Source: Macrostomum lignano (Eukaryota). Taken from it: a stretch of 64,000 nucleotides of DNA. Shown here piece by piece: positions 1 through 64,000 of this stretch. The position numbers and the translations under genes are program-made. The first letter of the stretch is position 1; every line of letters starts with the position of its first letter. The stretch is from positions 66,623 through 130,622 of the forward strand of contig NIVC01000294.1 in NCBI GenBank assembly GCA_002269645.1, given 5' to 3'. The notes beneath the pieces were generated by a model that was not told the DNA's origin, did not search any database, and saw nothing but the letters and a program-made list of their open reading frames with translations.

Positions 1-3000
1 TGGTAGAACTGCATGTTGGCCCTCATTACATGGTGCTACAGCTTATTATGCCATCCCTTGGTGTTGTTGTCTGTTCTAATTGATAACTGGAAGACTAAGA
101 GTTCATGCACTTGCCAATTAGAGTTGCAGATCCATGTGCCCTGGACATAGTTGCAGAGCCTGTGCATGACATTTGTGTACATGTACAGACAAAGGGATAA
201 TGAAAATATCCATCAGATAATATAATAAGGCAAGTCTAAAACTTAGGCATTTAATTCCTAAGAGTGTCTTTTTTATAAGATAAGAAAACATTCAAAATCC
301 TATTTAAGAATTGTTGCCAAAATGGTTGTCGCCAAATTGACCTATTGATGAAATGGGTGTTGCTGAAATGGTTTGTCGCCGAAATGGACCAGATTCAGTA
401 TTCCCAAGGTTGCACATGAATATATAGAATGAGCCTAAAGATTGCCTGTCTTTGCTCCTTTGTAGTGTTATGTTAGGGTCCATGACTAGAACAAATATTA
501 TAGCTGCTGCATTGCAACTCTGTGCTTGATCAGCTCTACTTGTGGCTTTCTTTTAAGTGAGCATAGAAACATTGTCATTAGGTTAGGCCTATGCAGTGTG
601 TATTTCTATGGCAAAGCCAAAGGGTAAGCCTATATAAACAAATGTATGCAAGGCCTATAGCTTACAGGTTGTTTTAGTAAAGTTGTTTAGGGCTAAGCCT
701 AGTCCTAGTTGACAATTTTTTGGTAGGGGGGCCTAAAAATTTGTAATTATAAAAAAGAAGTATACAGTCAGTCAGTGGTCACTCGTATTCTAGTAACTGG
801 CATTACAAATTTACATAGCCTAGGCCTAATGCAATAGATGAAGAAAATTTCTCAAATGCTAGAACTAGAACACGGTACTAAATACATGGTACGATTCTGA
901 AAACGGAACATACAATATGAGAGCTCAAAACCGATTTTGGTTCTGGAATTGGTATAATGAAAATGCAATTTTACTGTACTGTTCCTATAGTGTTTCATCT
1001 AATTGAAAAATATGCGACAATCGTTGATTTAAAAGTTACTATGTGAGTTATTGTGTACGTGTACACTTGCAAAAATTAAACAATAATTGGTTTTTTAATT
1101 GAGCTGCTAAACAAACGTTTTTTCCCATTAATGTTCATTTGTTTTATGTCTAATGATTTTTGTTTTAACGATTTTAACAGTCTTAAAATTAAACCATCGG
1201 TTTTCAGAGAAACATAGTTAAAAATGAGCTTGTATTCAGCTTCAATTTAGTCAAGTTTTCAGCATTCCTTCTGTTTGCGATCACCTCAAACAGTGACAAT
1301 CACCACTTAAAGCAGTTGTAAATATGAAAACCGACGATGGTTTCAAATGAAAAGAAACTACAAGTTGGCGAACTAACATTGTTTATTTAAGGATGGTAAG
1401 ATTGTTGTAGCTTATATTATATCACCTTCGGTTTGCGATCACCCAACCGTACGTTTCCCATTAAAATGATCGTGAAATGAAGCTAGAAGGTAGAAGTAGG
1501 AAAGCGTGTCAAATACAAAAAATACTCGTAGTCACATGTCGAAAATCGCTGCTCATTTCAGATTGAGGGCATCGAAATTCGAAATCCCCCCTCTTTCGCA
1601 CCCTCTCTCACCTTCGGTTTACGATCACTTCCACACATGCACTTCGCTGAAATGATCGCAAACCAAAGCTGGCAATATTACCTTTACCCTAACTTCATGT
1701 GCATTATGTAAAATTTTAATTTTAAGCCAGATTTGATGCACAATCATTTCTATGTGCATTACACATTCAAATGATTGTATACCAAAGCTGATATATAAGC
1801 ATCATCCAACCCATAGTCCGGATGGTGTAATGTGGTACGCCGGAAGGAAAAAGGAGGATTTTCAAGTGGTATGCCAGTGGTACGCCAAAAGAAAGACGCG
1901 GGGGTCCCTCAGTGTATAACTTTGAAAACAGTAAAAATATGGCGGACAAACTTTAACAATTATTAAAAAATAACAGATATAATCAGTGCTCAGAAATTTA
2001 TTTACCAATAATACTAGGCTAAATTATTTTATTAATATATTTATAAAATGATAAATCAAGTTATACAATGCAGGAAAAAATATATGCAATTTTTTACATA
2101 AAATACATTGTCGTGTGATGTAGTCGTATCTTGTATGTCGTAATTTACGCAAAATTACAAAAAGTTTTTACTCTGGCAACGATTTTTTTGCCTGGTGGTG
2201 CCAATGGTACGCTAAAAGTGGTATGCAAATTCAACTTCAGCTTGGTGGTACGCCAAAGGTGGTACGCCAAATGCTTTTTCGAATCGGTGGTACGCCAATG
2301 GTGGTACGCCAATTTTTCGGAAAACTCATTTGGTACGCCGGAAATCTCCGGCGTACCAGTCACCTTCCGGAGTATGGCATCCAACAAACCACACTTTCAA
2401 TTTTGCATATTTTTTGTCAGATTGTTTTAAACATGCCATTTTTCTTCTGCAATGAGCAAAATATAAGGTGATTTTGCAAACTGAAATTAGGCTCTAGCAA
2501 AATAGAAGGTAGGCCCAATCATAAACTGAAGAATCACTAAGTTTTTTCTACCTTTGGCCAATGACCTAGTGGTTGGACAATATCACATTTTCAAGCTTCT
2601 TGAGACTTGATATAACCAATATTTAAGATTAAGCCTAGTTAGTATCTGCTATCTAATAGAGTATAGACCCATTTACACTATCTATCTATCTATCTATCTT
2701 TCAATGCTAATATTGTTTTTTGTTAAATTTGTACTAACTACAATAATAGAAAGAAAAACAAAGAAACAAATAAAACAGCTTGTTATAAACTTGATGTGTA
2801 TCAAATATAAATATGATACTATCATAGTCACATACCTAGTCTAGACTTGAGTCTGACTAAGATAAAAAATTAGAATTTTGTTTTTATTTTTGAGTAAGAT
2901 TAAACAAACAAAAAATGAGATTGAAAATAAGTGATTTGAGAATTGGAGATCAGGCTAAAATTGTGATTTTTATAGGAAGACTTATTCTTATAATAAGTTA

Positions 3001-3249
3001 TAGGCCTATATAAAATTTAGCCTATAGGCCTAATGTCATTTTATATTGTCTTTTACTTTTTACTCAACAGCCACAATCTGTTGCTCTAGTAGCAGTAGCC
3101 TCTAGTTCTTAGAAGTTAGTGGCTCATGGTCCTGCAGAAAGTGTTGGCCTAATACTAGTAGGGCATTAGGTATTAGCAAAATCTCAACATTGTCAACTAA
3201 ATCCTTAACCATATTGTTAGAAAAGTGCTTCAAAGCTAGCCAAGAGAGT

Positions 3250-5050
3250 TGCATAGTATTGGCCATTGACTATCCAGCCAAGCTGCTTTCCTAGCTCAAC
3301 CTGCTAAAGCTATGCTTAGACTATTGTGACCTGACTCTCAGCACTAGCAGGCCCTAAGCAATGTCTAGTTTCCTATGTATAAAAATATGCTAATGGCTAA
3401 CAGTGACTATTTCAAGGCCACATTTAGTTTAGGCATATACAAAAGCTGGAGCCTTTTATCTGAAGCTCAAAGGTGTTACAGCTGAGGGCCTACAGTCAAT
3501 GTTAGAGTTTATATATACTGGCTTGTTGTCTCTGTCATTTGATTAGAGTGATGATATTCTCAATGTAGCATCATATCTTCATAACATTTTTATACTTTAT
3601 TTATTGAATTTAATATTGCTTAACTGTTCTCAAATTCCAAGGCTAAACTGAAAATTTTGGGAATTTTTGAAATGACCTAAAAAGACCAAGTCTCAAAATC
3701 TTGAGATCTCAAAGTGCTGAAACTTTGTTGTTAGAAATTAAGATTAAGATCTTGCCAGGCCCTTTCTTTGACCACCTGCTTATTGTCATTTTGTTATAGC
3801 ATTAATGGCAATCTTTTACTTTTGCACATTTAATTGTTTATTTTTCTTAGATATTTTAAATTTCAATGGGCACAAATGCACAATGATGTGGCTTTAAAGC
3901 TATAGTTCTAATGGTACAATATAACATACTGGAAAATGCATCTTTTGTTATGATATGCAAATGTACATAGCTTTTGTCTTACAAAAAAGATTTAAACAAA
4001 GTGATATCACATTTTAAGCATTATTGCTAAATTATTCCTATCCTTATAGAATATTAAATTTAGAACATGCTTACTTAAATATATTATTTAAGCTTATATG
4101 AAATGAGCTTTACTTTAATATTTTTGCTATTTGTTAATTTATAAAAAAATTATATTGCATTCATAGTCTTTAAACCAAGGTTTTAATCATATTTAAGATG
4201 GTGGCATTTGCCTTAGAAAACTCTAGCATATATAAGGGGTCCCAAATGCACTTAGCATATAATCATGTCATATAGAGATCACTAGTATAAATGTGGAACA
4301 ACTTTTTAATGCATTTTTCATAATTATAAATCTAAAGCTAAATCTATAAACCTTAGTACTACATAGAAAAATTTATGGTATTGATTAAAATAGATATGGT
4401 TTGAGTTATTACATATATATAATATGTTACAAGGGTTTAAAAGAATGGATTGTCATGGAGTGTAGTAGTATATATAGTCTTAAAAATATAGAGGATATGA
4501 CCCATGCCACTGTATAGGAGTTGGGTATTGAGGCTAGGTGGTTTAGCTTTGATGTACAGAACTTCAATTTTTTAAAAACACCTATCAGTTTTTAAGCACT
4601 TTTTAGATTTAAAATTCTAGCACCTCTCTCACTATATGAAATGGTCTTAGATGGAAGATAGTTTGAAAGGCTGGCTTTACTGTCTCAGAGGTCATGTAGT
4701 CTATCCCAAAGGCAGAAGCCTAGAGACTGTATGTTATCAGTGAGTAAATACTGACAAATTTCGCAAGAAAAGGCTAATAAACAAGATGGTAAGAATGTTA
4801 ATGTAAGAAAGCTAGTCTTACTGCAAAAGGCAGGGACTTGCTGTCTGCGCACAGATTTCTATGGTAAGCAGCGCACATACCAACCAGGCATCAAGTGAGA
4901 CTCCTTCCCATCTAGCATGTCAGTTTGAACCAAGCTTGATCAGTAAGCCTAGCCGGCAGGAATGCAAGTGACATGCTATGCCAGAAAATATCTAGCAGTT
5001 GGGAACAAACAAATTATGGATTCTGGTTGGGTAGGAAGAGGTTTTAATGC
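3250..5050 (+). pseudogene. Decayed kelch-like (BTB-BACK-kelch, KLHL-type) gene
   Basis: Manual translation gives BTB remnants PAKLLS*LNLLK..DYCDLTL (~3275-3340), KNMLMANSDYFKATFSLG (~3382-3435) and LKGVTAEGLQSMLEFIYTGLLSLSFD*SDDILNVASYL (~3465-3580), plus a kelch-like GWLYCLRGHVVYPKGRSLETVCYQ*VNTDK (~4668-4758). It has multiple stops and frameshifts, and the boundaries are approximate. Confidence 0.7.
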
Positions 5051-5179
5051 ATTGAAATTGTTATTAACAGACTGTTGTTTAACATTGTTAATTATAATTT
5101 GTATAAAACTTAATTGCATGTTGTTGGCCTTTGAAAACTGAACCAAAGCCATACCCAACAATAAAAAACTGACATCAAA

Positions 5180-5521
5180 ATGACAGCGAATGGCACCGCT
5201 TCGGAACCATTTTTGCCGGTAGGCCGCAGTCCAGAGTCAATCTCAATGCTGCGCGGTCTCTCCGACCGGGAGTCAAACAATCGCAGCGACATATTCTCCC
5301 AGTGTAGAAGCATGTTTCAAGTATGGTACTTTGGCCTCAGCTCGCCGCCAAATCTGTCAGACATGCAGTATCTTGGCGGGGCAGCAGCTGCTGGCCGCGC
5401 TGGCGACCCGTCGCAGCGGTGCAACATCGAGGAGCAGCTGCCGGACCTGCTGCGAATTTCTAAAGCTGCACCGCTGCCAGACGCGAGAGAGAAAGCCACG
5501 GAGCTTCTGGACTTTGTTGAG
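5180..5521 (+). CDS. Sesn: Putative Sestrin exon 1 (N-terminal extension)
   Basis: CpG-rich ORF starting at ATG, with donor gtgagc at 5522. Phase 0 matches the acceptor at 12671. Confidence 0.6.
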
Positions 5522-8500
5522 GTGAGCGATTGATTTATTATTACACATTTTATGCGTCAATCTGTACACAGGCAGATTGAAGAGATTAATAATTGAAAAT
5601 ATTGACTTAAAATTTGACTTTGTCGCCAGTTTAGGTTAGGTTTAGGTTAGGGAACCGTAAACATGATTGATTGTAAAAATGGAAACCGTAAACATGACTC
5701 ATGTTAAAAAGAGTCCCGCAAAGACTGGGGTGTCGTGTGCTGTATGCAATGAAAAAGTAGGGTCTAAATCGTATCAATAGCTTAAATAAATCTGCGCTGC
5801 GTGTACTTTTATTGGAAATCTACCCTCAGCTAGCTAGCATTGAGAGGGGAAAGAGATTTATAGCAAGGCAGCTGACTTTTTCATGCAGGAAATGGCGTGT
5901 TGGGAAAACTCTCTACGAGTGGGAGACGAAAAAATGGGCGGTAAGAGAGAGGGTTGCGGTTCCTAGTCGGTAAAGTGCACCACTGATCTGACCTACAGCT
6001 GTACAACCGCTATTAATCTAAGAGTTTTATTTCTGCTGTTAAAATAAGTTTTCTTTTTACAGTTTTGAAAAGTTTAGCTACTCTCAGATTGAAGATTTAG
6101 ATAACGCAAAACACTGTTACATGCATATTCAAGTGGCTTATAAGAGTGCGTGTGTGTGTTTTTTTAAATCGGTTATTAAAGCATGCCTAACCGGTGTGCC
6201 CCTCTCAGCTGTGTTCTTTCTGGGTGTCGGGTGACAAAGTCTTCTTGTACAATCGTATGCTGCTGCAATATCATGCGGCGCTGGTGTGCAAAAGGTAGAT
6301 AAGAGAGTCGAGTGTGTTTTTTTGCTTTTTTTTTCTCTCTCTCTCTCTCTCTCTTTTGAAGGAAATCAAGATTCGTTTTACTTGTTGTTGTAGTGTCACT
6401 TCCTACTCGGCACCTATCTTTATGTTCAATATGTTCAAAATGCATATAGAATTATATTATATACTCAGCAACATATACCAAACGCTTGGGGTTCTCTGAC
6501 ATGTTGCTGGGTATATTTAAAACTCTATAATTGCTCAATCAGCTTTGCCTGTCAGCTTGTATGCATAGAAAGACAAACAGAAGACAGAGGGAAAGAAAAT
6601 GTTTTGGAGGTAATATCGCTGGCGTTGCAAACGAAATATGAACGCAAAAAATCCAGGGGTTGGGAATTATTAGTATAGTTTTTTTATTGCTAAGAGAACG
6701 AATGAAAAGGTGAAAAATGGCCCAAAACAACCCCGTTGGGGTAGACCCAAAATGAATGCGTGCCTTGTGTAATGAGTAGTTGAACTACAAATGATCAAAT
6801 ATTAGATCATAATTTGACCTAAGTTACGATTTTCTATATTTTGGTTACTCCGTTTAACAGATTGTGCTTGAAGAGACAGGAGAAAGGATTAAAATTTTCA
6901 GAAGTTTCTAGAATTGAAAAGTTTGCAGGAAGTGCTGTTTATATTAACAATGCTTCAAGATCTTACTGACTATAAGCTATATGATGTAGAACGCAATTTC
7001 CAAACTGTAAATTTTCTGCGCACACTAATGCATCTTGCTGAATTTCTTAGTTTTGATTTATTATATTGCTTCAATGGCGTGTACTTTTACATACAAACTA
7101 CTGTTCGCTGACGTTATGCTTTCGCTTTGTCTGTCTGTGTGCTGTGCATGTTATTAATAATATGCTTTTGAAGTGTGTCTGTCTGGTGCCTAGATTTCTA
7201 TACTAAACTTATTGTGTCCTCTGACAAATAGGCTGTGTCTAATAAATCTAATGAGTCTCATGCCTTTGCTAAACTGCTACAAGTTAGGCTGTTGAGAGTG
7301 CCAAAACGTGTGTTTAGAGTGCCAAACTGGGTGTTTAGAGTGCCAAAATGGGTGTTTAGAGTGCCAAACTGGGTGTTTAGAGTGCCAAAATGGGTGTTTA
7401 GAGTGCCAAAATGGGTGTTTAGAGTGCCAAACTGGGTGTTTAGAGTGCCAAAATGGGTGTTTAGAGTGCCAAACTGGGTGTTTAGAGTGACAAACTGGGT
7501 GTTTAGAGTGACAAACTGGGTGTTTAGAGTGCCAAACTGGGTGTTTAGAGTGACAAACTCTGTGTTTAGAGTGCCAAACTCTGTGTTTAGAGTGCCAAAC
7601 TCTGTGTTTAGAGTGCCAAACTGGGTGTTTAGAGTGACAAACTGGGTGTTTAGAGTGCCAAACTTGGTGTTTTGGGTGCAAAACTAGGTGTTTAGAGTGA
7701 CAAACAACTGGGTGTTTAGAGTGACAAACTCTGTGTTTAGAGTGACAAACTGGGTGTTTATTTAAAGTGCCAAAAGTTTTAGCACCGTAAGTATATTAAG
7801 ATGCATAAGTAAGTCGCTAAAAGGGCTAGAATATAGTACTTCTGATTAATTTCATGCTTAGTTTGCATGCAAAAATGGCCTGTTAAAAACAGGGACCCTG
7901 GATTGTCTACTTGGTTCTAAACTACTCATAGGCTGATAATTTTAAATAAATATATATAGCAGATGATTTCTAATTAATAAAGTTGTTGCACAGCTAATGC
8001 TTGAAAAAAAGCAGACAGATTCTAATGCTCTCTTATCGCTTTTATAGCTTCAAGACTGCCTGGATTTTAAGCGTTTATCTTGTCTCTGAACTCTTAGCTG
8101 GGTCTGCCTATGCTTAATGTTTTGCTTGTGTGTGCTAAACTGTGCTAGCATTAGGTTACTGCTTTCCACTGCCTCAGTGCAAAGTTCAAGAATTTTTCTC
8201 TTTAAACTGTGTAATGGTTCAAATGTTTCAAATGCTTTTTCTGATTTCGTTACAAGTTTTTCGTAATAGAAAATTTGGTAATTTATTGGCATTAATTTGC
8301 TGCTGCATTTCTGCTGTTGCACATCGTTTGGCATTGAAGATGCTTTTGCCATCAAAACTGTTTTGCTGTGCTATCTTCACGATTAATCTCTCTTCTCTAA
8401 TCCTCTAATATCCCATCTCCCTATCCCTCTCCTCTCCCGCTTTTCTCCATCTCCCTCTCTTCCCCGCATCTCTCCCCTCCCGCTCTCCCCTCCCGCTCTC

Positions 8501-11500
8501 CCCTCCTGCTCTCCCCTCCCGCTCTCCCCTCCTGCTCTCCCCTCCCGCTCTCCCCTCCTGCTCTCCCCTCCCGCTCTCCCCTCCCTTACTCCCCTCCATC
8601 TCTCCCCTCCATCTCTCCCCTCCCTCACTCCCCTCCATCTCTCCCCTCCATCTCTCCCTTCCCTCACTCCCCTCCATCTCTCCCCTCCCTCACTCCCCTT
8701 CATCTCTCCCCTCCCTCACTCCCCTCCATCTCTCCCCTCCTGCTCTTCCTTCTCTCTTCTCCCTCCGCCTCCCTCTCTCCTCTCTCTCTCTCACATTTCC
8801 CTCTCCTCCCCATCTCTTCTCTCTTTCTCTCCCCTCCTCTCCCCTCCTTTTCTTTCCTCTTTCTCTCAGTCCTTCATTGTAAAGTGATGATTTTTTTCAA
8901 AGCCGTGTAATCATTTATTTTTCCCACCGGCCTTGACCGTTAAAGTGCAATCCCGCCCAGAAACTGGGCTACAGTGCAGGTCATCGTTTACTTTAGGAAA
9001 AGCAATCGCAAACGGACCTCTTGCTTACCTGACGTGTTTCCCAAATCCACCACGTGAATTTTTTTTCTTGTTTCCCATTTCCTGTGGCATTTGGACTTTC
9101 CAGGGTTTGGCATTTAATAGTCATGCCTTAATTCTTCCTGTTTTGCTGTTTCATCATTTGGAATGTCAGGAAGACGTTAGCCAGTGTTAAAGTACAAATG
9201 TTGGTCTCTAAGAGCCTAGCATTAGCTAGATTGTGTGACGCGAAGGCTTGTGTTGCAATGGAGTTTCCCAGTTCTGTGCTCTGTTTTTGTGTGTGCCGGA
9301 ATCCACAGCGCCCCTTCTACTTTGCCCTTTACACTGCGCTGGAGCGGCGTTGTCCAGGGTTCTTCGATTGCACAAAAAAAGGCTGTTGCTTCATGTGCTC
9401 TCCGCTTATAATATGATTGCATGTAGTTCAGAGCTGTGCGTGGGTGAGTCACTTTAAATCCACTTGCTTTCCTGGAATAAACACTGTGAATTAGAGGATC
9501 ATATATATAGGATTGGGATTATTGCTGCGGAAATACCTGACTGACAGAAAAACTGAGCTGGAACCAACTGAGCTGAGCTAAACCAAACTAAATCAAACTG
9601 AACTAAACTGTAAAAAACTGAGATAAACTAAAGCTAACTAGAACAAACTAATCTGAGCTAAACTAAACTAAACCTAAAGAGAGCTAACTAAACTAAAGCT
9701 AACTAGAACAAACTAAGCTGAGCTAAACTAAACTAGACTAAACCTAAAGAGAGCTAACTAAACTAAAGCTAACTAGAACAAACTAAGCTGAGCTAAACTA
9801 AACTAGACTAAACCTAAAGAGAGCTAACTAAACTAAAGCTAACTAGAACAAACTAATCTGAGCTAAACTAAACTAAACCTAAAGAGAGCTAACTAAACTA
9901 AAGCTAACTAGAACAAACTAAGCTGAGCTAAACTAAACTAGACTAAACCTAAAGAGAGCTAACTAAACTAAAGCTAACTAGAACAAACTAAGCTGAGCTA
10001 AACTAAACTAGACTAAACCTAAAGAGAGCTAACTAAACTAAAGCTAACTAGAACAAACTAAGCTGAGCTAAACTAAACTAGACTAAACCTAAAGAGAGCT
10101 AACTAAACTAAAGCTAACTAGAACAAACTAAGTTGAGCTAAACTAAACTAAACCTAAAGAGAGCTAACTAAACTAAACCTAAAGAGAGCTAACTAAACTA
10201 AAGATAACTAGAACAAACTAAGCTGAGCTAAACTAAACTAGACTAAACCTAAAGAGAGCTAACTAAACTAAAGCTAACTAGAACAAACTAATCTGAGCTA
10301 AACTAAACTAAACTAAACCTAAAGAGAGCTAACTAAACTAAAGCTAACTAGAACAAACTAAGCTGAGCTAAACTAAACTAGACTAAACCTAAAGAGAGCT
10401 AACTAAACTAAAGCTAACTAGAACAAACTAAGTTGAGCTAAACTAAACTAAACCTAAAGAGAGCTAACTAAACTAAACCTAAAGAGAGCTATCTAAACTA
10501 AAGCTAACTAGAACAAACTAAGCTGAGCTAAACTAAACTAGACTAAACCTAAAGAGAGCTAACTAAACTAAAGCTAACTAGAACAAACTAAGCTAAAATA
10601 AGCTAAACTAGAACAAACTAAACTTTAGTAAACAAAAAACAAACTGAGCCATGCCAAAACAAACTTTAACTGACTTTGCCCGACCAAAACTGGACCCAGG
10701 CTACAGCTGAACTTATCAAATTTGACTGACAGACTTGGTGCAATCCAAAGTGTGCACCACCTGGTCAAAACAATCGCACCATTGCACTTAGAATCTTTAG
10801 CAGTTGTTGCCAAACCAGAAATGCAAATATGGCCTGATATCGCAGTGATTTCATTTCGTGGTGCAGAAGATTTGTCAAATCTATTTAGTTCTACATGGCG
10901 GTTTTACAATTTGTTTCTGATGAAATAAGCCGATAAACACAAGTGTTCAGTTACTGGCAGTTGGTGCCGAATGTGCAAATTTCTTCAAAACAGCTTGAAC
11001 ACAGATGGAGCCTCAACTCAACTGCCCGTTGTAAACGAGCAGAAGTTCCTGAAATCATTTTTTTAATAAAAGCTAACAGTGTTTAAAAATCTCGAGAAGA
11101 CTTCTTGACGTGTCACCTCTTATCAATCAAGACATTTGGCTTCTTATCTTACCTGGATTGCTTCTGGCCCTGACTAGTGTCTTGAGGATAGTTAAAAATT
11201 CGATTCCAATTTATGGTTTTGTAAAGTTTTTTTCCACAAATTTGGTAAGGTTTAAATTTAGGCCACAGTGCTTGTTAAGGTCACTGGTTTTATGGTGTTG
11301 ATAAACATACTGCAGAAATGTGACGCTTCAATGTGCGATATGGTATAGTTATCTTAGTTTGAAATTACATATAGTTATAGTAATAATCATAATTGTAATC
11401 GTAATCGCAATCATAATTGATTGCACCTGCCCAACTGGGCCAGATGTGCAACCGACAGCTCAGCCGCAGCTATTGCGCGGCGCATCTGAAGGCTGCGTAC

Positions 11501-14500
11501 GGCTGTTCAAAGATTGGGGGTTAGTGGGGGGGGCGCCACACACACCCTCAATTACCCCAGCTAATGCTGGCATCCATTTTACAGCTGGGTGAACTGAAGC
11601 AATGCAGAGTTAAGTGTCTTGCTTAAGGACACAGATTGTTATGAGTGGGTCGAGAATCAAACCCCCCCTCCCCAACCTTAAAGTCGGGAGTCCGATGCTC
11701 TTACCACTAGGCTACAACCCCCTTTAATTGTTGGATTATAAATTCACATCAGAAAGTTGTAGAAAGTCGACACTTGTTAATCCCAAAGCAAAAAAAAATT
11801 AAGCAGCTACTCCTTGACTAAGAGCGGAGCTTGCATAGATTTTAGCAGCCCAGCAGAGCATTCAAACAACGCTCGTGAAACTGAAGTTTATAGAAATGAA
11901 CTAATAAAAGTGTGTGTTTCGAGGCAGAAGCCATAAAAGTTTGTATAAATATAGCTCAAAATCAAATGTTCGGCAGTCGCATGCCCCGGACTCCCTTTAA
12001 CAAACTTCTCAAATAAAGTGAGAACTTTTGGCACTTTTTCCCAGAGCAAAAATATAGGATCAAGTTTAAGTTTTGTGTCAGTTTAAAGCGAAAGATGTCT
12101 TCCTTCGAAAAAATTCCATCTTAATTAAATGAATGAGCTTTTAATAAAAATTATGTTTAAAATGATTGCACTATGCCACTTATAGGCCTACCATGAAAGT
12201 GAGTCTTAAATCCTTCTAAATCTTATAGACTCTTCAATCCGACTAAATCTCATGGACTCTTTAAATCTAACGAAATCTTTAAAAACTTTCAAATCCAACA
12301 AAAAGTTTTTTCCAACGAGTGTCAGAAAATTCAACTAAAATGAAATTACCTAACTAGCCTATAACTGTAATTCCAATGGCAAAACTATTTACAGCTATTG
12401 CAGAAAACTAACAAAAAATGAGTAGTTCTAACGCTAAGCAGCAAGCAGTCATACGAGTTGAAACTAAAAGCTTCGTTGCTCAGTGTATACTTTCTGATAG
12501 TACTGAAATGAAATGATAGGGTGAAACAAAGGTCACCTAAAGAGATACACAGAGATATTATAGAAAAAGAAGCATGACACCCCATTGGCCATGCACATTG
12601 TCACTGCAACGTAAAGTGGGGGTGTGTCACTTTGAGTGGCGGGTTAGTGCAAAACAATCAAGCCTATTTAGCTAGTGCAGCAGCGTAAAAGAGAGGACAA
12701 GACTGAATCTATCTTTTTGAGAGCCTTGACTGAGGCCTTGCCTACCCAGGCCGTCATGCCAGTTAAAAGACTGCCAGCTACAAACAAACTAAACGAAGCT
12801 TCAACCGAAAACGGTTGTTGGTCTGCCGCCGAAAGCTTTCGTCAGCTTGGCGATCGATGCAGGCAGCTTCGCAGTCGTCGACAAGCTCAAGAGCAGCAGA
12901 AACAGCTTCAATTGCGCTTAGAACAATCCAAACAGCAGCAGCACAGAAATAGTTCAATATTGTTGCAGCTGCTTTTCTGCGAAAGCAACGATAGTGAGGA
13001 TCAAAATAATAGCGCTCAACCACCGACGTTTCAGACTAATCTGCACATGCGACTGCCCAGGCCTCGCTATGCCGCAGATTTTGCCGCCTCAGAATTTATC
13101 CCACAACGCGAGCTGATCCCGCTAGATGAGACTTTATCGAATGGTGAAGCCTCCGCTAGCGCGTCACGAGCCACTTTCTCCAACCACTTCGATTACGAAG
13201 ATGACGAATTAGCTGAAACCGCGAGCAGCAGTCACGATTTAGATGCCGAACTAATCGAGAGAAGCCAAGACCTGCTTTTGGATCAGTTTCACGAATGGCA
13301 TCGAAGTTGCAATATGTTCCACGTGATGGCCTACCATCCTGAGTACCTGGACATCTTCCTGCGCTTTCACAACTGCCTGCTGCGTAGTGCCGGGCCTGTT
13401 GGATACGCCGAACGGCACTACCTGGCTTTGATGGTGAGTGAACTATGTGAAATATTGTCACTCCCTAGATTATGAATGTCACTCCGTAGATTATGAATAT
13501 CACTCCGTAGATTAGAAATGTCACTCCTTAGATTTGAAATGTCACTCATTAGATTTGAAATTTCACTCGTTATATTATAAATGTCACTCCTTAGATTATA
13601 AAGGTCCCTCATTAGATTTGAAATTTCACTCCTTGGATTAGAAATGTCACTCATTAGATTTGAAATGTCACTCATTAGATTTGAAATGTCACTCATTAGA
13701 TTTGAAATGTCACTCATTAGATTTGAAATGTCACTCCTTAGATTAGAAATGTCACTCATTAGATTAGAAATGTCACTCCTTAGATTAGAAATGTCACTCA
13801 TTAGATTAGAAATGTCACTCATTAGATTTGAAATGTCACTCCTTAGATTTGAAATGTCACTCCTTAGATTTGAAATGTCACTCCTTAGATTAGAAATGTC
13901 ACTCATTAGATTAGAAATGTCACTCATTAGATTTGAAATGTCACTCATTAGATTTGAAATGTCACTCATAAGATTAGAAATGTCACTCATTAGATTTGAA
14001 ATGTCACTCCTTAGATTTGAAATGTCACTCCTTAGATTAGAAATATCACTAATTAGATTAGAAATATCACTCATTAAATTAGAAATGTCACTCATTAGAT
14101 TTGAAATGTCACTCATTAGATTTGAAATGTCACTCATTAGATTTGAAATATCACTCCTTAGATTAGAAATGTCACTACTTAGATTAGAAATGTCACTCCT
14201 TAGATTATGAATGTCACTCCGTAGATTATAAATGTCACTCCTTAGATTAGAAATGTCACTCCTTAGATTAGAAATGTCACTCCTTAGATTAGAAATGTCA
14301 CTAATTAGATTAGAAATATCACTCATTAGATTAGAAATGTCACTCATTAGATTAGAAATGTCACTCATTAGATTAGAAATGTCACTCATTAGATTTGAAA
14401 TGTCACTCATTAGATTAGAAATGTCACTCATTAGATTTGAAATGTCACTCATTAGATTTGAAATGTCACTCATTAGATTAGAAATGTCACTCCTTAGATT

Positions 14501-17500
14501 TGAAATTTCACTCCTTAGATTTGAAATGTCACTCATTAGATTAGAAATGTCACTCGTTATATTATAAATGTCACTCATTAGATTTGAAATGTCACTCATA
14601 AGATTAGAAATGTCACTCATTAGATTTGAAATGTCACTCCTTAGATTTGAAATGTCACTCCTTAGATTAGAAATATCACTAATTAGATTAGAAATATCAC
14701 TCATTAAATTAGAAATGTCACTCATTAGATTTGAAATGTCACTCATTAGATTTGAAATGTCACTCATTAGATTTGAAATATCACTCCTTAGATTAGAAAT
14801 GTCACTACTTAGATTAGAAATGTCACTCCTTAGATTATGAATGTCACTCCGTAGATTATAAATGTCACTCCTTAGATTAGAAATGTCACTCCTTAGATTA
14901 GAAATGTCACTCCTTAGATTAGAAATGTCACTAATTAGATTAGAAATATCACTCATTAGATTAGAAATGTCACTCATTAGATTAGAAATGTCACTCATTA
15001 GATTAGAAATGTCACTCATTAGATTAGAAATGTCACTCATTAGATTTGAAATGTCACTCATTAGATTAGAAATGTCACTCATTAGATTTGAAATGTCACT
15101 CATTAGATTTGAAATGTCACTCATTAGATTAGAAATGTCACTCCTTAGATTTGAAATGTCACTCATTAGATTAGAAATGTCGCTGATTAGATTTTAATGT
15201 CACTCCACTGCAAAACTTCGTGCCCTCAGTATGTAAACTCAGTAAGCAGACCAGTATATGTATATTATATATTTCAAAATGGTCTTTTAAAACCCCTGGA
15301 ACCTTCTTTCTGTCTGCACAACTTCTTGTGTGCATCTCTCTATCGAGCTAAAATATTCATCTCTCAAATGAAATAAAAACCTTTTTTAACCTCGGCACTG
15401 AGGCCACTGCCCTGGATATGCGAGAATTTGCAAAAACTGAATTGGGGTGTTAGAGGCCATTATCTATCTCAGACAGTGTGCGAGCTGTTACTCTTTCTGT
15501 TGAAAAGCGGGGCCTCACTCACTGCTTACTGTGCAGCAAAGTGGCTGGCTTTTTACATCAAAGTGTGTGCGTCTTTGCGTTAGTTCTGCTCATACAGCTT
15601 CTGCCTGCCTCGCTTGTCTTTTGCGGGGCCTTTAGCCCTGTAAAACATGCGACTTTGTGGAGCAAACTTGATGGCAGCTGCATCATAAATATGTGTGCCT
15701 GTGTTTACACGCAACAGTACACGACTTTGCTTTTTAAGTTTTTAGATATTGTTTATTTATTTACCTTTGGATATACTTCACTGTGGTTTAATTTTCGGGT
15801 TTGTTTGCGATTGTAAATTGCTGCAAATTGCAATCTATAGCTATGAGCTCTCTCTCTCTCTTTCTGCTATTCTATAGTCTGTATTTCGTCAATTTCAATG
15901 TACACTCACCCGATTCCCCTCTCACCAGCACCCACCCCATTGTACACTCACCCGATTTTCCTCTCACCCAGCACCCACCCCAATGTACACTCACCCGATT
16001 CCCCTCTCACCCAGCACCCACCCCAATGTACACTCACCCGATTCCCCTCTCACCCAGCACCCACCCTATGCACACCCAGGCCGCCAGTCGCCATCGCTGC
16101 GCCTACCTTGCCCACCTTCACGCCGCCGAGTTCATCCACCTAAACGGAGACGAGTCCTGGCTGCGCGGCCTCGAGCACGCCTCATCCAAGATGCAGAAAC
16201 TCGGCCAGCTATGCCGCCTGGTGGCCCACCGACCCTGGGAAATCACCTCGGATATTTTGCGCCCGCTGCTAACTGGCGCTGACTCGCTGTCTCAGTCGGA
16301 GCTGGTCCACTGCATGTGCATTCTGGCTCATTTTACCGCGCTGGCCGGCTTTGTGGCCGGGACAGGTGTCCGGCCCGAGATTGACTCGCCTTTAGGTCAC
16401 ACTTATCGAAGTCAAAGTGGCGAGTCTCTGTATCAGCAGCAGCAGCAGCAGCAACAGCAGAATTTCCTGCAAAGCAGTTGCAACAGCACCAGTGGTAACC
16501 TGACTACGGGCCATCTGCCTTCGTCTACCAGTCCCACACCTTCCAGTCCTGGGGTGAGAGACTATATGTCATTCAGGTTTTGTTCGGTTATTGCTGTGAG
16601 ATCTCACAGGAGAATAGACTTTTATGATAGACAGTCTACCATACGATATCTAATAGGGAATTTTTAGTTATTACTTATTACCGAATTATACTAGGGGGTT
16701 GTAGCCTAGTGATTAGTGTCAGACTCACGACTTGATGGTCGGGGGTTCGATTCCCGATCCAACTCAGAACGGAACAATTAGTGTCCTTGAGCAAGACACT
16801 TAATTCTGCATTGCTTCAGTTCACCCAGCTGTAAAATGGGTGCCAGCATTAGCTGGGGTAATTGAGGCTGTGTGTGGCGACCCCCAGTCCTTGGACTGAA
16901 CAGCCGTACGCAGCCTTCAGATGCGCCGCGCAATAGCTGCGGCTGAGCCGTAGGTTGCACATCTCTCCCAGTTGGGGCAGGCGTAATCAATTATTTGAAT
17001 CCTTTATTTACACCCTGCTATCTGTCACCGCGGGCCTCCCAAACCAGATCGACCCGAACCAGCGGGTCCTGGATCTCATGAACGCCATCAAAGACATTGA
17101 CGACGAGACTGAAGGTGGCGAAGCCCTGCCAGAGGAGCAATTGATTCGCCGATTCGAGTGCATCGAAGCTGAGACCGCCGGGCTGCCCTGCTTTCACCGG
17201 AGCGTCTCCCGTGAGCAGCAACAGCAGCAGCAGCAGCAGCAAATGCTGCTCCGACAGCAGCAGCAACAGCAGCTCAACAGTCAGGAGTTGATAGCCGCTG
17301 AATTGGCAAACTTCTGTCAGGAGCCCGGATACGCATATAAAGATTTTCTTCTGGCCAAAGCTGACAACAAGCAATTGAGAAGTTTTCGAATTCAGGTTTG
17401 TTAATTAGAAACTTTTTCTTAAAATAACGACTGAGGGTAAATGGTATTTAAGATACAAGTAATCCTATTCCCCGTTGTGCTCTAGCTGATATGAAGCCTA

Positions 17501-18444
17501 CCCCCAATGTGTACATCACTAGCTGATATAAAGCCTACCCCCAATGTACACTAGCTGAAATAAAACCTACCCCAATGTACACTAGCTGATATAAAACCTA
17601 CCCCCAATGTACACTAGCTGATATGAATAAGCCTACCCCCAATGTGTACATCACTAGCTGATATAAAGCCTACCCCCAATGTACACTAGCTGATATAAAA
17701 CCTACCCCCAATGTACACTAGCTGATATAAAACCTACCCCCAATGTACACTAGCTGATATAAAACCTACCCCCAATGTACACTAGCTGATATAAAACCTA
17801 TCCCCAATGTACACTAGCTGATATAAAACCTATCCCCAATGTACACTAGCTGATATGAAGCCTACCCCCAATGTACGCTTGCTGATATGAAGCATATCTC
17901 TTAATGTACACTCACGCATCAATTCCAGGACTACTCCTGGGAAGAGGACGGCTGCTGTCTCGTTGATCGCTATCTGCCCAGCATAGGTTACGAACTCAAC
18001 GAACGTTTTGAAACGTCGTTTAATTTAACCTACCTCACGATGGGCATGAATACCAACGTTGAAACGGCGCCGTTCCGTCGCGCTGTCTGGTACTACGTGC
18101 ACAGCATATTCGGCATTCGACACGACGACTATGATTATCACCTCATCAATCGAATGTTGAGCATTGAGTTGAAGAAATATTGCAAGTTAGTGGCTTGCGC
18201 TCCGGAGCAGGTTACTATGGGGCACTATCGCAGCGCGATGCCAGGCTTCAAGCACTCGGAAAAGGTGATAGAGGAGAGAGGGAGGGTAGGGAGAATAGCT
18301 GCAATAAAAATCTTAATCCACCATTTTAATCTAAACCTTAACCAACCGCAGGTCCACGTGAATCTGGTAATCATGGACGCCCGAGTTCAAGCCTGTCTGC
18401 TCTACAGTCTCCGAGCTCTAAATGACCACACTACTGGCCAGTGA
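5180..18444 (+). CDS. Sesn: Sestrin (PA26 family), 6 coding exons, ~784 aa: join(5180-5521,12672-13433,16080-16553,17048-17395,17929-18264,18352-18444)
   Basis: Sestrin motifs seen: FIP, MAYHPEYL..F, GP....RHYLALM|AASRHRCAYL, LVAHRPW, SELVH, RIQ|DYSWEEDG, LTYLTM, GIRHDDYDY, FKHSEK|VHVNL...ARVQACLLYSLRA. All introns are GT-AG and frame-consistent. The link of exon 1 to the rest is inferred from its donor (GAG|gtgagc) and phase. Confidence 0.93.
7290..7760. repeat. 21-bp minisatellite (GGGTGTTTAGAGTGCCAAAMT) in Sestrin intron 1
   Basis: Direct tandem array. It explains the ORFs at 7235, 7277 and 7308. Confidence 0.95.
8410..8870. repeat. CT-rich low-complexity/minisatellite tract (CTCTCCCCTCC-based)
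   Basis: Nearly pure pyrimidine strand with ~13-31 bp repeats. Confidence 0.9.
9550..10625. repeat. ~70-bp satellite built from AAACT/AAGCT/GAGCT pentamers
   Basis: The unit aaactaaagctaactagaacaaactaagctgagctaaactaaactagactaaacctaaagagagctaact is repeated many times, with 5-bp indel variants. Confidence 0.95.
10700..11050 (+). mobile_element. Possible decayed Penelope-like element fragment
   Basis: IAVISFRGAEDLSNLF followed by HKCSVTGSWCRMCKFL resembles, from memory, the RR..NL..LV plus CxxC linker that precedes the GIY-YIG domain. The match is weak. Confidence 0.25.
11385..11724 (-). mobile_element. tRNA-derived CORE-type SINE, copy 1
   Basis: Reverse complement of the copy at 16693-16995. 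It has an A-box TAGCCTAGTGG, a degenerate B-box, a CORE-like GTGTCCTTAAGCAAGACACTTAAC...CAGCTGTAAAATGG and an (ATT/ATTAC)-type tail. Confidence 0.8.
12672..13433 (+). CDS. Sesn: Sestrin exon 2
   Basis: Acceptor tttag (ends 12671) and donor ATG|gtgagt. Encodes FIPQRE...HPEYL...RHYLALM. Confidence 0.9.
13455..15205. repeat. 21-bp minisatellite (AAATGTCACTCATTAGATTWG), ~83 units, with a 630-bp higher-order duplication
   Basis: Direct tandem array. Diagnostic variant units recur at a 630-bp offset (e.g. ~14045/14675, ~14172/14802, ~14205/14835). Confidence 0.97.
15895..16070. repeat. 43-bp minisatellite abutting the Sestrin exon 3 acceptor
   Basis: About 4 copies of ccccaatgtacactcacccgattcccctctcacccagcaccca. 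Confidence 0.9.
16080..16553 (+). CDS. Sesn: Sestrin exon 3
   Basis: Acceptor cacccag, AASRHRCAYL...HRPW...SELVH, donor gtgaga. Confidence 0.9.
16693..16995 (+). mobile_element. tRNA-derived CORE-type SINE, copy 2
   Basis: Head GGGGGTTGTAGCCTAGTG (A-box) and GGTTCGATTCCC (B-box), then GTGTCCTTGAGCAAGACACTTAATTCTGCATTGCTTCAGTTCACCCAGCTGTAAAATGGG, which resembles the MIR/CORE consensus. Confidence 0.82.
17048..17395 (+). CDS. Sesn: Sestrin exon 4
   Basis: Acceptor aaaccag, IDPNQRVLDLM...RRFE...SFRIQ, donor gtttgt. The 5' boundary is less certain. Confidence 0.8.
17480..17905. repeat. ~32-bp minisatellite abutting the Sestrin exon 5 acceptor
   Basis: About 12 copies of ctagctgatataaaacctacccccaatgtaca. 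Confidence 0.93.
17929..18264 (+). CDS. Sesn: Sestrin exon 5
   Basis: Acceptor ttccag, DYSWEEDG...GIRHDDYDY...FKHSEK, donor gtgata. Confidence 0.92.
18352..18444 (+). CDS. Sesn: Sestrin exon 6 (terminal)
   Basis: Acceptor ccgcag, VHVNLVIMDARVQACLLYSLRALNDHTTGQ*. Confidence 0.92.
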   Translation, partial: VHVNLVIMDARVQACLLYSLRALNDHTTGQ

Positions 18445-19138
18445 GTGATTAGTAGTATCGAACGATCGAGTTAAGAAGTTATTTTTAAAAGAACGGAATT
18501 ACTTTGTCCAATTCATAAATGAATATGTCTAATTGAGGCATAGAAACCCACATGCATGCATATATAATGTCTTACCTGAACTGTTTCTGTCGCCAACAAA
18601 CCCAAGCCGCGGCATCAGCTTTGTTTAGGTGCATTTCATATGCGCTTCAAGTTAGTACCTACTACTATTGCTACATATTACTAGTAGTAGACGTAGAGCC
18701 TAGGAAACCCCGTTTAACCGCCTTCATCCGCCATCATTTGTAATTCTTCCTGTTCCCGATAATTAAGATTCGAGTATTGAAAGCTTTTTTCGCGCATCTG
18801 TACAAAATATTTGTGTGGTATTATTATTTTTTTCTTTTATTTTCTAATCGTGCCATTTATCATCACTTGCTAATCCGTTGCCCATCAATCGTAGGGCGTT
18901 TTTTTGTAATTAAATTAATAAACTTATTTTTTGTTCAACGTCTGGATTTTTTGTGGCCAGTTTGCGAAAATATAATATAATCATGTTTGTTTATTCGACG
19001 AGTTTATAATTTGTTTCATAATAAGTTCGATTTTTTCTGTCATTTTTAAATGCTAATATATTGAGTTTTGATAATTAAAACCGTAGCGTTTAAATTTTTC
19101 TAAAATAGAGAGGTATGTATGTATATTTTTAAATATCC

Positions 19139-19144
19139 AATAAA
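19139..19144 (+). terminator. Candidate polyadenylation signal for Sestrin
   Basis: AATAAA ~700 nt after the stop codon, following an AU-rich 3' UTR-like stretch. Confidence 0.35.
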
Positions 19145-21792
19145 TTTAGCAGCGTTTCTATTTTATCCTGTTCCGCGAGTCAGTCAATTGCCAGGTGTCA
19201 AATGTCAAATAAGGTCAATCGGTTATTAACGTACTTTTGGGTCATTTGAAGTTGGTTAATCCAAAAGTTTCAGTGCCGCCTTTTCCTCATCGAATTTAAC
19301 TGAATTTAATCTAATTCAATTTTAAGAGTTTTTTAAAACCACGGATTAGTTACCTGTTAAGTAAAATCTTTTTTTTATAGTTTTTATGCAACTTATTACA
19401 AGTTTTCAAAGCCAAAAGCCCGCAGGGATCGATTTTGCGTACATAAAGTTTCATGTTTCATTATTTTATATCACAATAAGAGCGTCTGCCGCCGTTCACT
19501 CTTCGTCTCGTACCAAACAAGCAAAATAAATCGTCTTTCTTGTTTTTACCTTGGCTTCATTGCTGTAGTATTTCCTTGTTGGCGATTGTTTGTAATCCCC
19601 AAAAAAACCGATTATGATTTAATTATAATATTTCGTGTTTCTATTTCAACAGCATATTTAGATAGGCCTTATAGTCGCTGTTAAGGTCTTAAAAGATTTT
19701 AGACTTTACCTGTTTTTTAGGTTTACTGGATTTGTAGTCACTTCAAATTGTATTGTTTTGCAGTCTTTTCTCAAATAAGCACAATAAGCATATTACAATT
19801 TTCAATTTTCAAAATCCATGTTTTAAGTCCAAAATAAGAGTTTTTATTCAGTGCCATTAAAAACCGGAAATATTTCAGTTTGTTTAATTTTGCCAGGTTG
19901 ACTGCAAAATGATATAATATAAGTTCTTATTAATTCATTTATAGTTTGTCTCGGCAATTTCTTCTCGGTGCAGTATATAATTATATTTTCGAATTATAAT
20001 AATTTTTACTTTGTAATAGACATACTGATTGCTAACTGTTGTGTGCTTGACAAACTTCATCAGTGTTCCTCATCGGTATATCATATTCTGTCATTTTTGT
20101 CATCAACTGTCTTTTTTTCTTCCTTACCCAACGCTACTACTTGTGCAGTAGTACAATTAAGCCAAAATGGCAAAATTGCATCAACAAAACTAATTTTCCC
20201 TGAAAATTTGGTTGCAATGAAGAAGAAATATAAAAAAATTACTGAATATAAAAAATCGCTTAAAATCAAGTGGTTGACTTATCCTGAAGTAACTCTTTGG
20301 TTGAAGTTTTTTTTCATTTAATTTCAAAATAGCGAAGTATTTTGTTTCATGGAAATAAGTATATGATTTTTTATTTGGTAAAAATGATTTATTTCTTTTA
20401 GCTTTGATTAAATTATATTAAAAAATTCTTTAGTAACGAAGCTAGACCGCTGTTGGAATGTAACAAACTATTCCAGATTATGTACTAATGTGTTTCTTGT
20501 GTACCTCTAGTTTCATTTTAGTGTATCAATAGTTAATTGGTTGTAGTAAATGAAAGTAAACCTAGTAAATGAAAGTAAATTAGATATCTAATATGTAATT
20601 TTAAAAAATAGCCACCCAGCTGCAACAGCAGCCTGTCAACGAGTTACAATTAATTACAAGTCGTTCAAAGACCAATATGTAAAGTTGGCCAATTTTTTAC
20701 GAAAAAACCCCATGATCCCATTTTCTAAATCGTCTTGAATTCGCGTTGAAGATAAAAAAAGACAATTGCAAGGGTGAATGTCTCGGCTCTAAGATTCGTA
20801 CGGCAATACAACCTACTATCAAGTAATACATTAGTACGAGCTAATAATGAATTTATGAGCACGTTATGGGCCAAATTTATGAGCTATCAAAGCCAAAAAA
20901 ATAAGCGCAATAATATCCGGATACAGGATGCCTCGTTCTTTGTGATATTTTTGCAAGAACGTCGATCAACTACTTAAAGTAGTAGCAGTTTATAAAGTTA
21001 AGTAGTCTTTTTTATTAATTATTCGATGGTTGTGCATCCAATGAATGAGTTGGGGCTTGTGGACACGTTTAGCTTTCTAGCAATGGGCAGGCATTTCTGA
21101 TACGCATGAATATTCAAGACAATAAACTAATTTAGAACTGTAAAGGCATGCACTTATAAGAATTTTGCAAATGAAAGTGGGATTACGGTAGAACCAATCA
21201 AAATGAATTGCTTAATCTAAATATTCCTAGAGCAAAATTTGGCACCTAAAGTATAAAATTTACCAAACAGCCACAGTTGTATTAATATACTCGTATGTTT
21301 GTTGTTATTTAACTTTAGCACTTTGTCATATTCTCGTAAATTGAAATCTGTTTTGATTGATCGATGCAACGCCTCCTTAAAAACATTCTCTTGCTTTGGC
21401 AAATGAATTTTTTCTTCATTTTCCTCGAGCTAATTGTCAATCTCATTTCGCAATGGAAGCAGCTGATATAAAAAGAATTCTGCGACAAAAGCTTTCAAAA
21501 AGATTCAATACAGTACGTGCTATATGCATGTTTTAACGATTGTACAGTATTTATTTGAAATTTAATCTTAAGCACTGCGTTCACAGTTAATTGCAGATCA
21601 TGCCTCTGATTATAACTATTCATTTGATCGGGGTATAGAGAACTGATTGTAGTTTCCTGGCACCAGTTTAAATTTCAAATAAGATACTGAGCGTTACAAT
21701 ACTGGTTACAATGTGTTTGTTCAATACATGCACGCACATTAATTAGATAATATACTCGTATAACACTGCTACTGCAGTTGCAAGGGATCTCC

Positions 21793-22182
21793 CTAAGTCG
21801 AGAGCTGGCGTCTACGGCCGTAGCTCTCCTGAATTGTTGCAATAGGTGGCGACAGACTTCGACAACGCGTCTGAATTTGCGGCTGCAGGTTATTGATCTG
21901 CGTGGACTTGCGCCCTGACGATGACGACCTAGCGGTGTACCTGTTGGACCAGTTCACCGGCTCTTTCATCTCGTCGACGCCGCGAACTTTTGCGGCGGCG
22001 TACTTTTTCAACTTGTCAGAGTTGACGGTTGTGCGGTAGCCTGGAGGGCGCGAATCTCTCTTTGGCTGAGTCATTCGCCTGCTCTGTTTCCAGTAGTAAG
22101 CCAGGACCACTGCGATAGACACTAGGAGCATTGTTACTAGCAGGCCTACCACTATTAAACTGATGGTCACTTCGCTCGCCAT
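21793..22182 (-). CDS. Small single-pass membrane protein of unknown function (129 aa)
   Basis: ATG start and a CpG-rich island in AT-rich DNA. An N-terminal hydrophobic helix (ISLIVVGLLVTMLLVSIAVVLAYYW) is followed by a basic stop-transfer stretch (KQSRR) and a disordered Ser/Arg tail. Confidence 0.6.
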   Translation of the reverse strand: MASEVTISLIVVGLLVTMLLVSIAVVLAYYWKQSRRMTQPKRDSRPPGYRTTVNSDKLKKYAAAKVRGVDEMKEPVNWSNRYTARSSSSGRKSTQINNLQPQIQTRCRSLSPPIATIQESYGRRRQLST

Positions 22183-22914
22183 TCCGGTTTTCTTTGTCTG
22201 ACCAGTTGATGCGTTTTAGCCGCTAGGCCTGTGGGTTCACCGGGGGGTCGTGGCATGAGAGTCTAATGCTGATATGAAAAACAGAAATTACGTTTTTTTC
22301 CATAAATTCAGTACACGATCAATAGATTCCAAGGCTAAAATGTAATAAGCTATACTTTAGCGAACTACAGTTCATAAACGGTTATTACTTACATATATAT
22401 ATGGCATCTGCTATAGAATTGCGACGATCGAGTTCGAATGCTGGAACTCCTTTTTGATAACAATTTTTTTCGTGAACTTTTGATTTAAATCTCGAATCAA
22501 CAAAGTTCAATAGGAATCAAGTAATAAAATTGTAGAATACAATCCAACGAATGGGCCGCTTTTCAATTTTTGTATTAAAAGTGACAATTGCTGAGAGAGT
22601 TGAACTGCAAGTTGAGTGACTTGTTTTTATTTTATAGTCTATGGTAATGCATCAATGTGGAACTAATTGATTTGAATTACATGCGTTGAACTTCTCGTTC
22701 TCATTTGTTTGTATAGTTGTAGAAACATCTTCGCCAAGGGTTAAACTCAGTTAAAGCTATCGTTGTTTCTGTTTGTTTATTCTACAATAACTTCTTTATC
22801 AGGGGCGTCGCCACGGGGAGGGACCGATTCTAAAGATAATGTACATGTAGGAATTTCGTCATGTACACGTACATATAACAAGAACAACAACAAAGTACAC
22901 TGGATAGTCTCTAG

Positions 22915-23075
22915 TGTCACAGGGCGCGTCTCATGGCCAGAGTGCGAACGTAGGCCGCTCCGCTGGCAGAGTCCGGGGCGCCGGCGTCAGCCAGCAGGCA
23001 GTCGACGAAACGCCGAGTGCGCGCCTGTCATACGTACATTACAATTCATGGCTTTGTCCCCCCCCCAACAACAGT
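22915..23075 (-). mobile_element. 3' fragment of the same non-LTR (LINE) family as 35900-36890
   Basis: Translates GQARTRRFVDCLLADAGAPDSASGAAYVRTLAM, clearly homologous to GQVSTRHFVDCLLVDANAPDTAGGAAYGRS at ~36000-36115. Confidence 0.7.
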
Positions 23076-23359
23076 CTGGCGTTGTGACAATAATTTTTAA
23101 TTATTAGAAAGCATAACTGTCCTTCGACGGTTCAAAGGATCCAAAATTGTGTGTCCGATTAAAAGGTGGCTGACTACAGATTAAAGTTTATACAAATTTT
23201 CATCAAAATCTACAGGAGCCAACATTCTATGGTAAACTAATTCCAAAGAAAGCGCGATGCCTAAATAACAAATAAGCAATTAAATCAGCTCGTATAAAGG
23301 CAGATTTCGACTTTCCAACGCAGTGCTCGTTAAAAAGAACTTAATTGCTCGAGTAAAGC

Positions 23360-23479
23360 ATGGCCTGCTATAAGGCGGCAAATCTTCGCTGGCCCTGCTA
23401 TCACCATTTTCGCAGTTTGGACATCGGCGCTAACTGCTCCAGTCATTCACCGTTGCAGCCTTCTGAGCTTCCAGAAGAG

Positions 23480-23521
<42 letters not shown>

Positions 23522-23983
23522 ACAAGCAGTCAGGAACCAACATCGACCACTGGACCTTGCGGCACTGCTGCTTCAACCAATCAGCCACCAGTCGTTTGCA
23601 AGCGCTGCAAAAAGTATCTCAGCCTGTTGAAGGTGCTCCGTCAGACCAGAGATTGCAGCAACGGCATCGCCAACGGCTACGGCTGCTGTCACACCGGCTG
23701 CTGCAGCGACGATCGATGTGGACGAAGGCCTGCTGTCGAGCAGGGAGATCGTCAGCCCGAGCTGGCAGCAAATGACGCCGGTGGTACTTCATCGGGTTTC
23801 GGCACCGGAAAATTGCAGAACCGATGCAGTTTCTGTTGCGGCTGCTGTCCCAGTGACGGAGATACGAGTACGAGTAGCCGGTTGGGAAGTGCTCAAAGTT
23901 GCGCTACTCATAATCAGACTGCAGTGCATGGCTCAAATCGAAGTGCTGAGCCGCGAAGGCAGACTGGGTGTCGGATTATGTAG
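23360..23983 (+). CDS. Hypothetical polyQ/Cys-rich protein or exon (207 aa)
   Basis: ATG-initiated GC-rich ORF with a CAG tract like those in the bona fide genes here. No recognisable domain. Confidence 0.4.
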
Positions 23984-25640
23984 ATTGATGTCTTTGTAGC
24001 TGCAATTGCATATGTAGAAGTTTTGGTCAGTAAACTTCGTTTGTTCGTTAGTGAGAATAGATTTTTAAGTTCAAGCTGTTACTTTTTATTACTTTTGCAC
24101 AGGTACATGTACATGCATGCTATTTAAAATATTATAACGCAGAAACCCTTCAGATGCACATGTAGGTGAGCTGACAGAGGTCAATGACAGTATAATTTGT
24201 CGTATATAGTCGTATATACCGACCAAAACTTCTGGTAGCTATGCATGACTTCAATACTATATATAATACTTGTGTAGTAATGCAGTCGGTATTTAAATAG
24301 TAAAGGAAGGAACATAATTTTCGATGCCTATTCGATGCAAATGCTGCTTAGGAAGACCAAGTACCATTAAAACCCACAAATTACTTTAAAAAATCAATAA
24401 AGATTTAATAGATTAGCCGAAGTGATTGTTCTACATTTGTCGTAAACACAATCAGCTCATTCACATCTAATATTTGCTACATGAAGGCTAAAGAGAGGCG
24501 TCCCCTGTTGTTGCAACTTCAACAGATGTTTTCACTTTTAATAGAGCTAGCTGGCTAAATATTACTTTTCCACAAGCAACACTAATTTAAGCATTCACAG
24601 AGATCGAGTGCAAGCGTCAGTTCCTTTGTTATCAGCTTCATGAACTTGATCGGAAGCGACTTTGAGCAACTTCCAGCCATTGCTTTCGAATATTCGACTT
24701 GGTTTGTTGATTTTTTGTATAGGAATGTACATGCATTAGTCAGGGCTAATGAACTGCCATCTTCTTAGTGTATTCCCTTAGCTTTAAATGAGTGAATTTT
24801 GTCTGTGGTAAAAACCTATCTGATTAATAGATCAGCCCGGTTTCAGAAGGTGCCATAGATGATGCTTTTGGTGCCGCAGGACAGGCTCGGAGATACAAAA
24901 AACCCGGAAGCCGGTCCGGTAGGTGGGCGCAGCATTTTCAGCGGGGTGACCCTGTCCTGTAGGTCCTGTAGTCCAAGTTCGTAAACTTTAGTACCTCCTT
25001 TTGCAGTTTCTAAGAAATATCGAGTAGCCTAATAGCTAAGTTTCTATTTTAATGAAAAAATTGAAAGCATCGTTCAAAGACTTCTGTACTAACAAATCAC
25101 AAATATGAGCGAACCGAAGGACTTAGGATTTTATTACTCCGAGTGAGGGGAGAGAGAGAGTGAGTAAGCGAGAGACAGAGAGAGCTTTTTGGTGAAAAAA
25201 TAGATAAAGAAGAAAGATTATTCTTCTTAAAAGAAAAAAAACTTGAAATAAAAAAAAACAAAAAACAAAGACTTGCTAACATGGGTCAGTAGGTTTCCAA
25301 TCACGGATGCATCCATCAAAATTCAGAACTGAAGAGTATAATTGAAGAGAAATCCAAACTATGCTAGGCGTGCGACGTGAACAAATTTACTAATCATATT
25401 AATTATTTAGTGAGAATATTAAGCTTTTCATGTTAAAAGCAGTAGATGAAAATAAAGCTACCATTCGAAAATATTAATATATATTAAGAGGTGTTTAAGA
25501 AGCAAAAATATACGGGTGCTGAGTAGCTAGTTTTAACAAAGCATGATTGGAAAAAATCTTCTATGGTTCGATTTTCCTTCAATTTTCCTGTTTGTAGAAA
25601 CCAACAAATTGAATGTATTCAATCGATGTGCGTGCTTATG

Positions 25641-27447
25641 CTAAGCGCACAGGGAGTCGTCAACCTGAGCGATACTCACCTTGCCGAAGACGTCGTTGTT
25701 GCCGCCTGTCTTCCCTGCGATCTTCTTGCCGGATGAGCTCGCATAGCTGCCGCCGCCGCCTCCGTAGCCGTCCTCGCTGTCGCCGGATCCTCCGCAGCCG
25801 CCAGAGTAGCCGCCGCCTCCGCCGCCGCCTCCACCACGGCCGTCAGGAGGAGCTCCAGAGTTGCTGCCGCCTCCGCCGCCTCCGCCGTAGCCGCCGAACC
25901 CGTTGCTATCCGACCCACCGTTGCCCCCGGCCCAGTTGCCTCCGATGCTTCTTCCACCGTAGCCTCCGCCTTTGTCCGTGGCTTGCGCTGTTCCGTCTGA
26001 ACTCCAGCCAGCTCCGCCCGCTCCCGAGTTATCATTGCTGTCTCCTTCACCGCCTTGCCCGTCTGATGTCCCGCAAGAGCTTTCAGTGCTGCTTGTTCCG
26101 TCTCTGCCGACCGACGAGGAAGACTCGGCACCGCCGCCTCCTCCTCCGCCGGCCGCCAACAGCAGCTTCTCGGCGCCGTCTGTGTACACAAAACTGCCAC
26201 CTCCCCCGCCTCCTCCGCCACTGCTGCCGCTGTTTCCCGGCTTACCAACAACAACCGTGAGAGTTTGCGACATGACCAGCCTGAAATCGGCTTTCTTGAA
26301 TGCGCCTCTGCCGCCGTTTGCGTTAGCGGATGACTTGCCACCACTCGCGCCCCAAGCCGATATTTGATAGCAGCCATCGGCCGGCGGAATGAAAGTCATC
26401 ACCGATCCAGTTTGGTTGCTCGAGTCTGTTGGAGGAGCTGCATAGAGTTCGATCGAATCAGTTACAGTGTTTTCTAATAGCACCCAGAACCCGGCATCTA
26501 CGCTCGAACGAGTTTGGTTAGAAAGAAGTTCCCGCGCTCGACTCACAATTAAAATCGGCTGGCGCACTGGTCATAGTTGGTGTCGTAGTTTCAGCTGTAG
26601 TGGTAGTTGATGTTGTGGTGGTAGTTGATGTTGTAGTGGTAGTTGGTGTTTTAGTGGTAGTTGATGTTGTAGTTGTAGTTGGTGTTTTAGTGGTAGTTGA
26701 TGTTGTAGTGGTAGTTGGTGTTTTAGTGGTAGTTGATGTTGTAGTTGTAGTTGGTGTTGTAGTGGTAGCTGGTGTTGTAGTGGTAGCTGGTGTTGTAGTG
26801 GTAGCTGGTGTTTTAGTGGTAGTTGGTGTTGTGGTTGTAGCTGGTGTTGTAGTGGTAGCTGGTGTTGTAGTGGTAGCTGGTGTTGTAGTGGTAGCTGGTG
26901 TTTTAGTGGTAGTTGGTGTTGTGGTTGTAGCTGGTGTTGTAGTGGTATCTGGTGTTGTAGTGGTAGTTAGTGTTGTAGTGGTAGTTGGTGTTGTAGTGGT
27001 AGTTGATGTAGTGGTAGCTGGTGTTGTAGTGGTAGTTGGTGTTGTGGTTGTAGCTGGTGTTTTAGTGGTAGTTGGTGTTGTGGATGTTGTAGTCAAGGCT
27101 GTAGTTGTGGCGATCGTAGAGCCACAAGCTGCCCGATTTCGAAGCGTCTGCGTGTCGCACGTCGGCCCCTCGGTGTTCTGCCACTTTAGCAAGAGGTCGC
27201 AGCTGTTGCCAAGGACGCAGGTTTTAGTGCCAGGCAGATACTGGTAGACAGAGCACACAGTGGTGTTAACCGCGCACTCAACCGCGCACACTCGAGAGTC
27301 AAAAACTCCGAACACTTTGCGCTGGTCGCCAGCAGCCGGGGCCGCCTCCGCGAAGCACAGGTCCGGCCTCTTGTCGAAGACGAAGGTCACACCGGCAGCT
27401 CGAGAGCTCCAGATGGCCACTATGATGACAATGCTCGCTAAAGACAT
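25641..27447 (-). CDS. Secreted PAN/apple - Thr-rich mucin - ALK/LTK-type glycine-rich domain protein, join(27447-26547, 26497-25641), 585 aa
   Basis: Signal peptide MSLASIVIIVAIWSSRAAG; PAN-like C..ECAVNTTVCSVYQY..GTKTCVL; (TTTPAT)n stalk; YQISAWGASGG...LTVVVGKPG...GGGGGSFVY...LLLAAGGGGGG...GGGGGSY. The two ORFs are joined by a 49-nt GTGAGT...CTAAC...TAG intron (26546-26498, phase 1). Confidence 0.85.
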
Positions 27448-27899
27448 TCTTGAACGTCGTCCAGTAAGTCGGAATAAGCTGACTGAACTGATTAAGAGAC
27501 TTTACGAGTAGGTTTGAGAAATTTTTGAATTGACGCAAAGCCGGGGTAGTTAAACCCTGCTTTAATAAGAAAGTCTCAGGCCTCAGGTCCTCTGAGGCTG
27601 AGTTATATTTTCTTGGGACTGTCTCATGTTTCGTTTCCATGGAAACTTTGAGCAACAAACTGTCAGAGAAAAAACAAAAAACGAGAGAAAAAGGGAGCAA
27701 CAGAGGGGAAGCGTGAGACCACATTAACGTAGCTAGGATATTGGGATAGGATCGGGGATGGTTCTAGTTGTGGAGATAAAAGCTGAAAATGTTAAGCAAA
27801 AGCTAAAAAGACTGAGTTTTTGTTAAAATATGTGCCAAAAACAAAGAATTGCCACAAAAGGGGACATTAGAGACATTAGGGAACAAAGAGACGCTACTG

Positions 27900-29630
27900 A
27901 GAGACAAGTCGTAAAGATCGATTGGTCTACATTAGGCTTACGTTGATCGAAAGCTCTAAATCCCGTCTGAGTTGTAGTGAAGCGTCTTTTAAGTCACCCA
28001 AGAAACTTCTGTCCGGAGTTACCATCCATTAACGGTCGATATCTCAGCTGTTCCATTTCAAAACGACAACCATTAAATATGTCCTCAACTTCGGAAGCCA
28101 GCCACAGAAGCACTGCCGGATTCTCACTGTTTTCTGCTGCAGCGTGTAAAATTGTTCGGTTTTTGAGGCTTTTAACAGAAATGCTTTCTTTAAATCGATT
28201 TTTGAAGCCAACGTTTGAAGAGCTTCCAATGCTTGATGTTTGAAAGTAACGTACACCGCACTCTCTCCATCACTGTCGATATCGAAAAATCGCTGCTTGT
28301 CTTCAACTTCAGAGACAAGCCAAAGAAACGCCGACTGATTCTCGCTGTTTTTAGCTGCAGAATGCAAAATCGTTTGATTTCTCGAGCCTTTTGCGGAAAG
28401 GCAGTTTTGCAAACCGAGTTCCGTTGCTAATGCCTGAAATATCTTCAAGTCTTGATTTTTAGATGCAGCATACACGACTGTCTTTACTTCCTCGTCTGGA
28501 TCAAAGAATCGCTGCTTGTTAACTTCGGAAGCGAGCCACAGAAGCACTGACTGATTCATATTGTTTTCAGCTGCCGCATGCAAATTGTCCGACTTCTGGG
28601 ACCCTTGGCGGAAGCGCACAGTTCCAAACCGAGTTCCTTTGGCAATGTCTGAAGAGTGTTCCAAGTCTTGGCATCTAAAGGCATTATACACAGCACTCGT
28701 TCCATCCTTGTCTGGATCGAAGAATCGCTGCTTGTCTTCAACTTCGGAAGCGAGCCATAGTAGCACTGAAGGATTCTCACTGCTCATTGCCGAAATGTGT
28801 AAAATCTGTCTTCCTCGGCATTTGACGGAAAGGCAGTTTTTTCAAACCGACCGCCGTTGCTAATTTCTGAAGAGCCTCCAAGTTTTGATATTGGAAAGCA
28901 ACATGCACGGCACTCTTGAAATCCATCCTCGTCTGGAATGAAGAACTGCCGTTTGTCTTTTATCGTGGAAGCAAGCCAACGAAGAAAATCTGGGTTTTCG
29001 CTGTTTTGAGCAGAAATGTGCAAAGGTGTTTCCATCTCAGCATTCGTCTCTTTGACCAACTGTTGTCCACATTTTTCGCAAATAATTTGCAGTGATTGGA
29101 CTGCCGAACCTGTCTGCTTGCAGCAACAGGCAAAGTGAAGCATGTTGTTGAATTCGTCGCTTCTCACTCTGAGGCACAGATCAGGACGTCTGTCAGCAAA
29201 GAATTTTAACAGCTGGACATCGGACGTGACAGCTGCCAGAAACAGCAGTGCCTTCGCTTGTACTCGTATATCATTCTGATCCTCAATGCACTTTTTAGTG
29301 TCCTTGCTATTCTGTTCTGCTCTATCAATGTCGTCATTATGGCAGGCTTTGAGAAATTCCCTGTGCCACTCTATGCACTGGCTGTCTGCCTCGCTCCAGT
29401 TAGATTCGAATTCGAATTCGCACAGTCCAAACTGATTTTTAAGTCGAAGTCCTCATCATCCATTGTGCGCGTCTGGCACAGCTGTGAATTCTCCGGGCTG
29501 TAAAAAGTAATCGATTTTTTAGATTTAGGCTAATTAAACCAATGCGTGGATTTAAAAATGTCGAACCTAGTGATGAATTGTGATCGGCGTTTCTATGTTC
29601 CCCTGTAGATACATTAAGACTTACGGACAT
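27900..29630 (-). pseudogene. Frameshifted ankyrin-repeat gene (divergent ~80-aa tandem units)
   Basis: Repeats of (E/Q)T.LH.(S/A)A.NSEN...L.WLASEVEDKQRFF.PD.DG.SAVY are spread over different frames. The frame of ORF 28784-29167 extends upstream as ...KALLFLAAVTSDVQLLKFF. Confidence 0.7.
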
Positions 29631-29671
29631 TTCCCCTCAGGCACTTTCCTTTTGACATCACCGTCTAGACA

Positions 29672-29740
29672 GTAGTATAGTGTGGTAGAGAGAGGTGTGG
29701 ACATTGGAGTTGCAACGGCCGTGAGTTCAACTCACGACTT
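29672..29740 (+). other. Possible degenerate tRNA-like/SINE head
   Basis: GTAGTATAGTGTGGTAG (A-box-like) and GTGAGTTCAACTCAC (B-box-like hairpin) at tRNA-like spacing. No clean cloverleaf. Confidence 0.25.
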
Positions 29741-31315
29741 AGAGGGCAAAGAAATGAACCGTAGCTACTACAAGCCGAGTTTTTCATAAATAACACGGTT
29801 CATAATCTAAATTAAAAACCAGTAAATTTCGTTTTTTAAGAAATGTGCAATTAACTTACAGGGGTATACTTAAAATCAACAAGTAGAGCAGAGCACCTAA
29901 ATGATTCCAGCAGTACGGTGTGTGCATGCCTTTGAACAACTATATTAATTCCAACGATTGGTTTTCAAATTTGATATAAACAATCTATGTGCTACTCGCA
30001 AAGTAAGGTAAGTATTTTAAAACAAAGTCCAAAGGTTTTAGTACCATTCACAAGTAAATATATTTATTATGCATATAATATTTTAAGGACTAAAATTAAT
30101 ATTGCATGCAATAATATTCACTAGAGACAATTTGCACCTCAGCGCAAAGCCTTCGGCGACATCGTTTTACTTATTTCCAACTGCTCAAAGGTCATGTGTC
30201 TGCCCAAATCTCCCATAAACAGACTTACAGTAACTACAAGGATTTCAGTTCAATACTTTACAGTTCAGTTCAATACCTCCCTTTGGCCTCTTCGTGTGGT
30301 CGGTGGAATGAGGTCTTTGTTGTTGTTGAACACATGATTGTTTGAAATGAGTCCAGCGGCTTATAGCCTACGAGTACAAGTACAACAAGCCTACAAGGCG
30401 TCTTGATGGCATTTCGCAAATTTTACAGCAGGGGCTGCAACGACTTTCATAGCCGGAAGGGATGAGATGCCCTCACAGTCCACTGGCACTGGCAACATGC
30501 TTCGAACTGATAGTAAAACGTTTCTCACTCCTCACACTCGCTACTCTCAGTAGCAGATCGCTCCCCAGTCACTCGGTCTCATTCTCTCGGCCAGGGTACA
30601 ATACGTAAGTGCTTTCCACCTAATTCTTGCCTCTGCGAGGCCAATAGCCGAGAGTCTAAATTTTGGACTGGGCAGAGAGAGAACAATAGAGCATAAACAA
30701 TTTTTTGGCGCCAAATTCTTGGCTTAGCTGACTTAAAAAGCTTTATTGACCAGAGAGAGAATGAAGTTTTGAGAGAAATAATCTTCTTCTCTCTTCTTCT
30801 CCTTAGAAAATCCTGCAGGACATCAGCCACGGCGCTCTGCAAGGCGGCTCTCGAGTCTACGAATCCCGATAGAGAGTTTTGAGTGCAGCTGCTGGCTAGG
30901 GGCTGATTCGCTGAGAACTGAGGGAGCGGCTCCGAGAGGGACGAGTGAGAATAACGGTAGTTACATGTGTTTAACTTAAGTGCTTCTTTATCTCAAGGGC
31001 CAGGTAAAGAATTCAGCTCATGGATGAGAGACAAATGAGAGAGGAAAAGAGAAAGACTCGAAGATGAGAAATGAGAGAGGATAGGAGAGGCGTGAGATGG
31101 GATCAGAGAACAGATTTTAAAAGATAAGAGGAGAGAAGAGGGGAGAGAAGAGGGGGGGTGAGAAGAGAGAGAGAGAGAGAGTTGATGAGACACAATTTAA
31201 ACCTTGAGCGGGCATGTTGCTTTTATGAAGGGGTTTCAAAGGACACAAGGGACAAAGGACGTATTTTTTAATTTACATTTTCTTATAATCATCAAAAATA
31301 AATAATACCATCATT

Positions 31316-33539
31316 TCAAACCTTTTTAGAATCTTCATTATTCGGCTGATTAGCGCCTTCTAGTGCAAAAATAAGCATTCTAGCAGCCACTTCGTTGCCA
31401 AATTCTTGAGCACGGAGCAATAAAGTTTGAAGACACTTTTTTGAATGATCAGCATTTGCGGCAAATAGAAGTAGCTCTAAAACTTTATTGTGACCATTCT
31501 GTGCTGCAATGTAGAGAGGTGACTCGCCAGTTTTCATTGAATATTGATATCGGCTTGAGCCCAGATGAGTAACTTCACTATCCGATCATGGCCATTCTGC
31601 AATGCAACATACAGAGGTGACTCGCCAGTGTTGCACCGAAGATTTGCATCGGCATGCGCTTTGATAAGTGAATTCACTACAGTTAATTTGTCATTGCGGG
31701 ATGCAATGTAGAGAGGTGTGGCGCCAGTGTTACGTCGAAGATCGACGTCCGCTTCTGCCTTGATGAGTAGGTCCACAACGAGACTGTGACCGTTCTGCGC
31801 CGCAAGGTAAAGAGGTGAGCAGCCGGATTTACGTTGGATATTCATGTCGGCTTGTGCTCGTATCACAGATTCAACAATTAGCAAATGATCTTTCTGTGAT
31901 GCATAGTGGAGTGGTGACTTGTTATTGTTTCTTAGAATATTCACATCAGCTTGTGCTTTAATGAGCAAGTTTACAACTTGACGATGACCATTTTGAGACG
32001 CAATTATTAGAGGTGTCTCGCCAGATTTTCGCTGAGCGTTGACTTCAGCTTTTGCTCGAATAAGTGATTTCACTACTTGCTCGTAACCATTTTGAGATGC
32101 AACATAGAGGGCTGAGCAGCTAGCGTCAGTTTGATTTGAAGATTGATGTCGGCTTGTGCAGGAATCAACACCTCAGCCACCTTCTGATGCCCATTCTGCG
32201 AAGCAATGTAGAGTGGCGAGCAGCCGCCAAAACCATTGAGATCAAGGGAGGCATTTGCTTTAATGAGTGCATCTACTATTTGTTGGTGACCATTTTGTAA
32301 TGCAATGAAAAGTGGTAAGTCACCACCGCTTCTTTGAAGATTATCATCGGCTTTAGCTTTTATGAGAGATTCTAAAACATTCAGGTGGCCATTCTGCGAC
32401 GCAACGAAGAGCGGTGAGCTGCCATCGGCTGCCCTAGCATTGACGACAGCTTGGGCTTTAACTAGTGAGTCCACAACGTCCTGATGTCCATATTCAGCTG
32501 CAATGTACAGATGAGGTGACTCGCCATCAGTTCTGTCAAGATCGATGTCGGCTTGCGCTCTGATGAGTGTGCCGACAACAAATTTATAACCATTCTGCGA
32601 TGCAACATAAAGAAATGACTCGCCTGTGTTTCGTTGAAGATTTACATCTGCTTGCGCTTTGATTAGTAAATCTAAAACTTCCCGATGACCATTCCCGAAG
32701 ACAGGTGAGCATCCTTCTGTCTTCTCCTGGTGGTTGACATCGGCTTGGGCACTACGTAATTAGCGAATTCACTGCCTGCAGATGACCGTTCTGTGATGCA
32801 AATATCAGGGATGTTACGCCAGTTTTAAGTTGAATATTGGTGTCCGCTTGCGCTTCGGTTAGCAATAGAACTATTTGTTTGTGACCTTTTTGTGACGCCA
32901 TGAGAAGCGGTGAGCAGCCACCAGTTTCTTGGAGATCGACGCTGGCTTGTGCATCAATAAGTAATTTGACGACTTCTTTATGACCTTTCTGCGATGCAAT
33001 GTATAGAGGCGAGCCGCCTTGGCTGTTTTGAAGATTTACATCGGCTTGTGCTTTGATGAGTAACTCAACAAGTTGCTGAAAACCATTCTGTGATGCAATG
33101 TAAAGAGGTGACTCTCCAGTGCAAAGTTGAATATTGACGTCGGCTTGGGCTTTAATCAGTAAGTCTACGATCAGATGGTGACCATTTTGTGCTGCAATAC
33201 ATAGAGGTGAGCCGCCTTGGTTCTGCTGCAAATTGACCTCGGCTTGGGATTTTATAAGCAAGTCTACTATGATGCTGTGACCATTCTGTGATGCAATGTA
33301 GAGAGGTGAACGACTTTGGCTTTGATCAGCGAATCCAAGACTTGTTGATAACATAACTTTGAAGCGATGAAAACAGCACTGAGTCCATCATCGTTTTGTT
33401 GACTGAGCTTCACGTTCTCTCGTACAAGGCTGCATAATATATCTTTCTTCCCTAGCAGACATGCAAGCATTGCTGGAGTCAGGGAAATTCCTTTGAAGTT
33501 AAGGAAACCGCGCATATTCTTACCCTTGTCAATCAAGTC
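31316..33539 (-). pseudogene. Ankyrin-repeat array gene with multiple frameshifts
   Basis: About 20 canonical repeats G.SPLYIASQNGH..VV.LLIKAQADVN.Q are distributed over ORFs 33267-33536, 32752-33354, 32073-32474, 31534-32073 and 31316-31537. Confidence 0.8.
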
Positions 33540-34604
33540 GGGTCGCTTTCACAAGCGCTAATTTTCATAACCGCTAACGACATGAATTTCACAAGCGCTA
33601 AATTTCATAATAGCTAAAAATTTGCCGCCTATACTTTCACAAGCGCTAAACTTCACAAACGCTAAACTTCAGAATAGCGAAACCACCTACTTTCACAAGC
33701 GCTAAACTTCACAAACGCTAAACTTCAGAATAGCGAAACCACCTACTTTCACAAGCGCTAAACTTCACAAGCGCTCGCGCGCTAAACTTCACAAGCGCTA
33801 AACTTCACAAACGCTAAACTTCACAAACGCTAACCTTTACAATCCCCAAAACACGAATGTCGGCTTCTTTTACAAGCGCTAAAATGTTAATATACTATAT
33901 ATACTAATATACTAATACTAATATACTATACTAAAATACTAAAATACTATTTTAGCGCTTGTGAAAGTAGGCGGCATTCGTGTTTTGGGGATTGTAAAGG
34001 TTAGCGTTTGTGAAGTTTAGCGTTTGTGAAGTTTAGCGCTTGTGAAGTTTAGCGCGCGAGCGCTTGTGAAGTTTAGCGCTTGTGAAAGTAGGTGGTTTCG
34101 CTATTCTGAAGTTTAGCGTTTGTGAAGTTTAGCGCTTGTGAAAGTAGGTGGTTTCGCTATTCTGAAGTTTAGCGTTTGTGAAGTTTAGCGCTTGGAAAGT
34201 AAGTGAGTTAGCGGTTATGAAGTTTAGCGCTTGTGAAGTTTAGCGCTTGTGAAAGTAGGCGGCATTTGTGTTTTAGCGGTTGTGAAGTTTAGCGTTTGTG
34301 AAGTTTAGCGCTTGGAAAGTAAGTGAGTTAGCGGTTATGAAGTTTAGCGCTTGTGAAGTTTAGCGCTTGTGAAAGTAGGTGGTTTCGCTATTCTGAAGTT
34401 TAGCGTTTGTGAAGTTTAGCGCTTGGAAAGTAAGTGAGTTAGCGGTTATGAAGTTTAGCGCTTGTGAAGTTTAGCGCTTGTGAAAGTAGGTGGTTTCGCT
34501 ATTCTGAAGTTTAGCGCTTGTGAAGTTTAGCGCTTGTGAAGTTTAGCGCTTGTGAAAGTAGGTGAGCTAGCGCTTATGAAAATTAGCGCTTGTGAAGCCT
34601 CCCC
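33540..34604. mobile_element. Foldback/MITE-like non-autonomous DNA element with an 8-bp TSD (ATCAAGTC)
   Basis: Arms are built from the 16-bp AAACTTCACAAGCGCT and are inverted around an AT-rich spacer (33886-33948). The termini are GGG..CTTCACAAGCGCTAATTTTCATAA. ATCAAGTC occurs at 33532-33539 and 34605-34612. Confidence 0.88.
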
Positions 34605-35899
34605 ATCAAGTCTTTAATTGCTTGCAAAGCATTTTTTTTCAATCGCTAAGATTATGGCTGTGGTGTCTCGATAGACTAACACAGGAAACGCGAGTGATTA
34701 GGCAAGTGAGACGTTAGCCAAAAAAAGAGTACGCTCCAGTTAGGACAACCCGCGCTTATATTTGACATCCAACAATAAATTCTTACACGATCGATAAATT
34801 TGGCAACATTTATTGCCTCACATTTTGCATCACATTTACAATGACGTAGCTACTTACAGTAGAGTAGTAAGAAAAAATAACCCCTTTTAGATAGTTAGTA
34901 AAACTGCCCTTTTACGGGCTCCTTGCCACGACAAAACAATGGCCTCATCTGTTGTCTCTTTGGAAAGCTGGTGACAAAGTTGAAAAGCTGTTGGCATAAT
35001 GACATGACAAGCAGTTATTTTTGTTCTGAATGCCACCAAAACTAAATAAGTTGGTTTTTCTGTATGCTTCAAGCGATAGTCTATAAGGATATATATGTAC
35101 ATATACGTGTAGAAGATATGTTTTACAGAAGATCTGAGATTCAGCAGTGCGAGGGTAGAAATGCGTTGCTACTTCTCACAACAACTGCACTCATAGTGTA
35201 CGCATTTCCTCACCCATTGCTCAAGATGACAATGTGGCGCCACGGCCTATTATGAATGCAGCCGCATTTTCAGGGTTGCATGGTTGGCTGGAAAAGAAAC
35301 ACGCGCGGGACGGAATTGCACTTTCATGTACTAATGTACATTTAAGTACATATGTTCCAACACTTTGCTAAGCCTAACGCTTTGCTTGGTATATTCTCAC
35401 AACTTGCGCCAAATACTATAGCTATACTGGTCAGAAAAATAATCGAAGGTCGTTCATAAATTATGTAAAAAATAGTATACCATAACGAATGACTTACATG
35501 TACGTTGTATGTCACTCGTCTGAGCTGTGAACTCTGAAATTTCAAATGCGATTAGAATCATTCGATTAATTGCAGAATATACTCGCATTGCATGTGCAGA
35601 AGTCGTGCTTGTTCTCGATCTACATGACTGCCTGAGTGACACCAAACAATACACAAAGACGAGGTGTGAGTGTGACAGCAATGAATCATTGGGGTGACTC
35701 AGTATAGTAACATTATTTCATCTCGTTCTCAGGGGACATACATGTTAATCATCAGTGCTTAATGTCCTCTGTATATTTCTAGAAAAAACCTTCCCTAATT
35801 TCTCCGGGTATACGTGCTGGGCCACCGCCATCATCCCAGATCTTCAGTTGTTGAGAGACCCTTCCAGATCCTCGCAGTTAATAATCCTCCTAATAAAAT

Positions 35900-36890
35900 A
35901 GTATGAATACTAATTAATATTATTGCAAACAGTAGCAATGTGAATTATTGTCCGCCAGTGCAAGCGATTCATGAGAGGCGAAGACAACGTCACGGGGCGC
36001 GTTTCAGGCAGGGCCTTAGAGCGACCGTACGCCGCACCGCCGGCAGTGTCCGGGGCGTTGGCATCAACCAGCAGGCAGTCGACGAAATGCCGAGTGCTTA
36101 CCTGTCCCCGAGGGTAGTATGGTGCCTGCAGCATCAGCAACAGCACCGGCTGTGGTCACAGCACTCGGACTGCAGGACCCTCAAAGAATTCGGAAGGCAG
36201 CCCAGGCAAGTCCGCAAGATCGACGCCGAGGTAGACGGAACTGCTGATCGGACACTGGGAAAGCTTCATCACCTGCCCGTCAGCGCCTCGGCAGAAAATC
36301 GCAGAGTTGATGTCCCCCGGAATCACGGTCCTCTGTCCTCTGCGCGTTGACCACCAATCCGCGACGCTCGCCGCAACTCTCACCAGCCGGTCCAGCTGGC
36401 GCTCAGCGCCCTCGAAGGTCGAGGACAGCAAGGGGAGGTCGTCCGTGTAGCCAAGCACTCCCGAGCCGCCTCTATGATTGGCGTCGACCCAACGCGTCGC
36501 CGCAGCAGGATGCCGTTGTCTTTAAATTGAGTAGATCAGAGGAACGTCTGCAGCACCGAATAAAGCACCAGGACGAACGCGGGAACGCCGCAAGCGTATC
36601 TGCTTGAAACACCCCAGAGAATGTCTCTCAAAGATATCAGACAGGCCGTCCGGTGTCAGCACAGAAGGCAGCAGCGCTTGTGTCATGATACAGTACAGCG
36701 CCGGAAACCTGTTCTGCGGCGCTCGGATCAGACCGCAAATACGCGAACTGCAACCGCGATAGCAGCAGTTGAACAGACTGCAGGCTGATTTTCGGTGCTC
36801 CTCAATCCGTGTGTTTCCTGCAGCCGGCTTCTTTGGAATGGCGACGATGTGCACCGTGGGCCATATAATTCGTTTGGTGCCGCCTCACCG
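35900..36890 (-). mobile_element. Decayed non-LTR retrotransposon (LINE) reverse transcriptase
   Basis: Frameshifted remnants: HIVAIPKKP...EEHR, QNRF (~EQNGF), GVFQADTLA (~GVLQGDTLAP), LGYTDDLPLLSS (~YADD), and a C-terminal RHFVDCLL. Confidence 0.8.
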
Positions 36891-38318
36891 ACGAAAGCAC
36901 TCGGTTTATCACACTGGAGACCCCGCTCTTGCCTTGATAGAATACAATACTAATAATATTACCAATGTTAATGATATTAATAACAATAATAGTATTAATA
37001 ATAGCATAGCAATACCTGAAACAATAAATAAAAAATATAACATTGTTCATATGTGCATTGCGCTCACTGATTTTAAATAAAGCAGCAAAATAGTTTAACA
37101 AAGTATGATTTTGTCTATTTATTGCATTGATACCAACAGTACGAGTCACTCGTAATTCAAAATAGTTTTTTTACTGATTATTTTCGTTTTCTTTTTTTTC
37201 AGATTGATTATCTTAAATTTGGGTAGTCCTGTATTATTTAACTTGTATTATTTTAAGAAATGCAAGTTAATTAGCCGTAGACAAACGTCGTGCGCTCTTC
37301 TCAAATTCGTTAGGCCCTACTTTATGAAACGCACTTTATGATCTTTAATGGGCGATTTTAAGTTATTGCTCCTATGCCACTCGATAAATATACGTACTAC
37401 ATACTGCCGCTTTTAAAGTAAGATGAAGATTATTCCTTCAGTCCAATCCAGCAATGCTGGACTGTCCAGCTAGGCCCTGGCAAGTGTTTTAATATTTATT
37501 ATTAGGCCTAGAGGGCTATTATGCATTGCTGTAATGTGATTCAAAATAATTGTAATGTAATGTCCGCGGCACGCCTAGCAAATTACTGCGGCTGCCATGT
37601 GTGCTATGTAAATTGTAATTTAGTTTTTTCTAATACAAGCGGCACTTGGCTTTGGCCCATATAAAATTACTTAATTTGAGTAGGCCTAATACTAATAGAT
37701 CGTGAAACTGAAATCATGTCAGTTTAACTTTAACTTAAGGCCTACCCGCCTAGCCTAGTTAGTATTGTATGTATTAGTCAAACATAGTTACTTAGTTAGG
37801 CCCCTTTCTAGCCCTAGGCCTAGGTCTCCATGAAGATATAAATAGGCCTAGGTAATAATAATATTATTAATAATTAGGCCTAATTTAATATAAAAGTTAA
37901 AGACTTCAATTTCAATTCTATCTAGGCTATTTTGGTTATATTTTTATTAGTCTAGAAGTTAGAAGTCCCTATTATTTGTTTTAATGAAGGCCTAGGCCTA
38001 CCTTTAAGATGAAAGATTCAAATGGCAATAATAAATAATATAATAGGGGCCTTTGTTCAAGGTATAATCTAACAAAGATAAAATTTTATTTCCTAATAAA
38101 ATTATTGTCACTTTATTATAAAAGGGTCTAAACTCTAGTCTTGTTGTTGTTACTGTAATGTTTTATTATCAAAATGACTAATCTATCTAATTTGGCTAGA
38201 GGCTCAAGGCAAAGCCTAGGACTAATTTAATTTGATTAGAATTTCATTTTTAATTTTAGTTATGATCACAAAATAAAATTTTGGAACTTCAGTTCTACTA
38301 AAATAGAATTAATAAAAA

Positions 38319-39193
38319 TGTTGTAGGACTCTTGGCTTTCTGTCTAAGAATCTCACTGCTGCAACCAAAATCTGTTGTAAGGGGGGGGGTCGAGGGTTAT
38401 TAGAAATTTTCAGGGTTTCCTTAGAATTTGGGGCGAACTTCGCAATTTATACTACTAGCAGGAGTAAGCCGTAGGTTGCTCCTGGTGGCATGGTGTGTCC
38501 GAGCGGCAAGACACAGTTTCTATTCAGTCCGGGAGAATTGGATGGGGGGTAAAAGGCTTCGCGGTGGATTAGAGTTGCCTGGCGCGCTAGTGGGGAATTC
38601 TAGTGCTTAATAGGGAATGCTGGCGGGGAAGGTAGGCTGCTTCATTGGGAATTACATGGCGGAATTAGGAGTCTAATATTAAGGGAAAATTAGCCGGGGC
38701 GGCTTGGCAATCACTATGTCTAGGGAAGCGCGGGAAGGGTTTCTTGGGACTATTGTACGTCCGAGAAGAGGGGGGGGGGTTTGAGTGGGTTTGGATCGCT
38801 CTGGGGAGCGCTCGAGGGGAAGGGAGTGGCTGTACGCCTCTATCGTACGCTTCTCTGAGAAAAGGAAAGAAAGCTGACAAATCTAAGTTCTATTTTTAGC
38901 ACAACTGTTCATCTAGTGCTCGAGAACAGGAAAGAAGCTTGCATATACCAAGCCCGTCGGAAGGAGATGCTTTTCTACCGTATATTATAGCTCGCTTTTA
39001 TAGTAAATTTTGCCATCATGGCGTATACATTATAACAATAATATTTCGGTTTTAGCACTACAGACATGCATATATATAAAAATAGTGCTCAATGCAAAGT
39101 AATTGAATTTATGGAAATAATTGTATAGACTGAATAAGAATATAGGAGAAATAATGCGCGTAAATTACGTAGGCACGAGCTAAGGCTGTTACA
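38319..39193 (-). repeat. 3' LTR of element 1 (875 bp)
   Basis: Direct repeat of 46633-47508, with about 10 differences seen by eye, mostly transitions. Confidence 0.96.
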
Positions 39194-39211
39194 TCTGGCT
39201 TCCCTTAAGTA
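39194..39211 (-). promoter_or_regulatory. Polypurine tract of element 1
   Basis: On the minus strand, TACTTAAGGGAAGCCAGA immediately precedes the TG of the 3' LTR. Confidence 0.75.
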
Positions 39212-39391
39212 ATGAAATTGAATAAAGAATGAGTGAAGTTTTATTAAAACGAGACAACATATTGCAAAACATACTACAAATACAAAGGCAAACAAAGATA
39301 GAATAAGGCATATTGCAACAGAAAATAAAAGTTTTACTGCAAGGCAAAAAAGGTAAGTCTTGTACTACTGTAAGCGATATATTCTGTTCGT

Positions 39392-40435
39392 TCACATATA
39401 TTGTACCATAGCAGTAGGTAGTCTATCCTGATACGGCCAGCCACACTCAAGGCCGACCCATAGTACTTCAGTGCGGACACTTGCGCGGTTCGTCCAACCG
39501 TTGTTCAGCTCGTGGAGCGCGTAGGCTACGGCCCGCTTCCAGGCAGCAATGGCCTGATACGGCTGCATTCGCTGCAGCGCCTGAAGCGTGGGCCGCAGTG
39601 CCTCTCTAGTTGGCAGGGGCCTGCCGTCCAAGCGGAGTCGCCCCATGCTAATGATGTAGTCTTTTATGCTATTGGCCAGACGTCGGTACTCGTCACGCTG
39701 AGAGCTGGGCAATTGGATGATTGCGATGCTGAAATCACCACCAATTTCCTGCAGGGGATCATGCTCGGCGTTATCCATCAATGGCGGTATCAGAGCGACA
39801 GGCGACCTATTAGCTGGCTGGTGTTGGGGTCGCATGCCGTATTGCGGGGGTGGCGTTACCAACGGAGGCTGTCTCGGCGGCTGACTCATGACTGGGGACC
39901 TCGATGTTGGTCTCTGATTGCGGGATGATAAAACTGCTGGCGGCTATTGGACTGGTGATCTTGGCCGGGGCGACGAAGCAGTTGTCGGCGGTTTCTTAGC
40001 TATCGATTGCCGGGCTGGAGGCTGTTTGGCAGGTGACTTTGGTCTTGACCGGGGCGTTGCAATGGTCGAGGACGATTGGCGGGGTCCCAAACGATGCATG
40101 ACGCTAGTGCTGGGCGCCTGGCTCCGGGGTAGCATGATGGCAGTTTTGCTGTTCGGCGGCTGGCGTTTTGACATGGCTGGGGGAACTAACACTGGGGTAT
40201 CGGCCTGGCGACGCAATAGATCGGCGCGATCTTTCGGGGTCGTGCTTGGGGGCGCTCTTGGTTGAGTTACCACGGAGGCTAGGCGGGGTTTTGGTCCGGG
40301 CAGCTGGGGTCGAGTAGCCTGTCGATCTGGGATCGGCAGCTCATTTTCCTCATCACTGATGATTTCTCCTTCGTCACTAATGCTTAAACTCAACTCATCT
40401 TGCAGCCTTCTTAACTTCTCTGCTTCATCGGACAT
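39392..40435 (-). CDS. Extra ORF3 of element 1 (~347 codons, one in-frame TAG at 39944-39946), function unknown
   Basis: ORFs 39944-40435 and 39392-39889 are in the same frame, and the sequence between them is open apart from the single TAG. No signal peptide or TM segment. Confidence 0.7.
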
Positions 40436-40807
40436 ATCAAATTCAAGATAGCTGGATCAATAATTAGCGGGATAACAGAATAGTTTGTTTGCTTGTTGTG
40501 TAATCTCGGTTTCAAGTGTCTGTGTTATTATTCCCTTTGTTCCCATTCTTTTGGACTCCTCATTTTCGTGACTCATCCTGTTTTTCGTCTTCTTTGGGCT
40601 CTAGTTTCGCTTTGGGTCGATAAATTTAGAGGGTCTTTGTACATTAGCATTGCCCTGGGTGAGTTCTTTCTTTGTATAAAATTTGGGGTTGGTCACGCAA
40701 TTGGGGACGGCGAGAGGGCTAGAATTGGAGGTTGCGCAACAGACTGAGGGCTGTCAATAAGCGCTTTAGATGGCAGTCGCATCTTTGTCTGGCCTGGGTT
40801 GGGCGCC

Positions 40808-43800
40808 TTAGATTGTAGGGGGGGTGTGCACGGGCTCGGGATCTCGCGGGGCAGGAGAGGGGGGAAGGGATTGAGGGGCTTCTTCGTTCAAAGCTTCACT
40901 CTCTGAGTCATCATTTGCTTCTTCTTCTATCTGGGCTTCGGGCAATTCTTCTTCTATCTCTTCGTCGCTGTCTTCTCTTAGTAGACATCTCCAATTCATT
41001 TCTTCTTCGTCAGATGATTCTTCTGATTCAATTATTTCGGGTTCGGGTATTGACTTTGGTAGATTCTGGTGAGGGTTGCTTCCTTTGACTGGTAGTTTCC
41101 TCTTGGGTTTAGTTGAGGCGGGGGTAAGGGCGATAACAGGGGTGGAGATAGGGGTAGGAGCGGAAGCGGAATCAGGGGCGGAACCAGGGGCGGGAGCATC
41201 CTCCTGGCTTCCCTTAAGTAAAAGCTCTGTGGTGGAGTTAGGCACGGGTGTTAAATTGTCTCTATGCACTAGCATTTCTCTGCCAATCAGTTTGCCATCT
41301 TCTTCCTTCTGGATCTTAAATACGACTTCGGAAATTTGGGCTATAACTCGAAATGCTGATCGCTTCTTTCTATGGAACTTGTGTGATTCTTCGGCGTCTA
41401 ATTGGGGATTATTAATTAATGCAAGACAGCCTATGGGGACTCTCGGGGGAAGCTTATTGATTTCTGCGGCGGTCTTTCTCTTGTCAACTATCTTTTCCAA
41501 TTTCTTCTTTACTACTTTGTGGGCTTCTTCTAGTCTTTCAGCATGTTTGGTAATATAAGAGGGGTAATCGGCATGTTCGGCTGCGCTTCTGATTTGAGTA
41601 TCTAAGGGTAGAGTAGCTTCTCTGCCAAACAATAAAAAATGTGGGGAGAATCCTGTTGTTACATTGAGGCTGGTGCGGACGGCTACTAGAGCTGCGGGAA
41701 TTAGTAAATCCCAATCACCATGATCTTTATTGATCAAGCAGGTGATAATCGATTTAATTTGCTTGTTGAAACGTTCTACTAATCCGTTAGATTGGGCATG
41801 GTAAGGGGTAGTAAAAGTATGGCGAATGTTGTAGAGTTCGCAGAAAGCTTTAAATTGTTTGCTGGCAAAAGTTTTTCCATTGTCTGTGTGGATCCAGGTG
41901 GGCTGTCCATATTCTGCTACTATTCGTTCAAGTAGTATCTTGATGACCGTGTCGGATTTTTGGTTTTTAATGGGAAAAGCAAAGGGGTATCTAGTTGTGC
42001 TATCAACAACAGTTAAAACATATTTATGACCTCGTTTGCTTTCTTTTGAGATTGGGCCAATGATATCTATATGCAGGCGGCTAAATGCTTCGCCAATGGG
42101 GAATGACTGGACTGGGGCTTGAACAAAATGTCCTTTCTTGCTCTCAAGGCAGGGGATACACTCAGCAATTAACTGCTCAACTGAGGTGCTTAGTCCAGGT
42201 CGCCAAAATCTTTCTCTTATTCTCTGGAGCGTTTTATCTCTTCCTAGATGTCCTGCGAGGGGGCTGCAATGTAGGTCAGTAAAGACTGCTTTATCTAAGG
42301 ATGGGGCAAAACTACTTTGGTTTTTCCGTCTTCGGCAATTGTCAATAACTCGTTATCGATTTTCATCAGTGCATAATGCTTACTGATTTTCTCTGGCACG
42401 TCCGGTGATTTGGGGAGTTGGCTCAACTTCTGTTTCTTGGCTTCTAACAGAGCTTTGATGATGGGGTCAGCAGCTTGGGCTTCTTGGATTTGTTCTTTCT
42501 TCAGGGGGCTGGGAAGATAATCAGTTAACAATTTCTCGCACTTTCCTGTCTCCTTTTCTGCTTCTACTTCTCTACCTGAGACAATTAGCTTTGTCCTAGA
42601 TTCGGGACATTCAGGCTGGGTCTCGCTTTCTGTCAGGGCTTCAGGTGACTGGGACATGGGGTTGTCCTTAGTTTCAGCGGGAGCACTCTCATTTCTCAGG
42701 GGAACAGGGGTTAGCTTCTCAACTTTCTCAGGGATTGGCTCAGTTTTCTCAGGAATCGCTTCAGGTACTTCAGGGGTTTCAAGGATCGCTTCAGCAGGCT
42801 CAGTGGCTGTGTCAGGGACTTCAGAAACTTCAGGTGCTGTTTCAGCAAGTTCAGGGGCTACTTCAGGGGATACTTCAGGGGCTTCAGCTATCTCAGCTGG
42901 TCTTCTCGACAATCCGTCGGCATTGGAATGTTTTGCGCCGCTTCTGTGTTCAATGTCGAACCTGAATTCATTTAGGTGCTCTATCCATCTTCCTAGGATT
43001 CCGGTTGCTTCTGTCTGTCTCATGAGCCAAATAATCGCTTTATGATCAGTTTGGGCTAAGAATTTCTTGCCAATCAGATAAAATCTGAAATGCCTCATAG
43101 CGTCGACAAGGGCTAACAATTCTTTCCGGGTAATGGGGTATCGTTTCTCTGATTCCTTCATTGCTCTACTAAAATAGGCTATTGGTCGCTCTATGCCATC
43201 ACTCTGGATTTGGCCAAGGCATGCGCCAATCCTGTCGTCACTGGCATCTGTGTCAAGCACCATCTTCACATTTTCATCTTCGACATACTCGGGGTAGGCT
43301 AACACTTCAGTGGACATCATTCGCTGCTTCAGGGACTCAAAGGCTTCGTCATGCACTTTGCTCCACTTAGATTGGAAATTCTGGACTCCTTTTCGAGTCA
43401 ATTGGAATAGGGGGTGAGCCACTTCGGCATAATTCTTCACAAATCGGCAATAATAATTGCATAGGCCAAGAAAACTGCGTAGTTCTTTTACGTCTTTGGG
43501 ACGGGGCCAAGTTTGGATAGCTTCAATCTTCGTCTTGTCTGTTTGAATGCCTTGTCGGCCAATCACGTGTCCTAGATATTTCAACTCGTGATGGAAAAGA
43601 TTGCACTTCTTGGGTCTCAACTTCAGACCTGCGGCAATTAGTCGCTTAAATACTTCTCTTAAGTGCTCTAAATGGTTGGCAAAGGTTTGGGAGTAGGCTA
43701 TTATGTCATCTATATAGGACATGGTGAACTTATGTTGGATTCCTAATAGGACTAAATTCATTAGGCGTTGGAAGGTTCCGGGGGCATTGGAAAGTCCTTG

Positions 43801-45570
43801 GGCCATTACTTGGTATTCAAATTGGCCTCTAGTTAGGGTGGAGAAGGCGGTTCGATGTTTGTCTTCTTCTTTGATGGGGACTTGCCAGTATCCTGAGTTT
43901 AAATCAAGGCTACTAAAGTATTGGCTACCAGTTAGGTGGGAGAAGGTCTCTTGAATATTGGGGAGGGGGTAGGGGTAGTAATTAACTCTTGAATTGAGCA
44001 CTTGGAAATCGCTCACGATTCTAATGGAACCATCTTTCTTGGGGACAATTACTAGGGGGGTGGAGTAGGTTGAATAGCAGGGTCTAATTAAGTTTTTGGC
44101 TAACATATCGTCTAATTGGGTGTCAACTTGCTTTTGCAAGTGTGGGGGGATGCGTCTAGCTGGGATTCTAACGGGAGTGGGGTCTTTAATAGAGATTTCG
44201 TGAGTTACTAAGTGGGTCAGGCCCATGTCTAATTCATTCTGGAAAAAGGCTTCACGGTTCTCTTTCATTAAGTCGATGACTGCTTTTCGCTGTTCATCCG
44301 ACAGTTCAGGGCCAAGGCTCACTTCATTAATCCAGGAATCTTCAGTACATTGAGTCTGGTTGACTTTCACAGGGGGTTGGGGGTTGGGAGTTGGGATTTG
44401 CCAATAGGTTAAGTCCTTGGCTTTCATAGGTCTGGCTAAGCCAATTAGGGAGGTTTTAGTTAGATTCACGTCTACAGGGTGACGATTAATAATCTCGACA
44501 ATTCCTTTGCCTTCTTTCATGGTTACTAGGGTCGGAACCATTTCTAGGGAGAAATCACGGGTTCGGACAGTATCGCCAATGGCTTCAATGGTCATGGGGG
44601 TGCCATAATTCGATTCACAATTCTTGGCTAATTTCACGGGTATTCGAAGGGCACTATTAGCTGGGATGATTACTCTTTCTTGAGTATAAACTCGACAAAC
44701 TTTCACGGGTAGGCGGGTATACTGCATGGGTATACAGGTACCTTCATTAAGCACTAGCATTCCTTTGGCTAGCTGAATGCTTTCACATTGGGATAGGAAA
44801 AATTCCATACCTAGAATATTGTCACAATCATGTCGGCATAGGAGGAAATCAACTTCGATTTGGATATCCCCAAACTTCACTTGGGCGGATACCTCTCCTT
44901 CTAATTGAATAGGGGTACCGTCAAATGTACTAATGCTTTTGCTAGTGTCTCGGATTTGATCGGCACGGAATAGCTTAGACCAGGTTGAACGGCTCAGGAA
45001 ATTATTTCTGGCGCCTGTGTCTAACAAGAAATCAATCGATTCTTTCTGGATATCGCCGACAATTACAGCTTCATAGCCTTCTAGCTTAGTCAGGTCGATT
45101 TGGGATGGGGAATTGGGTTTTGGCTTTTGTCGCTTCTTTGAGCGGGTTTCAGCACTGGATAGAGCATTATTGACTTTAATCGCATGGGATACATGGGGTG
45201 CAAGCGCAGTGGGTACATGGGGTGCGGACGCGTGATGAGCAGAAATCGCATTGGTTACATGGGAAGCAGTCGCATGAGCTGTAGTCGCATGGGGGTCATT
45301 GTACACATGGGGGTCATGGGGGGCAATTGGCGTATCATCGATTTCGTCGCAAGCAAGTAATGAGAAGTTATTGGGTGAAGTAAATATCGCATTATTCACA
45401 GGCATTGGCTGTACATGAGAGGTTTTGCGGGGGTAGCGGAAACCGTACTGGGGAGGTTGCCGGTATTTTGGTTGGGGGGCAATTTCGAATGATGGGGAGG
45501 CCGGAGAGTAAGCAGAATTTTGGCCTGAGGGGTGTGGCCTCTTAACTCGACCCTGGCTTCTCAGTTTCCC
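40808..45570 (-). pseudogene. pol: pol of element 1 (PR-RT-RNase H-IN), one frameshift near 42300
   Basis: PR LLDTGA; RT LDLNSGYWQ and YIDD; RNase H DTDASD...ELLA; IN HCSPLAGH...CIPC, IDII, TDNG and VERF. The IN frame is open from ~42300 to 40808. Confidence 0.95.
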
Positions 45571-46550
45571 GACTTCTGGGAGTCACGGGGGTTGCGGAAC
45601 TTCAGCGGCTCATATCTGGGATTGGGGGGCTGACGCTCATTCCTTCTTGGGGGTTCACGCCTTGGCGGTTGGTTCATCAGCTGGGGCCTGTACTGCTGCT
45701 GAGGTTGCGGCCTGTACTGCTGCTGGGGTGGCTGTCTGTACAGCTGAGGGTTTGGCTGTCTGTACTGCTGAGGAGGTGGCTGCCTATACTGTTGCTGGGG
45801 GAACACCTGAGATGGCGGAGCGCATTGCACTGTTTCGGCCAGTTGTTTCTGCAGGTTCTGAATAAGCCTTTCTTGGCGGTCAATCTTAGTCTGCTGGTCA
45901 ATGATCAACTGATCGGTTCTGACCTTGTGCTCCTCTTTTTCTTCCTTAGTCACTCGGATTCCACCTTTGTGGGACATTTGGTAAGCTGCTTCAATTCTGC
46001 GCAGCATTCTGCGGGCGGCTTGGAGACTAGCCGGTTGGGCAAAGATCAGCTTCTCACGGGTGTCGGGAAGGGTTCTCACACCTTAAATGAACTGTTCGAC
46101 CAGTTCTTCTTCTCTCTGCTCAGCATCCATATTTAGGAATGCGCAGGAGGCTAATTCAATCAAAGCATCGGCAAAACTGTCAGTGGATTCGTTTCTGCCT
46201 TGGCAGCGATTCCTAAACTCTTCGCGAAATTCAGCGGAGCTACCTACTTTTCCAAATCTTTCGATCAATCTTTCTTTGAACTCTTCATAGGGGAGATTAG
46301 CTGGGAGGTTGAGGCGTTGAACTGCTGCAAACGCAGTACTCAGGTCTAGATTGGTAAGCAGTTCCTGCTTCCGGTTTTCTTCTTCTATGCCTTCATTTTC
46401 ACATCTCTGGTCAAATGCGGTGAGCCAGATTCTGATATCTTGGCTGGGAAGGTACTTCTGGATCTTCACATGTCTGAGGGGACCTAATTCTAAGTGGTTG
46501 CGGAGCTCTTCAGCTAAGAGCGCAAGGGCTTCCTTGATTCCTGCGGCCAT
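45561..46550 (-). pseudogene. gag: gag of element 1, with an in-frame TAA at 46083-46085
   Basis: Retrotransposon gag-like W..AF...C...EF..RCQGRNES...FADAL..LA. ORFs 46083-46550 and 45561-46079 are in frame. The C-terminus is QQYRQP-rich. Confidence 0.9.
45564..45570 (-). promoter_or_regulatory. -1 ribosomal frameshift slippery heptamer G GGA AAC
   Basis: It lies directly before the gag TGA, and the -1 frame is open from here into the pol ORF at 45405. Confidence 0.8.
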
Positions 46551-46615
46551 TGTGCTTCAGGGATTGGGATGGGAAATTAGGCTGGGATGCGCGTTTCTCC
46601 AGATTCTAATCCTTT

Positions 46616-46628
46616 ACCGCTGCCACCA
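46616..46628 (-). promoter_or_regulatory. Primer-binding site, tRNA-Leu(AAG/TAG)-type
   Basis: TGGTGGCAGCGGT, 4 nt inside the 5' LTR, is complementary to the tRNA-Leu 3' end ACCGCUGCCACCA. Confidence 0.85.
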
Positions 46629-46632
46629 AATC

Positions 46633-47508
46633 TGTTGTAGGACTCTTGGCTTTCTGTCTAAGAATCTCACTGCTGCAACCAAAATCTGTTGTAAGGGGGG
46701 GGGGTCGAGGGTTATTGGAAATTTTCAGGGTTTCCTTAGAATTCGGGGCGAACTTCGCAATTTATACTACTAGCAGGAGTAAGCCGTAGGTTGCTCCTGG
46801 TGGCGTGGTGTGTCCGAGCGGCAAGACACAGTTTCTATTCAGTCCGGGGGAATTGGATGGGGGGTAAAGGGCTTCGCGGTGGATTAGAGTTGCCTGGCGC
46901 GCTAGTGGGGAATTCTAGTGCTTAATAGGGAATGCTGGCGGGGAAGGTAGGCTGCTTCATTGGGAATTACGTGGCGGAATTAGGAGTCTAATATTAAGGG
47001 AAAATTAGCCGGGGCGGCTTGGCAATCACTATGTCTAGGGAAGCGCGGGAAGGGTTTCTTGGGACTATTGTACGTCCGAGAAGAGGGGGGGGGGTTTGAG
47101 TGGGTTTGGATCGCTCTGGGGAGCGCTCGAGGGGAAGGGAGTGGCTGTACGCCTCTATCGTACGCTTCTCTGAGAAAAGGAAAGAAAGCTGATGAATCTA
47201 AGTTCTATTTTTAGCACAACTGTTCATCTAGTGCTCGAGAACAGGAAAGAAGCTTGCATATACCAAGCCCGTCGGAAGGAGATGCTTTTCTACCGTATAT
47301 TTTAGCTCGCTTTTATAGTAAATTTTGCCATCATGGCGTATACATTATAACAATAATATTTCGGTTTTAGCACTACAGACATGCATATATATAAAAATAG
47401 TGCTCAATGCAAAGTAATTGAATTTATGGAAATAATTGTATAGACTGAATAAGAATATAGGAGAAATAATGCGCGTAAATTACGTAGGCACGAGCTAAGG
47501 CTGTTACA
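46633..47508 (-). repeat. 5' LTR of element 1 (876 bp)
   Basis: Direct repeat of 38319-39193. Confidence 0.96.
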
Positions 47509-48237
47509 AAAAGATAATCAAGCTTATTAATATAATGATTAGCACTTACCTTATTAACTATATAGGTATATTTAAAATTATATTTTAGTTTTTTACAGAG
47601 CTAATCAGAATAGACCACACTCCAGATCATATAGTATGTACCCAAAAATGTGTGTATATATTGGCCTTGCATGCCAAAAGTTGGTATGAAGGATTCCTAA
47701 TAAATAATGTATGCACACCTGGTAAGCACTTCATAGAATCATGCAAAAAATTAGCATAGAAGTTCATTTGAACTTTAGTATAAATTCTTAGCTTTCTACT
47801 TTTTAAGCTCATAAATAGCATTTGAAAAATTTTTTGTGTATATCAATTTTTTACTGAAGATAGTATAGGCAAGAAAGAAAGATACAAAAGCAACCAAATT
47901 ATTTGCCAAAAAAAATTCTTTATATAACACAAAAAGGTCATTTACTGTTGTAATGCAAAAAGGCCATTTATTGTGGCAGCATTAGCATAGATTTGAGAAT
48001 TTAGACATGTACTATTTTTTGTATACATTTATAACTATTTAATTTTTGTTTAGGCATGCACTAAGCATGATCCAGATTGGGGAAACAGGCAGAATATGAT
48101 AGGCCTAGGATACAAGGTAGGCCTAGGACACAACTAGGAAACAAACAAACAATAATATATGGAATATTCAAAATATATACAATAGTGCTATTTGAATATT
48201 TTATATTTAAATCAATGTAACAATAATACTTGAATAA

Positions 48238-49273
48238 TGAAGTGGGGGTGGAAAAGAATTGACAAAGTTGAAAGTTGGCCAGTTTTTGTGTAAACCTGGT
48301 AGCATTGCATTCGCACGAGTAAAGCCGGAAATTTTGTGTAGGCAAATCACGATGTAATCTTCTCCTTTTATTCCGACCGCCGGGGTCCTCAAGTCCTGGG
48401 GGAGGGTAGTCATACTCGTAGCGGAGCAGTTGTGTAGCGGCGCGGTCATTCAAAGCAATGAAAACACTGGAAATGTAGGCACCGTAGTTAATGTGTCGTT
48501 TTGCTGAGCTTATTACTTCCAGTAGGGTAGAGCTGCCACCACTGTAATTTACGTATTACGGAATGGATAAGTCTCGGAGCTTTTCTTTAGCTGAGGAAAC
48601 TTGGTTATTTTATGCCCCACGGGCAAAAGATTCAAGATAGGCTACGGCTTAAAGTCACCTATTAATGTATTAATATATTGAATCGATATTATTTCTTTAT
48701 TTGTTGGGATTTATTGAGCAGGATGAATAGATTATTATTACTGACGAGGATGAGCTTCGGTGGGCCGCGGTGCGACAATTAATTAAAATGAAATAAAACT
48801 AAAAGAGTAAGCAGAAGGAGTACCGAATTAAACTAACACGTCAAAATGGAGGGAAAAGTAGGTGGAGGAGGAGGAGGAGGAGGTGGAGGTGAAGGTTAAA
48901 CCAAAACACAAACAGATGCATATTTTATAAGTAAACGTGACGTAAAGTTTGCCGCTGGACCAGATTAAGGAAAGCATACGAAACGCATCTGGTCCAGCAA
49001 TGGCAGAGTAATGAAAATACATGCAATTAAATGTGGTATGCAAAAAGGCGAATGAAGGGATAGCAAGTTGGCATGGGGTGGAGATTAAAATATCCCATTG
49101 CGGGATGGGGTGCGTGACAAAATTTTCGGTAACTTGGCCCTACATGGGAAAACAAAAAAATGGCTTGCACTTATCGTAAAAGGAAAAGCACCAAATTTTG
49201 AAAGTTAATAAATGTCTATTAAATTGAATGAGTAAATAAATATTATTAAAACCAGGGGCAGCCACCTGCCATA
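48238..49273 (-). repeat. 3' LTR of element 2
   Basis: Direct repeat of 57068-58074. The terminal CA reads TA at 49272-49273, and there are several short indels relative to the other LTR. Confidence 0.93.
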
Positions 49274-49325
49274 TGCACGGGCGGGTCAGGATTTGCAAGC
49301 AAAATTACAGTACTCCTATTGTCGA

Positions 49326-50063
49326 TCACTGACGTCCGCCTTGGCTGGTGGGTGCCCGGCCGCGAGTCGGAGGGCGAGAGCTGCGGTCCTCGGTCGACGT
49401 CACGGCCGGCGTCTCACTCGGCGTCTCGCTTAGGTTCAACTGAGCGGACGAGCTCGCTACTCGGGCCACTCTGCACGGGTTATCAATGACCGGCGGGATG
49501 CCGCGTTGCCAGACATGCTCCACATATCGAGCAACAAGTGTGCAACAGGGTCCCAGCTGTGGGCCAGTGGTCTCAGCTTGCAGCCAGAGACCCGTTAGGG
49601 CCACCTCGGCCTCGAGTGCCAGGGTGGTGTCGGCGGCTGAATGCTGGCGGGCCACAATGTCCCAAGTCCGACAATCGTTAACATGTCTTGGCTCCTGGGG
49701 ATGCAGCAATTCCAGGTAAAGTAGTTCCTGGAGCATTTGGGCCGGCTCCACACTGGCCAGTGGGGCTGCTTCCAAGGCTGAGGTGCCCGACGCCTCCGAG
49801 TAGGCCTGGCTGGAGGTGCTTGACCAGGCAGATGGCGGCGTGACTTCGGGGCCGTACTCTAGCAGCCACAAGAAATCGGTGTCGTCGGCCTCCAGCGCAG
49901 GCGTGGCGTGGACTAGGTCCAGGTACTGCTCGACTCCGACGTCCGGGCTTGGGGCGGGCGCAGGAGGTGTGTGGAGCTCGGATGGCCCAGAAATTATTGG
50001 GATGTCGAACATCCGCCAGTCAGGGGTGCCAGCACTCCATGATCGGCCATGGCGACGAGACAA
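49326..50063 (-). CDS. Extra ORF of element 2 (245 codons from TTG; first in-frame ATG at codon 18), function unknown
   Basis: Uninterrupted GC-rich ORF between the integrase tail and the 3' LTR, in the same orientation as pol. Confidence 0.55.
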   Translation of the reverse strand: MSRRHGRSWSAGTPDWRMFDIPIISGPSELHTPPAPAPSPDVGVEQYLDLVHATPALEADDTDFLWLLEYGPEVTPPSAWSSTSSQAYSEASGTSALEAAPLASVEPAQMLQELLYLELLHPQEPRHVNDCRTWDIVARQHSAADTTLALEAEVALTGLWLQAETTGPQLGPCCTLVARYVEHVWQRGIPPVIDNPCRVARVASSSAQLNLSETPSETPAVTSTEDRSSRPPTRGRAPTSQGGRQ

Positions 50064-51159
50064 ATGAAGTTGAGCCCGGTCGCCGGATTAATGGATTAGT
50101 CAATTGGTCACAATCGAATGATGTCGGCTGAATATAAGTGGCAAGCCGGATAATTAACAATTAGAAAAAGAATCAGAGCCAGGGTGCGACTTATATACTC
50201 AGAATACCGTCACGCAGATGGAAATGAGGGGTCCCTAACTGGGAACAGGCCTCCACCCTGCATGCACTCTATGGTGGGCATGCATGGTGAAGGGGTGGGT
50301 GGTTAAATCCAAAAGGCTATAAAACAGATAAACGCGCGGCAGGGGTCCTGATTTGAATGAATTGGGGGCACCTAAGCGGCTCACATTAAACGGGTTGGTG
50401 GTTGGGAAAGCTGAACATCGCGTTAAACATTAAATAGAAAAATAGATAGAAAGAGGGAGCAATTGTGGCTCCTTATAGCTAAGATAATATAGTATAAGTA
50501 AGTTAGTGACCAAAATTGTCAAACTGGTGGGCTCAACAAGGAGTTACAGGAAAACAAGAGCAAACGACTGGCACTGGGAGAGGGGAAACAAAAGTCAGCC
50601 CTCACAAAATTTTCCCAGGCTCGAACTAAATTGAACAAAGAAAACAGGGGTCGAGTCACCTCAAAAGGCCTCCACTGAGGACAAGGCCTAGTTGGAAAAC
50701 TGGGGCTCTTGACCTAGGTGGGGCAAATGACAGTTTGGCCCTTAGGCAGTGGGCACACAAATAGAAGAGAGGGACCTTCAGCATGAAACTAACTGCAAAG
50801 TTTGCAAAAATTAGTTGCTTTTCTCCGAAAGGCTTAAGGCAAGAAAATTGGGACACTTCTGCACTTTGATCGCGTGCAAGAAGTTTATAGCAAATGGGGA
50901 GGCGCAAAATTAGATGAGAATGCAATTAAGCAATGATTTTATAGTATCACATTGAATAAAAATTTAACGCATTGATTAAATAAGTTGCATTAGCGCAGGC
51001 TTTACTGCAGCAAAGGGAGAAATATGAAGAGCAGAAGTGCTGATTAATGAACCGCGTTGGATAATAGCAAATTATACAGGTGCTCAAATGATTTGCACGT
51101 ATACAAATTATACGTGCTCATGCGGAGGTTCGTACATGAGCACGAAACTGATCAAATAC

Positions 51160-51417
51160 ACACTGCTTTTACCTGAAAGCATAAGGAAAATGAGAATTGC
51201 TTTTAACCCTGAAGCATAAGGAAAGTACATTGAAATTAAAATTTGATGCCTGCTTTTACCTAAAAGCATAAGGAAAATGAGAATTGCTTTTAACCCTGAA
51301 GCATAAGGAAAGTACATTGAAATTAAAATTTGACGCCTGCTTTTACCTGAAAGCATAAGGAAAATGAGAATTGCTTTTAACCCTGAAGCATAAGGAAAGT
51401 ACATTGAAATTAAAATA
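51160..51417. repeat. Three 87-bp tandem repeats in the 3' non-coding region of element 2
   Basis: The unit ctgcttttacctgaaagcataaggaaaatgagaattgcttttaaccctgaagcataaggaaagtacattgaaattaaaatttgatgc is itself two related halves. Confidence 0.9.
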
Positions 51418-51559
51418 TAAAAAAACCGCTTTTAGCACAGAGCAGGTGCAGAGAAAGCTTACGGCAAAATTAAAAAAATTGGAATCCGTTTGCAAAATCA
51501 ACTACTAATAGTAACGTGCATCAAAAGTTAGCAACTTGGCGCGACATAAAATGCATTGG

Positions 51560-54500
51560 TAATTACCTTTCAAACTTCAATCTCCGCACCGATATCAGGC
51601 AAATCCGGGTCGCCTTTGGGCAGCACTTCCGGATGGTGGAGGCTTGGCTCGAACAATTGGCTGCCGCGCATGTCAGGCTAAGCTGCGGCTGGTTGTTCAG
51701 GAGTGGGCTGATTGGCTGGGTCGACTTCGCTGTCGTCGCTCGACTCGTAGGGCAACATTGGCCGCTTGGTTTGGCGCGGCGGCGCCTGCGGTCGATTTAC
51801 CATCATTTGCGGCACTTTGATGATGTTGTTGCAGTGCACCAACATCTCAGCGGGGTGTCCTCAACGGGCTGTCGCTGGCTGGATCCAATAGGCTACTTCG
51901 CCGACCTTTCTGTTGACTTTGTACAAGCTCTTGTATGGCCAGTGAAACCTTGGCAGCTCTCCCAATTTGAGCTTCGGGTTGGCCAGGCAGACCAGGTCTC
52001 CAGGCTGCAGTTCCATGGGCTTAGGCCGGTTTTCATAGTACTCTTTGCGGCGTTAAATCTCAGCTCGCAATCGCTGTCGTACAATTCTTTTGATCTCAGC
52101 CAGTCTGCGCTGATGCTTTGCGATGTACTCAGGGAGGTCCGGCGATACGTCCAGGCGGTCTAGGGTGTTATCAATTGGGTACCGATAGGGCACTCCGTAG
52201 ACGACGTAATGCGGCGAGAAACCCGTCGTACAGTTGACTGCAGATCGCAGGGCTGTCAAAGTGGCTGGCAACATCTTTTCCCATTGTTGGTGATCTTCCA
52301 GGAGACAAGTGAGCACTTTTTTGATGTTTTTATTGTACGATTCAGCTTGTCCGTTGGCCCAAGGCGAGTATGGCAGCATTGTCGTTTGCTGGATGCCATA
52401 GACTTCGCAGAAATGTTGAAACTCGTGCCTGGTGAACTGCTTGCCTTGATCCGAATGGATCCATGCAGGGATTCTGGTGATCGGGAAGACTTGTTCTTGG
52501 AGCCGAGTTATGATCGTCTTGGCCCGCTGATTCTTCATGGCGAAGGCAAATGGATACTTCGATGTCGTGTCGACATAGGTGAGGATGTACTTGTTGCCTC
52601 GGTCTGTCGGGTCTCCAGTGGGGCCCATGATGTCAATCACAAATTGCCCATAGATTTCGCAGACCGGAAATGATTGTACATGCACTGGGATGCGTCGCCG
52701 TCCTTTGCTCTGAGTGCAGGTCTGGCAGGAAGCGACATAGTTGGACATGGCCTTGGCCAGGGCCAGTCACTAGAACCTCTCGCGCACCTTTGCGATGGTG
52801 AGATCTCGGCCCATGTGTCCGCAGTAGGGCGAACCATGCAGGTCAGCGAATACCGTGGCATCGAGACTCTTTGGCAGGACGATCCTCGCTGTGTCCTCTT
52901 CACCAACATTGTTAAGATGGATGACTAAAAGTCCATTGTCTCGGACCTCTAGCAGTTCGTAAAATGCTAAGAGATTTTGCTCATCTCTTGTCAGATTTAA
53001 CCGCTGATTCAGCGGCGGCTTCGGTTGTCGACTTTCGATAAGGTTGATCATCATCATGCTGGCAGAATCAGCATGCTGGTGAGTCTGGAGCTCCTCACGA
53101 GTGATTGGCCTTGGGATGTGATCAGTTAGATTCAAGGCTTGGCGTCGGTTAATCAAATTAGACGGCGTGTCTTCGGCTGTGGCATCATGGTTCAGGGTCT
53201 GGAGCTCCCTCCGCACGACTGCCACTCTGGCCAGTTGCTGGGTCGTTGAAGGATTTGAAGGCCAATCCTCGTCAGTCAGTTTGGCGTCGGTGTCGTCAGC
53301 ATTGGATTCGTCAACAGATGAGAGTAAGTCAGCAGAGCTATCGGCGTCGAGGCTAAATCTCACCTTTTTGAACACAGGATGGCAAACGGGTTGGCAGCAG
53401 TCGTTGCTGGCTGCACTGTGGTCGCTGTCCCCGTCGCCTTCAGCTAGTAGATGGCGGCTCCTTGATGGGCAACATGTCGTACTGCTAAAACTGGTGGGCG
53501 ACCTCTGAGAGTCTCGCAGACGGCTGGCTGATGGCCTCGGCTTCGTTGCCGGCGGGTGCAGCACTGTCAGCGACTTGCTATCGGCTGTCAATGTTGCTGG
53601 CGGCGTAGCCTCGCCGTTGGACTCTGTTGGCTCAGGCAGGCTCCGATTCTGGTCGCAGAAGTATCCGTGTCCAGGACAAATATTACATTCGGATCTTCGC
53701 TGAACTGCGGATACGCGAGCACTGATGTCAAAGTCATAGCTGCCTTGAACTAGTCGAATGCGTCTTGCTGGGCTTTTCCCCATAGACAATTGAAATTTGA
53801 GATCTTCTTCTCCTTAATCAGATCGTGAAGCGGAGCAGCAAGTTCTGCGTAGCCAGGTACAAATTTAGCATAATAAGTGCAAGTGCAGACAAAACTTTTC
53901 AGTTGCCAAGCTGTTTTTGGTCTTGGCCAAGTTTGAATAGCTTCGATTTTTGCCGGGTCAGTCTTGATTCATCCTTTGTTACAACGTGTCCCAGATAGTT
54001 TAAACTGGTCCGAAATAGATGACATTTCTTGCCTTTAAACTTTAAATTAGCATCTTGAGTTCACTTAAATACCTCTTCATATAGAGCAGATGGTTGTTAA
54101 ATTTCTTAGAATAAACGATTACGTCATCCAGGTAGGCTATTGCGCTTTTGTAGGTAATCCCATTGAGTATAGCATTCATGAGGCGCATGAAGCTGGCTGG
54201 CGCTAAACTTAGCCCCATAGGCATGACCTTGTAGGCAAATTGTCCGCAGTGCAGCGTAGCAAAGGCAGTCAGATCCTGATCTTCTGGACGCAGCGGAATC
54301 TGATAGTAGCCGCTATTGAGGTCGAATGTGCTGAATAGCTGGCTTCGCTCAAGGCTGGCAAATGCTTCTTGGATGTTAGGAATCGGGTACGGAAAATACT
54401 CGCACTTTTGATTCAGACTCTGGAAATCTTGCACAATTCGCAGGCTGCCATCCTTCTTCGGGATGATCACCAGCAAAGTGTTGTAGCTGGAGAAGCTCGG

Positions 54501-55545
54501 TCAAATCACGCCTTTGGCCAACAGATCATCGAGTAGCTGGTCCACTTTGGGTAGCAGATGCGGCGGGATCCGGCGAGTTGGCAGATGCACCGGATTCGTG
54601 TCCTTTAGCACAATACTGTGGGTGACCAGGTGGGTTTGGCTGAGATCGTGTAGCCCCTGAGAGAAGATGGTCTTGTACTTCTTCAATAGCTCGATGACTT
54701 GAGCTCGCTGGTCACTGGACAGATCTTCCCTGATGTCAATCTCCTTGATCCAAGCATCAGGATCTTTGTCTTGGATTTGATTGACCAAGTCTTCTGGCTT
54801 CAGCAGCGGGAAGAACTGTAACTCAGGCAGTCTGATGGGTCTAGCAATCCCGACTAAGGCATTCGCTTGTACTTTGATTGATGTTGTTCCCCGATTAATC
54901 ATCTTGATAGCACCTTCTCCATTGGCCATAGATATCAGGGCAGGCGCGGCGTCCAGGTGCTGCACATCTTCTTCGCGCCGAGCCGGTTTCAACGGCTCGA
55001 TCATGGCGGGTATACCCTGGTTCTCTTGTCCTTTGGCAAGTTTAATCTTGATTCGGGCTGATGATAGCGGCGGCACGGTTGTGCTCTCAGCCGTGTAAAT
55101 TCTGGACGTTGTCGCTTCTGTTCGTGTGTAACGGAGTGGTGCAGCAGTGCCGTCCTTGAAGAATAGCATCCCAGCGGCGAGATCCAGTGAGGTGCTGTAC
55201 TTCTCCAGAAACTCGAAACCCAGGATGTTGTCATGAGATCCTTTCGCTAGCAGAAACTTGACTGTAGGCTCGAAATTCCCAATCTTCACTTTAATGGTTA
55301 ATTCTCCTGCCATCTGAATTGGTTCACCATTGTAGGTCACGATGCACTGTAGGCAGGGCTTGATTTGGCCACACAGGGTTGGGTTATCAGTACATAGGCG
55401 ATGCCAGGTGCTGAAGCCTAGGACTTCGCACTTAGAACTGGTGTCAAATAGAAAAGCAAAATAATGACAATGAATCTCACCAGTTAAAAACGGATCTATT
55501 TGAGGTCGCTTGGGTGCAAAGCTCTGTACAGGTGCGGCGGAGGCG
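51560..55545 (-). pseudogene. pol: pol of element 2, with multiple frameshifts and most of RNase H deleted
   Basis: PR FLFDTSS; RT FDLNSGYYQ and YLDD; RNase H start VLDTDTS..RIGACLSQ then lost; IN HGSPYCGH, CQTC, IDIMG, SDQG and AESYN; GPY/F-like tail. Confidence 0.9.
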
Positions 55546-55548
55546 GGC

Positions 55549-57000
55549 TCAGCAGTGGCCTGCTGAGCGACTAAAGTCTGCGGTGGGGACTTTAGTGCTG
55601 GCGCGGCTGCTAGATGGTGCTGCCCCCGATGGCACGTCCAGCCATCCCGTTTCCCAAGCTGCTGTTGTGCTGGGACGCGGTGCTAGCCGACCGTCAGTGC
55701 GGGCATTTGTCAGCGCAATGCTCGCAGTTGCACCTGTAGCACATTGCACTTTGCCGTCGCAACTGATAGGGCAGCGGTCTTGAACTTGATTGTTGCTGCT
55801 GTTGCTGCTGCTGCAGCTGCTGCTGCAGCTATTGCTGTCAACGTTGACCTCCTGCTGGCGGGTTCTCGGTGGCGGGTTGCTGCCGTCTTTTGGTTGCTGA
55901 AGTCGCTGGAACTGGTCGTGCGGCACAGTTCTTTTTGCTGGGCGTTGTAAATTTGGCACTTCCGTCGGCACTGCGGCGAGGTGTCGGATGTACTAGACAT
56001 CTAGAGCGTTGGTCCTACGAGTCCCACGACTGGTGTCAAGGTTCCCATGGCTCCGGGGTGTCGTTGTTGCGCGATCCCCGCGAGTAGAACTCTCGCATCG
56101 GATTACTCAAAGTTTCAAGTAGGCGTCGCTGCTCTTGCTGTGTCTCAGCTTGTTCCATGACTTCTCGCAACCAGTTTTCCTTGGGCCGAGATGACTTGTC
56201 GTGTTGCACTACAGTGGGCATCTGATCATTGTCATCCTCAAGAACCCGGACGTGTCTCACTGCTGGCGGCAGTGCTATACGCTGAGCCATGCTAGCTGCT
56301 GTCTCCAGGCGTAGCACGGCCCGTCTCGCTGCGATCAGATTTGGGGGTTGCACCAGGATTAGCTGTTCTCGGGCCAACTGAGCAATCCGCACTCCCACAG
56401 TGAACTGATCCACCAGTTCAACCTGCTTCTGAACTGGGGTAAAATGCGGGAACGCTCAATCGGCCAAAGCAATTAGTTGGTCGCCGTAGTTGTCCACACT
56501 CTCGTTCTTGCCTTGCTGGCAGCTTCGAAATTGCTCCCGGTACTCCAGCGTGTCGGCAACATGTGTAAAACGCTTAGACAATTGTTGTTTGAACTCACCA
56601 AACGTTAGGTTGTCTGGCAGCTCCATCCTGACAACTGCAGGGTAGGCTGTGGCGATGTCCAGATTCACGAGGACCTCTGCCTTCTTTTGTCTGTCGTCAT
56701 TGATCCCGTTGAGCTTGCATCGCTCTTTGAGAGCCTTGATCCAGATGTCAAATTTCTGGTTGGGCGTGTACCACTGGATCTTGACTGGTTTTGGCGCTGG
56801 AGCTCGATCCTGCTGCTGGGCTGCTGGCACACATAGTGATGGTGTTGCAGCTGGCCCAGGCTAGTCTGCTCCAGTCTCCGGTGCACCTCATCGGTCACTG
56901 CACAAATCATCTTGTCATAGGTCGGTCTAGTAGTTGAGTTGTCGGGGCCTGCGGCGTCGGCTGTTGCATCTGCGGCCGTTGGATCATTAGTTGAAGCCAT
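55549..57000 (-). pseudogene. gag: gag of element 2 (frameshifted)
   Basis: ATG at 57000 (MASTNDP...). VKIQWYTPNQKFDIWIKALKERC...YREQFRSCQQGKNESVDNYGDQLIALA is homologous to element 1 gag. Confidence 0.85.
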
Positions 57001-57045
57001 AGTGTAGCATTTGAACGACTCGTTGAAAGGGTTTTGGCGTTTCGT

Positions 57046-57066
57046 AATCCCACTTAGCTGACACCA
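57046..57066 (-). promoter_or_regulatory. Primer-binding site, tRNA-Leu(CAG/CAA)-type
   Basis: TGGTGTCAG(CT)AAGTGGGATT matches the complement of the tRNA-Leu 3' end GAAUCCCACUUCUGACACCA, with a 2-nt insertion. Confidence 0.8.
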
Positions 57067-57067
57067 G

Positions 57068-58074
57068 TGAGGTGGGGGTGGAGAAGAATTGACAAAGTTG
57101 AAAGTTGGCCGGTTTTCGTGTAAACCCGGTAGCATTGCATTCGCACAAGTAAAGCCAGAAATTTTGCGCAGGCGAATCACAACGTAATCTTCTCCTTTTA
57201 CTCCAACAGCCGGGGTCCCCAAGTCCAGGGGAGGGTAGTCATACTCGTAGCAGAGTGGTTGTGTAGCGGCGCGGTCGTTCAAAGCGATGAAAACACTGGA
57301 AATGTAGGCACCGTAGTTAATGTGTCGTTTTGCTGAGCTTATTACTTCCAGTAGGGTAGAGCTGCCACCACTGTAATTTACGTATTACGGAATGGATCTT
57401 TTCTTTAGCTGAGGAAACTTGGTTATTTTATGCCCCACGGGCAAAAGATTCAAGATAGGCTACGGCTTAAAGTCACCTTAATGTATTAATAAATTGAATC
57501 GATATTATTTCTTTATTTGTTGGGATTTATTGAGCAGGATGAATAGATTATTATTATGAGGATGAGCTTCGGTGGGCCCGGTGCGACAATTAATTAAAAT
57601 GAAATAAAACTAAAAGAGTAAGCAGAAGGAGTACCGAATTAAACTAACACGTCAAAATGGAGGGAAAAGTAGGTGGAGGAGGAGGAGGAGGAGGTGGAGG
57701 TGGAGGTTAAACCAAAACACAAACAGATGCACATTTTATAAGTAAACGTGACGTAAAGTTTGCCTGGACCAGATTAAGGAAAGCATACGCGTCTGGTCCA
57801 GCATGGCAGAGTAATGAAAATACATGCAATTAAATGTGGTATGCAAAAAGGAATGAAGGGATAGCAAGTTGGCATGGGGTGGAGATTAAAATATCCCATT
57901 GCGGGATGGGGTGCGTGACAAAATTTTCGGTAACTTGGCCCTACATGGGAAAACAAAAAAATGGCTTGCACTTATCGTAAAAGGAAAAGCACCAAATTTT
58001 GAAAGTTAATAAATGTCTATTAAATTGAATGAGTAAATAAATATTATTTAAACCAGGGGCAGCCACCTGCCACA
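57068..58074 (-). repeat. 5' LTR of element 2 (1007 bp)
   Basis: TG...CA termini, directly adjacent to the PBS. Confidence 0.93.
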
Positions 58075-59890
58075 ATAATATTATATCTTTTCTAAGAAAT
58101 CAAATCTATGTAAGATGCTTAAAACTAGTTTGTTTAGATGCACCAAATATTTTGTTTTAATATGCTAAATAGTTTGTTTCAATACATGAAATAAATTTGT
58201 ACAATAATTTTTGTTATAATTGTATTGGGGAAATGTGGGTATAAATAGTGTCAAATAAACCAACTGCCCACTGCATTACTATCAGTCTATTCTGTGAGCA
58301 ATCATTTGCAAGCAACTTAATAGCAGTTCAACCTATACAATCTTAGAGCTTTCAAGTTAAGAGTTATTCATTTGTCAAAGTTGACGAACAGTTTAAAAAA
58401 GTTTGCTTAGAGAGAGAATTGGGAAGAGATCCAGAGAGAAATACTAAGAGTTTTACTGTGACCCCTTTATCTTAGTAATGCCTGAATTTGGAAAGTACAG
58501 ATACTAGTACGATTGCTCAGGCCAAGATTATTAAAATGCTAGTGTTCCACTATAGCTGTAGCTACAGCTATAGGATCCTATGGCAAATATGGTAAAATAG
58601 GTGCTTACGGCAGCTACAGATATGCCTACAGTAGCTAGCTGCTCTTATGGCTATGACTATAAGAATATGGTAGTTGCTGTCACATTCTATAGATTCCTAG
58701 ACATAGTTAGGACATAGCCATAGTTATTATTTTAAAAAATTGAAAAAAATACTAGAAACAGGTAGAGTAAAACAAATTTACTTTAGTAAACTATATTATC
58801 AACTTAGAAACTTATAGAATATACCTAATAAAGTACAACAAAATACTAGCAAACTCTAATTTTTATTAATGTGAAAAAGTTTAGCATTAGTACTTTTAGT
58901 AGCGATTAAGTATTGTTGCTCTATAAAAAAGAAAATATAATCTTACAAAGGCAATCAAATGTTTCTTTTATTTTCTAACCTTATTTGCAGTTGTTTAAGC
59001 ACTAGTTTATCTTCTTGATTTAAAAATTTCGGAGTCCCTGCGGCTACAGAATATGGAGATTTGGAATAACCCGTAGTTTTGCTTATGGCTACGGCTATGG
59101 TACATGGACCCTCCTTATGGCAGAACACTAAAAATGCTACCAGAGATGTACTAAAATTATGTGTTACAAAGAAATTTTAAGAAACAAGACTGACATATTA
59201 ATACCCCTGTATCAACTTCAGTAGCTAATCAGTAGGATCAATTCAGAGGATAGACCTAACCACTAGCACAACTTTGGTGTTTGCAGCAAAATTCTTCTAG
59301 AAGCAGAAGCTTAACACCTACTACAACCTGATAGCATCAATGCGATTCATAAAATTGTTATCAAGAAGAGGAAAAGTGCTATTACAACTTGGTGGCAGCA
59401 GTGGGATATTAAAGACAGGGGAAAACTTAATAAACAAAGAGATAAAAGAAAAAAATGAATACACCAGTTTTTAAGGCAGATATTTTTTATTTGATATTAT
59501 AACTCAACATTGAATATCCTTAAGCTTCTACTAACTAGATGCACATCTTCTAAAGTGATACTTGGCTAAAAATAGGGGTTTTGATTTTATATTCTAAGAG
59601 TTATCAGCCAAGTACATTTTTGTTATTTTAGACTATGTACAAATGTTTTTATTTTAACTTAAGTAATTATTCAAGTGTTAAATCATTGTTAAGGCTATGC
59701 ATGTACAATTATATAGTATTGATGGCTTCTAAAAAATAATTTGCTTCACTGCCTGCTAACAATTTCATGTTGAATTATTGAACTCAAAACGCACACACGA
59801 TTGACAAAATAGTAGATACTTTTTTAAAGATAGTTGGTTTACTCAAGGTGCTAGCTATTTAAATATAGATTTGTCAGAGATAGCAGCGAC

Positions 59891-62800
59891 ATGTCAGACA
59901 ATGTATTTGGTCAGCCGCAGTTTGATATGCAGCAGCACCTGGGCAATGGCGGCTCAGACTTCTCAGCCAGCTACAACTGGCAGCAGAGTCCGCAGGCCAC
60001 TGTTGAGTCAACACCGATTCTACAAGGCAATTTGGAGACTAACCGAGCTAAACTGTCACGCCGATTGAGCAACCGACCGTCCATTGACGATCTGCGCGAC
60101 AAAGGTCTGGTGTTCGGGTTAGAATGCGAGTCACCAGTTGAGGCTGAGCAGCAGAGGCGCTCGATTCGTGCAGCCACATCTGAGCAGTTGCAGTGGAAAA
60201 TTCAGCAGAGGCCAGATAGACAGACCCTGGTTGATCATCACATCCTGCCTGTGGCGGCTGCTAATCCAGAGGTGTCACCTGTGCTACTTGAAGCTCAGGA
60301 ACAGCTGAAGAAGCGCCTGCTGAAAGATGAATTAAACATGAAACTGGCCTGTCGACCGGGTGCTATGGAGGTGGCTGAGAAAGGCTATCTGCCATTGAGT
60401 CACGGTGCTCACTGCCTGCTCAAAGAGGGCTGCATTCATTTCCCGAAGGTGGCTGACTCTAACGAGCAGCAGCAGCAGACAGTCTTACCTCCGCAGCAGC
60501 AACAGCAACAGTCTACTAAAAGCAGCAATTCTTCTCGCCGACAACAGGGTGGCAACAATCAGAAGATTGAAAAATTTGGCTCGCTAACATTTCACCGGTA
60601 CATACCGCCTGGTTCTAGCGGTGGAAGGGGCTCCACGCAGCGACAGCCGCAGCAACAGCAGCAGCAACAACAACAACAACAGCCGTTAACTGCCAATCAG
60701 TGCAGAGAAAGTCAACAATCGATGTATTTGAATATGCGCGGCCCCGAAGATGAACAGAGTCGTTTAATGAACCAGCTAATTAATGAGGTTGGCACACCGG
60801 ATAGCCAGCCTCAGCAGCAGCAACAGCAGCCTTCACCGCAGCATCAGCAGCAGCAGATGGTACTGCAAGTGTCACCTTTACACCAGCAGCAGCAGTTGTT
60901 GCCGGTAAAAAGTTCATATTTATTTATTGGTGATTGCTGGCTCGTTTATCTAGTTTTCATTTTCCTGCTTAGTCTTTTTTAATTTCAGGGTATATACGTT
61001 GGAACCTTTTTGTTTGTGTTGAGGCCTTGTCTTTTCGGAGGGCATGTGACCCCCATAGTCATTTAGAGGGGGCATGTGACCCCCATAGTCATTTAGAGGG
61101 GCATGTGGCCCCATAGTCATTTAGAAGGGGCATGTGACCCCCATAGTCATTTAGAAAAGGCATGTGACCCCCATAGTCATTTAGAAAGGGCTTGTTACCC
61201 CCATAGTCTTTTTTATAGGGGGCATGTGACCCCCATAGTCATTTAGAAAGGGCATGTGACCCCTATAGTCTTTTTTATAGGGGGCATGTGACCCTCCATA
61301 GTCATTTAGAGAAGGTATGTGACCCCCCATAGTCATTAGAAAGGGCATGTGACCCCCATCGTCATTTAGCGAGGGCATGTAACTCCCGTAGTTATTTAGA
61401 TAGGGGATGGATGTGACCCTAAAGTCATTTAGTGAGGGCCTGTGACCCCATTAGTAATTCAAAGTAACATGCTAGCTCTTATTAATAAGACTTAAATTAT
61501 CAAATCCTTAAATAGCATCTTCATAAACCCGCGCACCCACCCCACTCCGCAGCAGCAGCAGCAGCTGTCCCCAGCCAATCAGCAGCCGCCATCAACCGCA
61601 GCCAATCGAATCGGCCTCGAGCAGCTCTCAGCCCAGCAATTGCGCAACGAATGCCAGAAACGCGGCCTTAAACGATCCGGCACTAAGGAGCAACTGGCCA
61701 ACCAATTGGAGCCCTATAAACACGAACTGGCTGCTGAGTACGGCATTCTTTTAAGCCCGTCAGCTTCCGGCTTGAGCCCGTCCGATAGCAACTCAAATCT
61801 GCAGCAGCAGTCTGTTGCCAAGCAGAGCGTGTCTTCTTCTAGTAGCGCCGGCGCTTTGTCTATGCAGTTGCAGCAGCAACAACAACAGCAGCAGCAGCAA
61901 CAACAACAGCAGCAGCAGCAGCCTGCATATTGCTTTTTACCTGTCTATTTAGATGGCCAACAGCAGCAACAGCAACAGCAGCCATTTGTTGTCACACAAG
62001 CGGAGATGCAGTGGGTTTTTTATGACCATCTTGCCTAAAGTATTTATTGCTCTTGGTAATTCGCCTAACAATCTCATAGTAGAATATCCTTCAATCTCAT
62101 GGTAGAATCTCCTTCAATCTCATGGTAGAATCTCCTTCAATCTCATGGTAGAATCTACTTCAATCTCATGGTAGAATCTACTTCAATCTCATGGTAGAAT
62201 CTCCTTCAATCTCATGGTAGAATCTACTTCAATCTCATGGTAGAATCTACTTCAATCTCATGGTAGAATCTACTTCAATCTCATGGTAGAATCTCCTTCA
62301 ATTTCATGGTAGAATCTACTTCAATCTCATGGTAGAATCTACTTCAATCTCATGGTAGAATCTACTTCAATCTCATGGTAGAATCTCCTTCAATCTCATG
62401 GTAGAATCTACTTCAATCTCATGGTAGAATCTACTTCAATCTCATGGTAGAATGTCCTTCAATCTCATGGTAGAATCTCCTTCAATCTCATGGTAGAATC
62501 TACTTCAATCTCATGGTAGAATCTCCTTCAATCTCATGGTAGAATCTCCTTCAATCTCATGGTAGAATCTCCTTCAATCTCATGGTAGAATCTCTTCAAT
62601 CTCATGGTAGAATCTCCTTCAATCTCATGTAGAATCTAATTCAATCTCATGGTAGAATCTACTTCAATCTCATGGTGAACTCTAAATTCTCTCTAGAACC
62701 GCCCTAAATCCATGCGTTCAATTCTTCCCAGTAAAAGTACTTCTTTCCCCCTGATCTTTACTCGGCCTCCGCAGCCATCTTTAATCCCAACCCTACCTAC

Positions 62801-62992
62801 TTATAACCCCCCTCTGCCCGCCTTTCAGGCCGGCAGTCCCTACTGTGAGCGTGCAGCACTGGCTTCAGGCCGCCCCAGACGCTCCCTGCGCCACTTGCCC
62901 GCCTGCCGCTATGCGTAGCGACAGCCGCGACCTGGAATTAATCAATCAGCTAATTGAAACTGACGATTCTCAAAGTCGGATGAGCATCACAG
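59891..62992 (+). CDS. Mrtf: Myocardin-related transcription factor (MRTF/MKL), 5' part: join(59891-60904,61553-62010,62829-62992), continuing beyond the window
   Basis: Three RPEL-like repeats (RPSIDDL, RPDRQTL, RPGAMEV), a basic box KIEKFGSLTFHRYIPP (cf. KKLKYHQYIPP), Q-rich tracts and a SAP domain LEQLSAQQLRNECQKRGLKRSGTKEQLANQL. GT-AG junctions are phase-consistent (0, 2, 1). Confidence 0.88.
61040..61450. repeat. ~30-bp minisatellite (GGGCATGTGACCCCCATAGTCATTTAGA) in MRTF intron 1
   Basis: Direct tandem array. Confidence 0.92.
62085..62675. repeat. 23-bp minisatellite (AATCTCATGGTAGAATCTMCTTC) in MRTF intron 2
   Basis: About 25 direct tandem copies. Confidence 0.95.
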
Positions 62993-63041
62993 GTGAGTGG
63001 TATTTTGTAATCAATAGTGCTTTGAATACATTTATAGATGT

Positions 63042-63670
<629 letters not shown>

Positions 63671-64000
63671 AGCTGTTGAAACCCGCGATTTTGAACCCGG
63701 GGAATTCCAATCCCCGAACTATTTTTTGCATGTATTCTGAAATCTAAGGCCATACACAAACAAAAACTTGTTAATAGTTAGTAGGATAGAGGTAGACATA
63801 AAATGGAGCACATTCGTGTAAAATTAGGGTTTGAGACATTGTTGGCTGGGGTACTGCGCAGAATGTCAGGCAATGTCTGTCTGACTCTAAAACATATATT
63901 GCTAAACTCTGGTCTCTCCCTGACTCTCCCTACGTCCCTTGGATCCTTTAAAATGTCTATCGTCTCTTTGTTTCCTCTCATCTCTCTCGTCCCTCGTCTC

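Follow-up and report, generated by a model that had tools for sequence, protein, structure and literature searches.

Regulators of transcription that are encoded by the element itself are established for complex retroviruses. In retrotransposons that have long terminal repeats (LTRs) at their two ends, the function of accessory ORFs is mostly unassigned (PMC7264820), and accessory ORFs in the slot between pol and the 3' LTR are already known as a kind (PMC7264820; PMC5408684; PMC10309623). In the available text of the reports cited in this paragraph, five systems come closest to the gene described here, termed ORF3, from a Gypsy element of Macrostomum lignano. The foamy-virus protein Tas, or Bel1, is the product of an accessory gene near the 3' LTR, with an internal promoter, an acidic activation segment, and low homology between lineages (PMC3185757; PMC517496). 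Plant ORFs of the maize Grande gene23 type, located between pol and the 3' LTR, are conserved accessory ORFs with their own promoter and a proposed nuclear role (PMC7264820). The non-env ORFs of bdelloid rotifer elements are likewise third ORFs in the env slot and undergo modular exchange (PMC5408684). CERV, from the Cer1 element of C. elegans, is a novel regulatory protein of an animal LTR retrotransposon (PMC10309623), and VANC of the VANDAL transposons is a lineage-specific accessory factor that diversifies with the type of element (PMC13547354).

ORF3 differs from each of these as they are described in that text. Unlike Tas, it is carried by an env-less retrotransposon, has its acidic segment at the N-terminus, showed no element common to spacer and U3, and has no sequence or fold match to Tas in Pfam, the PDB, or viral models; its activator role is putative (PMC3185757; PMC517496). 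The plant ORFs are antisense, whereas ORF3 is a sense ORF of an animal element, encodes a different protein, and is exchanged together with U3 as a cassette (PMC7264820). The rotifer ORFs encode GDSL esterases, DEDDy exonucleases, or membrane proteins, while ORF3 holds no known domain (PMC5408684). CERV, an exporter of genomic RNA, comes from a spliced transcript, whereas no homology of ORF3 to it was found and an export role for ORF3 is putative (PMC10309623). VANC belongs to plant DNA transposons and resembles the host protein MAIN, while no host relative of ORF3 was found (PMC13547354). The ORF3 family, its exchange with U3, and a promoter block resembling that of histone H1 genes were not found in the literature searched; repeat databases, subscription papers, and an earlier classification paper may annotate ORF3. 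A paper that lists the LTR clades of M. lignano, a species for which transgenesis exists, has no occurrence of 'ORF' in its main text, and its supplements 2-5 may annotate ORF3 (PMC12801592); the available text of another does not mention the genus Macrostomum (PMC13524379).

The window, that is, the whole stretch of 64,000 nucleotides that was analysed, holds a Gypsy element at 38319-47508 on the minus strand in which ORF frames and Pfam show the customary succession of gag, protease, reverse transcriptase (RT), RNase H, and integrase. The assignment to Ty3/Gypsy rests on this order of the pol domains, an LTR pair, a primer-binding site, and a polypurine tract, all of which are present. The LTRs (46633-47508 and 38319-39193) are 98.9% identical, with 9 differing positions and one gap. 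The features of the element are as follows, in order of transcription.

46633..47508, minus: 5' LTR, 876 nt, with a GCCAT motif and TATA box at 47338-47309
46617..46628, minus: primer-binding site, presumably corresponding to the 3' end of tRNA-Leu, which it resembles
45561..46550, minus: gag, with one premature stop (46083-46085) and 95-97% identity to the gag of young copies
40808..45582, minus: pol (protease, RT, RNase H, and integrase with an acidic tail), split near 42.3 kb
40436..40807, minus: non-coding pol-ORF3 spacer, probably comprising an internal promoter and the ORF3 5' UTR
40614-40622, 40592-40601, 40563-40576, and 40495-40504, minus: conserved blocks of the spacer, from an alignment of 11 copies
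40522-40532, minus: AT-rich, TATA-like stretch in the spacer, from the same alignment
39392..40435, minus: ORF3, 347 codons, with one internal stop (39944-39946)
40385..40435, minus: N-terminal acidic amphipathic helix of ORF3, resembling an activation domain and also a leucine-rich export pattern; helix at residues 4-15 in the model of a relative (L042)
40120..40335, minus: middle motifs, conserved, basic, and rich in proline; disordered apart from one short predicted helix
39395..39766, minus: C-terminal six-helix domain (CTD), the conserved core of the family
39197..39237, minus: polypurine tract (39197-39206) together with a conserved motif that lies upstream of it
38319..39193, minus: 3' LTR, 875 nt, its U3 part inherited with the ORF3 type

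Since gag and pol are broken in addition to ORF3, the window copy is a decaying, non-pristine member of its family; its integrase tail also ends unlike that of its relatives. The LTR ends (46617-46695 and 38319-38380 in the window, as well as loci L047, L049, L067, and L071) show tandem units of an LTR end and a primer-site-like sequence with differing spacers, which may have been left by template switching from one subfamily to another. In most types, a TCAC(T)-containing motif and TTC-AAA stand upstream of the polypurine tract (39197-39237 in the window), and at three loci (L055, L056, and L075) type-specific tandem repeats occupy the 3' UTR between the ORF3 stop and that tract.

The original prediction described ORF3 as a non-env reading frame in the env position, interrupted by a single TAG and ending in a folded, helical part, and this description was borne out. 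Two stop-free frames of the same phase on the minus strand (39944-40456 and 39392-39943) are separated by one stop, and the 347 codons counted from the ATG at 40435 lie between integrase (Pfam rve) and the 3' LTR. The closest copy (93% DNA identity) lacks a stop at this place and has one indel elsewhere. The highest mean Kyte-Doolittle value over 19 residues is 0.52 in the window and 0.27-1.11 in 26 of 26 relatives; because none of these 27 proteins has a hydrophobic segment, ORF3 is not a classical env. A search of the genome with the CTD returned at least 144 matches at E<=0.001 and 28-99% identity (150 of 221 candidates were scored), and with a distant member as the query all 150 scored candidates matched, many at new places; both numbers are minimum values, with allelic copies among the matches. 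Among 40 loci that were fetched, chosen for long open frames, integrase lies upstream of the CTD in 32 and the LTR pairs are at least 99.5% identical in 22. In one element (L138:6396-8071), two CTDs of different type, each interrupted by stops, stand in tandem. When 1.84 billion proteins were searched with a profile, 7 matched, the 5 named ones all from Macrostomum lignano; one of these 5 is 100% identical to a frame in this assembly, and a Logan protein shares no more than 38-44% identity with anything scored there, indicating that the family also occurs outside this assembly.

Purifying selection on ORF3 is strong, with omega (dN/dS) of 0.068, 0.045, and 0.050 for the CTD (12, 13, and 31 copies) and of 0.11 and 0.05 for the N-terminal part. 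Codon models compared with omega=1 gave 2dlnL values of 372-1705, with synonymous sites near saturation and recombination ignored. The view of ORF3 as an accessory gene other than env in a lineage of Gypsy elements is supported, with omega 0.05-0.11 overall; it encodes a soluble protein that matches no known family.

The preferred reading, to which a probability of roughly 0.45 is given, is that this selected accessory gene has its own promoter in the spacer and encodes a Tas-like nuclear trans-activator of the element's LTR. Transcription of ORF3 would start from the internal promoter, and its product would resemble Tas in its working while being unrelated to it in sequence. Given a promoter in the spacer, the chance is about even that recruitment of co-activators falls to the acidic N-terminal helix and import of the protein to the basic motifs, with the CTD locating DNA or chromatin that belongs to its own cassette type. 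The combination of an acidic N-terminus, paired basic motifs, a mildly basic CTD, a putative internal promoter, and co-inheritance with U3 makes the layout most like that of Tas. A wider and more tentative proposal, doubtful in its entirety, is that an env-less clade of animal retrotransposons may run a two-promoter programme like that of foamy viruses, with a new helical activator under a histone H1-type promoter element, U3-shuffled types on one gag-pol, pol-less parasites, and a CTD-only host copy as a possible dominant-negative brake. The family offers a clean animal case: its folded domain is undescribed and strongly selected, young copies are numerous, natural variants either have pol or lack it, and one host locus holds the CTD by itself. 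It makes testable the self-activation of env-less elements and the coexistence of many regulatory types on one replication chassis.

Full ORF3 frames of about 280-535 residues consist of the acidic N-terminal helix, the basic motifs, a variable linker rich in Pro, Gln, and Arg, and the CTD. In the AlphaFold model the C-terminal part forms six helices (pLDDT 88.6), while the model of a full-length relative is mostly disordered outside the CTD apart from short helices. Paired KR motifs occur in the ORF3 of the sister branch, and the CTD is mildly basic. No Pfam family was found for any of 15 full-length members at E<=0.1, and enzymatic ORF3s of the rotifer type (GDSL, DEDDy) and a J-domain ORF3 were rejected on the same 15 proteins. 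A set of 5.8 billion sequences gave no match among 257 candidates (lengths 204-650 only), a sequence search of the PDB gave nothing under E 0.04, and Foldseek against the PDB and viral models gave no match at E<=0.001. In a wide fold search (VIA), the best hit, the C-terminal domain of Gle1 (Z 7.2, rmsd 3.9, 118 aligned), tied with unrelated helical proteins and lies in the background range; no known DNA-binding fold resembling the CTD appeared in the fold searches. The CTD therefore matches no family or fold searched, which leaves room for an unlisted family and does not by itself prove a new fold.

A strongly acidic segment with bulky hydrophobic residues is the usual signature of an activation domain, and in all 26 types residues 1-30 carry a net charge of -7 to -11 and 5-9 bulky hydrophobics. 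The same helix was scored against the established classes of leucine-rich export signals. It fits their pattern in 17 of 26 types, among which are all 9 types that belong to the window's subfamily. ORF3 might accordingly be an RNA exporter like Rev or CERV, in which the N-terminal helix is the export signal and the basic region or the CTD binds genomic RNA. The arginine-rich middle, a conserved motif that precedes the polypurine tract, and the precedent of CERV in a Gypsy-type element, as far as the available text describes it (PMC10309623), would all suit such a function. However, the remaining 9 types have the acidic helix without the pattern, CERV itself is made from a spliced RNA, and neither the contigs of 4 presumed RNA runs nor the 3' UTRs of 39 types reveal an intron for which such a factor would be required to keep it in the RNA; a role in export is judged unlikely.

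The trans-activator reading draws further on the way in which ORF3 is inherited. Compared with the window, 9 of 10 elements have a gag-pol of 81-98% identity and an ORF3 and U3 of mostly 40-72%, where shuffled U3 sequences score a background of 52%. In 12 of 12 pairs of the window's subfamily, dS is 0.07-0.15 for RNase H and at least 1.28 or saturated for the CTD. None of 1153 pairs with CTDs less than 75% identical shares a U3 at 85% or more, as opposed to 17 of 24 pairs with CTDs at least 95% identical; in this comparison, 32 of 104 matches were dropped because the search for the polypurine tract failed. Thirteen pairs are discordant, 8 having CTDs at least 93% identical and U3 below 75%, and 5 having a common U3 and CTDs that are 78-80% alike. 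In trees of 25 elements, built from RT plus RNase H or from the CTD, the 11 rows of the window's subfamily form one clade and the 8 rows of the sister branch another, while inside the window's subfamily the RT tree is star-like, the CTD tree is deep, and sister pairs differ. The elements are thus mosaics of a shared gag-pol chassis and divergent ORF3-U3 cassettes. Recombination presumably homogenises gag-pol; template switching would do so while the cassette types persist. Co-inheritance of ORF3 and U3 is also expected from linkage alone, and because the two are linked, it is not possible to separate them as the target of diversifying selection. No motif is common to a spacer and its own U3 more than to other U3s (26 types, permutation p=0.54).

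Deep and maintained diversity of ORF3 and U3 on a near-uniform gag-pol would also be expected of a type-specific anti-silencing factor like VANC, in which the CTD would shield the element by recognising either a silencing protein of the host or the cassette to which it belongs, the diversity being an escape from silencing by small RNAs. Anti-silencing, like RNA binding, was among the functions suggested by the original prediction, and the suggestion stands as a rival. The precedent of VANC, as outlined in the available text (PMC13547354), the retention of ORF3 in elements without pol, and the type-specific tandem repeats in some 3' UTRs are consistent with such a factor. On the other hand, the acidic amphipathic N-terminus suggests activation or export, the overall omega is very low, and no chromatin-reader fold emerged from the fold searches, so that anti-silencing has only a modest chance of being the function, comparable to that of RNA export.

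At 13 loci, an LTR pair encloses a short diverged gag-like frame and ORF3 and lacks pol. In the 12 of these elements that were scored, the CTD is open in 11 and the whole ORF3 frame in 10, in a sample that is biased to open frames. If ORF3 is a trans-activator, such elements would spread through retention of the cassette. Moreover, an LTR-free locus carries an ATG-started, CTD-only frame of 118 residues together with the promoter block and a TATA box. It is found on three contigs with common flanks (L154:7025-7569, L156, and L157; C846, C3012, and C2203), and neither gag, pol, nor an LTR pair was detected in the stretches fetched. All 5 invariant residues are retained in the frame. Between its three versions 6 codons vary, with 4 silent and 2 conservative changes; the locus is a candidate for a co-opted host gene. 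Such a gene could be a co-opted inhibitor if ORF3 served for self-limitation or exclusion, by holding down copy number or keeping out other cassette types. That many types have persisted on a single gag-pol is in keeping with frequency-dependent selection. The pol-less elements keep ORF3 though an inhibitor would give them little gain, and this explanation is considered improbable.

The trans-activator reading depends on how ORF3 is expressed. It had been proposed that ORF3 is translated from a spliced RNA joining a donor in the 5' leader to an acceptor just before the ATG, namely the AG at 40453-40452 (minus strand), 16 nt upstream. This AG is present, and together with an upstream CTAAT it is found in the window and its closest copy, but conservation of the acceptor does not extend across the family: a YAG falls within the 30 nt that precede the ATG in 18 of 27 types (15.8 in shuffled sequences), and 4 of the 27 have none within the last 60 nt. 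No junction at the proposed acceptor is among the 5 joints in contigs of 4 runs presumed to be RNA, in which ORF3 cover is thin and absence cannot be proven, and the same contigs show no step in depth at the spacer. The promoter block, moreover, accompanies the CTD even where no LTR is nearby, and the spliced route has a slim chance of being correct. A separate candidate, an intron in the 3' UTR that ends at the polypurine tract, was rejected, as no donor is conserved across 39 types and one contig spans the UTR unspliced.

The spacer is 170-440 nt long across the family and contains conserved blocks. Several invariant blocks lie upstream of the AT-rich stretch in the window's subfamily, while other branches have TATATAA and CCAAT boxes. 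TATAA occurs between -170 and -55 in 14 of 27 types as against 4.2 in shuffled sequences, and in 15 of 27 in a control window (-345 to -230). An 18-nt block from the spacer of the sister branch has 32 genomic matches compared to 0 for the control. Of 30 places with this block, 23 are upstream of a CTD, 2 upstream of a histone H1 gene (L175:5008-5165 and L180), and 4 in tandem arrays; at the 1 remaining place the CTD lies beyond the stretch examined. At the H1 gene the block stands before a TATA-like box, and the longest exact match to the region upstream of the host H1 gene is 30 nt for the sister-branch spacer and 26 nt for the CTD-only locus. Of the evidence for an internal promoter, the block shared with H1 is the strongest, but its source is the sister branch: in the window's own subfamily the H1-like block is missing, a canonical TATAA is absent from the window spacer, and the window's block-3 pattern was not enriched in the genome (46 matches and 104 for the control). 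Taken together, these sequence patterns make it likely that the spacer is an internal promoter, which fits better than a spliced RNA. Genome-wide, a 21-nt promoter block was found 445 times (control 0); much of this total falls in unrelated tandem arrays whose periods range from 29 to 45 nt (L168-L174 and L176-L178).

A decayed env, a host gene captured in a single copy, or a chance frame, which the stop in the window copy and the env position might suggest, is extremely improbable given 27 of 27 proteins without a hydrophobic segment, the omega of 0.05-0.11, and hundreds of copies.

The window also contains a second Gypsy element at 48238-58072 (minus strand), with LTRs that are 94.7% identical and relatives whose RT is 56-62% identical to that of the first. 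It has a non-env ORF3 of its own at 49326-50087, with an acidic N-terminus, a helical domain, an Arg/Gly-rich tail, and 54 genomic matches; as a candidate relative of the first ORF3 it was rejected, the two not being detectably related (hhalign 0.7%). The exons at 59855-62038 (plus strand) encode RPEL repeats together with a SAP domain (Pfam) and are taken to be myocardin/MRTF-like. Overlapping frames of ankyrin-like repeats at 31316-33548 (minus strand), apparently frameshifted as judged by eye, adjoin a nest of inverted repeats at 33.5-34.6 kb, and a tandem array with a 21-nt period spans 13330-15000.
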